A stretch of DNA of 62,808 nucleotides, the filler included, from Stramenopiles sp. TOSAG23-2 (Eukaryota), in assembly GCA_900128395.1 (NCBI GenBank). It is 11 parts of 11 records of this genome, joined end to end, with 100 filler letters (N's around TTAATTAATTAA, not from the genome) between each part and the next. Parts side by side here need not be neighbours in the genome. Positions count along the whole stretch, not along the records: positions 43,084 to 49,129 come from LT650538.1; 10 more parts are not named here. One strand, written 5' to 3'. Position numbers and translations under genes: made by a program. How positions within the stretch are numbered: the first letter of the stretch is position 1; every line of letters starts with the position of its first letter. This document shows, piece after piece, positions 1 to 62,808 of this stretch. Below the pieces are notes generated by a model that did not search any database, was not told where the DNA came from, and saw only the letters and a list, made by a program, of their open reading frames with translations.

Positions 1-93
1 ATATACCATCACCCAATTCAACCTTCATCCTATATGTTTATTCTGTGAAACATACTACGAAATAACGACGTAATAGTGATAAGGACACTGAAA

Positions 94-2880
94 ATGATGT
101 TGTTGGGTAAAATTTGGAAAATCATACCATTCTCATCATGGCTTATTATTGTCATGATAATATCTTTAACCTGTGGTAATATTTATGCTGATACCATCAC
201 AATACGAAATGACAATGTCAATGCAGTTATTAATCCTTCCATTGGTTTATTATCTTTAAATGAAAATAGTATACCACACACGTCATCTGATTTTGGAATA
301 AACTTTTCAGGAGATGATTGGGCGATAACATTACAAAATAACAATAAAACATTATTAAATTCAAGTATTTGCAATGTAAGAAAAAGTAGTTCAACTACTG
401 TTTCGTTAGACAAATTAAATGCTACCATTCATTATATTTGCAATAATGGCTACAACGTTGACGTTATCTACTCGCTCCCTACTGGAGAAAATTCATTTAT
501 ACGTAAAGTGTTGCAAGTTAGTAGTAAAACATCGTCTTCTTTTTTTATTACTTCGGTATCTTTATGGTCAGGCCTTACAATCAAAGAAGTTTCTCCAACA
601 ACAACATTACCACCAATATGGAAAACATTTCAAAATGGATTGTATAACCAATTGGAAATTGGTGGATTTATTCGTTTTCCACGTATCAGAAGAGGCTTGT
701 TTGTTACCATTCAAAATCCATTTGGCACGTATGTCTCTTCTCCAGTAAATAAAACAATGTCATTCACTGCTCAATATGCTGCTGGTATTAATCAAAGTTC
801 CGATTCTTTGCCTAATCCAAACTTTCACAAAACGGAAGGTGGTATCATAGGATTTACCACCCTTGGTAAATATAATAATAATTTAAGTGGTGGCCAAGGT
901 TTGAATATGGGTGAGCACCGAGCATTTACAACTTGTGTAGATTATTTTTTATTAGATAAATCTTCACGAGAAAATCATACGGTAAAGGTAAATGTAGCAT
1001 GGGATGAAAGCGATTATCAAATTGATGTTGGAACAGAATCAGGGAGGACGGAATATAAGAGAATTATTGATCGAAATGCGCAGCTTGGTATTACACATAT
1101 TGTTTATGAACCATTTAACTCTTTGCGAGCATCTAGATTAAATACTACCGATGGGTGGGGATGGGAAGGCAGTTTATGGATGTCAATGGGTGAAGAAATC
1201 CGTGTAGGTAAATGGGAACCACTGAATGATCCAATACCACCAGAATTGAAAGAAATGTTGGAATATGCAAAGAAACAAGGTGTACAATTGCTTGGGTATG
1301 TCTATCCAAATCTGGACTTTCGAAAAGGTGCAAATGTAAATTGCGCACCAGATTTATCTTGCATGGCTTTTCAGAAATGGCTTACGGAAACATTGTTGAA
1401 TTTTTTAAAAGTAACAGGAAACGGAGGTTTTGCCTGGGATCATGATATTTATACTGATGACCATTCAAAACATTATGCACAGTGGCGTGGATGGATGACT
1501 ATCCTTCATACATTGCGAACGGAGTTTCCAGATATTGTTATGGATCACAGGCAAACTAATCATATGTGGGGTCCTTGGTATCAACTTGCTGGCTCATATG
1601 CCGAGCCAATTGCAGGAGATGAAAATCCAGAAACATATGGTGTTTTAATGCCAACTTTATCAACCGATCAAGTTGCAGCAGACCATACACGTCAAATAAA
1701 TTGGGCATATAGCCAAACGCAGCTGATTCCTCATTCACGTATTCCTGGCTTTATATTTCATCAAACAGAACGTTCGACGGATAATGGGACGCTATTATGC
1801 AATGGAAAAAATCCATGTTATGATCATTATACGCGTGATTTTGATTTGATGGGGTATAAATATAGTTTATTGAGCACAATTGCTACAGCAGGGCAAAATC
1901 TTGTATTTACAATGATTCCTGCACGAGACATGGAAGAATTCCAATTGTTTCCAACTGAGGATATTGATTTTATTACCTTGTGGTTGAAATGGACGGATGA
2001 AAATATGAAATATCTAGCAAATACAATTCCAATAGCTACTCTTGGTCCTCCTGGAATTGGAAAAATCGATGGAACTGCAATGATGACAAATGAGGAAGGA
2101 TTTATTTTTCTGTTTAATCCAAATCCATATATGAAATCAGCAAGTATCACCTTGGATGAATCACTTGGTTTTCGTTTGGATAAGAATGATGATAACAATA
2201 ATAATAATAATAATAATAATCAAGTTTCGTATTATTATGAAGTAACGGAATTATACCCTCGACCTGCTGGTACAATTGTTGGCAAATGGAAAAAAGGTGA
2301 TACTGTAAGTGTACAGTTGTTTGGTTCAGATGCACTTGTCTTGGAATTGAGGGCAACATCTGTACCAAAATCATTATCAACGCCCTCACAAACATATTTG
2401 TCTGGTTTGCCAACAGTATATCATGCGATGCCTATATCGCCATCAAACCAACCACCATCGAATTTTAAAGGAGGTTGGTTCAATACTACTTTTGTTATAC
2501 CTTCAGCCATTCAAGATCAATTAATTGAACGTTCAAAAAAATATCCAATCCAATGGGATAAAGATGATCTTGATGCTACATGGCTTTCACCATCTCGTTT
2601 GTTGGGATATATTTATATTGAAACTTTTGTAGAATACCATCCACTTCACAATGATTTGAAACTGTTATTAATGATCGATGATGTAGAAGTGGAAGTACAT
2701 AATGCATATAATTCTCGTGGGCGTGTTGTACCACGGTGTTTCTTAGGATACTATTTTGACGCGACAAATTTAGCTGTAAATAAGACACATTCGCTTGCTT
2801 TGGATATTCCAATGCTTGGAAAAGGGCTATCTTTTAAAGGGGTTTATTGGCAAAATGTGGAGACGGTGTTTTTAAAATGA
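94..2880 (+). CDS. Secreted glycoside-hydrolase-like protein (possibly a GH36/clan-D-like barrel)
   Basis: Uninterrupted ORF with first ATG at 94; hydrophobic signal-like N-terminus; Trp/Asp-rich central region (DGWGWEG, GGFAWDHD, DFDLMGYKYSLLS). Family is tentative. Confidence 0.55.
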   Translation: MMLLGKIWKIIPFSSWLIIVMIISLTCGNIYADTITIRNDNVNAVINPSIGLLSLNENSIPHTSSDFGINFSGDDWAITLQNNNKTLLNSSICNVRKSSSTTVSLDKLNATIHYICNNGYNVDVIYSLPTGENSFIRKVLQVSSKTSSSFFITSVSLWSGLTIKEVSPTTTLPPIWKTFQNGLYNQLEIGGFIRFPRIRRGLFVTIQNPFGTYVSSPVNKTMSFTAQYAAGINQSSDSLPNPNFHKTEGGIIGFTTLGKYNNNLSGGQGLNMGEHRAFTTCVDYFLLDKSSRENHTVKVNVAWDESDYQIDVGTESGRTEYKRIIDRNAQLGITHIVYEPFNSLRASRLNTTDGWGWEGSLWMSMGEEIRVGKWEPLNDPIPPELKEMLEYAKKQGVQLLGYVYPNLDFRKGANVNCAPDLSCMAFQKWLTETLLNFLKVTGNGGFAWDHDIYTDDHSKHYAQWRGWMTILHTLRTEFPDIVMDHRQTNHMWGPWYQLAGSYAEPIAGDENPETYGVLMPTLSTDQVAADHTRQINWAYSQTQLIPHSRIPGFIFHQTERSTDNGTLLCNGKNPCYDHYTRDFDLMGYKYSLLSTIATAGQNLVFTMIPARDMEEFQLFPTEDIDFITLWLKWTDENMKYLANTIPIATLGPPGIGKIDGTAMMTNEEGFIFLFNPNPYMKSASITLDESLGFRLDKNDDNNNNNNNNNQVSYYYEVTELYPRPAGTIVGKWKKGDTVSVQLFGSDALVLELRATSVPKSLSTPSQTYLSGLPTVYHAMPISPSNQPPSNFKGGWFNTTFVIPSAIQDQLIERSKKYPIQWDKDDLDATWLSPSRLLGYIYIETFVEYHPLHNDLKLLLMIDDVEVEVHNAYNSRGRVVPRCFLGYYFDATNLAVNKTHSLALDIPMLGKGLSFKGVYWQNVETVFLK

Positions 2881-3384
2881 AAAAAATTTTCAAAAAAGAA
2901 GAAAAGAGAGAGGGGAAAGAGAGGAGAGAGAAGTACCGTTTTACGAATTTTTATTATCTTCGGTAATATTTCCACATTTTTTTTTAATAAAAAAAAGTTC
3001 TCTCTCTTCTCGCAATAATTTCTATATATTTTAAATATTTTTCTAAAAATATTATAGAAAAATACGAATATAATTTTAAATATGTACCAGTAATTAATAG
3101 TATAATACATATATCATATATAATACTATGTGGCTTTGATTGAGTGAATATGGAGTTTGTTAATTGGTGTTTGGAAATTAAAAACTTTTTTATATAAAAG
3201 ATTAATTTTAAATGATAAGAAATAATCACACACGCGTTTACTCCTAATATGTTTTTGTGTGGATTTTCCGCACCACATCAAGGTGCTTAAAGCCTTTTTG
3301 TTACGAGTACGAACTGATTGAGAGATAGCTGATAGCTACCACAATCTTCATCGACCAAGAAGGCGGATCAATTTTATACGAAAT

Positions 3385-4394
3385 TTACTCATATTTTCTA
3401 CGTAAATAAAACCGTGGCATTGCCTCAAATTTTGCACCACTTTGTAACGTAAAACTTAAACGACAAGCAACCTGACTTTCATCAAGGAACGATGGTATGA
3501 AATTCAGGATTTCAATGCTTTTCACAGGAGGAATCGCATCCATTAATTTTTTCAATTCGTCATGTCCATACACTGTTCTCCCACCAGGTGGATCTTCAAA
3601 TGTTCCATTGCTAGCCCAACAATTGACCCATGATTTACTAGCATCTTTATCATGCTGTTCAGCACCTTTGCAATATGCTTCAATCAATTTTCTGGTTTTG
3701 CCATATCCATTTTGTCTTGAAACCCCTAGACTTTTGCCAAATGCTGCATCAATATCATACATATGATAATATAAATCGAGATTAACAATTTTACCAAAAT
3801 CATCAATGGTATAATATTCAAGTAAAGTCCATTCCGGTAACTAATAAATATATATTGTGTTTTGTATATTGTTGTTAAAAGATATTTTAATTACCAGAAA
3901 AAATGTGTATTGTATGGTATTTTAAAAGAAATTGAAGAAAAACTTACGCCTTTAATTCCAATTTGTGTCGTACATGAAAATCTGTTTGGATCACCCGTAC
4001 AGAATATTTTTGTAACTTCTGCTTTGTGTATTTCAAATGCTTTTGCATATTCTACAAATGCCTCAATAGATGTATAATAACTTCCAATAGGATCTTGTAA
4101 AACAAATTTAGTACTAAACGCTTTACTTAGCAACTGTCCTTCGTCACCTTTTCCTTTTCCATTTTCATCTACACCTTTTGCCAAGGCAAGAAGTCCATTT
4201 GCACGAGCTTCTGCTGCTTTTCGACAGCGTGCAATTTGTGCTTTGCTTGGTGGCTCACCCATTCCCAAATCTGATGGATGGAAATATGCTTGCCCCTCAA
4301 TAATTTCAACACCCAAATCATATCCTTCTTTTTTACTTGTAATTGAATCATATAAAATAAATGCTGCTGATAGTGCTGGTGCAATGAAACTCAT
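3385..4394 (-). CDS. Two-exon protein with tandem SnoaL/NTF2-like domains
   Basis: ORFs 3891-4394 and 3385-3762 join in frame through a phase-0 intron 3947..3841 (GTAAGT...TTAG), giving IGIKG|LPEWTLLEYYTIDDFGKI. Both halves have SnoaL-like motifs (FVLQDPIG; WASNGTFEDPPGG..YGHDEL). The 3' end is uncertain. Confidence 0.6.
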
Positions 4395-5123
4395 AATGAT
4401 GTATAATTTTTTTTAATTGGTTTTGCTTTGGTCTCTTTTTTATTTGTTCTTTTGTTCTTCTTCTTGTATTTTACTTTTCTTTTCTTAATTACTTTATTTC
4501 TATCCATTGGATATGTATATAGTATCTTTTTCTAAATAATATCTTTTTGGGTATATGCCGCCTGGTATATGGGTTTTCGCCCCCGTGTGTCGTGCGTGTG
4601 TGCTGCTGGTGTGTGGTGTGTATAGGACACAGATAATTCAGTATAAATTAAGAATACTAATATATTATAAAATCTCTATCAATTGTTTGATACCATAGAT
4701 CTTCTATAGGTCCAAATCTACCTGGCCTTATAGGGCTGTGGCCCGCTGGTACGGTACATCTACATTCTACATGTATGTAAATGGTACGGGAAAACTTTTA
4801 AATTATTTTTTACAGTATTGGATAGGTGCTGGTAATCTTTTTGGGTCTTTGAGTACAGGAAAGGGGAGTAAAACACATGTTATACTAAATCATAGTTAAT
4901 TAGTATACGAAAATATCGGGAATATCAAGGGATACCCCCTATTAATATTATTATGGCCATTTTTCCAAAAATCATCGTACGGATCTTCGGATCTTATCAA
5001 CAGTGGGTCTTATATTATATTATATTATCGTGAGTATAAAAAACGTTCTTACGTACAATATATTTATATATACGCGCACACACATACATACACATATAAC
5101 AACCTTCCCCCCTCCTTCAAATT

Positions 5124-5729
5124 TTAGCGCAAGGTACCATCTTTATAATTCAATGTTGGTTTAATAATATCTTTAAATAGGCTACGTAAATCTTCATTTT
5201 GTTTTATTTTTGCATGTAACTGATCTGATTCTTCTTTAAGTTGTTTAATATATTCATCTCGTTTTTGTGTTAATTTTTTACGTACCATTAATTCATATTC
5301 TAATTGGTTCATTAAAAATTCATGCGGGTTGTTCTTTTCATTGACTTTGGTTAAATTTTTTGGTGCATTTTTAGTAAATAGTGTTTTACTAACTAATTCT
5401 ATTTTATCATATTCAGGTGTTTTAAAGTTATCACAAGATTTAATTTCATTTAATAATAAATTTTTCTCATATAATAAATTTTGTAATTGTAAATGTGCAG
5501 TATCAGCAACTTCTTTTTCCTTTGTGACATTCATTCTTTGTTCTTGTATAATTGAAAGCACATTGCGTGTTAATATTTTCAATGATATAATTTTTAATTG
5601 ACATTCTTGTAATAACTCTTGTAAAACAGCGTCATCTTGTTTATTTTCATAACTATTGGATATGGATTCTTTAAAAGTGGATAATTCAGTGGATAGCCTG
5701 GTAAATGGTAATATGGTAGTTGTTGCCAT
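5124..5729 (-). CDS. THOC5: THO complex subunit 5-like (FmiP N-terminal region only)
   Basis: Coiled coil with HLQLQNLLYEKNLLLNEIKSCDNFKT and HEFLMNQLEYELMVRKKL, matching the THOC5 N-terminus. Confidence 0.8.
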   Translation of the reverse strand: MATTTILPFTRLSTELSTFKESISNSYENKQDDAVLQELLQECQLKIISLKILTRNVLSIIQEQRMNVTKEKEVADTAHLQLQNLLYEKNLLLNEIKSCDNFKTPEYDKIELVSKTLFTKNAPKNLTKVNEKNNPHEFLMNQLEYELMVRKKLTQKRDEYIKQLKEESDQLHAKIKQNEDLRSLFKDIIKPTLNYKDGTLR

Positions 5730-6063
5730 GTTTATTCGTTATTATTGATGGTATATATAATTTTATATCTATACATACGTATGTTTCACAGAATAAACAT
5801 ATAGGATGAAGGTTGAATTGGGTGATGGTATATATTACGATATATATGTTGTATATTCCAACTTTGTACAATTTATATAATAATATCAAAAAATTATGTA
5901 TAATATTATATATTTTCGTTCTTCATTCTATATATAATTCATTTCATATTCATATTGTGCATATTCGCTAATACGATGTAATGCTATGTCATGCTACTGG
6001 AAAAAGTAAGACCCATTTTCCAATAGTGTATCGATATAATTTATTGATGTATTTTAGCCGATG

Positions 6064-6163
6064 NNNNNNNNNNNNNNNNNNNNNNNNNNNNNNNNNNNNN
6101 NNNNNNNTTAATTAATTAANNNNNNNNNNNNNNNNNNNNNNNNNNNNNNNNNNNNNNNNNNNN
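6064..6163. other. Artificial contig linker (N-run, TTAATTAATTAA, N-run)
   Basis: Identical 100-nt spacer with stops in all six frames; also at 12226-12325, 18383-18482, 24539-24638, 30688-30787, 36837-36936, 42984-43083, 49130-49229, 55275-55374 and 61420-61519. Confidence 0.99.
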
Positions 6164-6509
6164 CACATGTTTTTCAATAAAAAGTAGAAATATATATGTT
6201 AAAGTGGTATAAATGTATAGATTAGAATACAATATATTGTACTTAAATATACCCTATTATATATACTTTTTTTACTGATCCTCCTGATCTTATGTGTTAT
6301 GGGTCATATATATATATATGATTATATGATATAAATGATGGTTAAAATCTTAAGTTATAAATATATATGCATCTTGTACGAGTATCATAGTTTGATATTT
6401 ACGAGTACCGTATAAAAAATTTATACATATGCATAGTATGCATATGATATATATTACTTCGTATTTTATATAATATACACATGCATTTTAACATCTATTT
6501 TAGACTCTC

Positions 6510-8093
6510 TCACAATCTACTTGTCAATACATTACTGCTGCTACCATTCGTTACACTACCCCATTTTGTAAATGTATTCATCTTATTATCACGACGTAAA
6601 AACTCTAAATTATCTTCATCTTCAATACCTTTCAACATCAATGTAATTGAATCTAAAATGTAATTTTGATAATTTATCCATGGATCCTTATTACCTTGCT
6701 TTGGCATTGAATCTTGCGATCTTTGTACATATCCCGACTTCAATCCAAATACATGGTCATCTGTTGGTTGAATATCATGAGCATGTGGGTTACATATTGC
6801 AAAATCATTCTTTCTCATATGATTCAATATATTACAGGCAAATGAAGATGTTATATCAGCTTTTAATGTCCAAGATGCATTTGCATATCCCATAGTGAAT
6901 ATGAAATTAGGCACGTCACTAATCATCACTCCTTTGTACATAAAACGATCTTTTGCTATATATGGTTCCCCATCAATTGTTACATCAATTGTACTAAATG
7001 GATAATTTTGTTGAAAATTAATCCCTGTGGCAGTAACAATAACATCACAATCCACATGTGTCCCATCTTTCATTTGAATACCAGTTTCAGTAAAGGCTTC
7101 TATATGATCCGTTACAATGGATGCTTTTTTCTCCCTTATTGCACGGAAAAAATCACCATCTGGTGTCAAACATACTCGTTGTTCCCATGGGTCATATTTT
7201 GGATGAAAGTGTTTTTTAAATTCGTCTTTGCTCATTACATCTTTTACCTCCTTCCACATACCTTTTTCTAAAAAATTACGTACAGAATTTGGATATCTCA
7301 TGCTACTTTCAAATATTAACCAAGTTCCAAATACGGCACTCCAACGATTGAATGTTAATGCTAATGACTCAGGTAACCATTTACTGGCAAAACTTTCTTC
7401 ACCAGAATTTGTTCTTGCAACCATGTATGTGGGAGACCTTTGCACCATCGTAACATGTTTTGATGTTTTTGCTATATTTGGCAACATAGTCACAGCAGTT
7501 GCACCGCTTCCAATAATTGCAACATTTTTATTGATTATGGATTGATCATCTGCATTGGTCCAATTTGATGGATGTACAATAGATCCTTTAAACATATTTT
7601 CATTTGGAAACGTTGGCTTATTTGGATTTTCATAACTATAATATCCTGTGCAACCAAATAACATATTACAAGTATATGTAACATTGTTATTGTTGTTATT
7701 ATTATTCGTTTTCAATGTCCATATTGCGTTTGCAGAAGAAAAAGATGCTTGTTCTACATTTGTATTAAATTTAATTTTTTCACGTATGTGTTGTTCATTT
7801 ACTGCTTCATTTAAATATTTTAATATTTGCCCTGCAGTTGCTATAGGATTATCAGCTTTCCATAATTTCCAGCTGAAACCAAATGTATACATATCAGAAT
7901 CCGATCTAATACCTGGATATTTAAAAAAGTCCCAAGTGCCACCAATATTTTCACGTCTTTCTAATACTAATATTTTAGCCCATGGGCAATATTTCTGCAA
8001 ATAATACACTGCATCAATTCCAGAAATTCCAGCACCCAATACAATCACATCGTAATGGTTGTTATTATTGTTGTCGTTGATTTCCTCCATCAT
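6510..8093 (-). CDS. Flavin-containing (Baeyer-Villiger-type, EthA/AlmA-like) monooxygenase with PTS1
   Basis: GAGISG FAD motif, GGTWDFFKYPGIRSDSD, FKGSIVHPSNW fingerprint (FxGxxxHxxxW), IGSGATAVT NADPH motif, VTATG; ends -SRL. Confidence 0.9.
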   Translation of the reverse strand: MMEEINDNNNNNHYDVIVLGAGISGIDAVYYLQKYCPWAKILVLERRENIGGTWDFFKYPGIRSDSDMYTFGFSWKLWKADNPIATAGQILKYLNEAVNEQHIREKIKFNTNVEQASFSSANAIWTLKTNNNNNNNNVTYTCNMLFGCTGYYSYENPNKPTFPNENMFKGSIVHPSNWTNADDQSIINKNVAIIGSGATAVTMLPNIAKTSKHVTMVQRSPTYMVARTNSGEESFASKWLPESLALTFNRWSAVFGTWLIFESSMRYPNSVRNFLEKGMWKEVKDVMSKDEFKKHFHPKYDPWEQRVCLTPDGDFFRAIREKKASIVTDHIEAFTETGIQMKDGTHVDCDVIVTATGINFQQNYPFSTIDVTIDGEPYIAKDRFMYKGVMISDVPNFIFTMGYANASWTLKADITSSFACNILNHMRKNDFAICNPHAHDIQPTDDHVFGLKSGYVQRSQDSMPKQGNKDPWINYQNYILDSITLMLKGIEDEDNLEFLRRDNKMNTFTKWGSVTNGSSSNVLTSRL

Positions 8094-8415
8094 ATATTGA
8101 TATAGTATATATATATATTATGTGTTTGTTTATATATATATTATATTCTTCCATACTCATATAATATATAACACACTCTTCATGCATTTTAATAAACTTT
8201 TATTTCTGGTGGAATAATTATTTGGTTCCTCCGTTTCTTCTTTTTCTTCTTTTCGACGGACAAAGAGATGGCAATGCCAATTAGCATATAAATAACATTA
8301 AGTCCTGATGGATACATTTTTATATAACATGTATAACTTAACAATGTATGTGTGTCCATGTGTGAATGCCTTTGTCGTCTTTAATTGAAGAATTACTAAA
8401 ACATATGTTGGGAAG

Positions 8416-8901
8416 ATGAGTAGTGCAACATATAATAACCAACGTGAGCGATTTTTCAAAGCGGCATTGGAGAATAATATACCCGAATTGAAAGTATTGT
8501 TAGAGAATGGGTATCGTATCAACCGTGGAGATGGTGATTTATATACTGCTTTACACCGAGTTTGTGAGCATTGGACAGATAAGATAAATAATAAAAATGG
8601 GCAAAACAAATTATCATCATCTTACAACACTGCTACGTTTTTAGTTTCCAATGGTGCTGATGTAAATGCTGATAATCCTGCAACCGATGGATGGACGCCG
8701 TTACATTTAAGTTGTTGGGCAGGAAGTATTGGTGCAGTACAATTTTTAATAGATAACGGCGCACGAGTTAATTACCCTGATTGGTATGGCGCAACCCCCA
8801 AAAAAATAGCAATTTATGCTGGCCATCAAGAAATAGCAGAATTAATAACAAAGATTGAAAATAAGAGGGAAACATCAAAAGCTTCATCGAGTCGTCTATG
8901 A
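8416..8901 (+). CDS. Small ankyrin-repeat protein with PTS1
   Basis: TALHRV, GADVNA, GWTPLHLSC, GATP ankyrin motifs; ends -SRL. Confidence 0.85.
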   Translation: MSSATYNNQRERFFKAALENNIPELKVLLENGYRINRGDGDLYTALHRVCEHWTDKINNKNGQNKLSSSYNTATFLVSNGADVNADNPATDGWTPLHLSCWAGSIGAVQFLIDNGARVNYPDWYGATPKKIAIYAGHQEIAELITKIENKRETSKASSSRL

Positions 8902-9048
8902 TATTGTTTCTTTGTCTGTCTGTATATATAATATATGTGTGTGTACTCGTATATATAATATTACTCTTTTTCATATTTTTATAATATTTTATTGTTTCAC
9001 TCCGTATGATACGTATTTTAATATAACTGTCAGTTCTCTTTCTCTCCT

Positions 9049-11280
9049 TTACAACAAAATGGCATCATCATCATCACCAAATTCATCAACATCACCATCA
9101 TCTTCCATACCAATATCAAAATCATCCATCATTTTTTCCATATCTGCTTTCATTGCTGCAAGTCCACTTTTCTTCTCTAATAATGCACTATCATTGCATG
9201 CATCAATGACGAAATCAATACCACTTGTTGTATATGTATCTATAATCTCTTTACAACATGCTGTACATTTATCATATGCTTCACCTTCAATAATCGTATT
9301 TTTAAATGAGCTTAAATGTCCACGAATTTGATGTGGTAATACACCAAAACTTTTTGTAGTATCATTAGCACTAGCATGATGTTTCAATGGATGGGACCAC
9401 ATTGCAATGCAAAGTTCAACTGCTAATCCAGCAGCAATTGGTGCAAGACCAGGTCGTGTTACAGTGCATTGTTGATCCAATGTTCTGCCAGTTAATGAAT
9501 CACCTGGTGCAACAATATCTGCACAAAAATAACATCCTAATCTAGTTGTTGTAGATATATTTTGTTGTTGTTGCTGCTTATTTTTATCAGAAACAGCAGA
9601 CGTATTAGTACCTTTTTGCTCGTCATCATTATGAACATTCGTATTTGCATCATTTTTCTCCGTCGCGGTAACCTTGTTTTTCTTTCCAACAATGCCACCA
9701 CCATGTCGCATAACTAAATAATTGTCAAATCCAAGTGCTACATTGATGCACATTTTATCTTTCGCTACACATATACATGTTGGTAACCATCTTGATTCCC
9801 TTGTATCTGTTCCTAAAAAAATAACATCATGTTCATCAATTAATGTCTCTAATTGTTTAATACTATCTCTAGCTTCTAATTCGCTCTTACTGTTTGCTTT
9901 GTATCCGTGCCCAGGCATTGGTATTGTCATGATAATACCATTTGATCGCATACCAGGTAAAATTTGTTTCAACGCATTTGCAGCAGCTGTTGATTTATAT
10001 GTTGAAGTTTTACAATCTTCAAATGTAAATAATGATTGACGTACTGGATTACTATAACTAACCGTGCCATTATCAACAAATGTAATATCTCTTACTCCCC
10101 ATCCCATTAATGTACGCGCAACTGCACAACCAAGTGTGCCAGCACCTAACAATAAACATTTTAAATTCGATATAGCATCTGTATCTAAATTAGGCAACAT
10201 TCGCCATCTCATTAATTTCACATTTAAATCAGCACTAGACATTGCTAAATGAGATGGATCCATTGTTGCACCTAAATCAGCACGACGTGGTATTGCTCTT
10301 TTTTTATTATTCAATTCCCAACCTAAAAATGTTTTCTTTGCATTTTCCACGTCTGAAACTACATGATTCAATACTAATGATATGGATTCTGGTACTATGC
10401 CACTACCATGCCCCATGTTGCTACTAAGTATGTCACCACGTAAACAAAATACATTCATCGTTTCAATTTGAAAATGAAAGCGTTGATTTGGTATATCAAG
10501 AAATACACGTAATGGCCATCCTGGATGCTTTCCACTCGAACTTGGATCAAGAAATATCAATTTTGTATTGAACATTTCCCAACTATTTTTATTCGTTAAT
10601 TCTTTAATTTCAACATGGTCTGTTTGTATCGATAATAATTTATTTTCATGCAATATATAAAGTGGATATAATGCTGCATTGCTGTTGTTGATTTTTTCAT
10701 TTTCTATTAAATTAATCATTAATTGTTTTTCATCACTTGTTAGTTTCTTTGATTCTACAACTGTTGTTGTTGTAGCATTATTATTATCATATACCCATGC
10801 GGGAAATCCAAACCAATAAATATATTTATGTTTTTTTACATCAGCATGTACTAATAATACAAATGTGTAATGTGGCTCGGTTCCTTCATCAGTACAACTA
10901 TTTAATATCTTTTCCGAGGCTTCTTTTAATATTGTTTTCTTGTCTAATTTTTTAAATTCATCTATTGTATTTACTAAATATAAAATACCTTTTGCAATAA
11001 TATGGTTCTTTTTATGAAATACCATGCTATTATTATTATTCTCATTGTTATTGTTGGTATCAAATGAATCCGACGATACAGAAATAGTTGGTGGTAAATC
11101 TTTTAAGCTTGCAGGTTGATATGTACCATATATAACCCTGGGTTCCGTTGATAAACGCCATGAATTTAATTTTTTCTTTTCCAACTCACTCCAAAAAGAT
11201 GGGTGTATGGAACTATTAAATGGTACAAATTTCAAAGGTACATTTGATTTACCGTTGTCAGTTGCAACAACAGACGCCAT
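9049..11280 (-). CDS. ATG7: Ubiquitin-like modifier-activating enzyme ATG7
   Basis: N-terminal FWSEL..KKLN.WRL, HPGWPLR, DLNVKLMRWR, GAGTLGC, SNPVRQSLF, TDTRESRWLP, LGCYFC and catalytic DQQCTVTRPG. Confidence 0.97.
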   Translation of the reverse strand: MASVVATDNGKSNVPLKFVPFNSSIHPSFWSELEKKKLNSWRLSTEPRVIYGTYQPASLKDLPPTISVSSDSFDTNNNNENNNNSMVFHKKNHIIAKGILYLVNTIDEFKKLDKKTILKEASEKILNSCTDEGTEPHYTFVLLVHADVKKHKYIYWFGFPAWVYDNNNATTTTVVESKKLTSDEKQLMINLIENEKINNSNAALYPLYILHENKLLSIQTDHVEIKELTNKNSWEMFNTKLIFLDPSSSGKHPGWPLRVFLDIPNQRFHFQIETMNVFCLRGDILSSNMGHGSGIVPESISLVLNHVVSDVENAKKTFLGWELNNKKRAIPRRADLGATMDPSHLAMSSADLNVKLMRWRMLPNLDTDAISNLKCLLLGAGTLGCAVARTLMGWGVRDITFVDNGTVSYSNPVRQSLFTFEDCKTSTYKSTAAANALKQILPGMRSNGIIMTIPMPGHGYKANSKSELEARDSIKQLETLIDEHDVIFLGTDTRESRWLPTCICVAKDKMCINVALGFDNYLVMRHGGGIVGKKNKVTATEKNDANTNVHNDDEQKGTNTSAVSDKNKQQQQQNISTTTRLGCYFCADIVAPGDSLTGRTLDQQCTVTRPGLAPIAAGLAVELCIAMWSHPLKHHASANDTTKSFGVLPHQIRGHLSSFKNTIIEGEAYDKCTACCKEIIDTYTTSGIDFVIDACNDSALLEKKSGLAAMKADMEKMMDDFDIGMEDDGDVDEFGDDDDAILL

Positions 11281-11355
11281 TGCTTGTGTTTTTTGTTATC
11301 TTATTGGTTCAATTATTTCGTATGGTTAAATTGTATCTAATAATGATCGCGTATA

Positions 11356-11386
<31 letters not shown>

Positions 11387-11992
11387 CACTCCGGACTACA
11401 TTATAATTACATCATAATAATAGTTGTTATTATATATATAGTTTTTTTAGTTGTTGTTTTATTTATGCGTGCAGCAGCAGTTTAAGTTCTATTAGTTCAT
11501 TTTTAGTTCATCTCGTTTTAAGGATAATCATGTTTACATTTTTCTGAAATCGTCATATAATCGTTTATAGCTGCAGAGAGTTTTGAAACACGAAAATGAA
11601 AAAATACATTAACATGTTTTAGTAGATTTAGAACAACCATGCCCTTCCAAAAAAAATATTAAAAAGCACAATTTTTATTTTTTATAATAAGTCTTACTCA
11701 CACTGATAATTCATTTTAATATTTTTTTAAAAAACATGTTTTAGTACTCGTAAGGATTAAAAGTTGTACGAACCGACGTACGTATTTATTTTTACTCCTT
11801 TTTCCCTTTCCTCTCCCTTTCCACTCTCCTTTTTTGCATTAATCTCTTGTTCTAAAACGATCTTTTTACGAACCGTATATTCTTGTTGTCTTCTCTCTCT
11901 TTTTTCAGTCTCTCTCCTAGATTTCGATTTTAGATATACACACCACACTCTACACACAAAAAAAATCTACAAAATATCTCTCTCTCTCTGTT

Positions 11993-12225
11993 TTACGACC
12001 TCGGTTCAGGTTGTTTTTCCGGTTCTGCTTCAGGCCTTTGTTCATTTGCTTTTTCACTACCATTACTACCATCACCACCACCACCACCACCTTTCTTCGC
12101 TTCCTCCAATGTTTTACGTGTATTACGTCCCCGTATTACTGCTTGAACTTTTATTGCTGCATCCCCTTCCTCCTTCATTTCTTGAACACGTTTACGTTCA
12201 TTTTTTCCACGTTGTATTGCTTGGA
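11993..12225 (-). CDS. 3' fragment of an IQ-motif protein (5' end lost at contig edge)
   Basis: Frame is open from the gap: QAIQRGKNERK...AAIKVQAVIRGRNTRK, two IQ-like motifs, then a stop. Confidence 0.65.
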
Positions 12226-12325
12226 NNNNNNNNNNNNNNNNNNNNNNNNNNNNNNNNNNNNNNNNNNNNTTAATTAATTAANNNNNNNNNNNNNNNNNNN
12301 NNNNNNNNNNNNNNNNNNNNNNNNN

Positions 12326-12486
12326 GGAAGGATAGAAACCTACTCGTGCTTGTGGAGTATTAGTTTGCAGAGGTGCATTAGAGCTTTACTATAGTATGAT
12401 AGAATATTATTCTTGCGATTGAGTATTGAGCATATTACTTAACACGAGAAGTGTAAAATTATTATAACTTAGATTTTAGCCATCAT
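12326..12486. repeat. Dispersed non-coding repeat, copy 1
   Basis: GGATAGAAACCTACTC...GAGTATTAGTTTGCAGAGGTGCATTAGAGCTT is shared, with substitutions and indels, with about 52252-52478 on another contig. Confidence 0.85.
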
Positions 12487-12608
12487 AATTATATTTCATA
12501 CGAATAAAAAATAAAAATGATACGATCGTAATTTAATATTCCATCTATTTACCTTCATTTGTATTCTCTTTTAAATATCATATTGAGAATATCAATATTT
12601 CCAGTATT

Positions 12609-15600
12609 TTATTGTCCATCCTCTTCATCGCTAATTTCAGTTCCAACACCAAGTATTACTCTGCCAGATGTTGAATTAAAATAATCATATAATTTCCGGA
12701 CTTCGCGAGACACTATTTCAGAATGCAACTTATCATGTAGACCACTCTTATGTTTATGCAATATCTTCGTAAATTTGTCAAGTTGTTTCCATGTTCCTGC
12801 GTGTTTCTTTTTCGTTTCATTTGCCATGGAATGATAAAGATGCAAAAACTTTTCATGTTTTGACAAATTGTACCATGCTCCTTCTTTATGATGCAATTTA
12901 TGTATCACAGTTTCATTTAAATGATTTATTACGCCGGCATCTGTTAAATTCCAGAGACCGGGATAATCCTTCATCGTTTGTCGTAATCTTTTGGCTTTCC
13001 AAGTACTGTTGGCAAATCTTTTTCTATTCAATCGATATGCTCTCGACTTAAATCTCATTTTCTCAGCTTCGTAATCTGATTTTTGGCCACCCCACTGATG
13101 ATCTTCTACATTAATTTCATCACCATTTTCTCTAGCTTCTTCAATTTCAATGATTTTTTCTTTCCAATAACTATTTTTCATTTTCTGTGCAAATCTTTCA
13201 ATAATTTTTTTATTTAAGAACACTTTATACTTGTGACTTTGCAATATTTTTTTAATTTTTTTCAAACTATTTTCCCATGCTTTTGTCATTTCAATTCTCT
13301 TTCGATAAATAAAATCTTCTGTTTCTCCATGCCAATATCGCGACATTGACTTTTTGCTAATTCCTTCTTTTTTCGCCCATCGATGATATAATTTTGATAT
13401 ATTGTATAACATTTGTGCCATTTCACCATCATCTGTAATTGCGTTTTTTGGCAAATAAATTTGCTCTTCTGTTTCTTCCTCCACTTCAATGTACGAGGAA
13501 GAAGGAACGCCGTCCTTCGCCTTCCCATGTTTCTGATTGCCCTTTTTTTCTTGAACAGATTTCAATTTACGAACAAATGAAGATTGAGAGTAAAAATGCT
13601 TTTCCTGCGTATTTAGATCTTTACTTGCTGGACACTTATTATTCCAAGCAACGTATGGACCATGGTGCATTCTTCTTTGTTCTTGACTTCTATCATTATT
13701 ACGTGGCATTGTTGATGTTAATTTTCTTTGGCCATTTTCTTCTCCCTCTTCGATCATGCTAGTACCAGAAGCTTCCTCTGGGAGAACTTTTATATTTGGG
13801 TCCATGCGTATACGTTTGTCTTCACTGTTGAATTTAAAAAATTGCTTCCGCAAATTACCACTTGAAAAATTTGTATTTTTTTCAGTCTTTAATGACGATG
13901 CGAAATGTTGCTTTTCTGCTTGTTTTTTCATGTTGTTAATATCGGCGAGTGCCTTCTTATTGACACATTTTCCATCAATAAATCGCATCCCTGACTTACA
14001 GCTTGGATCATCTTTTACCTTGAATCTTAATTCCTTAAAAGAGGCCAGTGGTCCTAAATTTTTCATTGTTTGTTGTGCTCGATTAATATTTTCCATTGCC
14101 CCAATATGTGCCTTTTCTGCCATATTATTCGCAGTGTTTCCACCACCACCATTGTTACCATCTTCATTACCGATTGACGCAGCTGCTGATTGTAAAACAT
14201 TTGCCATATTTATAGATGCTTTTTCTGCTAAATTATCTGCACCAACAAGACCAGGAGCAAGCCAATCTTCAATAGGACCTTTTCCATCGCCACAAACACA
14301 ACCATTTTGCTCGTAATATTTATGATCAGTTCGAGCAAACCCAATGCGTCGTAACGGTATGCGCTCAAAAATCGAGTAAAATGCCCGAACCCAAACATCT
14401 CCAAATATCCACATTGTAAAATCTGTAAATACTTCAACCTCATAATCAACAATTCCAGTCAAGCAATGCTTATTTCCATATTTATTGTACATTATAGCAT
14501 ATTCTTCCCATCCTATGATAAAATCTATTCCCATAATTGTAAAGGTTATATCAGGTAATTCATGTAAGTTCAAACACATATAGTCTGCAGTGCAAGATTC
14601 AAGAATTCTTTGTATCGGGGTACCAGGCCCAACTATTGGAAACCGCCCAGTATGTACGGTACCTTTACAGATCCCAAATACACAAGGCTCAATGCTTTTA
14701 CCACGCACTTTGACATCATTCAAAATAAAAAGCCACGATGGCATTTTAAATTTTACACTTAATGGCATGACCATAATCCATTTAATCCCTCCTCCTGCCA
14801 TGTACATCTCTGTACCGCCAACATTATCACCAGGATCCATAAATAAACACCCGCCTTTATCACCAAAATAGAACGAAAATCTCCACACAAGTGCTGTTGG
14901 CTCAAAATGTGGTACACCCCATAAACTACCTGGTTTTGGATCTGGCATGTCCGTTCCAGATATTGGGTACAATTCATTACCACAATACATGAAGGTAACA
15001 AGATCCAATGCTGGATCCTTTGTATCACCCCCTGGACCTAAATAGTAGTCAGGATAATTGTCGTCCCAAAAACCAAACGAAACAGCACCAGAATGATTAA
15101 ACTTGCTTGCCCCGTTATCAACCTCCCCTAAAACCTCTGGACCAGTATCAATAATGGCTACAGCAATTGGGCAGCCAAGGCAAAAGTGACCTGCAATTTG
15201 AACAAAAGAATAACCCAAAAAACCTTTTAAGCCGCCTTCATTTTCTGCACCACGTTTATTTACACGGACATATTCCTGATCAATTATAACCATTTTCATG
15301 GGCGAAAAAGGTATGACAAAACCGCTGAATAACGGTATCTTTGTACATCCATGATGAGCACAAGCAGCGCTCATAACCCATGTAGTTGCAACGGCAGTGT
15401 CTAAATTCATCCACAATTCTTGACCTCCAACAATTACATATGCTTGATAATTCGAGACCATATCACTCAGTTCTTTTAAGCGTTCAATAGGATGTACACC
15501 ACTAGTTGGACCAGCACAACCCGGTCCCATACCTTTCCATCCAGCTAGTGGTAGATGTATACCTCCTCCGCCACCTGTGTCTGGCACGGGAGGAGGTGCA

Positions 15601-18327
15601 CCACCACCACCACCACCACCACCACCAGGGCTCTCAACTTTGTTCTTTGGTTTCCAGTCGTTTTCTGCTGTAAATTTACCAGGAGGAGGGATCGAATCTG
15701 GAGGATTAGGATCCAATGGATCATCGGGATTCATTGGATCATTGGGATTCATTGGATCATCCGGTTTTTCAGGATTGTTAGGATTATGTGGTATCAATGG
15801 TATATTGCCACAAGTACCTGGGGCACATTTTGTTTTGGGTGCCCAAATGCCAGGCGGCAGCCTTCGTGGATCTGGAACAGCTTCATGATCATCCAAGGTT
15901 TCGATGTGGCATTTACAACCACTCTTTTCGCCTCTCCAACAACCTGGAGGCCCCAACTTGCCTAAACTACAATATACGCCCCTATGACTTACATATTGTT
16001 CCCCGGTTTTACTTCCCAGTACCACTTTCAATTGTAAAAGGCTAGTGCTTTTCTCCGATTCTTTTGAGGCAGGAAAATTCACCGCACCTCCAGATACAAT
16101 GGGATCATACGGAAAAGCAGCATCTGTTTTCCACCGACACGGTGCACCAAACTCCATTTTAATTCCCTCGACCGAAGGAGGAATTTCCAAATCCGGATAT
16201 CCTTCTTTTGCGTTCCAAGATCTCGAATTTAAACCAACACCAACTTTGGACGGGTTGTATTTCTTACACCATTCACCCCCGTCTTTACCGTCTCCCTTAA
16301 TAACCGAACATCTAGCTGTTGGTTCGATGCACGTTAATTTGGTTTTGAATCTAGTACAATAAAACTTTGTTCCCTCTGCTGTTTGGCTGTAATCTACATC
16401 TTCTCGTTGGACGCAAATTGAATTACCAGCAGGTCGTTCTTCAACATTTGAATTTTCAGCAGAGCTCTCTTCGCCACTACCTTTCTCCTCTTCCTCCTCT
16501 TTTTCGTCGTTGTTATTGTTATCGCCACTCTTGTTATTGTTGTCGTCACTCTTGTTATCCTTAATTTTTTTTTTACTGCAACTACCTGGGCAGCGCTCAC
16601 ATGGATTTTCGCAGAGCATTTTGCTGCGAAATTGCCCATAGTAAAAACGTTTATTACCTACTGGACGGCAACATTTAAAATCTTCTTTTGTCAGATCAGT
16701 GTCTGGTAAAACTGGAGTTTTGACACGTGAACTAGGATCGACACATTCAGCCCGAGTTGAAAAGGTTTTCTCGTAATCGATTCCTGGGGGAGCATTTTCA
16801 GGGCGTAAGCATACGAATTGAATTTTCTTCTTCTTTCTCTTGGTTAAAATAGCCCTTTTCATCAATTCAGGATTCAAGCATTCATCTCTCTTATTTGTCT
16901 TCCAATGTTCAAAACCCTCTGCAAATTTGCATTTACCATTACTTAAACATGCCTCTCGTGTTTTTTTTGTAGGATCTGAACATTCACCTTCAGCTAGACA
17001 CGAATCTTCGTCCTTTAACGTCGGATTTGAACATTTAAACCACGTAAATGGCCTTAAAATACCAAAGTCGTGGTACCGATTAGTTGGTGTCCATTGACAC
17101 ATGTAATTGTGAACAGTTAATTGACTCTGACATTCCTCTTTTGTTAAATAAACGTCGCAACCGATTCCTTTGCACTGCCCAGCTTTTAGACATTCAAACT
17201 TTGTAAGTTTAGATGTGTCTGAGCATTGACCAGTGATATGAGGTTTACCATCAATGAATTTCATTCTTCCGTGAGGACACATTGGATCTATTGCCCATGT
17301 TAATATACCGTCGTACACAATGCTTCCGTAATCGTGAATCATTTCATAAAGCGATCGTTTTGCATCATTGCATGTAATATCCGCCAAACTTCTAGAGGGT
17401 ATACATTCCATTTCAATCGCACCGGTTTCTGAATGTACGCTTTTGACACTCAATCTGTCTCTTGCGATACCTAACGTCTCAGAGATGTCAAATATCAGTT
17501 GTAAATCAAATGTCCGCCGTCCAATAGTATTGAATGGCAACGTCTGTTTTGCATTTCTTAGACCCTCCTCAGAGAGACAGAACGTTATAATGACAACATT
17601 AATACGATATCTATTATCGCTAGTAAAAGTCTTTTTTTCAGAGGAAGCGCTACCACCGCAGCGTGATATTTCAGTAGTAACAGTACCATCAATCATTGGT
17701 GGTAGCTTAAATTCAATATTATCATCAAATTCGTTGTATTTACCTATGACTGAAGTATATCGAAATTCTGCATCCTCATCCATAATTGCCTCCTCTTTAT
17801 CTATCTGACATAAGCCGAACATTTCATCCTGTTTTTTTGGTTTTTCAGGAAATTTTTTCCCTGCATGTTCCTTTTTTTCACCACCTTTTAATGATTGAAA
17901 CGTTAATATAGTTACGTTCGGTCTTAATGCTTCAAACTTTTCTATTTTTTTCCCTAAGATAATCGTGTTGTTATTTTCGATTCGTAACACGTAGTTATTT
18001 TCACCAACACCTTCACCTTCACACTTGTCGTCGTCGTAAATTTTTGATGCATCAATCAATGTTACTGAATTTTCTTGTTCGTTTGCTCTTGTAACGATTT
18101 GTGCAGTCACCGACCCAGGATGTTCCTCTTCTGCAGCTTTTAGTACGGCTAATTCTTTCAATTTGTCAGCAATTTTTTTCCTCTCCTTTTCTACGGGAGA
18201 CAATTCAACACCGGATCCTGGATTTTTTTTCTTTGCATTTGGATCTGTTCTAAATACATTTATTTCGGTTATATTTTCCTTAACTCCATTGATGCAGAAT
18301 TCGTTATTCAAGGGCAATTTACTGCCC
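12609..18327 (-). CDS. Giant multidomain protein: Cys-rich repeats, Pro/Gly linker, atypical pepsin-like (A1) domain, basic C-terminal tail; 5' truncated
   Basis: About 1900-aa ORF. A1 hallmarks: YQAYVIVGG..MNLDTAVATTWV, C..HGC, TVHTGRFPIVGP, LPDITFTI, WIFGDVWVRAFYSIFE..RIGFA. The annotated start lies in a chimeric contig end. Confidence 0.8.
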
Positions 18328-18382
18328 AAAAAATAGAAAAGTTTGAAGCATTAAGACCGAACGTAACTATATTAACGTTTCA
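18328..18382. other. Inverted duplicate of about 17896-17950 at the contig end (chimera/artefact)
   Basis: AAAATAGAAAAGTTTGAAGC...ACGTTTCA is the exact reverse complement of internal coding sequence. Confidence 0.85.
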
Positions 18383-19865
18383 NNNNNNNNNNNNNNNNNN
18401 NNNNNNNNNNNNNNNNNNNNNNNNNNTTAATTAATTAANNNNNNNNNNNNNNNNNNNNNNNNNNNNNNNNNNNNNNNNNNNNAATCTGCATTTTATATCC
18501 ATTTAGTATACAAATAAAATATACTTAAAAGTACCAAGTTTTATATTTTTGGCGAGTGCAATGAATACTTTGTCCACATTTTGCATTTTGATAGCAAGCA
18601 TAGGCTTGTTAGTATATGGTCATGAATACTTTATACACATTTGTTTCGAGAGGGTACCAAAATCGTACTTGATAGAATATATGGAATTTGATAGGTGCCA
18701 AGTTTACACCGAGTCTTCGCTTGCGCTCAGAATTCCTGATTATGAGCAGGCGAAGATGAGGGGATCGAGTAAGGCCAGCCCAGCCAGCAATCATCATCTG
18801 TGGCAATTGCACAATTGTGTGTTAATAATAAGAAATAAATTTGTAAAAATAATTGCATCAATAATATATATATATATATACATTATTCCATAACGAAAGT
18901 AAACAAAAGAATCAAACGTAGGAAAATGGAATTTAATGGTAATTACATTGCACATTATTTAGCAATTGCCTTGATTGGATTTGGGGTATTGTTACTTATT
19001 GCTGAACGGGTTTATGCGAAAGATAGAACAATAGTTGAAAAAAAAAGATAAATTATATATTATTTTGATGAAGAATATTTTAAAACTGAAAATGAATAGC
19101 AGCTGCAATATTGTATTTGTTGAGAATTTATTTCGGATCCATTAATATATACAACATTCGTACAAGATATAGTATATATATATAAATTTGGATTAGAAAA
19201 TGACTTAAGAAAAGGATTCTATAATGTAAGAATTATATAGTTTTAAATCATTTTAAATCTTTTTAAATTTGATCATTTATCATTGTTTAAGACTTAAGTA
19301 ATAAATTAAAAGCAATGCAAAACAATGAAAAAGAAAACGACTCGAAAAATATCGAAAATACTTTATCACATCTCCGAAGAACTTTTTATCCATATCTATT
19401 GTTATTTGACCTTTACTTATACAATAGTATGATAAGATGATGAATATTGTTGAGAAAAGAACTGGGATGCAATTACTAATAAGACTATTTTCATTAAATT
19501 AATATTTTAAAATTTAAATAATTATTTATTTAAATAAAATGATTTTATTATGATATAGATTATAAAAGAGTTCAATATGAAATGCATTTTAACAGAAAAT
19601 ACTTTTTAGTCTAATATATTGTGTGTATGGTACTCTCTTAATGAAAAATTATTGAAAATACTTTTGACATGAGATGCGTGTTATATGTTTTTCCTTGCTC
19701 GAAAAATATATGATGGATACACTGGATGGACATTTTCTAAAAAAGATGGCGATTTTGAACATAAAAAAAATTTATACAGTAATCCAGTAATATACTTTTA
19801 TTGTTATTTTTGGCAGACGACTTTTTTAAGATATATATTAAGGTATTTTCCAGACTTTTCGTATT

Positions 19866-20290
19866 GCTAGTCTGCGTCAGGGAGACCCGTCAGACTCTTT
19901 CTCGGAAGAAAGAGTCTGAAGTATTCGGTATTGTGCTAACTGGCTAACCAGCTAAGCTATCTAGTAGCTACTGCGACTCTTTCTCTAGCGGCTAGCCTGG
20001 CTAGCTAGCCCAGGCTAGCTATTAAAATTAATAGTATTATTGTGCTATTCGTTATTTTTTTACTATTAATAACCTAACCTATACCTATGGTGCTATAATA
20101 CTTTTAACTGTCCGGATATTGTATTTTCCAAGGTAAAAAAATTATATCAATTATAATAACGTCAAATTTTCGTACTTTTTCTAAAACCCCCAAATATCAC
20201 CTGCCTGCCACAGCCCAAACATCCTAGCTAGAGCTAGCCTGGCTAGCTCCCAGCTAGCTAGCCTCAACTAGCTAGCTAAGCCCACAGCCT
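19866..20290. repeat. GCTAGC/AGCT-rich repeat region with a perfect hairpin
   Basis: Hairpin TCAGACTCTTTC-tcggaa-GAAAGAGTCTGA at about 19890-19919; two GCTAGCCTGGCTAGCT clusters near 19990 and 20232. Confidence 0.6.
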
Positions 20291-20631
20291 ATATCTATAT
20301 CGTTCCTATTATTTTTTTATTGTTATTAAATATTATATTATTTTTATAATAATAGCAAACCTGGCAAAATATAATATGGCATAGCATATATATAATAACA
20401 ACTATCGATATATTATATATCGTACCAAATTTATAACAGACCGACTATGTACAAATTATAACTAATACGAAAACTCAAACTACGGTTTCTTTACAATTAT
20501 TTAATAAAGAATTGTATTATAAGAAAAATTGTATAGATTAATAATACACCACTACTTTTTATACATAATATAGGTAATTTAAACTATTATTGTAGAGGTT
20601 GACACCACGGTAATTTAGATATTATATTACT

Positions 20632-23600
20632 ATGTATAAAAAGTATAACTACCTACAGGTTTTTCGAGTCAAATTTTTCCAATGTTTGTTACTCAACCTT
20701 GTCATCATCGTATGTAATTCAATAATAACAAGACAATATTTTGGCACTCGAACTACCGATGGTCCAAACGGTATTGTGTATTATAGTGTAAAACTAGTTA
20801 ACGTTGGCTACGCTAATGAGCTAAATAATAATCTTTTAAATACAAACAACTACATTTTAGGAGTATTGGGAGATAACAATAAAGCAGAAATACTTTTTTC
20901 AAGTAACGTGTATATACAAGGCACGACAACAAGTGTTGCCATTACCACTATAGAATATGCGCGAGACACAAATAGGCTATTATGTACATATGCGCAGGAC
21001 GGTGTGGCTAAATTTGGATCCGTAACGTTTACGGATACAAACAAAGCCGATAAGAAAATTGCATATATTACAGAATTGACTCCTTGGCTTCCAAGCCAAG
21101 GAGTACTTTTATCCAATTTAAACGTTAAAATAGGTGTCAGTAATTATTTTACACAACAACAAAGCACGAATAAACGTTCGGCATACATGTTTGCCGCATG
21201 GACTTCATTAGAAGAGGCGGATTCCTTGTGCTTGATAGAAATAAATACTACGAACAAATTTTCAATAAAAATAATGGACAATTTATTACCAAATGCAAAT
21301 GAGATAGCTGCCATAACGCGGCATGAGGCACGTGATATTCCCAGCGATATTATTGCAATGGATGTGGTTACTAAAGCGAGAAATGGTGAATGGGGATGTG
21401 CTACACTACAATTTGGTAAATATCCTAAATATCATGAGCGTAAGGATTTACATTTTTTACGAGCAAATGAAACAGGCGAAGTCTTTAAATTATTTGGCTC
21501 TGGTAGCTACTCCATGACAGACTTACAAGCTTCGATGAAAGTAAACAATGGAGTGGGGTTATTTTATACTATTAGTGAAAATGTGACAAGTTTAGGTAAG
21601 ATGAGTACTTTGTTAAAACCACGTTTATCGACAAATGCATTTAAGGAACCAGCAAATTGGGGATATGCGATTGAGGCGAAATTTGTTTTGCCAATAAAAA
21701 ATGTATCCGCGTTCAATGCAACCTTATTTAAACTTGCTCTTCTTGAAAGTACGCCAGCAAAAAAACTTTCAGATATAGTGGTACATGGTGCCGTTTTAAT
21801 CACATATACATTACCTGAAAGGAAATTAAATACCAAGACACTGCGACGGTTGGAGGCAAAAAAAAATGTGACTGGACTTCAAGTAAAGTTCACATTGAAT
21901 CTTGAAAAATCAACTCCAGGAAAAACATTAGAGAAAGTAGAAGAATTAACTGACGAAAGTTCTGTGTCTGCGAAAAATTTCCAAAGCGTCTTCCGCGCCT
22001 TGCCTACTGTGTCCATCATTGAAGAGATCGAACAAATAGTTGATGTTGGAGAAATCAAAATAATAGTGGATCAATGTGTATCTTCTAAAATTGGTAGCAT
22101 TCCAGAAGTTCCAGAAAAACTATTTTGGCCATTAAAACTTGATAAACAGTATAGTCCAGCACCATTTGATGCTGCGATTGATCAATCGCCTATGGTATAT
22201 GATATATTTGATACAACTGCATCGCTTGCAATTAAGCTTCGAACGCAATCGTTTGATATTTCTGTACTGGTAGTGGAACAAAAACACATTTCAGATAAAT
22301 ATGTACCTACTTGCAAATGTAACAATGGTATTTATCCGGAATGGGGAAATGATAAGTGTGACAATAAGAATATCAAAACTATATCAAAAGCCGAAATTAT
22401 TCAAAATGGCACATTTATAGATAGATTCAAGCTATTTGCGCACCATATTTTATGTGCCAATATCAATCGCTTAGAATATGGAAAGCATGGGGAATATTTA
22501 AGTAGTGTATCGGGCGGTACTAGTTGTAAAGGATACTTTGAAGAATTGTATCTAACAAATTTGAAGCCATCTACAACATATTATGTTTTTACGGTCGCAC
22601 ATGCGGGTTCACAATCGTCAAAACCATACACTACCGTGTTTCAAACTATGCATTATTCTCCTTCTGTACAATTTAGCATCAAGTCTATAACGTCCGATGG
22701 ATTCAGTATAGATGCAAAATATGATACAGAACTGCAACATCCAACCAGATTCATTTACATAGTAGTCGCACGTGAATCGCTCTCACAAACAAATTGTGAC
22801 TCCACTACATCTTGGCAAATGGCAAATCTCATATACAACAACATAGTCGATGGATTTAAAGCGTGCAATGAGAGTATATTATATAAAGGGGTGGAAGAAG
22901 TTCCACAATCGGGGCATAAACGAGCAAGAATTGTCAGCAAGGATTTAACAAACAAGCTTTACAAAAGGTTTAAATATGCGGCAAAATTAGCTGTCTTCGT
23001 GGTGGGGGAATACAATTATAGTCACGTAGATGATGGTTCGCATGGAACATATTCCCCTCGCTTCAGGAACTTTTTGCAACTTGCCCATCATAATATATCT
23101 TTGTCTTCTGCAACATTACCAGAAAATGCGTCTGCAACGATTGATGTCTATGCGCATTTAAGTTACAGGCCAGTTCCTGGTGAATTGTTTAATTTCACGT
23201 GCTTTTTGACTGGGTATATAACAAATGTCTACCTTGTGCATATCAATACACCATCAGCTAGTCAAAACAATAAGTGGAACCTGAAGAAACATTTGATCGC
23301 AAGATTATTCGCAGTACAGGATCAAAACAACACTGAACTAACACGACTTAGCTTTGCTGTGACATGTAAGAATCAAATTATGTATCCTCTCCATTCAGCA
23401 AAACTTGGACCATTAACTTATCACGATGAAATGTTCTCTTCGCAAATTGCTGAGACTCTTAACATTGTATGGCCTAATTGGTCTGATGCATACGTTTTGA
23501 AAACGGATCAACAAAGCAATTATCATTTTGAAGATGAAATCGAATCACTTACTACATACGGAAATCAAACTTTTATATTTAAACAAAACAACCCCACTTG

Positions 23601-24538
23601 GTCAGGACAAATGTACACTCCAAAAGTTCGTATAGAAATCGATGGCCTCGATACATGGGAAGTACAAGTATCACAGAATGGTCGTATTTTAAATTTTTCA
23701 ACACCATCATATCAACAATTATGTCCAACAAAACAAAATTGTACAAGAGATTTAGCATACAAAAAATTAGTTATTGCGAACCCATATGAAATCACAGAGC
23801 CAAGACTAGTTGGGGCGAGAGGTGGATTTTACGAAATAGATACGGTTTTTGTATATCAGCGATGCAGTAATGTTGAAGCGTTTACAGATGATCCCGACAT
23901 CTGTTGGGATAAATATAAAAGTTCCGAGAAATGTGCATTTGGCTCAGGAGATGAGTGTGTTAATTGTCCATCGCATGCAATATGTCCAGGGGGCAATCGT
24001 GCATGGCCACACGAACGTTATTGGAATGTGGATGATTACAGTGATCAAGTTGTGCGATGCAGTGCGCCAAGTTTGAAAAGATGCATGGTTCACAACAGAA
24101 AAAGTAGAAGTGTAATATGTGGTCCAACATATGACAATAGTAGTTATGCGTGTGAAAAATGTGCTGTTAATCATTATCCTCTATGGAGACAATGTGTGAA
24201 ATGCCCAGAATTTTATGAAGAAAAAACATCGATATTTCCATCATTTGTACTTACTATTTCGTATCTCGTGGCCTTTATGTTTGCCTTAAATGTTTTTATA
24301 TATGTATCTCTAATTGGTGTGGGTGGCTCAATTCTTTCGTCGTGGTATTTGACGAAGCGATTTCTTTTAGAAATGGTGTTTTACGTGCAGTTAATTGCGG
24401 TGGCAACAAAACCTATTTACCCGCTGCAAACAACATACGCTACAGCCGTATCTTACACCTTGGATGCCATTATGATAGATTGGGACATTTTTATGCCTCT
24501 ATCATGCTTTGAGGAAAATCCGCCTTTATTTTATTCTG
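20632..24538 (+). CDS. Large cell-surface membrane protein (signal, FN3-like, Cys-rich repeats, start of a multi-TM region); 3' truncated
   Basis: N-terminal hydrophobic stretch; LTNLKPSTTYYVFTVA (FN3-like); C..CP..A.CPGG...W and CEKC..NHY...C.KCP repeats; hydrophobic helices run into the gap. Confidence 0.75.
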
Positions 24539-24658
24539 NNNNNNNNNNNNNNNNNNNNNNNNNNNNNNNNNNNNNNNNNNNNTTAATTAATTAANNNNNN
24601 NNNNNNNNNNNNNNNNNNNNNNNNNNNNNNNNNNNNNNCAGTAATATATATATATACA

Positions 24659-24700
<42 letters not shown>

Positions 24701-24744
24701 TTCTCTCTCTCTCTCTATATATATATTCTATATTTTTTTAAAAA

Positions 24745-35838: not shown

Positions 35839-36836
35839 ATCCATACCAATCGATGGTGCATTTGGCATGCCACGACTATTTTTACTATTGCGCATTTTTT
35901 TACTATTATTATTACTACTATTTGGTTTTACTACTTGCATGATACCAACATTTGGTGTACGACTAAATGTTTTATTGAAATTTTCTTCACGATTTAATAA
36001 TTCTAATTTAAAATATTTCATTTCCTCCTTCACACGTTTAATTTCTTTATTTTTCTTCACCATTTGCGACTCAAGTTCACGTATACGTTTGATATCTTCC
36101 GGTCGACTTTCACGATTCATAAAACGTTCTTCTAAACTATTAAAACGTGCTTGCAATTCTGCATATTGATCATCCATGATTTCCTTTGATTTCATAAATT
36201 CTTCATTTAATTCACGTGTTTGATTCATATTTTCCTCAATCAATCGATCCATCATAGCTTTATGGGATCGTTGTAAATGATCTTCTAATTGCTGGCGTTC
36301 CTCCTTGTTACGTTTTTGCTCTTCTTTGAAATCATTTGCATATTTATCATTTGCACGTTGTAATGCATTTTTCATTTTGTTTTCCCATTCATTAATTGTT
36401 TTATTTAATTTATTTTGCTGTGCTTTTTCAATATTTTTTTGTTTAAAATCAAACCGATCTTGTTCTTTTTGCATTGCATTTGCATATTTTTCATTCATTT
36501 CTTTCATCGTTGTTTGCATCAATTCTTTTGCTTGTTGATCTTGTTTTAATAATTCTTGTTTGAAACGTTCTTGTTCATTTGCCATATCTTGTTTTGAATT
36601 ATTTAATTTTTCCGTCCATTCATCAATCGTTTCTTTTAATTTCAAGGAAGCATTTTGTAATTCTTGTTGAAATTTCTCCGTCGTTTCTTTTAAATTGTTT
36701 TGCATTGTTTCAATATTGTTTTCTAAATCAACAATTGTTGCTTTATATTTTAATATTTCATTTTGCAATGCTTCATTATTTTTGGAATTTTCATTCATGG
36801 AATCTTGTAATGCTTTCATCTTCTTTGTCCATTCAT
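35722..36836 (-). CDS. FAM184-like coiled-coil protein, C-terminal part
   Basis: Long coiled coil ending in RESRPEDI..RELE..KYFKLELLNREENFNKTF, the FAM184A/B C-terminal signature; 5' truncated by the gap. Confidence 0.8.
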
Positions 36837-36936
36837 NNNNNNNNNNNNNNNNNNNNNNNNNNNNNNNNNNNNNNNNNNNNTTAATTAATTAANNNNNNNN
36901 NNNNNNNNNNNNNNNNNNNNNNNNNNNNNNNNNNNN

Positions 36937-37050
36937 TATTTATCATAGAGCCAATTATAACACTATGATCATCACCGCATGATACCCACGTCGCATATAT
37001 TTTTAAACGTTTTGAAAATATCTTTGCTGATTTGGTATCGTCCTGATACT
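36937..37050 (-). other. Possible RCC1-repeat coding fragment running into the gap
   Basis: Reads KIYATWVSCGDDHSVIIG; no start codon is visible. Confidence 0.35.
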
Positions 37051-37181
37051 ATAAATTATCTATTTCACATTTGAATTATCTGTTAAATTTTTTTGAGCAC
37101 AGCCCTAGTAGCTAGCTGATCTTTTCACGGGCCACACATGTACTATCTTTTTTATATTTTAAAAACATTTTTTTAATTTTT

Positions 37182-38771
37182 TTACCTCAACTTTCCTACA
37201 CGAACACCTCTTTCCATTAATCTTTTTGTATGTGCAACTAGCCTTGGCAATGCTTGAGTATGATCTGTCACAGTTTCACTAGACCAAAGTCTTTCGGCAG
37301 CAGCTGCTGCAACTGGCCATGTACGAGAATCAAATTTATCTGCTGTAAATGGAAATGGACAAAACCCGGAGCAGCCCCAATAGGATACAGCACCACCATA
37401 CACTAACATTTTTTCCGCTGGTGTCCAATCTGTATTATTTCCATCAAATGGTTCATTATCATAAAAATCCGTCCATTTTGATTGAGAGTGAATATACCAT
37501 CCAGCTGATAATGTTGTTGCAGAGCCAGAATTTGCTATTGAATGAAGTGTTTGTTTATCTTTCCATACTGAAAATACAGTTTTATTATTACTATTTTTAG
37601 TAAGACCAGTTGTATAATTAAAAGCATCTTCCCAATACATAACTCGTTTGTTATTATTACTTGCATCATCAACGTTTTTTCTCACTTGACTAATCCATTG
37701 TGACAGCAATGTTGCAGTTGTTAAATGATTTTTCGTCATATATTCTTCAATAGCTTTATTTTTTTCCCAACAATTTAGATCCACTTCATCACCTCCAAGA
37801 TGTATAAATTCATCAGGAAAGATTGGATTGCTACCACTTATCATTTCATTTATAAATCCACTAACTACATCAAGCGTAAATGGTATCGTTGGATTCAAAG
37901 GAACACTGTCAGCGTTCAAAGTACAAAAATTCACCGTCATATTTTTATAAGCTTGTCCCCATGATTTTGAATGCCCTGGTGTATCTACTTCAAGCATCAC
38001 TCGTATTCCTCGTTGCTTAGCATACTCAATTAAATTTCGAATATCTGTTTCTGAATAAACACAACTTGCAGATGCACATAAATGGGAATGACCTTTGAAC
38101 TGACCTTTTTCAGATAATAATGGATATTTTTTGGATTCAATTGGAAAAGATTGACTATCAATTGCATGCCAATGCAATACGTTCAATTTCGAAAAAGACA
38201 TGGAGTCAATAATATGCTCTAAAAAGGAAATATTTAGATAATATCTAGCTGTATCAACCAACAATTCTCGGTGGTTAAACCGTGGAGAATCCATTATATT
38301 TACAAATGGCAATGTAAAATTTTCTGAAACTAGTTGTGAAAATGTCTCAAGTGCGCGTAAAGCACCAAAAGTGTTTTCTGCAGATATATTTACCGAAGAG
38401 GATCTTTCATCAATTGTAATGGAATATGTTTCATTTGTTTCCAAGTTCAAAGTGGCATTTATTTGATTTATTTGAATTTTGACCGTATTTATAATGTTTT
38501 GATTAGGTTCATCAATGCTATTTTTTTTGGATATGTAACCATGATATCGCTTACAAGCGCTATTTAATATATCAGATGAATATATTAAGTTATTAGGAGA
38601 TACGATCTTACATTCCCAATTTTCATTTAAAGATATTTGTCCTGATTGAATCATGTTAATTTTTGTTGGTTGTGGCCATAATAATGTTTGAATGACATCC
38701 TCTCCTTCCACTGCCATTATCATAATAATAATCATTATACAAAAAATATTCATTACTCTTGATTTTACCAT
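37182..38771 (-). CDS. Beta-N-acetylhexosaminidase (GH20), secreted/lysosomal
   Basis: Signal peptide, LWPQP, FGALRALETFSQL, LVDTARYY, NVLHWH..DSQSFP, DTPGH, catalytic HLGGDEV, WP..AA.AERLWS. Confidence 0.96.
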   Translation of the reverse strand: MVKSRVMNIFCIMIIIMIMAVEGEDVIQTLLWPQPTKINMIQSGQISLNENWECKIVSPNNLIYSSDILNSACKRYHGYISKKNSIDEPNQNIINTVKIQINQINATLNLETNETYSITIDERSSSVNISAENTFGALRALETFSQLVSENFTLPFVNIMDSPRFNHRELLVDTARYYLNISFLEHIIDSMSFSKLNVLHWHAIDSQSFPIESKKYPLLSEKGQFKGHSHLCASASCVYSETDIRNLIEYAKQRGIRVMLEVDTPGHSKSWGQAYKNMTVNFCTLNADSVPLNPTIPFTLDVVSGFINEMISGSNPIFPDEFIHLGGDEVDLNCWEKNKAIEEYMTKNHLTTATLLSQWISQVRKNVDDASNNNKRVMYWEDAFNYTTGLTKNSNNKTVFSVWKDKQTLHSIANSGSATTLSAGWYIHSQSKWTDFYDNEPFDGNNTDWTPAEKMLVYGGAVSYWGCSGFCPFPFTADKFDSRTWPVAAAAAERLWSSETVTDHTQALPRLVAHTKRLMERGVRVGKLR

Positions 38772-39282
38772 CTTGCTGTCTTATCTTTTTTCTGTATATA
38801 TCTGTATGTAATGTTTTTTTTTTTTAATAGTTCAATAATCAATCTAGTATATTATACAAAAAAAACAACAGATTTTCGTACACCAATTTAAAATAAAAGG
38901 AAATGCTTCTTCTTCAAAGATGAAAAATATACATCACATACGATATACTATATATAAAGTTTACAAACAACAAATTTATTAATTTATTTTTTGGGTTAGC
39001 TTGAATAAATTTTAAGTGATTCCCCCCCCCCGTCGCTATCAAAAAACACAAAGAATACAAATAATTTATACCTGTTATTACGTGGGGAAATCCAAAATCC
39101 CAAACCGCCGACCAGCATGAATATATACATGTATGCACTGATGATATATATTTTATGTGTAAAACAAAGAGAACAGAGGTTATAAAAGTTATATATATAC
39201 ATATAGAGATAGATGCAAAGTGCCATTGCTACGTACGTATTATTATTATTATTATTATTATTATATAAACAACAACGAAACA

Positions 39283-39816
39283 ATGACGTTGCCACCAGGG
39301 TGGAGAAAAAAAGAAAGTAAATCTAGGAAAGGACATTTTTATTATATATCACCAGAAGGTAAAACGCAATGGGATAAACCAACGGAGGAGGATACAAAAA
39401 AACGTAAACGTGAAGATGGGGATAGTAGTGGTAATAGTAAAAAATCAAAAGTTGATGCTGAGAAAGTGAGTGTGTTGCATTTATTAAAGAAACACAATAA
39501 ATCGAGACGACCAAGTTCATGGAGGGAAAAAAATATAACCAAAAGTAAAGAGGAAGCTATTGAGGAGTTAAAAGAATTAAGAGAAGCAATTGTAAGTGAA
39601 GCAAAAGGTGATGATAAATTAAGAGAAGTATTTGAAGAATATGCTGAAAGTGAAAGTGATTGTAGTTCAGCAAAGCGTAAAGGTGATTTAGGTCCATTTG
39701 GTAGACGTGAAATGCAACCATCATTTGAAAAGGCATCATTTGCATTAAAAGTAGGGGAACTATCAGAAATTATTGAATCAAATTCAGGTGTACATATCAT
39801 CTTGCGTTATAAATAA
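39283..39816 (+). CDS. PIN1: Peptidyl-prolyl isomerase Pin1/Ess1 (WW + parvulin)
   Basis: LPPGW..YY..TQWDKP WW domain; HLLKKH..SRRPSSWR, ESDCSSAKRKGDLG.F..MQ.SFE, SGVHII; ATG at 39283. Confidence 0.96.
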   Translation: MTLPPGWRKKESKSRKGHFYYISPEGKTQWDKPTEEDTKKRKREDGDSSGNSKKSKVDAEKVSVLHLLKKHNKSRRPSSWREKNITKSKEEAIEELKELREAIVSEAKGDDKLREVFEEYAESESDCSSAKRKGDLGPFGRREMQPSFEKASFALKVGELSEIIESNSGVHIILRYK

Positions 39817-39893
39817 AAAAATAAAAAAGTTATGATATCATACTAAAAGATATCATACATGTTGTACAAAATAAAATTTCTTCAATGTTGTTT

Positions 39894-40739
39894 TCACTTT
39901 CTACCGACTTCTCGTACAATATTGAATGATTCAATCGTTTGTTCTTCATTTATCATTTCTATGTCAATTTCATTTAAATCAAGTAAAGTATGTATCATTT
40001 CCATCTCATCAATTTCTATGAAATCTAATTCTAAATCAAATGCAGTTGAAAATTCATTTGCTACGATATTACCAATTGTATGGATATCCAGTACATTGTT
40101 ATCATCAAGCATTAATTTATTTAATGAAGTGACAGTTTTATTTTCAATACCACATGGAATGATATTATCAAAATAGTTTAAATTTGGATTAATATTCATT
40201 GAAAATCCATGCATAGTAACCCATTTAGAAGCAGATAAACCAATTGCAGCAATTTTACTATTGTTAACCCATACCCCTGTACCAGCATCATCTCTAGTAC
40301 AAGTCAAATCAAAATTACTTAAAGTATTAATAATACATTGTTCTATATTCCGCAAAAACCAATGTAAGTCTTTTTTATGTTTTGTCAAATCAAAAATTGG
40401 ATATCCAACTAATTGTCCTGGTCCATGCCACGTCACTTCTCCACCACGCTCAACTCGTATTATATCTATCTTATCTTCTTGGTCTTTCCCTGCATCTAAA
40501 TGATTAAATTTCAAATTATCCAGTGTTGAACGTCTACCTAGAGTATAAATGGATGGATGTTGCAATAGAAATAACGTATCGTGTGAGGTTTCATTATTAT
40601 TATTATTATTCATTGTATTTTTTTCATTTTCTTCTTTTACATGTAAAAATTGTTGCTTTTGTACAATTCTTTGATATGCTAACGCACGTCTATATGATAT
40701 TAATTGTTTAAAATAATATACTTTTAATTTTCTTCTCAT
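39894..40739 (-). CDS. LIPT2: Lipoyl(octanoyl) transferase
   Basis: QHPSIYTLGR, RGGEVTWHGPGQLVGYPI, KIAAIG, TMHGFSMN, IIPCGI (LipB family). Confidence 0.93.
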   Translation of the reverse strand: MRRKLKVYYFKQLISYRRALAYQRIVQKQQFLHVKEENEKNTMNNNNNNETSHDTLFLLQHPSIYTLGRRSTLDNLKFNHLDAGKDQEDKIDIIRVERGGEVTWHGPGQLVGYPIFDLTKHKKDLHWFLRNIEQCIINTLSNFDLTCTRDDAGTGVWVNNSKIAAIGLSASKWVTMHGFSMNINPNLNYFDNIIPCGIENKTVTSLNKLMLDDNNVLDIHTIGNIVANEFSTAFDLELDFIEIDEMEMIHTLLDLNEIDIEMINEEQTIESFNIVREVGRK

Positions 40740-41000
40740 TGTATGTATCGATTAAAAGTATTTATTACGATGATGGTTTAAATTGTTGTTGGTTTAAATT
40801 TGTTTTCTACTATTTTCTTCTTTATGTTTTCCCCGTTATCATGTATTATTTATTTATTTCAGCAACATACATGGCAGTTAAAAGTTCAATATTCAATTCA
40901 ATAATATATTATAGGACAAAATAATATATCAATACTATATCTAGTTGGAAATAAAACAAAACAAAAGAGTATACAAAAGATATAATGTATATAAAACAAG

Positions 41001-41717
41001 ATGGAACAAGATCAAAAAAATCAAAATGAAGAAGAACCATTAGAAGAACTAAGAAAAAGATTAGAGGCAGAAAGAAGGGAAGCGACGCGTAAACGTAGAG
41101 AAAGAATGAGGCAAGAAGTTTATGAGGAAGTTGGTGTGAATGAGGAATCTTCAAATAATAATGTAAATAATATCGAGGTACAACAAGAAATAATACAAAA
41201 CATTGAAGATATTAATGCATATGATGGGGACGAGATTGAAACGAATATTAGCAACGGGGCGCAGCAGGAATTATTACATAATATTGCAAGAATGAATAGT
41301 CCTAAAAATGTAAATAACAAAACAAAACAGAATGAAAATAATACATCCGAAGATCATCATGATGATAGCGAAAGAACAGAAACTGATGAGGATGAAAATA
41401 ATAATATTATGGAAAATAATAATAACAACAACGAGGATGACGATGATGATAATAATAATAACAACAGCGATGAAGATTTAGAATATTTAAAAGATGGCAA
41501 AGTTGATGGTGGGAAATTTCTTGAAAAAGTAGGACGTGAAAATGATGAAAATAAAAGAAGAAAAAGAGCAAAGGAAAAACATGATGCAATAATTGAATGT
41601 ATCTTATATCTAATACTGATTTTAATCGGGATAATTATTATTTTTGAATATATTACACGTCAATCGTCTAAACGATATCAAATACTTCGAGAAAGGGCAG
41701 CAGGTGGTGATCTGTAG
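41001..41717 (+). CDS. Acidic low-complexity protein with a single C-terminal TM helix
   Basis: 238-aa ORF rich in E/N/D; hydrophobic ILYLILILIGIIIIF near the C-terminus. Confidence 0.65.
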   Translation: MEQDQKNQNEEEPLEELRKRLEAERREATRKRRERMRQEVYEEVGVNEESSNNNVNNIEVQQEIIQNIEDINAYDGDEIETNISNGAQQELLHNIARMNSPKNVNNKTKQNENNTSEDHHDDSERTETDEDENNNIMENNNNNNEDDDDDNNNNNSDEDLEYLKDGKVDGGKFLEKVGRENDENKRRKRAKEKHDAIIECILYLILILIGIIIIFEYITRQSSKRYQILRERAAGGDL

Positions 41718-41914
41718 AGAGAGAGAGATGTCAGTCAGAGAGAGAGGGAAATGTAATTGATGTATTATATCTTAAAATATATAGTGTTTTAAAAAAGTAT
41801 GTTTTTTTATTTTTTGAAAAGAAGGCTTTGAACAAAACAACACTTCTTTCATCTTCCATCATCATGTGACCACATCTCTCCCATCATTCGCCTGTGGTGT
41901 CAAATTTATCAAAA

Positions 41915-42706
41915 TTAATCCTTTGTTTCTTTTTTTAAATACCTCGTATCTAATTCAAATACACGTATCATACTTTCTTTTGTAATTAATGTTTTAATCA
42001 CTTCGTTCTTTTTATTCAATGGTGGTAACCTTCTTTTCTCTTTTCCATGTTCAAATAATATGAAGCTTGGCAATTGATTTGATAAACCACCTACATCTAT
42101 TTTAAATACTTCAGCTAATTCTGGAAATTTACCAATATCAATTTGTCCAAAATTTAATGTAGCATTTGTATAACGTAATGATAATTCAGCAAATACAGGC
42201 ATAAAAAAATGACAATCTGGATTCCAATTCGTTACAAATGCTATTAACCAAATCGTATCTTTCTCTGCTGCTTTTCTACCGGTAACGCTATTTTCAAAAT
42301 CATTAATGGAATAAAATGTTGATATTTTTTGTGGCCCACTATATACAGGTACACCACCTTTTAATACTAAAAATAAGATAAAATAAATGATCAAATACCA
42401 AGTCATAATTCGCGTGTCAATAAAATATAAATATACGATTACAAGTGTTTTAAAATATGTTATGACTTGATTGATGTAATGATCGATAGTCTGTGCATTT
42501 CTATAACGAGAAATACATACTATGACTACTGATATTCCAATTTCCAATTCACGTGGCAATCCAGTCCATCCTTCCGCGGATGTTAAACCGTTGATGTAAT
42601 CTTTCGTACCATATATACGTATAAAAAGATATGATATGATAATTAAAAAATTCAATATATAATATTTTTGCAAAAATCGTGCAGATGTATTGTTCCCACC
42701 GCACAT
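41915..42706 (-). CDS. TMX2: Thioredoxin-related transmembrane protein 2-like
   Basis: N-terminal TM helices, PVYSGP, WNPDC (single-Cys Trx site), FAELSL.Y..LNFG.IDIG.FP, QLPS.ILF..GKE..RLP; Lys-rich ER-type tail. Confidence 0.88.
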   Translation of the reverse strand: MCGGNNTSARFLQKYYILNFLIIISYLFIRIYGTKDYINGLTSAEGWTGLPRELEIGISVVIVCISRYRNAQTIDHYINQVITYFKTLVIVYLYFIDTRIMTWYLIIYFILFLVLKGGVPVYSGPQKISTFYSINDFENSVTGRKAAEKDTIWLIAFVTNWNPDCHFFMPVFAELSLRYTNATLNFGQIDIGKFPELAEVFKIDVGGLSNQLPSFILFEHGKEKRRLPPLNKKNEVIKTLITKESMIRVFELDTRYLKKETKD

Positions 42707-43111
42707 GTTTGATCACTAATTTTTTTTTTTCTTTTGTTACTTCACTTTTGAAATTAATAGAGTCCTTCTTCAAAATGATTTATTTTATATATTCTAATAT
42801 ATATATATATATACAATTGGCTCTCTCTTTCATCAATTATTCATCTATATATATCGGATACACCTTTAACTGTCGTCTAGAGATGTGGTGGGTGGGTTTT
42901 GGGGTTTTTTTCTAGTCAAGTATACGGTTTGATAGAAAAACAAGCTAATAAGAATACAAAATATTTTAAATTTTAATAGCATTNNNNNNNNNNNNNNNNN
43001 NNNNNNNNNNNNNNNNNNNNNNNNNNNTTAATTAATTAANNNNNNNNNNNNNNNNNNNNNNNNNNNNNNNNNNNNNNNNNNNNGTGTGTTTTTTATTTCT
43101 TTTTTCAAAAT

Positions 43112-46100
43112 TTAAATACTCTTCGCGTAATCTTTTTTGTGAATATAATTCAAATCTAGCTTATCATTCTCCAACAAAAGACAAACGCTATCGTAATTGC
43201 CATTTAAACACGCTAACCAAATAGGGGTTGCCCCATCAAAACGAACACGATTTACCAATTCGTCTGCGTTTTCTTCTTCCAACATTTTTTTCAATTCTTT
43301 TGTGTAATCATTGGCCGAGGCACAAAAAATGGTGACATTAGCACCAACTGCATAGAGAAGATCCGCAATAGACTTCAAGTTATTTAAACTTGCATTAAAC
43401 ATTGGTGAATTGCCTTTGTTGTCTGGTATATTTATTCCCTTATTGTCTGGTATATTTGAGTCTATGTTTACGTCTAGTTTATCACAGGAAAGAAGAAGCG
43501 TTGTAACAACTTCTTTCTTCTTTTCCTCACTACATTTTTCACTACATACCACTGCATTCAGAGGAGTACGTCCATCTTTGTCTTGTATATTCACATTCAC
43601 ACCATTGTCAAGAAGTTGTGTTACTATTTCCACATGTCCGTTTTCACAAGCATGATGCAGCGGCGTTCGTCCCTTATTATACATTTTCGGATCTGATAAT
43701 AATCTGGAAAATTCATTCATTTCAACAGCGTCACTTATGTCTTTAGCTATATTTGGCTGAGCGAGGAGAAGCTGTACAACTTCAGTATGGCCATATATAC
43801 AAGCAGCATGCAGTGGTGCTGAACCGTAATTATTTAAACTATTTAAATCATCTTTATGTTGCTTAAGGAAATGTTCCACGGTTCTTACTTTACCTTCTTT
43901 ACATGCATCATACAAACCATAGATTTTTCCATTATCAAATGGCATTCCTGGCATTATATCTGCTAAGCTCTCGCTAATTTCTTTTGCTTTTTCGGCAAGT
44001 TGTTGTTTCAATTCTTCGTCTTGAATCCCATAAAGTTTTGCAGCAGTTTCAACACTTGCATCAACAAAAGGATTTCCTCGCTCATTTGTATCTGCTTTGC
44101 CCTTTTTCGTACTGAGTAAAGAAAGAATATGCATACGCTGGTTTTCAAGGGCTACTTTCTTGGCTACACTCAGGATTGTCCCTTGTTTGCAAGTTTTGCA
44201 GCAATAAACTTCATTTAAATTTGCTCCTTGCTGTAGAAGAAAATTTACAATGTCTTCACGACCATGTTTAATAGCAGCTACCAAAGGTTTTCCATTATTC
44301 ACAGAATCTTTCTGCATTAGCTGTTTTACAACCCCAAAATGGCCATATGCACAGGCAACGTGAAGAGGTGTCTCACCATTTTCATTTTCAGTTTTCCAAT
44401 TGGCATTTTTTTCTAGAAGCAATTTTACAACTTTATCGTGCCCAAATTTGGCAGCTGCATGCAAGGGTGTGGATTTGCTTTTTGGAACCGAAATATTAAC
44501 ATCAACACTTTTTTGCAGTAGTCGCTCCACTACTGCTAAATTACCACTCTTGCACGCATAAAAAAGAGCTGTTTTACCTTCATCGTCAGCTATATTCACA
44601 TTAATTTTATCGTTGTCAAGAAGGCACATTATAGAATTTTCATTGGTATGACGTTTTGCTTCTATGATGGACGTTATTAGGGGGGTAGACCCATATTTAT
44701 TAGCAGCATTTACATCTACATTCAAGTCTAGAAGAAGAAAACGCACAACATTGACTTGTCCATACGCACATGCAACATGCAAACAAGAAAAACCATGATA
44801 ATCAGAAAAATTAGTAACACGGGACCCAAGTTTTTGTAAACTTTTTACTACATCAAGATGACCGAAACCACAAGCATAATAAATAAAATTGCGCTGGTTG
44901 TTTTCGCAGAATACCATCGATTTTAGAGTATCGTTTTTCAATTTTAGTTCTAAATTTTTAACAGCAAAGTCGTTGAAGATACCATCCCTTAATGTATGCA
45001 TTGCCTCTTCTGTTTCTCCTTGTTCAATTTTACATAACGATTGTGTCAATAAAGTTTCAACTATGATCCTTTTCCACTCGTTCTCGTTAGAAAAATTTAA
45101 GTTTTTGTGAAATTCTTCTCTAATAAATGCATGAAGCAAATCATGAAGCCCCACGTCAATTTTCCCACCGTCATTCATAAAAGTTTGCTTTTCTTCATCA
45201 GTCATACATTTTGCACAAATATCATAACCACATTTTTTACACCCAATTATACGACTATTTGGATGTATATAGCTCCCACAATCATTACAATTGCGTCCTT
45301 CGTAAATACAGTAAGGTTTTAATTTATCACATTGACCAGTACATTTGTGGTTTTTAGTTCTCTTGTTTGCAATAGGTTTACTATTTTCGTCTTCTTCTTT
45401 CTTCCCTATTGTTCGGGGCCTATTTTCTAACAAGAATACTGCTTCAAGCTTATCCCAAACAAGATTTACATCTTTTATGCGGCCCCAGGACCAAAGAATC
45501 TGTAATGCCTCCTGCGTAATAATTGCACTCACAGGAAATATGCCTAACATTAAATACTTTAAATAAATTTCTTCGCCTAGCAAATCTTTATCTACGCCTG
45601 CACTAATAGCGAGATGCACAGAAGCTTTGTAATCTATGTCAAAACGGGGGCGACCACATTCAGTTGTAGTAAATACTTCAGGATTCCCTTCCAACCTCTT
45701 TTTTAATTCAGCCCAAAGATCTGGTCTATCTTTTTTTTTGCCCAAAAGCTGCTTTGCGATACCACCTGCCACTTTGACTAAAATAGGAATGTACCAACAT
45801 ATTTTTACAACAGCAAACGCATTATTGCAGTCACCATTTGCGTCAATCTGAATGGCTTCAGTTGCTAAACCAGCACTGTTGAGAAGTAGTTTTACGCCTT
45901 CTTCACGAGACAATTTATTTACTTCAATTAGCGTTTCTTCAGGGCAAATATTTTTGTCACGAGTCGTCATAAGAATTGAAAAATTATGATCAATTTCTCT
46001 TATTCTATTTATCACTGCAACCTGTTCTTTATAAATCAAATTGTCAACAATCAATAATAGCGGGCCATTGTTTCTAATATTTTTGTCGAAAATGTTTTTC

Positions 46101-49100
46101 AAATCACTAACAAAATCCTCTTCTACTGCATGTTCATCTTTTTTCATCATACCTAAAGCACGTGTTGCAAGGCGTCTTAGAATCGTTAACGATTTATCAT
46201 CTTTTTGTATTGTAATCCACGCAATACGATTCCCAAATGTCTTCTTTATCGTTTCATTTCGTGCTATTTCTGATGCAGTTACGGTCTTTCCAACTCCACC
46301 TGGGCCATATATAGTTACACTTCTTTTTTTTAAAATAGAGGAAGCAATTTTATTTATCAGGTTTTCTCGTGATAAAAAATATGATGTTCGCTTTGGTATA
46401 TCATTTTCGGGGTTATTGTAATCAATATGGATCCAATCCCCCGGTAATTGTTTCGTATTTTCGTTTCTTCCGGCCATCTCAACATTATAGTCTATGCCAA
46501 GATTGTTTAAAGTCATATTGAACTTTTCAAGGTTCTTCAAAGTAAGATGAGAATTTGCCGAATAATGAAATCTTGCCACATGTTGTAAACCATCTTCAAG
46601 CTTTTTGAGATAGTCTACTATATATAATGCCTCTTCCTTGTTTTCCGTTTTCTTATTCATATTCGTGACCTTTTTAACGATTGTTCGACAAAGACGAACA
46701 AGACGAGCTTCAAATGCAGACGTTTCCTCGCTCTTTTGAGATTTTTCCAACCGCTTTTTGATATAATGTGATGCTACCCAAGTAGCCACATGTACGGCAA
46801 TACCAACGATTGGTAAAGTAGCACTAAGAACACCACAGACTAGACGAAAACCCTTCGCATTGACACTATTATCAATGTCTTTTAATTTGGCACTTATTTC
46901 ATTAAAGGGATCCTTCGAATGGGTCGAGTGATCACCATGACGGGAAAGTAAGTGTGGGGCTTCACGCATAACCTCATCAATCTTCTCAAATAATTCCCCA
47001 CCTACTTCCAAAGTGCTTGAAACAGCATGGGCTGTATGTGTTATATGTTCTGCATGATTTAAATCATGATTTGGATGATGAGGCTCATGATTAGGCCTTT
47101 GCGACAACGCAAAGCAATTGGGATCCTTGCTCGCATCCATAGAACTACTTTCAGAGTCAATAAAGTGTTTTTTAATGTTAAGAAAATCTTCTTTGTTTTT
47201 TGTGCGGACACAGAAATTTTCAGTGAAGTTTATGTCATAGTAATTGTTCTCCTCTGAAAACTTTGGATACTCTTTTGTTCTAAAAGCGATTCTGCTGAGC
47301 TCAACTGTTTTCTCTTTTTGGTTGTACAACCAGTTTGGTATTGTTACAAGTGGTTTGTTAGTGTATATAAAGTGGCCACCTTCGATACGTATTGTGTCCA
47401 AGGTCTTCCACCTAACAGCATTAAACCAACCCTTTTCACGGCGCTCGAAGTTTGCAGCACTTTCAAAATTAATTTGAATAAGTCGAAGCATGTGTCCTGC
47501 ATAAAGTGACTGAAGGGCATCATGCAACTGCGTAGAGCCCCCCCCTCCTTTTGCTGCCGGATTCTTAATAACTTCATTACCGTTATCATTTTCGTTCAAT
47601 AGAGGTTTTGGTTTTAAAGATACCCCAAAATAATGATTTTCAAATCGATGCGCAAGAATAATCGGGTCACGTTCTTCCAAGTCTATATTCCACGCAGGTG
47701 GTAGGTGACGTGAGGTCCAGCCATGTCGACTGGAACAGACCATAATCGGATGCTTGAAAAATACCATTGCGGCTAAAAGCATTCTATCACCGCACCAAGT
47801 TTCATAACTTTTTAAGTTAATTATGTGTTCTTCCCACATTTTAGCTTTCTCACTTTTTGATTTATTTTGGTCAATTGCCATGTTGTAAAAAGTATTTGGA
47901 TCTCCATGTTCTGAATCGTCTATTCGCTTGTCTTTAAACTCTTCAACTATTTGTACAAGCTTCTCCCGTAGTACAATAGCACACGCTTTACAATTTTTGC
48001 TAAATGCAGTTTCCGATTCGCATTTATTACACAGCGGACATCCACTGATATTACCATAGTGACAACTAAGTTTTAATGCATGTAATAAGCATGAGCCATC
48101 TTTCTCAGTCTCTTCTTTTACTAAGCCATATATTTTAAGCCTTTCATCAATATCAATGACAAAATTACTTTTGCTTTCGAGTTTTTGTGCTTTAGGATTG
48201 TCTTCAATCAACTTAGATTTGATGTGCTCAAATAACTTGGGTACAAAATAAGACTGCTTAGGAACCCATACAAGAAATTCATTGAAATCTTTAAATTCAT
48301 AAAAACGCTTCTCACCCGAAAGCACCTTTTTGCTTAAATGAAGTTGGAGATAGATACCATCATCTTCCCCAGACTTAAATATAGCATACCCTCTCAATTG
48401 TTTCTTTCTACTTCCATCAACAATAATTTCAACATCCAGTTCTACCTGAGTTTCTTCACTCTTTGATAATTTAATGGTTATTTGAATCTTCTCTTTTAGT
48501 TCTCCCAAGATGCTAAAACATACATCATCTTCTTTTCTGACGTCAAACTTTGGAAATTCTACGAAACACTTGGTGATTTCCCACTTTAATAGTTTTTCGC
48601 CAGCCAAGAAGTCTGGCAAATCACTTTGATCAACTTTTTCTAGGGCAGCTTTTAAGCTCTCCCTTGAAGAAATACATTTTTTCGTCCAGTCTTGTTTTAT
48701 ACATAGTGCCTGTTTAAGCGTATAATTTTGAAATATACACCGAAATATTAAATGCCATAAAGTAAGCGTCTTTTCATCATCCGCCCGTAAATAAAGTTTC
48801 TCTGCTTCAGTATTGTTTTGGGCATTATTTTTTTGCGTTAGTCGCTGCATAAGTATTTTCAATTCGAAGTTAGGGTAATCATATGATAAATCCTCTTCTT
48901 CTTTTCCCCCTTCTTCTTTTTCCATCTGGTAAGTATTCCTTACAACGTTATTTGTTTCAGGGATAGAATAGTTTATACGCCATGGGTTTTCATTCTTGGA
49001 ATACATCACTCGGAAATGCCTTTCATTCCAACTTCCTATCCACTTCGACTTCTTTTTCAGTTTCCCTTCGTAAACTAAAATATCCTCGTCGTAATCTGTC

Positions 49101-49102
49101 AT
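43112..49102 (-). CDS. NLR-like STAND NTPase: PH - OTU - helical bundle - NB-ARC (with ZZ-like finger) - ankyrin repeats
   Basis: PH: YEGKLKKKSKWIGSWNERHF..LYLRADDE..W. OTU: DGSCLLHAL, WCGD, ENHY. P-loop GPGGVGKT at 46306-46283; Walker B LLIVDN; ILMTTRD; WYIP at the GLPL position; LHDLLH. More than ten ankyrin-like repeats follow. Confidence 0.9.
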   Translation of the reverse strand: MTDYDEDILVYEGKLKKKSKWIGSWNERHFRVMYSKNENPWRINYSIPETNNVVRNTYQMEKEEGGKEEEDLSYDYPNFELKILMQRLTQKNNAQNNTEAEKLYLRADDEKTLTLWHLIFRCIFQNYTLKQALCIKQDWTKKCISSRESLKAALEKVDQSDLPDFLAGEKLLKWEITKCFVEFPKFDVRKEDDVCFSILGELKEKIQITIKLSKSEETQVELDVEIIVDGSRKKQLRGYAIFKSGEDDGIYLQLHLSKKVLSGEKRFYEFKDFNEFLVWVPKQSYFVPKLFEHIKSKLIEDNPKAQKLESKSNFVIDIDERLKIYGLVKEETEKDGSCLLHALKLSCHYGNISGCPLCNKCESETAFSKNCKACAIVLREKLVQIVEEFKDKRIDDSEHGDPNTFYNMAIDQNKSKSEKAKMWEEHIINLKSYETWCGDRMLLAAMVFFKHPIMVCSSRHGWTSRHLPPAWNIDLEERDPIILAHRFENHYFGVSLKPKPLLNENDNGNEVIKNPAAKGGGGSTQLHDALQSLYAGHMLRLIQINFESAANFERREKGWFNAVRWKTLDTIRIEGGHFIYTNKPLVTIPNWLYNQKEKTVELSRIAFRTKEYPKFSEENNYYDINFTENFCVRTKNKEDFLNIKKHFIDSESSSMDASKDPNCFALSQRPNHEPHHPNHDLNHAEHITHTAHAVSSTLEVGGELFEKIDEVMREAPHLLSRHGDHSTHSKDPFNEISAKLKDIDNSVNAKGFRLVCGVLSATLPIVGIAVHVATWVASHYIKKRLEKSQKSEETSAFEARLVRLCRTIVKKVTNMNKKTENKEEALYIVDYLKKLEDGLQHVARFHYSANSHLTLKNLEKFNMTLNNLGIDYNVEMAGRNENTKQLPGDWIHIDYNNPENDIPKRTSYFLSRENLINKIASSILKKRSVTIYGPGGVGKTVTASEIARNETIKKTFGNRIAWITIQKDDKSLTILRRLATRALGMMKKDEHAVEEDFVSDLKNIFDKNIRNNGPLLLIVDNLIYKEQVAVINRIREIDHNFSILMTTRDKNICPEETLIEVNKLSREEGVKLLLNSAGLATEAIQIDANGDCNNAFAVVKICWYIPILVKVAGGIAKQLLGKKKDRPDLWAELKKRLEGNPEVFTTTECGRPRFDIDYKASVHLAISAGVDKDLLGEEIYLKYLMLGIFPVSAIITQEALQILWSWGRIKDVNLVWDKLEAVFLLENRPRTIGKKEEDENSKPIANKRTKNHKCTGQCDKLKPYCIYEGRNCNDCGSYIHPNSRIIGCKKCGYDICAKCMTDEEKQTFMNDGGKIDVGLHDLLHAFIREEFHKNLNFSNENEWKRIIVETLLTQSLCKIEQGETEEAMHTLRDGIFNDFAVKNLELKLKNDTLKSMVFCENNQRNFIYYACGFGHLDVVKSLQKLGSRVTNFSDYHGFSCLHVACAYGQVNVVRFLLLDLNVDVNAANKYGSTPLITSIIEAKRHTNENSIMCLLDNDKINVNIADDEGKTALFYACKSGNLAVVERLLQKSVDVNISVPKSKSTPLHAAAKFGHDKVVKLLLEKNANWKTENENGETPLHVACAYGHFGVVKQLMQKDSVNNGKPLVAAIKHGREDIVNFLLQQGANLNEVYCCKTCKQGTILSVAKKVALENQRMHILSLLSTKKGKADTNERGNPFVDASVETAAKLYGIQDEELKQQLAEKAKEISESLADIMPGMPFDNGKIYGLYDACKEGKVRTVEHFLKQHKDDLNSLNNYGSAPLHAACIYGHTEVVQLLLAQPNIAKDISDAVEMNEFSRLLSDPKMYNKGRTPLHHACENGHVEIVTQLLDNGVNVNIQDKDGRTPLNAVVCSEKCSEEKKKEVVTTLLLSCDKLDVNIDSNIPDNKGINIPDNKGNSPMFNASLNNLKSIADLLYAVGANVTIFCASANDYTKELKKMLEEENADELVNRVRFDGATPIWLACLNGNYDSVCLLLENDKLDLNYIHKKDYAKSI

Positions 49103-49229
49103 GCTGATAATAAATAATTAAATATAAATNNNNNNNNNNNNNNNNNNNNNNNNNNNNNNNNNNNNNNNNNNNNTTAATTAATTAANNNNNNNNNNNNNNN
49201 NNNNNNNNNNNNNNNNNNNNNNNNNNNNN

Positions 49230-51518
49230 ACAACAATGCCAATGCTATTTCAAATAAAAATAATAATAGTCAACGCGTAGTAATAAATCACCAACCGGTA
49301 ATCATGCAACAACCTGGCCCACCTTTAAATTGGGTACCACCATTCCCTGGTTGGCAATGGGGTATGCCATTACCACCAAATTATCCACCACCACCACCTC
49401 ATATTGTACAACAACAAGAACAATTAAGGCAAGCACAAATTATGCAACATCAAGCTATGTTAGCACAACAACAGTAAGTAATTATTATTATTATTATCTA
49501 TCTATCTTACTACATGAATCGATTATATATATATATATATATATATACTAACAGTTATATATATATATATATATATACATTTATGCATACACACATGTAG
49601 ACAACAAATGCAACAACAACAACAACAGCAGCAACAACAACAAAATGCACAAGTGAATGCTACTACTCCGCCTCCCCCTACTACTACTGCTAAGGTTACT
49701 GCTGCTAGTACTACGCCGCAACCAACACGTAATGTATCCGATCCATGGAAAGCTTCACAATCTTCGAAAAAAAAATCTATATTAGATATACAAAAAGAAC
49801 AAGAGTTAGAACCAAAAACAAAAAAATCTATATTTAATGATGGCAGTAATAATAATAATAATAAGAATAAGAAGAAGAATAATGATATTAAAAAAAAGAA
49901 GTTCAATAACAACAACATCAACAACAAAAATAGTAAACGTAAAGATGATTCTACAGATTATAAAGATCCATATCCAAGAGGAATTTTTTGGCATTTAGCT
50001 GGTAAATTTCCTAGAATTGATTTTAATCCTGAATGTATGGATTATAGTGAATTGAATTTAATTATGAAAATGCAATTTTTCCCATTACGTTCAAATGATG
50101 TAAGACGTGATGATTATTATTTCGATGAAGCATTAGCACGGCATCGTGCTAGATTAGTGAGTGGAATGCAACCACAACCATTAGGTGCATGTGAAGGAAT
50201 GGGGGAAGGATTAGCCGTTGTGCCAGGTTTAGGTGGTAGACCAGGTGGAAGTGCATCAAAAGCATTATCTGCTGGTGAAAAAGAAGCTGTACGTACATTG
50301 CGTTTAAAAGAAAAAGCTACGAAATGGCAACAATCTAATAAATCATTAGGACGATTTCAAAAATCAAGTGTACGACGTCCAAGAGAATTAATGGATTTAT
50401 CTACTACTACTAGTAGTAGTAATAGTACGAGCAAAGAAGAGGAAAATGGCGGTGCTACCGAAGCAGAAGAAGAAGAAGAAGAAGAGGTCAAAACAACAAA
50501 TGGAGATGATGGTGGTAAGAAAAATGACGAAGCCGGAAAAACAACAACAACAACAGGTCATGATGCATTAAAAAACAAAGCAGCTAAAGGTAAAATGACA
50601 GTAGAAAAATCACAAAAAGTAGCAAAAGGTATTGTACATGAGAAATGTTTAGCAGCACCACGTTGGAGTTTACGAAAAAGCATTGATGAAGGGTTTGATT
50701 CTATTTTAAGGTTGGAAGATTTATCATTAGCATTAGATCAAGGAACCATGACAACAATGACAAGTGATGATATTGTTGCATCATCTTCTACTACTAGTAA
50801 GGATGATAATAAGACGACGACGACGAAGAAGAAGAAAGCAAATGAAGGAGGAAAAAAAAATAGTACAAATAAAAAAAATACAAAAGTATTGACACCAGTA
50901 TTACCAACAGAACAAGCATTGTTAGATCAACGTCAAATTGCATTAGATACATTGACAAAAGTGATTTGTATCGTGAAGAAAAAAAACAAAAATGGTAATG
51001 ATGATTACCATTTAGATGTTGCAAGGATGAAAGACATGGTGAAAATCAATAAATGTAGAAAATTACTTTGTAGAGCATTGCAATGGCTTGATCAGCAAAA
51101 ATCAAGAGTCTTTTTAATAGGGATCATGCCAATATTGCAAGATTTCATCGGTAGAGGTTCACCGGAAGCATTGGCAAATGCAACGACGTTACGAGATAAA
51201 AAAGAAAAGTGGTGGGATAGTATGTTGGATGAACGTTTATCGCAAGCTATCTGCAATTGCATTGTCATTGCAATTGGTGGCGGTCCAAATGGCACACAAG
51301 TAGATCCAACATTACCAATTGAATGTTTAAAAGAATTTTTAAATCGTGGTAATAAAAATGTCAAGCAAACATTGGAAAAACGTGGCGTATCCATTGTAAT
51401 ACAAGCAATTGTAATGCATGGGCAAACGTTTATGCAACAATCACAATTTTTCGGAAATGTCAATTTGCAACAACAATGGGTACAAGAATATAATAAATTT
51501 GTACAAATCATGTCGTGA
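49230..51518 (+). CDS. PAT1: PAT1/PATL1 mRNA decapping activator, 5' truncated, with an intron
   Basis: Pro/Gln-rich exon, intron 49474..49600 (GTAAGT..TACTAAC..TAG) in frame; M...E...I.KMQ...L.S......DDYYF and SLGRFQKSSVRRPRELMDL motifs; helical C-terminal domain. Confidence 0.8.
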
Positions 51519-52251
51519 TGTTAGTACACACACAAGAGAGATATGTGTTGAAAAAATCTTTGAAAAAAAAAAAAATGTTACACCCAAAAAAACGATCTCG
51601 GGGTAAAAACAGTGTAGAGAGACAGAACGAGTCTATTTTATTTTTTTATTAACAACGAAGGACGAGAGTTATTCGAGTTTTCGTCGTACGAAGTATTGCC
51701 GTCCGTAATTACATTTTACGCGCGTATTAAATTAATATTTGATAGATGAGATAATGTTTAAAATATCTAAGGAGTTATGATATATATAAGAGTTTTTATA
51801 CACGAAGTATCGTACGAGAGTACGACTTCGTATGATATGTGTGTGTACAATAAATTTTGTTTAAAAGTAAATGTACGCGTATTTTAATTTTTTATTCCAC
51901 TACTCACATGACAATTCCTACACTCTCAAAAGAATACAGCGTGACTGAGCGAATATTAATATCTATCTCACAAGATGTTTCGATAATTTCCGTAACAGAA
52001 ATTACCGATGAGGTAAATAGATGTTATCAACCTATCATTGATGAAAAATATGAAGAGGGTGGGGAATAAATTGTACCAGGGTACAATTCATTATTCATTG
52101 TATTCCTCACCAAATGCACATTTTAATGCATAACGATTATTATAGGCGCACATCTTAATAATTCTGTATAAATATTTTAAACCATTCCTTTAATATAAAT
52201 AGAATGAACCCGACGTCCAGCGCGTTCAGCGTTCAACGAGAACGCAGGAGG

Positions 52252-52478
52252 GAAAGGATAGAAACCTACTCATGTTTGTAGAGTATTAGTTTGCAGAGGT
52301 GCATTAGAGCTTCTTAGCTTATGATACTATAGTACGAAGAATATTATTTTCTTGTGAGAGACTTTAGATTTTAACCATCATTATTCTTGATTAAATGTTG
52401 TGTATTGTTGTTGTTGATGAGCAGTATTATTACTTAGCACGGGAAGTATCATATCATTTAAAATTATTTTAACCATCA
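52252..52478. repeat. Dispersed non-coding repeat, copy 2
   Basis: Homologous to 12326-12486. Confidence 0.85.
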
Positions 52479-52640
52479 CTATGGATATATATTTTAATGA
52501 AGCTCTCACATGCGCCACCGCAAGCTAATACTCTCTATATACTCCCTATGTAAGCACACAAGTCGGTCTGAATACATATATATGGCAATAGGTTGTGGTG
52601 GCATATATATACGAGTAGTTTGTATATATTTAATTATTTT

Positions 52641-55274
52641 TCAATCCTCCTCAACACTTGAACTTAAATCACTTATCCCATCAGAATCATCATCATCCTC
52701 ATCGCTATCAAAATCACTTAAACCATCACTACTTGATATATCAGACATCATTCCTTCTAATTCTTGATTGATTTTTGTTTGCAATGTTTCTTTATTATCC
52801 CCAATATCATCTAATGACATGGATGATAATTCACTAATGCTACTATCATTTGGTTTAAAGTCATTATTATTATTATTACCACCACCACTTTTTTTCATCA
52901 TCCCATCTAATTCATTTTTAATAGTACTTTTTAATTCTTCTTTATCTTCTACTTTATTAATATCATTCACACTTCCACGACTTAATAAATCCTCATCAAA
53001 ATTTTTCAATTCTTCTTGTACTTTAGAACGTAATACTTCTTGCTTTTTTTCATCAACTGTAGTAGTCGTAGTAGTAGTAGTAGACGTAGATTTAGATGTA
53101 GTATCGGTAATTGATGCACGTTGTTTTCGACCACGGTGAATAGCTTGAATTTTAACAGCTGCTTCTGTTTGTTCTTTTTTCTCCTGTACTTCTTTTCTTG
53201 CTTTTCTACCACGTTGTATTGCAGCTATTTTATTTACTGCCACGGTTTGTTCTTTTTTTTCTTGTATTTCTTTTCTTGCTTTTCTACCACGTTGTATTGC
53301 AGCAATTTTATTTACTGCCACCGTTTGTTCTTTTTTCTCCTGTGCCATTACTCTGGACTTTCTACCACGTTGTATAGCTTGTATTTTAACTGCAGCATTT
53401 TCTAACTGTTCATCATCTTCATCAATACTTGGGGGCATATTTTCATCACCACCATTGTTGTTGTTGTCAAACATGTCGTCGTCGTCTTCTTCTTCTTCTT
53501 CTTCTTCATCGTCTTCCTCCTCTTCATCGTCATCTGGTGCCATAGCTTCATCACCACCAATATCGCCAAATGGATCATCATCGTCATCATCATCTTCGTC
53601 TACTTCCTCCTCATCCATTATACTTGCTCTTCTTTCTTCCATTTCCTTTCTAGCTTTTCTACCACGTTGTATAGCAGCTATTTTATTTACTGCTTCAGTT
53701 TGCTCTTTTTTTTCTTGTACTTCTTTTCTTGCTTTTCTTCCACGTTGTATTGCAGCTATTTTATTTACTGCCACTGTTTGTTCTTTTTTTTCTTGCATTT
53801 CTTTTCTTGCTTTTCTTCCACGTTGTATTGCAGCAATTTTATTTACTGCCACTGTTTGTTCTCTTTCTTCTTCCTTTAATATTTGTTGTTTTTTTCGATG
53901 TACTTCTGCTCTGCTTTTTCTACCACGATGAATAGCAGCTATTTTCGTTGCAGCTTTGGCTTGTTCTTCCAATTCAATTTCTAATTCTTGACGTCGTTGT
54001 TTTTCTTGAAGTCTTTTCTCTTCTGCTACTTGTTTTTCTTGTATCAATTGTTGATATTTATATTCTATTTCTTGTAATTTTGGTGTTATAATTTGCAATT
54101 CTTCCTGCAATTGACGAGCATTATTTTCCGCAACATTCATTTTAATCATCAATCCTTTACTGTTAGTTTTTTCTCGTTGTAATTTTATATTCAAACTTTT
54201 GATTTCACGTACATGTTTTTCTTTATATTCATTTAATTGTGATAATAACGCTTGGTTTTGTTGCATTAATAAATTTAATTGATTTTTACCATCAGTTGAA
54301 CCTTGTGATAAACTACTTGTCACACTGCTACTTGCTAATGATTTATTTGATAATTGGCGTTGGAAACTTGGTGGCAATGCACTGTTTTTTTTTGCTAGCT
54401 TTGATTTATTTTTATTATTCTTATTATTGCTTGAATAATTAACAGGTTCAACATTTGCAATTTCATCACTTTTTACATTTCCATTATTATTATTGTCATT
54501 ATTATTATTAATGTTATTTGCTTTATTATCTATTACCATTGGCATTGGTTTATTTGTGACAATAGACATGCCTAAAATAGAAAATATTTCATTTAATATG
54601 GTTAAATATACTTTCCAAGGAATATGTAATTGATTTTCATCTATTTGTATTTTCTTCCCGATACTATTTCTAGATATACCTGAATCATCATCATCATCAA
54701 TATTGGCATCATTATTATTATTGATATCATCATCACCATCGTTATTATTATTGCTACTATTTTTCTTCTTTTTTTTTCTATTGTTTAATATAAATGCATC
54801 GATTGCACATGTTTTAAAAATATCTACAATATTTCTACTTTTGATATTTTTAAAATATGTTGTTGTATTCATAATATTTTTAATAAATCGGTTTGTACAA
54901 ATATTTAAAAGAACTTGTTGATCTTCATGTTTATGTGAATTGACTTTATGATGTGCTATTGAATAATATGTACGTTTTGATAAAGCTAAACTATCGAAAA
55001 TCGTACGATGTGTTTTATTTGCATCTTGAATATTGTTATTCAATCCAATTGGACTATTAATTTCTAAATATTGCATGTTGATACGTAATTCACATTGGCG
55101 TTGCCCATTTTCATCACATAATGGATAATATGTATCCGTAATATGACCTTGATTAAAAATGAATGGAAATAATGGTATCATGGTTGTCCCCAAACTAACA
55201 TGATCATGTGCTGCTGCTGTTGCTTCACCACCATTACCATTTGGATCTGTAGTTACACCCCACAATTCGATGTA
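52641..55274 (-). CDS. Coiled-coil protein with eight IQ-like motifs and acidic tracts; begins with a possible C2 end; 5' truncated
   Basis: 26-aa repeat EQTVAVNKIAAIQRGRKARKExQEKK in two blocks of four IQ-like motifs; LGTTMIPL..YYPLCD..ELRINMQY resembles the last strands of a C2 domain. Confidence 0.8.
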   Translation of the reverse strand, partial: YIELWGVTTDPNGNGGEATAAAHDHVSLGTTMIPLFPFIFNQGHITDTYYPLCDENGQRQCELRINMQYLEINSPIGLNNNIQDANKTHRTIFDSLALSKRTYYSIAHHKVNSHKHEDQQVLLNICTNRFIKNIMNTTTYFKNIKSRNIVDIFKTCAIDAFILNNRKKKKKNSSNNNNDGDDDINNNNDANIDDDDDSGISRNSIGKKIQIDENQLHIPWKVYLTILNEIFSILGMSIVTNKPMPMVIDNKANNINNNNDNNNNGNVKSDEIANVEPVNYSSNNKNNKNKSKLAKKNSALPPSFQRQLSNKSLASSSVTSSLSQGSTDGKNQLNLLMQQNQALLSQLNEYKEKHVREIKSLNIKLQREKTNSKGLMIKMNVAENNARQLQEELQIITPKLQEIEYKYQQLIQEKQVAEEKRLQEKQRRQELEIELEEQAKAATKIAAIHRGRKSRAEVHRKKQQILKEEEREQTVAVNKIAAIQRGRKARKEMQEKKEQTVAVNKIAAIQRGRKARKEVQEKKEQTEAVNKIAAIQRGRKARKEMEERRASIMDEEEVDEDDDDDDDPFGDIGGDEAMAPDDDEEEEDDEEEEEEEDDDDMFDNNNNGGDENMPPSIDEDDEQLENAAVKIQAIQRGRKSRVMAQEKKEQTVAVNKIAAIQRGRKARKEIQEKKEQTVAVNKIAAIQRGRKARKEVQEKKEQTEAAVKIQAIHRGRKQRASITDTTSKSTSTTTTTTTTVDEKKQEVLRSKVQEELKNFDEDLLSRGSVNDINKVEDKEELKSTIKNELDGMMKKSGGGNNNNNDFKPNDSSISELSSMSLDDIGDNKETLQTKINQELEGMMSDISSSDGLSDFDSDEDDDDSDGISDLSSSVEED

Positions 55275-55488
55275 NNNNNNNNNNNNNNNNNNNNNNNNNN
55301 NNNNNNNNNNNNNNNNNNTTAATTAATTAANNNNNNNNNNNNNNNNNNNNNNNNNNNNNNNNNNNNNNNNNNNNAAAGTGCATCCGTGAAAGTTGCCGTG
55401 AATAGACATAGATTCAGAAAAAAAGAAGTGAAAAACAATATGCATCACCATCACATGTTTAGTCATGTAATTATCCTATAAACGTTTT

Positions 55489-56598
55489 TTGCGTTTAAAA
55501 CAATTAAAAAATAAACAATTTTTTTGTCCGATTGATCGTATGAAAATTGTAGAAGAGAAAACAAATACGTTGACATCCGATGCGGGGGTAGATCATTATC
55601 AAAAAGCAATTATGGAGGTTGAACAAGTAGGAGCTCATATAGGCATGTTTGCTGGAATACAAGATCAAAAAACAACTTTGCGACCGACATTAACTGCATC
55701 GTATGAATTTATTAATCCAGAGAAAATTCCATTTCGACCACCGATGTCACATTTTTTCTCTGATATAGATGGCCGTGCAGATTATGGTGTTTTAGGAACC
55801 CCTGGAGGTGATCTTGGTGCGTTTTTAATCATGCTTAGTGCAATAGAACGTAGTCAAGAATCATTTAAATCCTTACTGTCGTTTGAAAATGTATATGATT
55901 ATTTCCAACGTTTTTTGAATGACATGGTGCAATATGGAAAAATGCATTTTGCCATGGTAATGGATGAAACATCGTTACAACGTTTAGCCACGCTTGCTGA
56001 AGTTATCGATGCATTGCATCCTGTATCTGCTGAAGGGGCGGATAGAGTTGTTGCTGAAAGTGTCAATGCAGAAGCGATTGGTAGTGAACATTTGCGATAC
56101 ATAATGAGTGGCAAGGGTTACAAGATAAGACCAAAATTATGTGGATATATTATACAAGCATTTTGGAAAATATATTTTGATCATTCACATCCATTAAAGC
56201 CTAGATTAATATTACCAATATTACAAGGTGATCATAATGAAAAAGGTATCATCGTCTCGTATAAAAAGGTCTTTCATCCTCAATGCAATGGCCAAGCTCC
56301 ATTGATCGTCCCACATGTCGGTACATCTCAATATTATATATATCATTTAGGTGCAACTGAAAAGTTTTTTGAAGGTTTAGCAACATGGGCCTCCAAATCA
56401 ATTGGTGGAAATACTGCTATAATGAAGAAAGGAAATGGAATAGGAGATGATGGTTTACCCTTTGATTACAGTTCAACGTTGTATAAGGACATGCAAATTA
56501 TTGCTGATGGGGCATGGAAACGCACAGTCAATTTGATTAGTAATCATGGTGAATTGGAAAAATTCACAGTATCGTTGAGTAGTTATGAGGGGTGGTAA
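55489..56598 (+). CDS. Protein resembling the CxDGR/GTPGGD carbonic-anhydrase-like family, with putative metal ligands substituted; 5' end uncertain
   Basis: FSDIDGRAD..LGTPGGDLGAF, MVMDE, IGSEHL, LQGDHNE motifs. Confidence 0.5.
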   Translation: MRLKQLKNKQFFCPIDRMKIVEEKTNTLTSDAGVDHYQKAIMEVEQVGAHIGMFAGIQDQKTTLRPTLTASYEFINPEKIPFRPPMSHFFSDIDGRADYGVLGTPGGDLGAFLIMLSAIERSQESFKSLLSFENVYDYFQRFLNDMVQYGKMHFAMVMDETSLQRLATLAEVIDALHPVSAEGADRVVAESVNAEAIGSEHLRYIMSGKGYKIRPKLCGYIIQAFWKIYFDHSHPLKPRLILPILQGDHNEKGIIVSYKKVFHPQCNGQAPLIVPHVGTSQYYIYHLGATEKFFEGLATWASKSIGGNTAIMKKGNGIGDDGLPFDYSSTLYKDMQIIADGAWKRTVNLISNHGELEKFTVSLSSYEGW

Positions 56599-56642
56599 AA
56601 TTATACGAAAGGTTCGTAAAAGAAAATTTAAGATTAGTGTGA

Positions 56643-59258
56643 TATCAAACAATAATACGTAGTGCTTTATTTTCATATAAATATGAAAGGTCATTAGGTT
56701 TCATAATAACTGAGGATGATATTACAGCAGATTGGTTGGAAAACACTTTAAATAATCAACAATGTTTCTCAACACCTGTAAGTATTAAGAGCATTCGTAT
56801 TTCTCTAGTTGGTGAAGATAGTGGTAATGCATCTACTATTTACCGGATTTATATTGAATTTAAAAATATCAATAATTGCATAGAATGTCCATCAACAATG
56901 ATGTTAAAATTGCCCAAAAATAGTCTATTTAACAAAGTAATATTTTCATCTACTCGTATGTATGAAATGGAAGTATGTTTTTATGCATACATCCAAGAAT
57001 ATTTTCCATTGGCTAGTGCTAAACATTATGCTAGTGCATATTGCAAAACTGGTGGTGGATTATTTTATATTTTAATGCAAGATTTGAACACAATAAAAGA
57101 TGGCCAAAAAAAAGTTGAATTTGTAAGAGAAAATGATTCATGTGATACAAATCGTGCTTTAAATGTTGTTACTTCTTTAGCTCAATTTCATGCGACTTTT
57201 TGGAATTCGCCACCAGATTTTATAATGCCACAAAATGAACCAAGGTTAACATTAACTGGAGTAGCAATGAAAGGATCATGGAATAAATTTGTTTCTCGTC
57301 TTCATGATCGATTGCCACAAGATATTTTAAAACGTGGCTTATCATTGCATAAGATAGCGTTGAAAATTCAAGATCGATTATCAACAGGACCACAAACAAT
57401 TACCCATGGAGATTGTCATCTAGAAAATATGTTTTTTATCATTAGCAAACAGACCAAAGATGGTGTTGGTGTTGATGATAAAGTAGGTCTTTATGATTGG
57501 CAATTAATGCGTAGAGGTCGTGGCATGTTAGATATAGCAAATTTCATCGCCGGATCATTAACAATTGATGAAGAGACACATGGCCTTGAAGCTTTTCTTG
57601 TTGGTATTTATGTAGATAAATTAAAAAATTTAGGTATTATGGGGTATACACATGAAGATGCATGGCTGGATTATCGCCTATCTGTTGTCATGCTTTTTAT
57701 TTGGAATGTTTCTGCTGCTATGGCAGTGCCATTTGATACAAGTGGAGCTGATGATTATGATACCTATATATTACGTATATGTAATTGTGTTGTTCGACAT
57801 GGTTTAATTGATGTTGCATTGTCATATGTAGATGAGTGTGAAAACAATGTAAATAAGTTACCTTTAACTTTATCATTTCCTGGTGAAGCAAGTCATGAAT
57901 TAATTGAACCTCGAATTGATTTGCATGTAACAAAACATACACCACCAAGAGATCGAACAAGTTGTATTGCAATGTTAAAACATCGTATTGCATGTTTTTT
58001 AACATCATCAAAAGGTGGACACCATGGTCAAGGAAGTGATGATAGGTCGGAATTACAATTAGAATCATGCCATGATGTAGACTGGGCAAAAAATACAGAT
58101 GGAGAAGATCATGCATTTGATTCATATTATATTTCAGGTTTTAATGGTAGTATTGAAATGGATGAAGATGGTATTGATGATATGAATGACGGAGTTTCAT
58201 TTGCCATTCGTTTATGCAGGAGAACAAATAGGGAAAGTGGGGAAGTTTGGGTCATTCTAGATGTTCCAGGAATAGGTATTGTCATGTCTCCATTACATCC
58301 TACAACTATTGCAAACGTTATGGAACTTAAACATGGCAAAGGAGTAAAAGTTGAAAAAAGCAAAGATTCTTCCTTTCAATTAATATTGGAGCTACATGAG
58401 CCAATGGATGTTTGGAAAGTAACTTTAGAAGGGATCTTGATTCACAAAGATTATGGAACTGAATATGAAGTTAAATTACAAGGTACATGGACTGCAACAG
58501 GTGGTATGTTTGCTTTTGGGAAAGATTTGGATCCATTATTGACTGCCGAGGGATTATCTCGGGAAAAATGGTCAGGGGATTTTTTTAAAGAATTAAGAGC
58601 AAGTCATCAAGAACATTATGAACAATTTGGGATCACAGATGGGACATTGGAAATACGTTTGCATAAATCAACAAATAATCACAGGAACAACAATAATCCA
58701 GGCTGGGATATTTTTCCTATCCATGCATGTGGGATGAGAGATCGAGCTTGGGGAATACGAGATTGGGCATATTTGTCTCGTTATTGTTCAATGTATTTTT
58801 GGGCACAAGATGTTGAAAATGATGAAATGTGGCATTTTAATATCAGCTTGGTGTCATTACCAACTATGACCCATTTAAAAACAGGATCAGTGGAACGTAT
58901 TGGTATTGATGATAAACCGAGATCAATTGAATCATGTACTGGCTCGTTGCCATTATTGGGAGTGGACGGTACGCCACCACAACGATTTCAATTTGGTTTT
59001 AAATCCAAAGATGGTTATCGTTATCAATTACAATCCTCTGTAGAGCTTGGGAATACGATTGGATTGGATATGGGACCTGACAGATTTTTTGTTAATGTTC
59101 GTTTAACAAATTTCACAATACATACTATTCATCCAGTAACAAATGAAATTAGGACATTAGAAGGTTATGGTGGTAGTGAATTTGGGTACAGAAGAAAAGG
59201 AGTAGTACCGTATCGACCAACGGAAATAGTAGGTGGGAAGGATCCAACGTTGCATTAA
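56643..59258 (+). CDS. APH/EcKL-type phosphotransferase fused to a beta-rich RDxxWG domain
   Basis: LKLP, YEMEVCFY, LAQFHA.FW, HGDCHLENMF, YDWQ, DIA.F; C-terminal HYEQFG..GMRDRAWGIRDW. Frame is open from 56643, but there is no ATG before the conserved N-terminus. Confidence 0.82.
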   Translation, partial: YQTIIRSALFSYKYERSLGFIITEDDITADWLENTLNNQQCFSTPVSIKSIRISLVGEDSGNASTIYRIYIEFKNINNCIECPSTMMLKLPKNSLFNKVIFSSTRMYEMEVCFYAYIQEYFPLASAKHYASAYCKTGGGLFYILMQDLNTIKDGQKKVEFVRENDSCDTNRALNVVTSLAQFHATFWNSPPDFIMPQNEPRLTLTGVAMKGSWNKFVSRLHDRLPQDILKRGLSLHKIALKIQDRLSTGPQTITHGDCHLENMFFIISKQTKDGVGVDDKVGLYDWQLMRRGRGMLDIANFIAGSLTIDEETHGLEAFLVGIYVDKLKNLGIMGYTHEDAWLDYRLSVVMLFIWNVSAAMAVPFDTSGADDYDTYILRICNCVVRHGLIDVALSYVDECENNVNKLPLTLSFPGEASHELIEPRIDLHVTKHTPPRDRTSCIAMLKHRIACFLTSSKGGHHGQGSDDRSELQLESCHDVDWAKNTDGEDHAFDSYYISGFNGSIEMDEDGIDDMNDGVSFAIRLCRRTNRESGEVWVILDVPGIGIVMSPLHPTTIANVMELKHGKGVKVEKSKDSSFQLILELHEPMDVWKVTLEGILIHKDYGTEYEVKLQGTWTATGGMFAFGKDLDPLLTAEGLSREKWSGDFFKELRASHQEHYEQFGITDGTLEIRLHKSTNNHRNNNNPGWDIFPIHACGMRDRAWGIRDWAYLSRYCSMYFWAQDVENDEMWHFNISLVSLPTMTHLKTGSVERIGIDDKPRSIESCTGSLPLLGVDGTPPQRFQFGFKSKDGYRYQLQSSVELGNTIGLDMGPDRFFVNVRLTNFTIHTIHPVTNEIRTLEGYGGSEFGYRRKGVVPYRPTEIVGGKDPTLH

Positions 59259-59556
59259 AATTCGTAGAGAGTGTAACCTGCTAGATGTTAGATGTATACA
59301 TATATATATATATATACATATATGTAATGGTGTAAAAATTTACGTCGTATACGCGTAAAAAAAATACGTTCGTAAAAAATTAAAATATTTATATATTACG
59401 AAGTACATATAATTTTCTCTTTTACTCAAATATATTATATATATATTAAAAATATACGAAAACGTTTCGTATATATATATGTATATATATATGCATTATT
59501 GAAAAAAATAACTTTTCTCCGCTCTCTTTTTAAACAATAAGCCTGGTATAAGCTCT

Positions 59557-60924
59557 CTACTCTTGAAGAGTAAATATAAATTTCATACTTGGTACTTGAC
59601 CATTTAATATAATTTGCATTTTCTCCGCATGTGCTTTATCATTCCATCCAATTGCTATTTGTTGTGCTTTCAATCCAGTTTCCATTAATAAGTTACGATT
59701 GGATAATAATTCTTTTAAATATTTTGATGATTCTAATTCATTGGACATATTGACATGAAATCGAGCATCTCCATATAATAAATCTTCCGCACCAATGGAG
59801 GCATTTGTATCTAATAATGTTGGTGCTGCAAATGCTGCGGCTTCAACAATTGTCATCGCATATGAATCATACATTGCTGGATGGATATTTAAAATCGTTC
59901 GTTCCCATATTTGTTGTAATTCCATTGGATCTTTTATAAATCCTATCACAAGACATTCTTTCGTTTCCATATTAAAATGTTGTTGCAATTGTAATAACAA
60001 TTTATTACTATAAATCGGATCAGTCTTTGATCCGATTAAGACTGGAACGATATTATGTTCTTTTAAAAATATATTATTACAACAAACTAAATCAACAAAA
60101 CGGTCTGGACATTTTGATGGTTCTAAACGTGAACAACATGTTATATAATTTCTTATAACTTCTTCTTTCCCATCATTCTTTTCTATTGCCTGTTTTTTAT
60201 TATTATACAATTGTAAAAAATCTTGTCGCAATGGTGGATTTAATATTAAACATTTCAATGGTTTATCAAATCGATATTTATCAACATTCCATTGACGATC
60301 TACTTTCGATAATACAATACAAGATGTTGAATTCATTTGCGCTTCTAACTCTTTATGATTGTACCATTCTCTTTCCTCCGTTGTTAATGTTTTTTCAGCA
60401 GAAAATGTTCGAAAAACAAAGTAATTAAATGGTATTGCATTTTTCAAATAATTTAAATTATTAAATATTTGATACGATGTCCAATCAACACCAAATGCTA
60501 CAGTTGGTTTAAATGCTTCAAGATCATTTTTTACATTATTATTTGTTTTGACATTATTTGAAAATTCTTCCCAACTGGAGTAACGTCCTAATTTTTTCCA
60601 TATTTGTAAAGGTATTGCAGTGATTGATAGTTTTCCATGGTCTTTGTTTACATTATTATTGTCATTATAAAAAGATTGTAGATCATGCGATGAGATGGAT
60701 ATTTCATGATCTTTCTCTTCACTAGGTCTTCCACATAAAATGTGAACATCCACTTTATTCCAAATTAATAATGATTTCACAATGGTCCTTGAATAAACAC
60801 CATTTCCACTAAAATTGGGATCAATAAATTCAATGCCAATAAATAATACACGTTGTTTTTTATTGTTGTTGTTGTTCGTATTATTATTATTGCAATCGTT
60901 TGTCGGGGATACTAATTGTGCCAT
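59557..60924 (-). CDS. Glycosyltransferase family 4 (GT-B)
   Basis: FSGNGVYSR, SRLEPSK, HPAMYDSYAMTIVEAAAFAAP donor-binding motif. Confidence 0.85.
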   Translation of the reverse strand: MAQLVSPTNDCNNNNTNNNNNKKQRVLFIGIEFIDPNFSGNGVYSRTIVKSLLIWNKVDVHILCGRPSEEKDHEISISSHDLQSFYNDNNNVNKDHGKLSITAIPLQIWKKLGRYSSWEEFSNNVKTNNNVKNDLEAFKPTVAFGVDWTSYQIFNNLNYLKNAIPFNYFVFRTFSAEKTLTTEEREWYNHKELEAQMNSTSCIVLSKVDRQWNVDKYRFDKPLKCLILNPPLRQDFLQLYNNKKQAIEKNDGKEEVIRNYITCCSRLEPSKCPDRFVDLVCCNNIFLKEHNIVPVLIGSKTDPIYSNKLLLQLQQHFNMETKECLVIGFIKDPMELQQIWERTILNIHPAMYDSYAMTIVEAAAFAAPTLLDTNASIGAEDLLYGDARFHVNMSNELESSKYLKELLSNRNLLMETGLKAQQIAIGWNDKAHAEKMQIILNGQVPSMKFIFTLQE

Positions 60925-61000
60925 AGTATAGATACAAACGTGTATATATATATATGTTTTTGTTTCTTTTCTTTCTATATTTTATCTTGTTGCACCTTTT

Positions 61001-61259
61001 CATCATTTAATGAGAATGGGAACTCAAAATCACCACCACATTGCAAACTGTTTTGCACTTTACCACTTTACCACTTTACCACTCAAGTAAAAAAATTATT
61101 ACTGAGGAGACAGTAAGAAAGAAGAAGACATCATTTAATGAGAATGGGAACTCAAAATCACCACCACATTGCAAACTGTTTTGCACTTTACCACTTTACC
61201 ACTTTACCACTCAAGTAAAAAAATTATTACTGAGGAGACAGTAAGAAAGAAGAAGACAT
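61001..61259. repeat. Exact tandem duplication (period 128 nt), probable artefact
   Basis: Two identical copies of CATCATTTAATGAGAATGGG...GAAGAAGA. Confidence 0.85.
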
Positions 61260-61299
61260 GAATATATATATATATATATATATATGAACACATTACAAG

Positions 61300-61419
61300 A
61301 TGAAATCAATGATGATAAAATGGTATACGATGGCAATGATAATTGCTATATTGGCCCTTATGGAAAAAACGTATGGGATGGATATTTTTGGCGCAGTAAT
61401 GAAAAATTCAATGTCTGAC
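61300..61419 (+). CDS. 5' fragment of a probable secreted protein
   Basis: MKSMMIKWYTMAMIIAILALMEKTYG.. is signal-peptide-like and open into the gap. Confidence 0.45.
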
Positions 61420-61597
61420 NNNNNNNNNNNNNNNNNNNNNNNNNNNNNNNNNNNNNNNNNNNNTTAATTAATTAANNNNNNNNNNNNNNNNNNNNNNNNN
61501 NNNNNNNNNNNNNNNNNNNTGGTAAAGTCACAATCTTTTACCTTTAAACCTAAGTGTAATTTTCTAGTTAATTTAATTGTAATTTTTTTTTGCAAAA

Positions 61598-62704
61598 ATG
61601 AAATATTCCATCATCATCATCATCATATTACTATTCTTCGTAGTCATGGCAGCAACAAAATCTACAAATTCAAGACCAAGAGCATATTATCTTCCAGAAA
61701 ACAAACCATCATGTTCCATTAAACGTTCACGGATAGCACGTGAAATTATTATCCATGAAATTACAGCAGCTATGGAAAAAATATCTTCATCAAGTTACAC
61801 TAGCAAAAATCAAAATAATAATAATAATAATGAAATGCATTATCCAAAATATAAAATAACAATGGCACCAAAATGTATTTTAAATGTTTCAAATTCAATA
61901 TATCACAAACTGGAAACAAATACGAAGGAATATGCGCAACGGTATTGGCGTGATCGAATATCTGGAAAATTATTTCGTAATGAAGATTATTTAGATTTAT
62001 ATCTGTATAAAAAATATTTTATCAACCATCGTAAGGAAAAGAATAACAATAATAATACTGAAGAAGACGAAGCAAATCCACTTTTCAATCCTCAAAAGCA
62101 AACCATTTGTTTATCTAAATATTGTGATAAATTATTAAATGGATGTTATGATATAAATCATGATATGGATAGAAACAAACATGTTCATGTACGTGATCAA
62201 CAACCACATTATAATCATCAAAAAGATGCTTCACTGTATTTAAAAGAAAATAAAATATCATGTTCCAAGAAATCGATACATTTAAGAAAGCAACATTGTT
62301 TAAAAATATTTCATTCATGTTTTACAATAGTTCGTACTACATCAAATCCAATGACATTGCCAATTGGAACTAATAATATAAATAAAAAACAACAAGAACA
62401 ATCATTAATTAAATTATTACATTATTATGATAAAACATTTTGTGAATATGATATATGTAGTAATGGACCACGAAATATGATGGAAAATATTGGTACATAT
62501 GGAACACATTCATCATTAAATAATCCAAGAAGTTATTTCACATTTTTTTTTAAAACATTCGGTGGTATGTTTCTAGTTGTTTTATTTACATTGATTGTAT
62601 CCGTGTTTGCTTACATGTATTATAGTGAAAAGCAAGCAATTGTATTGAATAATGATTTGAGAAAAATACGAAAGAAATGGTCTGCACGTGGGAAGAGTGA
62701 TTAA
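61598..62704 (+). CDS. Type-I membrane Cys-rich protein related to lumenal C2H2-like finger proteins
   Basis: Signal peptide, CS..RSR.A..II, W....GK.F..E.YLD, CL..YC..L..C, C....SCF, C-terminal TM helix followed by a basic tail. Confidence 0.65.
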   Translation: MKYSIIIIIILLFFVVMAATKSTNSRPRAYYLPENKPSCSIKRSRIAREIIIHEITAAMEKISSSSYTSKNQNNNNNNEMHYPKYKITMAPKCILNVSNSIYHKLETNTKEYAQRYWRDRISGKLFRNEDYLDLYLYKKYFINHRKEKNNNNNTEEDEANPLFNPQKQTICLSKYCDKLLNGCYDINHDMDRNKHVHVRDQQPHYNHQKDASLYLKENKISCSKKSIHLRKQHCLKIFHSCFTIVRTTSNPMTLPIGTNNINKKQQEQSLIKLLHYYDKTFCEYDICSNGPRNMMENIGTYGTHSSLNNPRSYFTFFFKTFGGMFLVVLFTLIVSVFAYMYYSEKQAIVLNNDLRKIRKKWSARGKSD

Positions 62705-62808
62705 AAAAATCTAGAGAAATATGTGGAGAAAACATTTTTTAATACTAGATGTGTACAAATATAAAATATATGAGACACGCATACTGGCACATACACACAC
62801 AAAATACG

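Follow-up and report, generated by a model that had tools for sequence, protein, structure and literature searches.

An open reading frame from a protist assembly that joins an OTU protease domain, an NB-ARC switch and ankyrin arrays in an NLR-type layout

We describe a predicted protein of 1996 amino acids with the tripartite layout of NLR-type receptors, i.e. an N-terminal output region, a central NOD and C-terminal repeats, in which the output region includes an OTU cysteine-protease domain, the switch is an Apaf-1-like NB-ARC domain and the repeats form two ankyrin arrays (Table 1). The first-pass annotation of this DNA had proposed the order OTU, NB-ARC, ankyrin and an effector-STAND-repeat logic, and both hold according to the profiles, the relatives of the domains and the fold predicted for the OTU domain. 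This mixture of known immune-receptor parts is unusual but not unprecedented. We give about an even chance to the reading that the ORF is a nuclear, intron-free protist gene for an Apaf-1-type STAND ATPase, which would sense its ligand by ankyrin repeats and, as an oligomer, deploy an OTU deubiquitinase.

The reading frame and its contig

The window, i.e. the whole 62.8-kb stretch of DNA analyzed here, is not one locus: it consists of separate contigs of 6062 down to 6045 bp, joined by ten N44-TTAATTAATTAA-N44 spacers. The ORF listing gives a single ORF on the minus strand at 43112..49102, with an ATG start and a TAA stop, which fills its 6046-bp contig, leaving 27 nt upstream of the ATG and 28 nt past the stop; the stop-to-stop frame around it is longer by 5 codons only. 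The G+C content of the DNA is about 36%, and since by our own estimate about 7% of random codons are stops at this base composition, an open frame of 1996 codons cannot have arisen by chance. Both the extent and the length of the ORF had been given correctly in the first-pass annotation, as had the residues of all the motifs quoted there: DGSC at 335, WCGD at 436, ENHY at 488, GPGGVGKT at 933, LLIVDN at 1016, TTRD at 1046 and LHD at 1319.

Table 1. Coordinates of the ORF, its contig and the features of its product
Feature	Residues (aa)	Position in the window	Strand	Basis or remark
ORF-bearing contig		43084..49129	.	6046 bp; N44-TTAATTAATTAA-N44 spacer on each side
Whole ORF	1-1996	43112..49102	-	1996 aa, ATG to TAA
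PH-like region (tentative)	10-117	48752..49075	-	Pfam PH, sub-threshold
Stretch without known family	134-302	48197..48703	-	strands, low confidence
OTU cysteine-protease domain	303-499	47606..48196	-	relatives, profile, fold
Asp, Cys and His positions of the OTU domain	335, 338, 490	within the OTU domain; Cys codon 48089-48091, His codon 47633-47635	-	alignment columns
Cys-rich insert in the OTU domain	355-374	47981-48040	-	alignment; absent from all relatives
Stretch without known family	500-681	47060..47605	-	His-rich stretch from about aa 661
Helical region	682-867	46502..47059	-	directly upstream of NB-ARC
Hydrophobic helix	752-777	46772-46849	-	Kyte-Doolittle peak 2.13
NB-ARC (nucleotide-binding, helical and probable winged-helix parts)	905-1229	45416..46390	-	Pfam, Apaf-1 alignment
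Walker A, GPGGVGKT	from 933	46283-46306	-	motif position
Cys-rich, zinc-finger-like insert	1253-1300	45203..45346	-	between the winged-helix part and LHD
Ankyrin array 1	1396-1640	44183..44917	-	about 7 repeats; Pfam and our reading
Ankyrin array 2	1727-1996	43115..43924	-	about 6-7 repeats; Pfam and our reading

The OTU domain

Pfam's own OTU model (PF02338) gives no direct match to the 1996-aa protein. The domain emerges from its relatives: an exhaustive phmmer search with aa 1-900 against 1.84 billion representatives returned 10 matches, every one of them on aa 303-499 (E 1.2e-7 to 5.5e-4), and Pfam OTU is present in 10 of 10, in 8 of these above the gathering score. A profile of the query with these relatives finds 10 solved OTU sequences at E<0.001, among them A20 (the best, 1.8e-8), OTUD3, OTUD2 and OTUD7B (1.8e-8 to 2e-6, A20 included), as well as OTUD5. 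Of the profile checks that had been suggested, the one for NB-ARC succeeded outright (Pfam E 7.2e-19), whereas the one for OTU failed with the Pfam model and succeeded with the profile of the relatives.

D335, C338 and H490 occupy conserved columns of the OTU alignment, with the Asp three residues before the Cys; all 8 relatives that reach the column of the catalytic Cys have this residue, and the His column is invariant (11/11). In the printed profile alignment DGxC is aligned to DGNC of A20 and HY to HF of A20, which we take to be the catalytic residues of that enzyme. The Asp, Cys and His positions are kept, and the OTU domain looks catalytically competent.

The AlphaFold model of this domain is confident (pLDDT 80-96 across aa 315-500), and a fold search with it places OTUD3 (4bou_A) at the top, with Z 15.9, rmsd 2.7 and 141/141 residues aligned, while ranks 1-23 are all OTU-type deubiquitinases. 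Profile relatives, A20/OTUD matches and the predicted structure thus all bear out the assignment. The best fold matches besides OTUD3 are yeast Otu2 (Z 15.6) and OTUD1 (Z 14.9), and the DGxC and HY motifs are common to OTUD-type deubiquitinases and the protist domain. However, the identity to OTUD3, OTUD1 and Otu2 is only 17-22%, and the protist OTU differs from the OTUD-type enzymes by a Cys-rich insert of about 20 aa after the catalytic helix and by being embedded in a STAND protein.

The NB-ARC switch and the ankyrin arrays

The NB-ARC domain claimed in the first-pass annotation is confirmed both by Pfam (E 7.2e-19, 68.5 bits versus a cut-off of 23.5, aa 914-1138) and by its closest solved relative, Apaf-1 (E 2.3e-11, aa 899-1206 on Apaf-1 116-406). 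Among the 11 solved relatives at E<=0.01, six Apaf-1 sequences (E 2.3e-11 to 3.5e-10) are followed by five plant NLR sequences. In the printed alignment the P-loop, LLIVDN and TTRD coincide with the corresponding motifs of Apaf-1. The protist protein has in common with Apaf-1, Dark and CED-4 an NB-ARC with P-loop, Walker B Asp, TTRD and a probable winged-helix part, as well as the order of N-terminal output, NB-ARC and C-terminal repeat sensor. On the other hand, compared to Apaf-1 an OTU protease with further modules stands in place of the CARD as output, ankyrin repeats take the place of WD40 repeats as sensor, the LHD motif is preceded by a Cys-rich insert of about 80 aa, and Walker B carries an Asn. 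Apaf-1 has two Asp residues in Walker B and the protist protein (LLIVDN) has Asn as the second of these, so ATP hydrolysis may be impaired.

The winged-helix part is matched weakly by Pfam Dark_WHD (E 0.0096 at aa 1184-1229). The LHD motif (codons 45140-45148) lies beyond the Apaf-1 alignment, which ends at aa 1206, with the insert in between. Nine Cys residues fall within aa 1231-1312, and the insert has weak matches to FYVE (E 0.011) and to the RING of RNF4 (single-domain E 0.06-0.08).

For the repeats, Pfam Ank_2 (E 7e-71, 7-8 stretches) agrees with the long ankyrin array seen earlier, which in our reading resolves into two arrays; no high-identity tandem repeats were found among the ankyrin repeats at the DNA level. 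One contig of the marine metagenome X2 diverges from the window at position 43130, and beyond this point it codes, in our translation, for an additional ankyrin repeat. The gene may naturally end elsewhere than with the last 5 codons and the stop seen here, and the C-terminus of environmental variants may be longer.

The N-terminal modules and the output question

With aa 1-133 scanned alone, Pfam PH (PF00169) gives E 0.0068 and 17.4 bits versus a cut-off of 25.1, over profile positions 2-97 of 105, and in the AlphaFold model aa 1-97 have a pLDDT of about 30 and no secondary structure. Of the N-terminal PH domain proposed earlier a sub-threshold profile match remains; with the domain weak and not folded in the model, the suggested membrane recruitment has little basis. 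The following stretch, aa 134-302, yielded no Pfam match at E<=10 and no relative in the exhaustive phmmer search, and strands are predicted within it (aa 186-281, pLDDT 45-60). Neither the Pfam scans nor the exhaustive phmmer search gave a match to aa 500-681, where the pLDDT is 30-50.

The region directly upstream of NB-ARC had been called a helical bundle; long helices, one of them hydrophobic, are indeed predicted for aa 682-867, at low confidence only (pLDDT 50-68). It is conceivable, if rather unlikely, that this module is the actual output, a membrane-active or adaptor executioner, and that the OTU and PH-like parts are regulators, a pathogen bait or a self-ubiquitination brake. The hydrophobic and the other long helices would fit such a role, as would the place of the module beside NB-ARC, where CC, HeLo or CARD sit in other NLR-type proteins, and mammalian OTU enzymes are reported to act in trans on NLRP3. 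However, apart from the low confidence of the model, the fold matches are generic helical hairpins (Z 8-9), which are uninformative for helices, and the profile hints are all below threshold (SNaCT13 E 0.024, holin-like E 0.057).

Integrity of the reading frame

Pieces of the ORF contig were counted at an identity of at least 99% in four independent runs. Eleven of 13 pieces of the marine metagenome X2 reach this level, as do 10/12 in the marine metagenome X3, 5/6 in the polyA metatranscriptome X12 and 5/6 in another metatranscriptome, X6. The sequence is accordingly present in environmental DNA and RNA libraries, although finding it in an RNA library is no proof that the gene is transcribed.

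In all four independent runs cover is missing from 45306-45507 and 47326-47931, which make up 4 of the 30 bins into which the ORF contig was divided, and two unrelated coding pieces could have been joined in frame within one of these stretches, by assembly or amplification. Nine loose ends inside the ORF, at which a contig diverges from the window (X2 at 46339 and X3 at 45551 are two of them), may be counted in favor of such a chimera, and the best-covering run, X1, may itself be the source of the window. Nonetheless, we consider a chimera very improbable. The 1996 codons are open across every junction, and the OTU relatives align unbroken over aa 303-499, so a join in 47606-47931 would split one domain. 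The junction of the helical region and the P-loop (about 46339) is bridged by one DNA and one RNA contig from two independent runs (X2 record 13 and X12 record 5), X2 record 14 (48023-48462) carries the pre-OTU region continuously into the Cys motif, and no joints were reported when the pieces of the four runs were aligned to the ORF contig.

Contigs whose sequence differs from the window within the ORF are compatible with diversification of the gene but do not demonstrate it.

Origin of the gene

The origin in a microbial eukaryote, as supposed in the first-pass annotation, is plausible. Other contigs of the window carry ATG7, THOC5, a GH20 hexosaminidase and a eukaryotic aspartyl protease. 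The codon usage of the ORF fits these contigs, with an RSCU correlation of 0.877 (0.826-0.971 for 18 other window ORFs) and a GC3 of 0.296, at the top of the window range of 0.154-0.295; codon usage cannot, however, separate one AT-rich genome from another. The pieces at an identity of at least 99% in marine metagenomes and in the polyA metatranscriptome favor a eukaryotic gene. The ORF contig carries no second gene, hence the ORF has no genomic neighbors and no physical tie to the protist genome. The named relatives of the window's ATG7 are only about 30-44% identical to it, and by this measure the organism does not belong to the fungi.

An improbable alternative source of the contig is an intracellular bacterium with an AT-rich genome that lives with the protist; the protein would then be a secreted effector acting on host ubiquitin and cell death. 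There are no neighboring genes on the contig, a Wolbachia OTU crystal structure is among the fold matches (Z 13.6), and bacteria possess proteins of related composition. Large OTU proteins of Wolbachia that also contain an Apaf-1/Dark-like region, Pfam NB-ARC and repeats were described by Gillespie et al. 2018 (PMC6133264), and Otu peptidases and STAND NTPase domains are among the effector domains that Zhang et al. 2012 list for Amoebophilus (PMC3482391). The evidence against a bacterial source includes the pieces in a polyA-selected metatranscriptome, the eukaryotic nature of all the remaining window contigs and the size of the 10 nearest OTU relatives, which are only 123-607 aa long and in no case large and modular. 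In addition, tblastn against 50,697 phage records was empty, tblastn against plasmids gave only Acaryochloris NB-ARC proteins (20-22% identity), two motif scans of 185,579 prokaryotic species genomes, which catch only close relatives or one motif, revealed no relative, and we see no Shine-Dalgarno-like purine run in the 27 nt upstream of the ATG.

Giant viruses are AT-rich, have many ankyrin proteins and polyadenylated mRNAs, and often encode OTU-like proteases. An origin of the contig in such a virus (Nucleocytoviricota), with the protist as its host, would fit the polyA RNA cover equally well and agrees with the nearest OTU relatives being small metagenomic proteins, one fused to a GIY-YIG domain and one with a name that refers to a 0.22-0.45 micrometre marine size fraction. 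Yet searches of 2.9 million viral contigs came back empty, whether the query was the whole protein, the OTU alignment or either of two OTU relatives, the codon usage is inside the range of the eukaryotic contigs, and to our knowledge giant viruses have no described NB-ARC protein, which makes this origin quite improbable. A protist nuclear gene is the origin we retain.

Relatives of the architecture and proposed function

The earlier statement that the domain combination was undescribed is too strong in view of the Wolbachia OTU proteins (PMC6133264), which likewise unite OTU, an Apaf-1-like NB-ARC and repeats in one large modular chain and likewise have insertions inside the OTU domain. However, they are encoded by bacteria or prophages and are regarded as toxins against arthropod hosts, whereas the protist gene appears eukaryotic, and the protist protein adds PH-like, helical and zinc-finger-like parts. 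The likeness is one of domain content as described, and none of these Wolbachia proteins is among the matches of the homology searches, including phmmer and the phage tblastn.

The NLR-like proteins of fungi (Dyrka et al. 2014, PMC4986451) are similarly tripartite, with an enzymatic or cell-death N-terminus, NACHT or NB-ARC, and ANK, TPR or WD repeats, and NB-ARC with ANK is a small fraction of them. The words "OTU" and "ubiquitin" have 0 occurrences each in the main text of that survey. Many of the fungal repeat arrays consist of high-identity repeats according to the same text, while the protist ankyrin repeats are not closely alike at the DNA level and the protist source is, by the ATG7 criterion, not a fungus. 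Bacterial STAND defense proteins provide a further parallel: on Acaryochloris plasmids an NB-ARC protein (about 21% identity, E 9e-8) adjoins CHAT and TIR genes, so that an NB-ARC switch is likewise coupled to a peptidase effector. There, the protease is caspase-like and encoded by a separate gene; here, the OTU domain is fused in one chain and the host is eukaryotic.

No paralogue of the ORF was found within the 62.8-kb window and no relative of the full architecture in the sequence searches, including the 2.9 million viral contigs and the prokaryotic motif scan; thus, nothing points to a family expansion such as immune receptors usually show. For this protein, the switching on of deubiquitination by oligomerization and antiviral immunity, both suggested in the first-pass annotation, are pure inference.

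We propose that the gene lies in the nuclear genome of an uncultured marine protist, has no introns and encodes an Apaf-1-type STAND (NB-ARC) ATPase. Its mechanism is proposed on the model of Apaf-1, of the NLRs of plants and fungi and of bacterial STAND defense proteins. The two C-terminal ankyrin arrays would be the likely ligand-sensing and autoinhibitory part, and the N-terminal output would be composite, made of a probable PH-like head, the OTU deubiquitinase and the helical module with its hydrophobic helix beside NB-ARC. Binding of a ligand by the ankyrin arrays would release NB-ARC, which would then exchange its nucleotide and oligomerize. The oligomer would cluster the N-terminal region and activate the OTU domain by proximity, and OTU would locally strip ubiquitin or a ubiquitin-like modifier from its substrate, most likely in a defense or cell-death pathway.

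The OTU domain

The call of an OTU-type deubiquitinase, made in the first-pass annotation from motifs, is borne out by the relatives of the region, by their family profile and by the AlphaFold2 fold, all of which are OTU. The Pfam OTU model itself does not match the target protein, either as a whole or in sub-regions, even at E<=10, and a phmmer search of aa 1-900 against the PDB sequences returned three chance-level matches only. An exhaustive phmmer search of the same segment against 1.84 billion cluster representatives retrieved 10 proteins at E<=0.001 (best 1.2e-7), all of which align to aa 303-499 and nowhere else; Pfam OTU is present in 10/10 of them at E<=0.01 and above the gathering score in 8. 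In their alignment each of the 8 relatives that extend over the Cys column of the DGxC motif has the Cys, and the His of ExHY does not vary; a Cys-rich insertion of ~20 aa, placed after the catalytic helix, is found in the query alone. Compared with solved structures, the profile of this alignment matches A20 (1.8e-8), followed by OTUD3, OTUD2, OTUD7B, OTUD5 and the nairovirus OTUs, with DGxC and HY aligned to the DGNC and HF of A20; since the profile includes the relatives of the query, it is the family cluster, and not the query by itself, that this result places within OTU.

AlphaFold2, run on aa 1-905 with the 10 OTU relatives as the input alignment, gave a confident model only at aa 315-500 (pLDDT 80-96). 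In a structural search against representatives (VIA-align, wide mode), OTU-type deubiquitinases took ranks 1-23, headed by OTUD3 (Z 15.9, rmsd 2.7, 141/141 residues) and including yeast Otu2 (Z 15.6), OTUD1 (Z 14.9) and a Wolbachia OTU (Z 13.6).

The NB-ARC domain, the ankyrin arrays and the rest of the N-terminal half

Every motif quoted in the first-pass annotation lies at the residue it gave, and its domain reading holds for the OTU, NB-ARC and ankyrin parts; the PH domain is weak, being below the Pfam cut-off and unfolded, and the helical part is vague. The NB-ARC domain (aa 914-1138) is matched by Pfam at E 7.2e-19 and 68.5 bits (cut-off 23.5), and is followed by a weak Pfam match to the Dark winged helix at aa 1184-1229. 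Among the sequences of solved structures, Apaf-1 residues 116-406 align with aa 899-1206 at E 2.3e-11, with the P-loop, Walker B and TTRD motifs in register, and five plant NLR sequences come after it at E 0.002-0.01. The Walker B motif of Apaf-1 has two Asp residues, whereas the target protein has Asp-Asn at the same place. A word-based search with aa 880-1400 among proteins of 1097-3493 aa found one plant NLR-like protein (E 2.2e-8), and PADLOC gave a single weak P-loop match on the target protein (mad8, E 2e-4). A second Cys-rich insert (aa 1253-1300), which separates the winged-helix part from the LHD motif, weakly resembles cross-brace zinc fingers (FYVE, E 0.011; the RNF4 RING as a single domain, E 0.06-0.08). 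The ankyrin repeats (7-8 stretches, Ank_2 E 7e-71 in Pfam) form two arrays, at about aa 1396-1640 and 1727-1996, with ~85 unassigned aa between them, and no near-identical repeats were found at the DNA level of the ORF.

The PH-like head (aa 10-117) scores E 0.0068 in Pfam, with 17.4 bits against a cut-off of 25.1 and nearly the whole profile covered; it is unstructured in the AlphaFold model (pLDDT ~30), and a search for an internal duplication in it found none. No search returned relatives of aa 134-302 or 500-905, and neither region has a significant profile match; ~600 N-terminal residues are without relatives among the 1.84 billion protein representatives. A word-based search of aa 1-900 likewise yielded 0/4686 candidates among proteins of 1097-3493 aa. 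Long helices are predicted at aa 682-867 (pLDDT 50-68), and it is within this region that the hydrophobicity of the protein peaks (aa 752-777, Kyte-Doolittle 2.13). A rival to the OTU domain as the output would seat that output in this helical module, whose fold matches are generic helical hairpins.

Environmental occurrence and integrity of the ORF

The contig is partly present in 20 of the 22 public sequencing runs listed, among which are six RNA libraries, two of them polyA-selected. The largest share of the sampled words, 98%, is in a run from which the window itself may derive; the shares of two marine metagenomes are 34% and 28%. Pieces of at least 99% identity make up 11/13 in the marine metagenome X2, 10/12 in the marine metagenome X3, 5/6 in the polyA metatranscriptome X12 and 5/6 in the metatranscriptome X6, and together they extend over the ankyrin, NB-ARC, helical, OTU-Cys and N-terminal parts of the protein. 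This evidence leaves out the runs with shares of 0.10-0.19. Four of the 30 bins, at 45306-45507 and 47326-47931, are uncovered in all four runs, which is no evidence of absence.

That the ORF is an assembly chimera is possible but less probable than that it is a genuine gene. No joints within it were reported in the four runs; a DNA contig and an RNA contig, each from a different run (records 13 and 5, respectively), span the passage from the helical region to the P-loop, and record 14, a single contig of X2, continues from the pre-OTU region to the Cys motif. Nine loose ends, at which environmental contigs depart from the window, fall inside the ORF. At five of these places the departing contigs have high identity to the ORF and could be paralogues, strain variants or introns. 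According to the translated consensus, the X2 contig that leaves at 43130 replaces the last five codons and the stop with a further ankyrin repeat, and therefore the natural protein may be longer. In the one that leaves at 46339 the sequence upstream of the P-loop is another, with the frame still open, as would be expected of a paralogue or variant whose N-terminal region differs. In X3, GT begins the sequence that leaves at 45551 and AG closes the one at 43300, and in both cases the translation of the 30-letter consensus contains in-frame stops. These could be introns in a variant copy; GT and AG were seen at 1/5 and 1/4 of the loose ends of the right polarity, and are therefore not beyond chance. 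A pair of X2 loose ends at 45087/45121, flanking a 35-nt match, is probably spurious. The X3 pair at 48891/48923 lies in a low-complexity stretch coding for Glu and Lys.

Make-up of the window and origin of the gene

The window holds ten spacers, all of the form N44-TTAATTAATTAA-N44, which act as six-frame stop linkers between draft-assembly contigs sorted by falling size; the pieces enclosed by them are of 6062, 6057, 6056, 6049, 6049, 6047, 6046, 6045 and 6045 bp. Since the window is a chain of separate contigs and not a continuous locus, "neighbours" within it are not genomic neighbours. Positions are collected in the table.

Features of the window, with positions counted along its whole length
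Feature	Position	Strand	Remarks
Target ORF	43112-49102	minus	1996 aa; on its contig, 27 nt precede the ATG and 28 nt follow the stop
Contig of the target ORF	43084-49129		6046 bp
Departures of high-identity environmental contigs	43130, 45551, 46339, 46644, 43300		
ORF without Pfam family	76-2880	plus	934 aa
THOC5-like ORF	5124-5729	minus	201 aa; profile positions 2-144 of 362 only
Short ankyrin-like open frame	8389-8898	plus	between an FMO-like gene and ATG7
ATG7	9049-11280	minus	full-length, one ORF
ORF with eukaryotic aspartyl-protease domain	12609-18329	minus	1906 aa, nearly fills its contig; domain at aa 1171-1333
ORF without Pfam family	20632-24594	plus	1320 aa
TerD-domain protein	24745-26784	plus	679 aa
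LtrA-family protein	27838-29211	minus	457 aa
Further gap	31889-31902		14 N
ORF without Pfam family	49608-51518	plus	636 aa
ORF without Pfam family	52641-55265	minus	874 aa
ORF without Pfam family	55489-56598	plus	369 aa
Spacers	6064-6163, 12226-12325, 18383-18482, 24539-24638, 30688-30787, 36837-36936, 42984-43083, 49130-49229, 55275-55374, 61420-61519		

The G+C content of the window is ~30%, its other pieces carry eukaryotic genes, and a single long ORF is the form of several of its genes. ATG7 is 99% identical to unnamed proteins from metagenome assemblies (a cluster of 45 members) and ~30-52% identical to everything outside this set: the next-nearest relatives, also unnamed or metagenomic, are at 52% and 51%, and the named plant, animal and fungal ATG7 proteins at ~30-44%. 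The source organism is thus an environmentally common, unsampled eukaryote that is present in environmental data. Further genes encode a GH20 hexosaminidase, a lipoate ligase, a thioredoxin-domain protein and an EcKL-type kinase-like protein. The TerD-domain and LtrA-family proteins lie on the same contig, and the LtrA family is bacterial in Pfam's description. In the 1906-aa ORF the protease domain is the sole Pfam match, leaving ~1700 aa without one, and five long ORFs have no Pfam family at E<=0.001, among them the 1320-aa ORF, which enters the spacer at 24539 and is therefore cut by the contig end. The THOC5 match is partial; the gene is probably split by an intron or cut, and the genome is therefore not wholly intron-free. 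The short ankyrin-like frame resembles the ankyrin repeats of the target protein (49% over 37 aa, E 3e-5), and nothing else in the window outside that protein is ankyrin-like. Scans of the window for tRNAs and Rfam families gave no match.

The codon usage of the target ORF correlates at 0.877 with that of the other 18 ORFs of the window, within their own range of 0.826-0.971, and its GC3 (0.296) is at the upper edge of the range. Because of the polyA cover, this composition and the eukaryotic company, the contig most likely carries a nuclear gene of the protist, though these lines provide no physical link to it. An endosymbiont effector is possible at lower odds; motif scans found no relative in prokaryote genome contigs. 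A giant-virus gene is also possible and less probable than the nuclear one; the motif scans found no relative in viral contigs. Those of metagenome contigs found none either. NCBIfam gave the target protein only sub-threshold matches, namely ankyrin-driven ones to Dot/Icm ankyrin effectors as well as FxSxx_TPR, and scans for sigma-70 promoters and terminators fell below the shuffled expectation.

Comparison with known systems and proposed role

The order of the target protein, with an N-terminal output, NB-ARC and a repeat sensor, is shared with Apaf-1 and with the NLR-type proteins of plants, fungi and bacteria. Among the fungal ones, the pairing of NB-ARC with ankyrin repeats is in the minority, and Dyrka et al. 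2014 mention neither OTU nor ubiquitin in their main text (PMC4986451). A full-text literature search found no publication that treats NACHT, NB-ARC, OTU and deubiquitinase together; to judge from their titles and abstracts, the matches listed for OTU domain and NACHT deal with separate deubiquitinases that act on NLRP3, or with unrelated subjects. The view that the combination had not been described is nonetheless too strong, as an OTU domain with an Apaf-1-like region and Pfam NB-ARC is already known from Wolbachia. Gillespie et al. 2018 describe several large Wolbachia OTU proteins in which one region was modelled on the Apaf-1-related killer of Drosophila, and report Pfam NB-ARC, repeats and OTU-internal insertions as well (PMC6133264). 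Eukaryote-like domains of phage WO include NB-ARC, OTU and ankyrin (Bordenstein and Bordenstein 2016, PMC5062602), and Otu peptidases and STAND NTPases are among the effector domains of Amoebophilus (Zhang et al. 2012, PMC3482391). The pairing of OTU with NB-ARC is thus not new in itself and has a bacterial precedent. No sequence link between the ORF and the Wolbachia/Amoebophilus-type proteins was found, the comparison being by description and not by direct alignment.

By analogy with the family, it is reasonable to infer that ligand-triggered oligomerization would bring the OTU protease into action, with defence or cell death as the probable setting. The protein would belong to the eukaryotic proteins of the STAND/NLR type, have a predicted deubiquitinase in its output region and come from an unsampled marine protist. 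It is tempting, though at present we regard it as rather unlikely, to go further and to see here a protist NLR-type receptor whose direct output upon ligand binding is the removal of ubiquitin or a ubiquitin-like protein, with the Wolbachia OTU/Apaf-1-like proteins as its mimics or captured copies. If so, the sensor would edit the ubiquitin code itself instead of recruiting a caspase, a pore or an NADase, and there would be a protist-specific immune logic around the ~600-aa N-terminal region.

What can be learned in the absence of the full assembly is limited, since the organism is uncultured and the gene is so far a singleton; its contig is isolated. With its small size and clear catalytic residues, the OTU domain is amenable to direct expression and assay. 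If this is a true protist gene, a deubiquitinase would join the outputs wired to STAND/NLR switches in eukaryotes, and NB-ARC-ankyrin receptors would reach an unsampled marine lineage. It would also provide a eukaryotic counterpart to the Wolbachia OTU/Apaf-1-like proteins, and thereby bear on the origin of such symbiont toxins.

Follow-up and report, generated by a model that had tools for sequence, protein, structure and literature searches.

A putative DC1/KKT2-CL-type zinc finger inserted in the winged-helix hairpin of an NB-ARC–ankyrin protein from a stramenopile

Plant NLR-IDs carry a non-canonical small binding domain within an NLR-type receptor, for example in BED zinc-finger, HMA and WRKY fusions (reviews: PMC9528084, PMC4759884, PMC5067614, PMC11436982). 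A second set of relevant systems consists of small zinc-binding domains. In a passage of one paper (PMC8178753), the KKT2 CL domain has an N-terminal Cys/His pair, and passages of a bioRxiv preprint (10.64898/2026.08.13.744621) present this domain as a circularly permuted ZZ domain. According to the same preprint passages, an invariant Asp of both ZZ and KKT2 CL binds a free alpha-amino group; in KKT2 CL, this Asp comes after a Tyr and binds the free N-terminus of H3.

We analyzed a 62,808-nt stretch of DNA from Stramenopiles sp. TOSAG23-2 (hereafter, the window), in which a gene of the LT650538.1 part encodes a protein that likewise has an extra domain embedded in an NLR-type receptor. To our knowledge, the integrated domains of NLRs are either terminal or lie between two major domains (e.g. 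between the N-terminal domain and the NB-ARC), and not inside the winged-helix hairpin. Our literature search found no report of a domain inside this hairpin abutting the MHD histidine. An extra domain is unusual in the hairpin next to the on/off histidine, and the function that we propose for it below is inferred.

The gene, its transcripts and the position of the insert

The minus strand is open for 2001 codons (window 43112-49117), with an in-frame TAA just upstream of the Met; residue numbers in this study start at the first codon of this frame, not at the Met. The organism is an uncultured marine protist. RNA contigs from four metatranscriptomes overlie the gene in parts, with no joints in any of the four runs. 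Two of these contigs, X2 (45001-45377) and X14 (45084-45325), which stem from two separate marine metatranscriptome studies, run from the LHD motif into the finger with 0 mismatches and no joint, and they speak against the in-frame intron that the original prediction had considered. Within the four metatranscriptomes, the N-side border of the insert (45424/45425) and most of the gene had no RNA contig, an absence that we do not take as contrary evidence. Parts of the same stretch are also present in marine metagenomes of other studies. When the 276-nt insert was subjected to mononucleotide shuffling, only 6 of 20,000 shuffles remained open in frame; the insert also holds nine Cys within 46 residues in a protein with 2.5% Cys, a density reached by 11 of 20,000 whole-protein shuffles. 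The open frame of the insert and its Cys cluster are thus beyond chance. The gene is intronless and RNA-represented, and codes for a STAND ATPase in which an OTU-like N-terminal region is combined with an NB-ARC of the Apaf-1 type and with ankyrin repeats (Table 1).

Table 1. Window coordinates of the gene and of its features
Feature	Window position	Strand	Basis or remark
Whole gene, intronless frame	43112..49102	minus	Met 49100-49102; stop 43112-43114; 1996 aa from Met
OTU-like region (res 310-540), DGSCLLHAL and nearby Cys cluster	47498..48190	minus	Lead only
NB-ARC (res 919-1143), with P-loop GPGGVGKT 46283-46306, Walker B LLLIVDN, MTTRD	45689..46363	minus	Pfam
Winged-helix domain, helices and start of first wing strand (res 1185-1231, …WDKLEAVFLLE)	45425..45565	minus	Dark_WHD, AF2
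Insert part 1: charged 25-aa linker NRPRTIGKKEEDENSKPIANKRTKN (res 1232-1256)	45350..45424	minus	pLDDT <50
Insert part 2: putative two-zinc cross-brace finger (res 1257-1306)	45200..45349	minus	Sequence comparisons
Insert part 3: short helix and return strand DEEKQTFMNDGGKIDVG (res 1307-1323)	45149..45199	minus	AF2
LHDLLH (res 1324-1329), H1325 being the MHD-equivalent histidine	45131..45148	minus	Alignments
Ankyrin-repeat region (about res 1400-2001)	43115..44920	minus	Pfam Ank_2 E 7e-71

The NB-ARC assignment (PF00931) scored 68.4 bits against a gathering cut-off of 23.5, and its motif set is complete, comprising GPGGVGKT (P-loop GxxxxGK[TS]), LLLIVDN (Walker B hhhhD) and MTTRD (TTR sensor arginine). 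G943, K944, D1025 and R1053 occupy invariant columns of a 67-row alignment (A1). The winged-helix domain gave a weak Dark_WHD match in Pfam (res 1189-1234), and L1229 falls in a column whose conservation across the rows of A1 is 90% or higher. Pfam matches to Ank_2 and Ank covered seven and eight stretches, respectively. For the N-terminal 894 aa, Pfam gave nothing besides PH at E 9.7, and there was no PDB sequence match below E 0.1. The OTU-like region likewise had no Pfam or PDB sequence match; the ESM Atlas clusters nearest to it bear PF02338 OTU (score 0.90).

An AF2 model (mean pLDDT 77.6) was compared with known structures. Foldseek matched it to closed, ADP-bound Apaf-1 (1z6t; E 1e-14, TMq 0.56, rmsd 4.6), and VIA aligned 373 residues of model positions 1-496 with murine Apaf-1 (3sfz, chain 117-511; Z 30.9, rmsd 3.6). 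The predicted structure has the NBD-HD1-WHD fold and superposes on closed ADP-bound Apaf-1, with a winged-helix helix at model positions 310-322 and a strand at 327-329.

Between WDKLEAVFLLE (res 1221-1231; 45425-45457, minus strand) and LHDLLH lie 92 residues (45149-45424, minus strand) that hold HKC..QC..C..CNDC..CKKCGYDICAKC. The original prediction had placed an insert of about 85 aa at 45140-45420; the size is correct, the position deviates by no more than a few bases, and the Cys cluster is present exactly as it described. The distance from the conserved Leu to the His is 95 residues in the window protein, compared with a median of 11 in 66 aligned relatives (exactly 11 in 40 of these and greater than 20 in 6), which agrees with the expectation that the spacer is normally a short hairpin. 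This leaves a net insert of about 84 aa, which ends one residue ahead of LHD. LHD does stand at the MHD position: a His is found in the H1325 column in 65 of the 66 relatives, conservation of the column across the 67 rows of A1 is 90% or higher, and the column aligns with the LHD of murine Apaf-1 (His438, as counted from the printed alignment numbering).

The AF2 strands at model positions 327-329 and 417-419 support a location of the insert within the winged-helix hairpin, between its two strands. Its third part was modelled as a helix (403-412) followed by the return strand, with pLDDT 66-72, and the linker is likely flexible. The finger itself was modelled at low confidence (pLDDT 54 alone and <50 within the larger model). 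A Foldseek search of the isolated finger model against the PDB returned one meaningless row (E 7.9), which says nothing on its fold.

Type of the finger

The proposed ligands of the finger are C1259, C1263, C1277, C1280, C1293, C1296, C1301 and C1304, which give the pattern C-x3-C-x13-CxxC-x12-CxxC-x4-CxxC. In the ZZ ligand order, three CxxC pairs precede a His pair at the C-terminal end. The window finger departs from this order: after C1304, the next His is H1325, i.e. the MHD histidine, and the fourth pair is N-terminal instead (C1259-x3-C1263). In Pfam, PF00569 ZZ gave no row on the insert even at E<=10, and no family was above its cut-off there; C1_2 (PF03107) reached 7.5-8.4 bits against a cut-off of 26, and the best row was FYVE at E 0.007. 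No row for zf-KKT2_KKT3 (PF26235) came from the Pfam copy used, which may lack that model. FYVE domains carry a basic RHHCR-type motif. Such a motif is absent from the insert, and with an E value below threshold as well, the FYVE reading was rejected.

The finger was also compared with another protein, P0010. This protein has 14 C1_2/DC1 repeats (C1_2 at E 3e-50 in Pfam), and the eight-ligand spacing is identical in the window finger and in all 14 repeats; in ungapped BLASTP, the finger matched these repeats at E 2e-5. When one P0010 repeat was compared with the PDB, it matched KKT2 CL (6tly, E 1.6e-6), a DC1 domain (1v5n, E 2.7e-3) and the HERC2 ZZ (E 0.026). The ESM Atlas clusters nearest to the finger bear C1_2, zf-KKT2_KKT3 and ZZ, with ZZ a minority family among them. 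In these sequence comparisons, the ligand order and spacing of the finger are those of the DC1/KKT2-CL type, which is related to ZZ by circular permutation. The earlier description of the finger as ZZ-like accordingly holds only loosely: there is no ZZ match and the C-terminal His pair is replaced by the N-terminal C-x3-C, but the spacing is that of C1_2/DC1 and KKT2 CL, the latter a permuted ZZ according to the preprint passages.

Within the finger, D1299 is the Asp of GYDIC (codon 45221-45223). The Tyr-Asp is retained in this motif, but the first Asp of D-Y-D is a Gly; the equivalence is drawn through bridging alignments and passages of the papers. Judged from the same passages, the pocket is kept only in part: the first CxxC is preceded by GFD in KKT2 and by GRN in the window finger, and the fifth Cys by DYD and GYD, respectively.

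The closest clade and a possible role of the finger

The window protein groups with P0005-P0008 (support 0.96). Wing lengths in this closest clade are 13, 32, 47, 95 and 100 residues, with unrelated contents. P0005 and P0006 share an NB-ARC followed by ankyrin repeats in Pfam. The wing insert of P0005 matched SH3_3 only (E 0.012), and that of P0008 presumably fits a RanBP2-type C4 pattern, with no zf-RanBP row in Pfam and C1_2 as its best row (E 0.025). Judged by sequence, the wing seems to be an insertion hotspot in this clade and a recurrent slot for such modules. As observations that make a sensor or decoy more plausible, the putative N-terminus-binding Asp is retained, and unrelated modules occupy the same site in the closest clade.

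We also searched for orthologues in which the finger is conserved. In a word-index search, residues 900-1400 gave two weak matches and the finger alone gave none. An exhaustive search of representatives returned 704 matches at E<=0.001 (top 7.5e-25), with no orthologue among the best 150 of the 704. A metagenome scan with residues 1150-1400 gave 225 pattern matches and 0 confirmed, and a scan with the clade alignment gave 124 generic NB-ARC relatives, of which 80 were kept (21-49% identity); the finger pattern was found in 0 of these 80 loci. No orthologue with a conserved finger was found in the word-index, representative and metagenome searches.

Our best explanation, which we put forward tentatively and at slightly less than even probability, is that the insert is a coding wing insert with a DC1/KKT2-CL-type finger that would act as an integrated protein- or peptide-binding module and bias the switch. 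D1299, the proposed counterpart of the Asp that is invariant in ZZ and KKT2 CL, may recognise a free N-terminus. Because the C-side tether between the finger and the histidine that, by analogy with Apaf-1, would hold ADP is only 20 residues long, occupancy or docking of the finger could move the winged-helix domain relative to the nucleotide-binding domain, which would bias the off/on equilibrium. The 25-aa flexible linker on the N-side weakens any mechanical coupling. A putative sensor role of the finger, as the original prediction proposed, is plausible.

The insert could also be a decoration of a permissive loop, in which a solvent-exposed wing tip tolerates inserts in this clade and the finger either is carried along as a passenger or serves constitutively in localisation or partner recruitment, with no effect on the ADP/ATP switch. 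The wings of P0006, P0041, P0058 and P0098, which are 32-47 residues long and have no recognisable domain in Pfam, fit a merely permissive loop; furthermore, the finger is preceded by a long flexible linker, and the ankyrin repeats already supply a conventional sensor-type domain. However, the finger is an intact eight-ligand module that appears to keep the functionally critical Asp, its tether to the MHD histidine is short, and at least two other members of the clade have Cys-rich or SH3-like modules at this site, not a mere spacer. We consider such a decoration quite possible, if somewhat doubtful; it fits the data about as well as the sensor or decoy reading.

A bolder form of the binding-module explanation, which we regard as unlikely, is that the wing of the clade is a plug-in slot for swappable small binding domains (KKT2/ZZ-like in the window protein, C4 in P0008 and SH3-like in P0005), and that the window finger would read free or new N-termini, so that proteolytic neo-N-termini would trip the switch. 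If true, this would be an N-terminus-sensing NLR built unlike any described receptor.

Alternatively, the finger might be a RING-like or other ubiquitin-system module (E3-type or ubiquitin-binding) that works with the OTU-like region and is not a ligand sensor. The best PDB sequence match of the insert is the RING of RNF4 (a tandem construct at E 3e-4, single RINGs at about 0.1), Pfam gives a weak IBR row (E 0.07-0.16), and the ESM Atlas lead at residues 310-540 is to OTU. However, every RING and IBR score is below threshold, the finger lacks the C-x-H-x2-C core and the C-terminal CxxC pair of the RING ligand pattern, and its spacing is an exact match to the DC1/KKT2-CL type; we therefore judge this alternative improbable. 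Finally, an artefact, in which the mature protein lacks the insert because it is an in-frame intron or stems from a chimeric assembly, is largely refuted and has a very slight probability. In its favour, the region allows five in-frame GT…AG pairs with a length of 150 nt or more, the N-side border is bridged by no RNA contig and the source resembles a small draft assembly. Against it, the shuffles rarely hold the frame open, the insert encodes a full zinc-finger ligand set of a known type, every candidate acceptor within 45001-45377 is crossed joint-free by RNA contigs of two studies, and parts of the stretch occur in metagenomes from elsewhere.

Comparison with known systems

Should the finger gate the switch, ligand sensing would be coupled directly to the nucleotide sensor, not via the C-terminal repeat domain, and the wing site would be a candidate position for receptor engineering. 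The link to KKT2 CL and ZZ points to free N-termini as the first ligand class to consider, and the differing modules at one site across the clade make a testable evolutionary hypothesis. If the finger is passive decoration, it is a modest curiosity of an uncultured protist.

The window protein shares with Apaf-1, CED-4 and the NB-ARC of plant NLRs the P-loop, Walker B, TTR and GxP-type motifs, the winged helix and the LHD histidine. However, Apaf-1 has 13 residues from the conserved Leu to His438, compared with 95 in the window protein, and the flanks are CARD and WD40 in Apaf-1 or CC, TIR and LRR in plant NLRs, in contrast to an OTU-like region and ankyrin repeats here. The fungal and protist NB-ARC-ankyrin NLR-like proteins (fungal survey: PMC4986451) are similar in having an NB-ARC followed by ankyrin repeats and a variable N-terminal effector; most relatives have an 11-residue wing, whereas expanded wings were seen only in the small clade around the window protein. 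The finger itself resembles KKT2/KKT3 CL, DC1 and ZZ in its putative binuclear cross-brace, its C-x3-[C/H] pair at the N-terminal end, its three CxxC pairs and the Tyr-Asp ahead of the fifth Cys. It differs from DC1 in having Cys where DC1 has His, and from KKT2 CL and ZZ in its host: those domains occur in a kinase or an E3/HAT context, whereas the window finger lies in the wing of an NB-ARC protein.

Position of the insert and the wings of related proteins

The STAND ATPase gene occupied an open frame of 2001 codons on the minus strand (43112–49117), with a Met codon at 49100–49102 and an in-frame TAA just upstream of it. The first ~900 residues, counted from the first codon of the frame, yielded neither a Pfam match nor a PDB sequence match; for residues 310–540, the language-model look-alikes were OTU clusters (score 0.90, a lead only). 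A second Cys cluster in this OTU-like region, located directly after DGSCLLHAL, contained 7 Cys in 46 residues, with CxxC at 360, 363 and 376, and may be a small inserted zinc ribbon.

Coordinates of genes in the window and of features in the STAND ATPase and its relatives
Feature	Position	Strand	Remark
ATG7, intronless	9049–11295	-	product shares 99% identity with a 45-member cluster of marine metagenome proteins
1913-aa protein	12609–18350	-	aspartyl-protease C-terminal half
TerD-domain protein	24742–26784	+	
EcKL-type kinase-like protein	56643–59258	+	
Second Cys cluster	residues 343–381 (window ~47975–48091)	-	
NB-ARC	residues 919–1143	-	Pfam, 68.4 bits (cut-off 23.5)
Dark_WHD	residues 1189–1234	-	weak Pfam row
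WDKLEAVFLLE	residues 1221–1231	-	
LHDLLH	residues 1324–1329	-	
Ankyrin repeats, many	residues ~1400 onward	-	Pfam
P0008 wing	residues ~673–717		Cys-rich
P0005 wing	residues ~615–712		about 90 residues; weak SH3_3 row, E 0.012

The gap between WDKLEAVFLLE and LHDLLH comprised 92 residues (window 45149–45424), reading NRPRTIGKKEEDENSKPIANKRTKN, HKCTGQCDKLKPYCIYEGRNCNDCGSYIHPNSRIIGCKKCGYDICAKCMT and DEEKQTFMNDGGKIDVG in order. We aligned residues 905–1400 with 66 relatives, hand-picked from the best 150 of 704 exhaustive-search matches as those whose matched stretch reached the winged-helix domain; matches ending earlier were left out. Across the 67 rows, the P-loop G/K, the Walker B Asp and the TTR Arg were invariant, H1325 lay in a His column kept in at least 90% of rows, and L1229 was likewise conserved. 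The LHD column held His in 65 of the 66 relatives, the exception being P0068 (Gln). The Leu-to-His interval was 95 residues in the window's protein versus a median of 11 among the relatives (exactly 11 in 40/66, at most 20 in 60/66, and 32, 34, 37, 42, 47 and 100 in the other six), and a less refined scan of the full set of 152 fetched proteins agreed with this. The spacer is thus normally short, as originally noted, and the net insertion amounts to ~84 aa.

The alignment profile placed '…lrLHDLqhdY…' on '…YYLHDLQVDF…' of murine Apaf-1, in which the aligned residue is His438 (counted from the printed numbering) and the interval is 13 residues. In an AF2 model built on the alignment (mean pLDDT 77.6), strands at model residues 327–329 and 417–419 flanked the insert, and residues 336–391 had a pLDDT below 50. 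Foldseek returned closed, ADP-bound Apaf-1 as the best match (1z6t; E 1e-14, TMq 0.56, rmsd 4.6), compared with a TMq of 0.39 for the active apoptosome, and VIA placed model residues 1–496 on residues 117–511 of a 3sfz chain (Z 30.9, rmsd 3.6, 373 residues). We therefore place the insert in the wing hairpin directly before the MHD-equivalent His, where it had been proposed to lie.

No orthologue was found in the word-index search, the metagenome scans or the best 150 of the 704 exhaustive-search matches. In a FastTree phylogeny of the full alignment (67 rows; query columns 10–330 and 415–480, with the insert left out), the window's protein grouped with P0005–P0008 (local support 0.96); the next sister was P0058 plus P0098 (support 0.70). 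These relatives are protein predictions, inserts included, taken from EukProt or from metagenome contigs. Wing lengths in the five-member clade were 13 (P0007), 32 (P0006), 47 (P0008), 95 (window) and 100 (P0005), and those of P0058 and P0098 were 34 and 37; P0041 (42) was the sole long-wing relative elsewhere in the tree. Within the clade, the wing contents were unrelated to one another, a suggestive pattern. The P0008 wing contains WTCLVCEERNDAGIFNCALC, which we take to match the RanBP2-type C4 pattern and which Pfam did not confirm as such; apart from P0005, the other wings showed no domain. The N-terminus was TIR_2 in P0005 and P0008, and P0005 and P0006 carried ankyrin repeats. In the top match by E-value, the plant-type NLR P0004 (2827 aa), one NB-ARC segment is present in seven copies, apparently through an error of assembly or gene modelling.

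The NB-ARC motif set was intact, the predicted fold was closed-state-like, and the Cys-rich finger of the insert was tethered to both wing strands, by a 25-aa charged linker on the N side and by 20 residues with a short helix between it and H1325 on the C side. In Apaf-1 and NLRs, this His touches the ADP bound in the off state, and for activation the winged-helix domain has to separate from the nucleotide-binding domain. By analogy, we lean tentatively towards the finger being an integrated binding module that, when occupied or docked, would bias this separation. The main alternative, in which a permissive loop tolerates the finger as a decoration that at most recruits partners, seems somewhat less likely.

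Sequence class of the finger

The finger had been called ZZ-like. A Pfam search with the insert returned no ZZ row even at E ≤ 10; the top rows were FYVE (E 0.007), IBR (0.07–0.16) and C1_1 and C1_2 (~8 bits), all far below the cut-offs. Sequence comparison with the PDB gave only weak RING, FYVE, ZZ and KKT2 rows, including RNF4 (3e-4, a tandem construct) and 6tly (0.95); a RING-like or ubiquitin-system role for the finger seems improbable.

Among the relatives, only P0010 was informative on the finger; this 1594-aa ENA metagenome protein is composed of 14 near-identical tandem repeats (C1_2 pass at E 3e-50) separated by Ser/Lys/Ala-rich linkers, with no other domain. The BLASTP alignment of the finger with these repeats was ungapped (E 2e-5, 32% identity). 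The eight-ligand pattern C-x3-[C/H]-x13-C-x2-C-x12-C-x2-C-x4-[C/H]-x2-C had one occurrence in the window's protein (1259–1304) and 14 in P0010; it was absent from the other fetched proteins, from the rest of the window's six frames and from all 80 metagenome loci. A single P0010 repeat matched 6tly (KKT2 central domain; E 1.6e-6), DC1 1v5n (2.7e-3) and HERC2 ZZ (0.026), with 'CDWDIC' aligned on 'CDYDVC' of 6tly; to judge from their sequence, the repeats are fingers of the DC1/KKT2-CL type. Atlas look-alikes of residues 1250–1312 were clusters with C1_2, zf-KKT2_KKT3 and a minority of ZZ (score 0.90). AF2 applied to the finger alone (pLDDT 54, empty fold search) was uninformative, since a single sequence was modelled without zinc. 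On its sequence, we assign the window's finger to the DC1/KKT2-CL type, putatively binuclear. The ZZ-like label therefore stands in the permuted (KKT2-CL) sense only, and the finger is not a Pfam ZZ member.

The insert as coding sequence and its surroundings

The window was AT-rich (27–42% G+C in 2-kb windows) and gene-dense, with long uninterrupted frames. The ATG7, aspartyl-protease, TerD and EcKL-type kinase genes mark it as eukaryotic nuclear DNA; the next best match of the ATG7 product had 52% identity. Paired 44-base N runs recurred every ~6.15 kb (6064–6163, 12226–12325, … 61420–61519) and are not biological; such pairs border the gene just upstream of its start (49130–49229) and just downstream of its stop (42984–43083). 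The stretch around the gene was present in marine metagenomes and metatranscriptomes. On this evidence and that of the ATG7 product, the gene belongs to a marine protist not in culture.

The insert cluster held 9 Cys in 46 residues in a protein with 2.5% Cys, a density reached in 11 of 20,000 shuffles. Mononucleotide shuffling of the 276-nt insert preserved the open frame in 6 of 20,000 trials. The other two frames of the insert contained 5 and 15 stops, and its G+C fraction (0.348) was like that of the whole frame (0.362). The possibility of an in-frame intron was checked against RNA. Two contigs from different studies, X2/14 (45001–45377) and X14/1 (45084–45325), each with 0 mismatches, crossed the LHD, the entire finger and every candidate acceptor unspliced; these are assembled contigs, for which DNA carry-over is possible. 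No RNA contig of four marine metatranscriptome runs spanned the N-side border (45424/45425), and no joints on the gene were seen in these runs. The region offers five possible in-frame GT…AG pairs (150 nt or longer), against which these contigs speak; an artefact is very improbable. At 48694–48844, 8 of the 151 bases of an X17 contig (record 10) were different, with T>C the prevailing change, the other contigs being identical; an allele or a related strain of the ocean population is the likely source.

Comparison with NLR integrated domains and KKT2

By their titles and the openings of their abstracts, the papers retrieved on NLR integrated domains described no domain inside the winged-helix hairpin, and the position of the finger is unusual. 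In the KKT2 centromere-localisation domain (CL), according to excerpts of one study (PMC8178753), one zinc is bound by a Cys and a His near the N-terminus that are spaced four residues from each other, the resemblance to C1 domains is weak and one Asp is strictly conserved; a preprint (bioRxiv 10.64898/2026.08.13.744621) describes this domain as a circularly permuted ZZ in which the invariant Asp, preceded by a Tyr, binds H3 at its free N-terminus. These accounts fit our placement of the finger. Through two alignments (window/P0010 and P0010/6tly), Y1298-D1299 is the putative counterpart of the KKT2 CL Tyr-Asp. However, GFD of KKT2 is GRN in the window's protein, in which Gly also stands in place of the initial D-x-D Asp shared by KKT2 and P0010. 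For a finger that biases the switch, the first candidate ligand class would be a free protein N-terminus.
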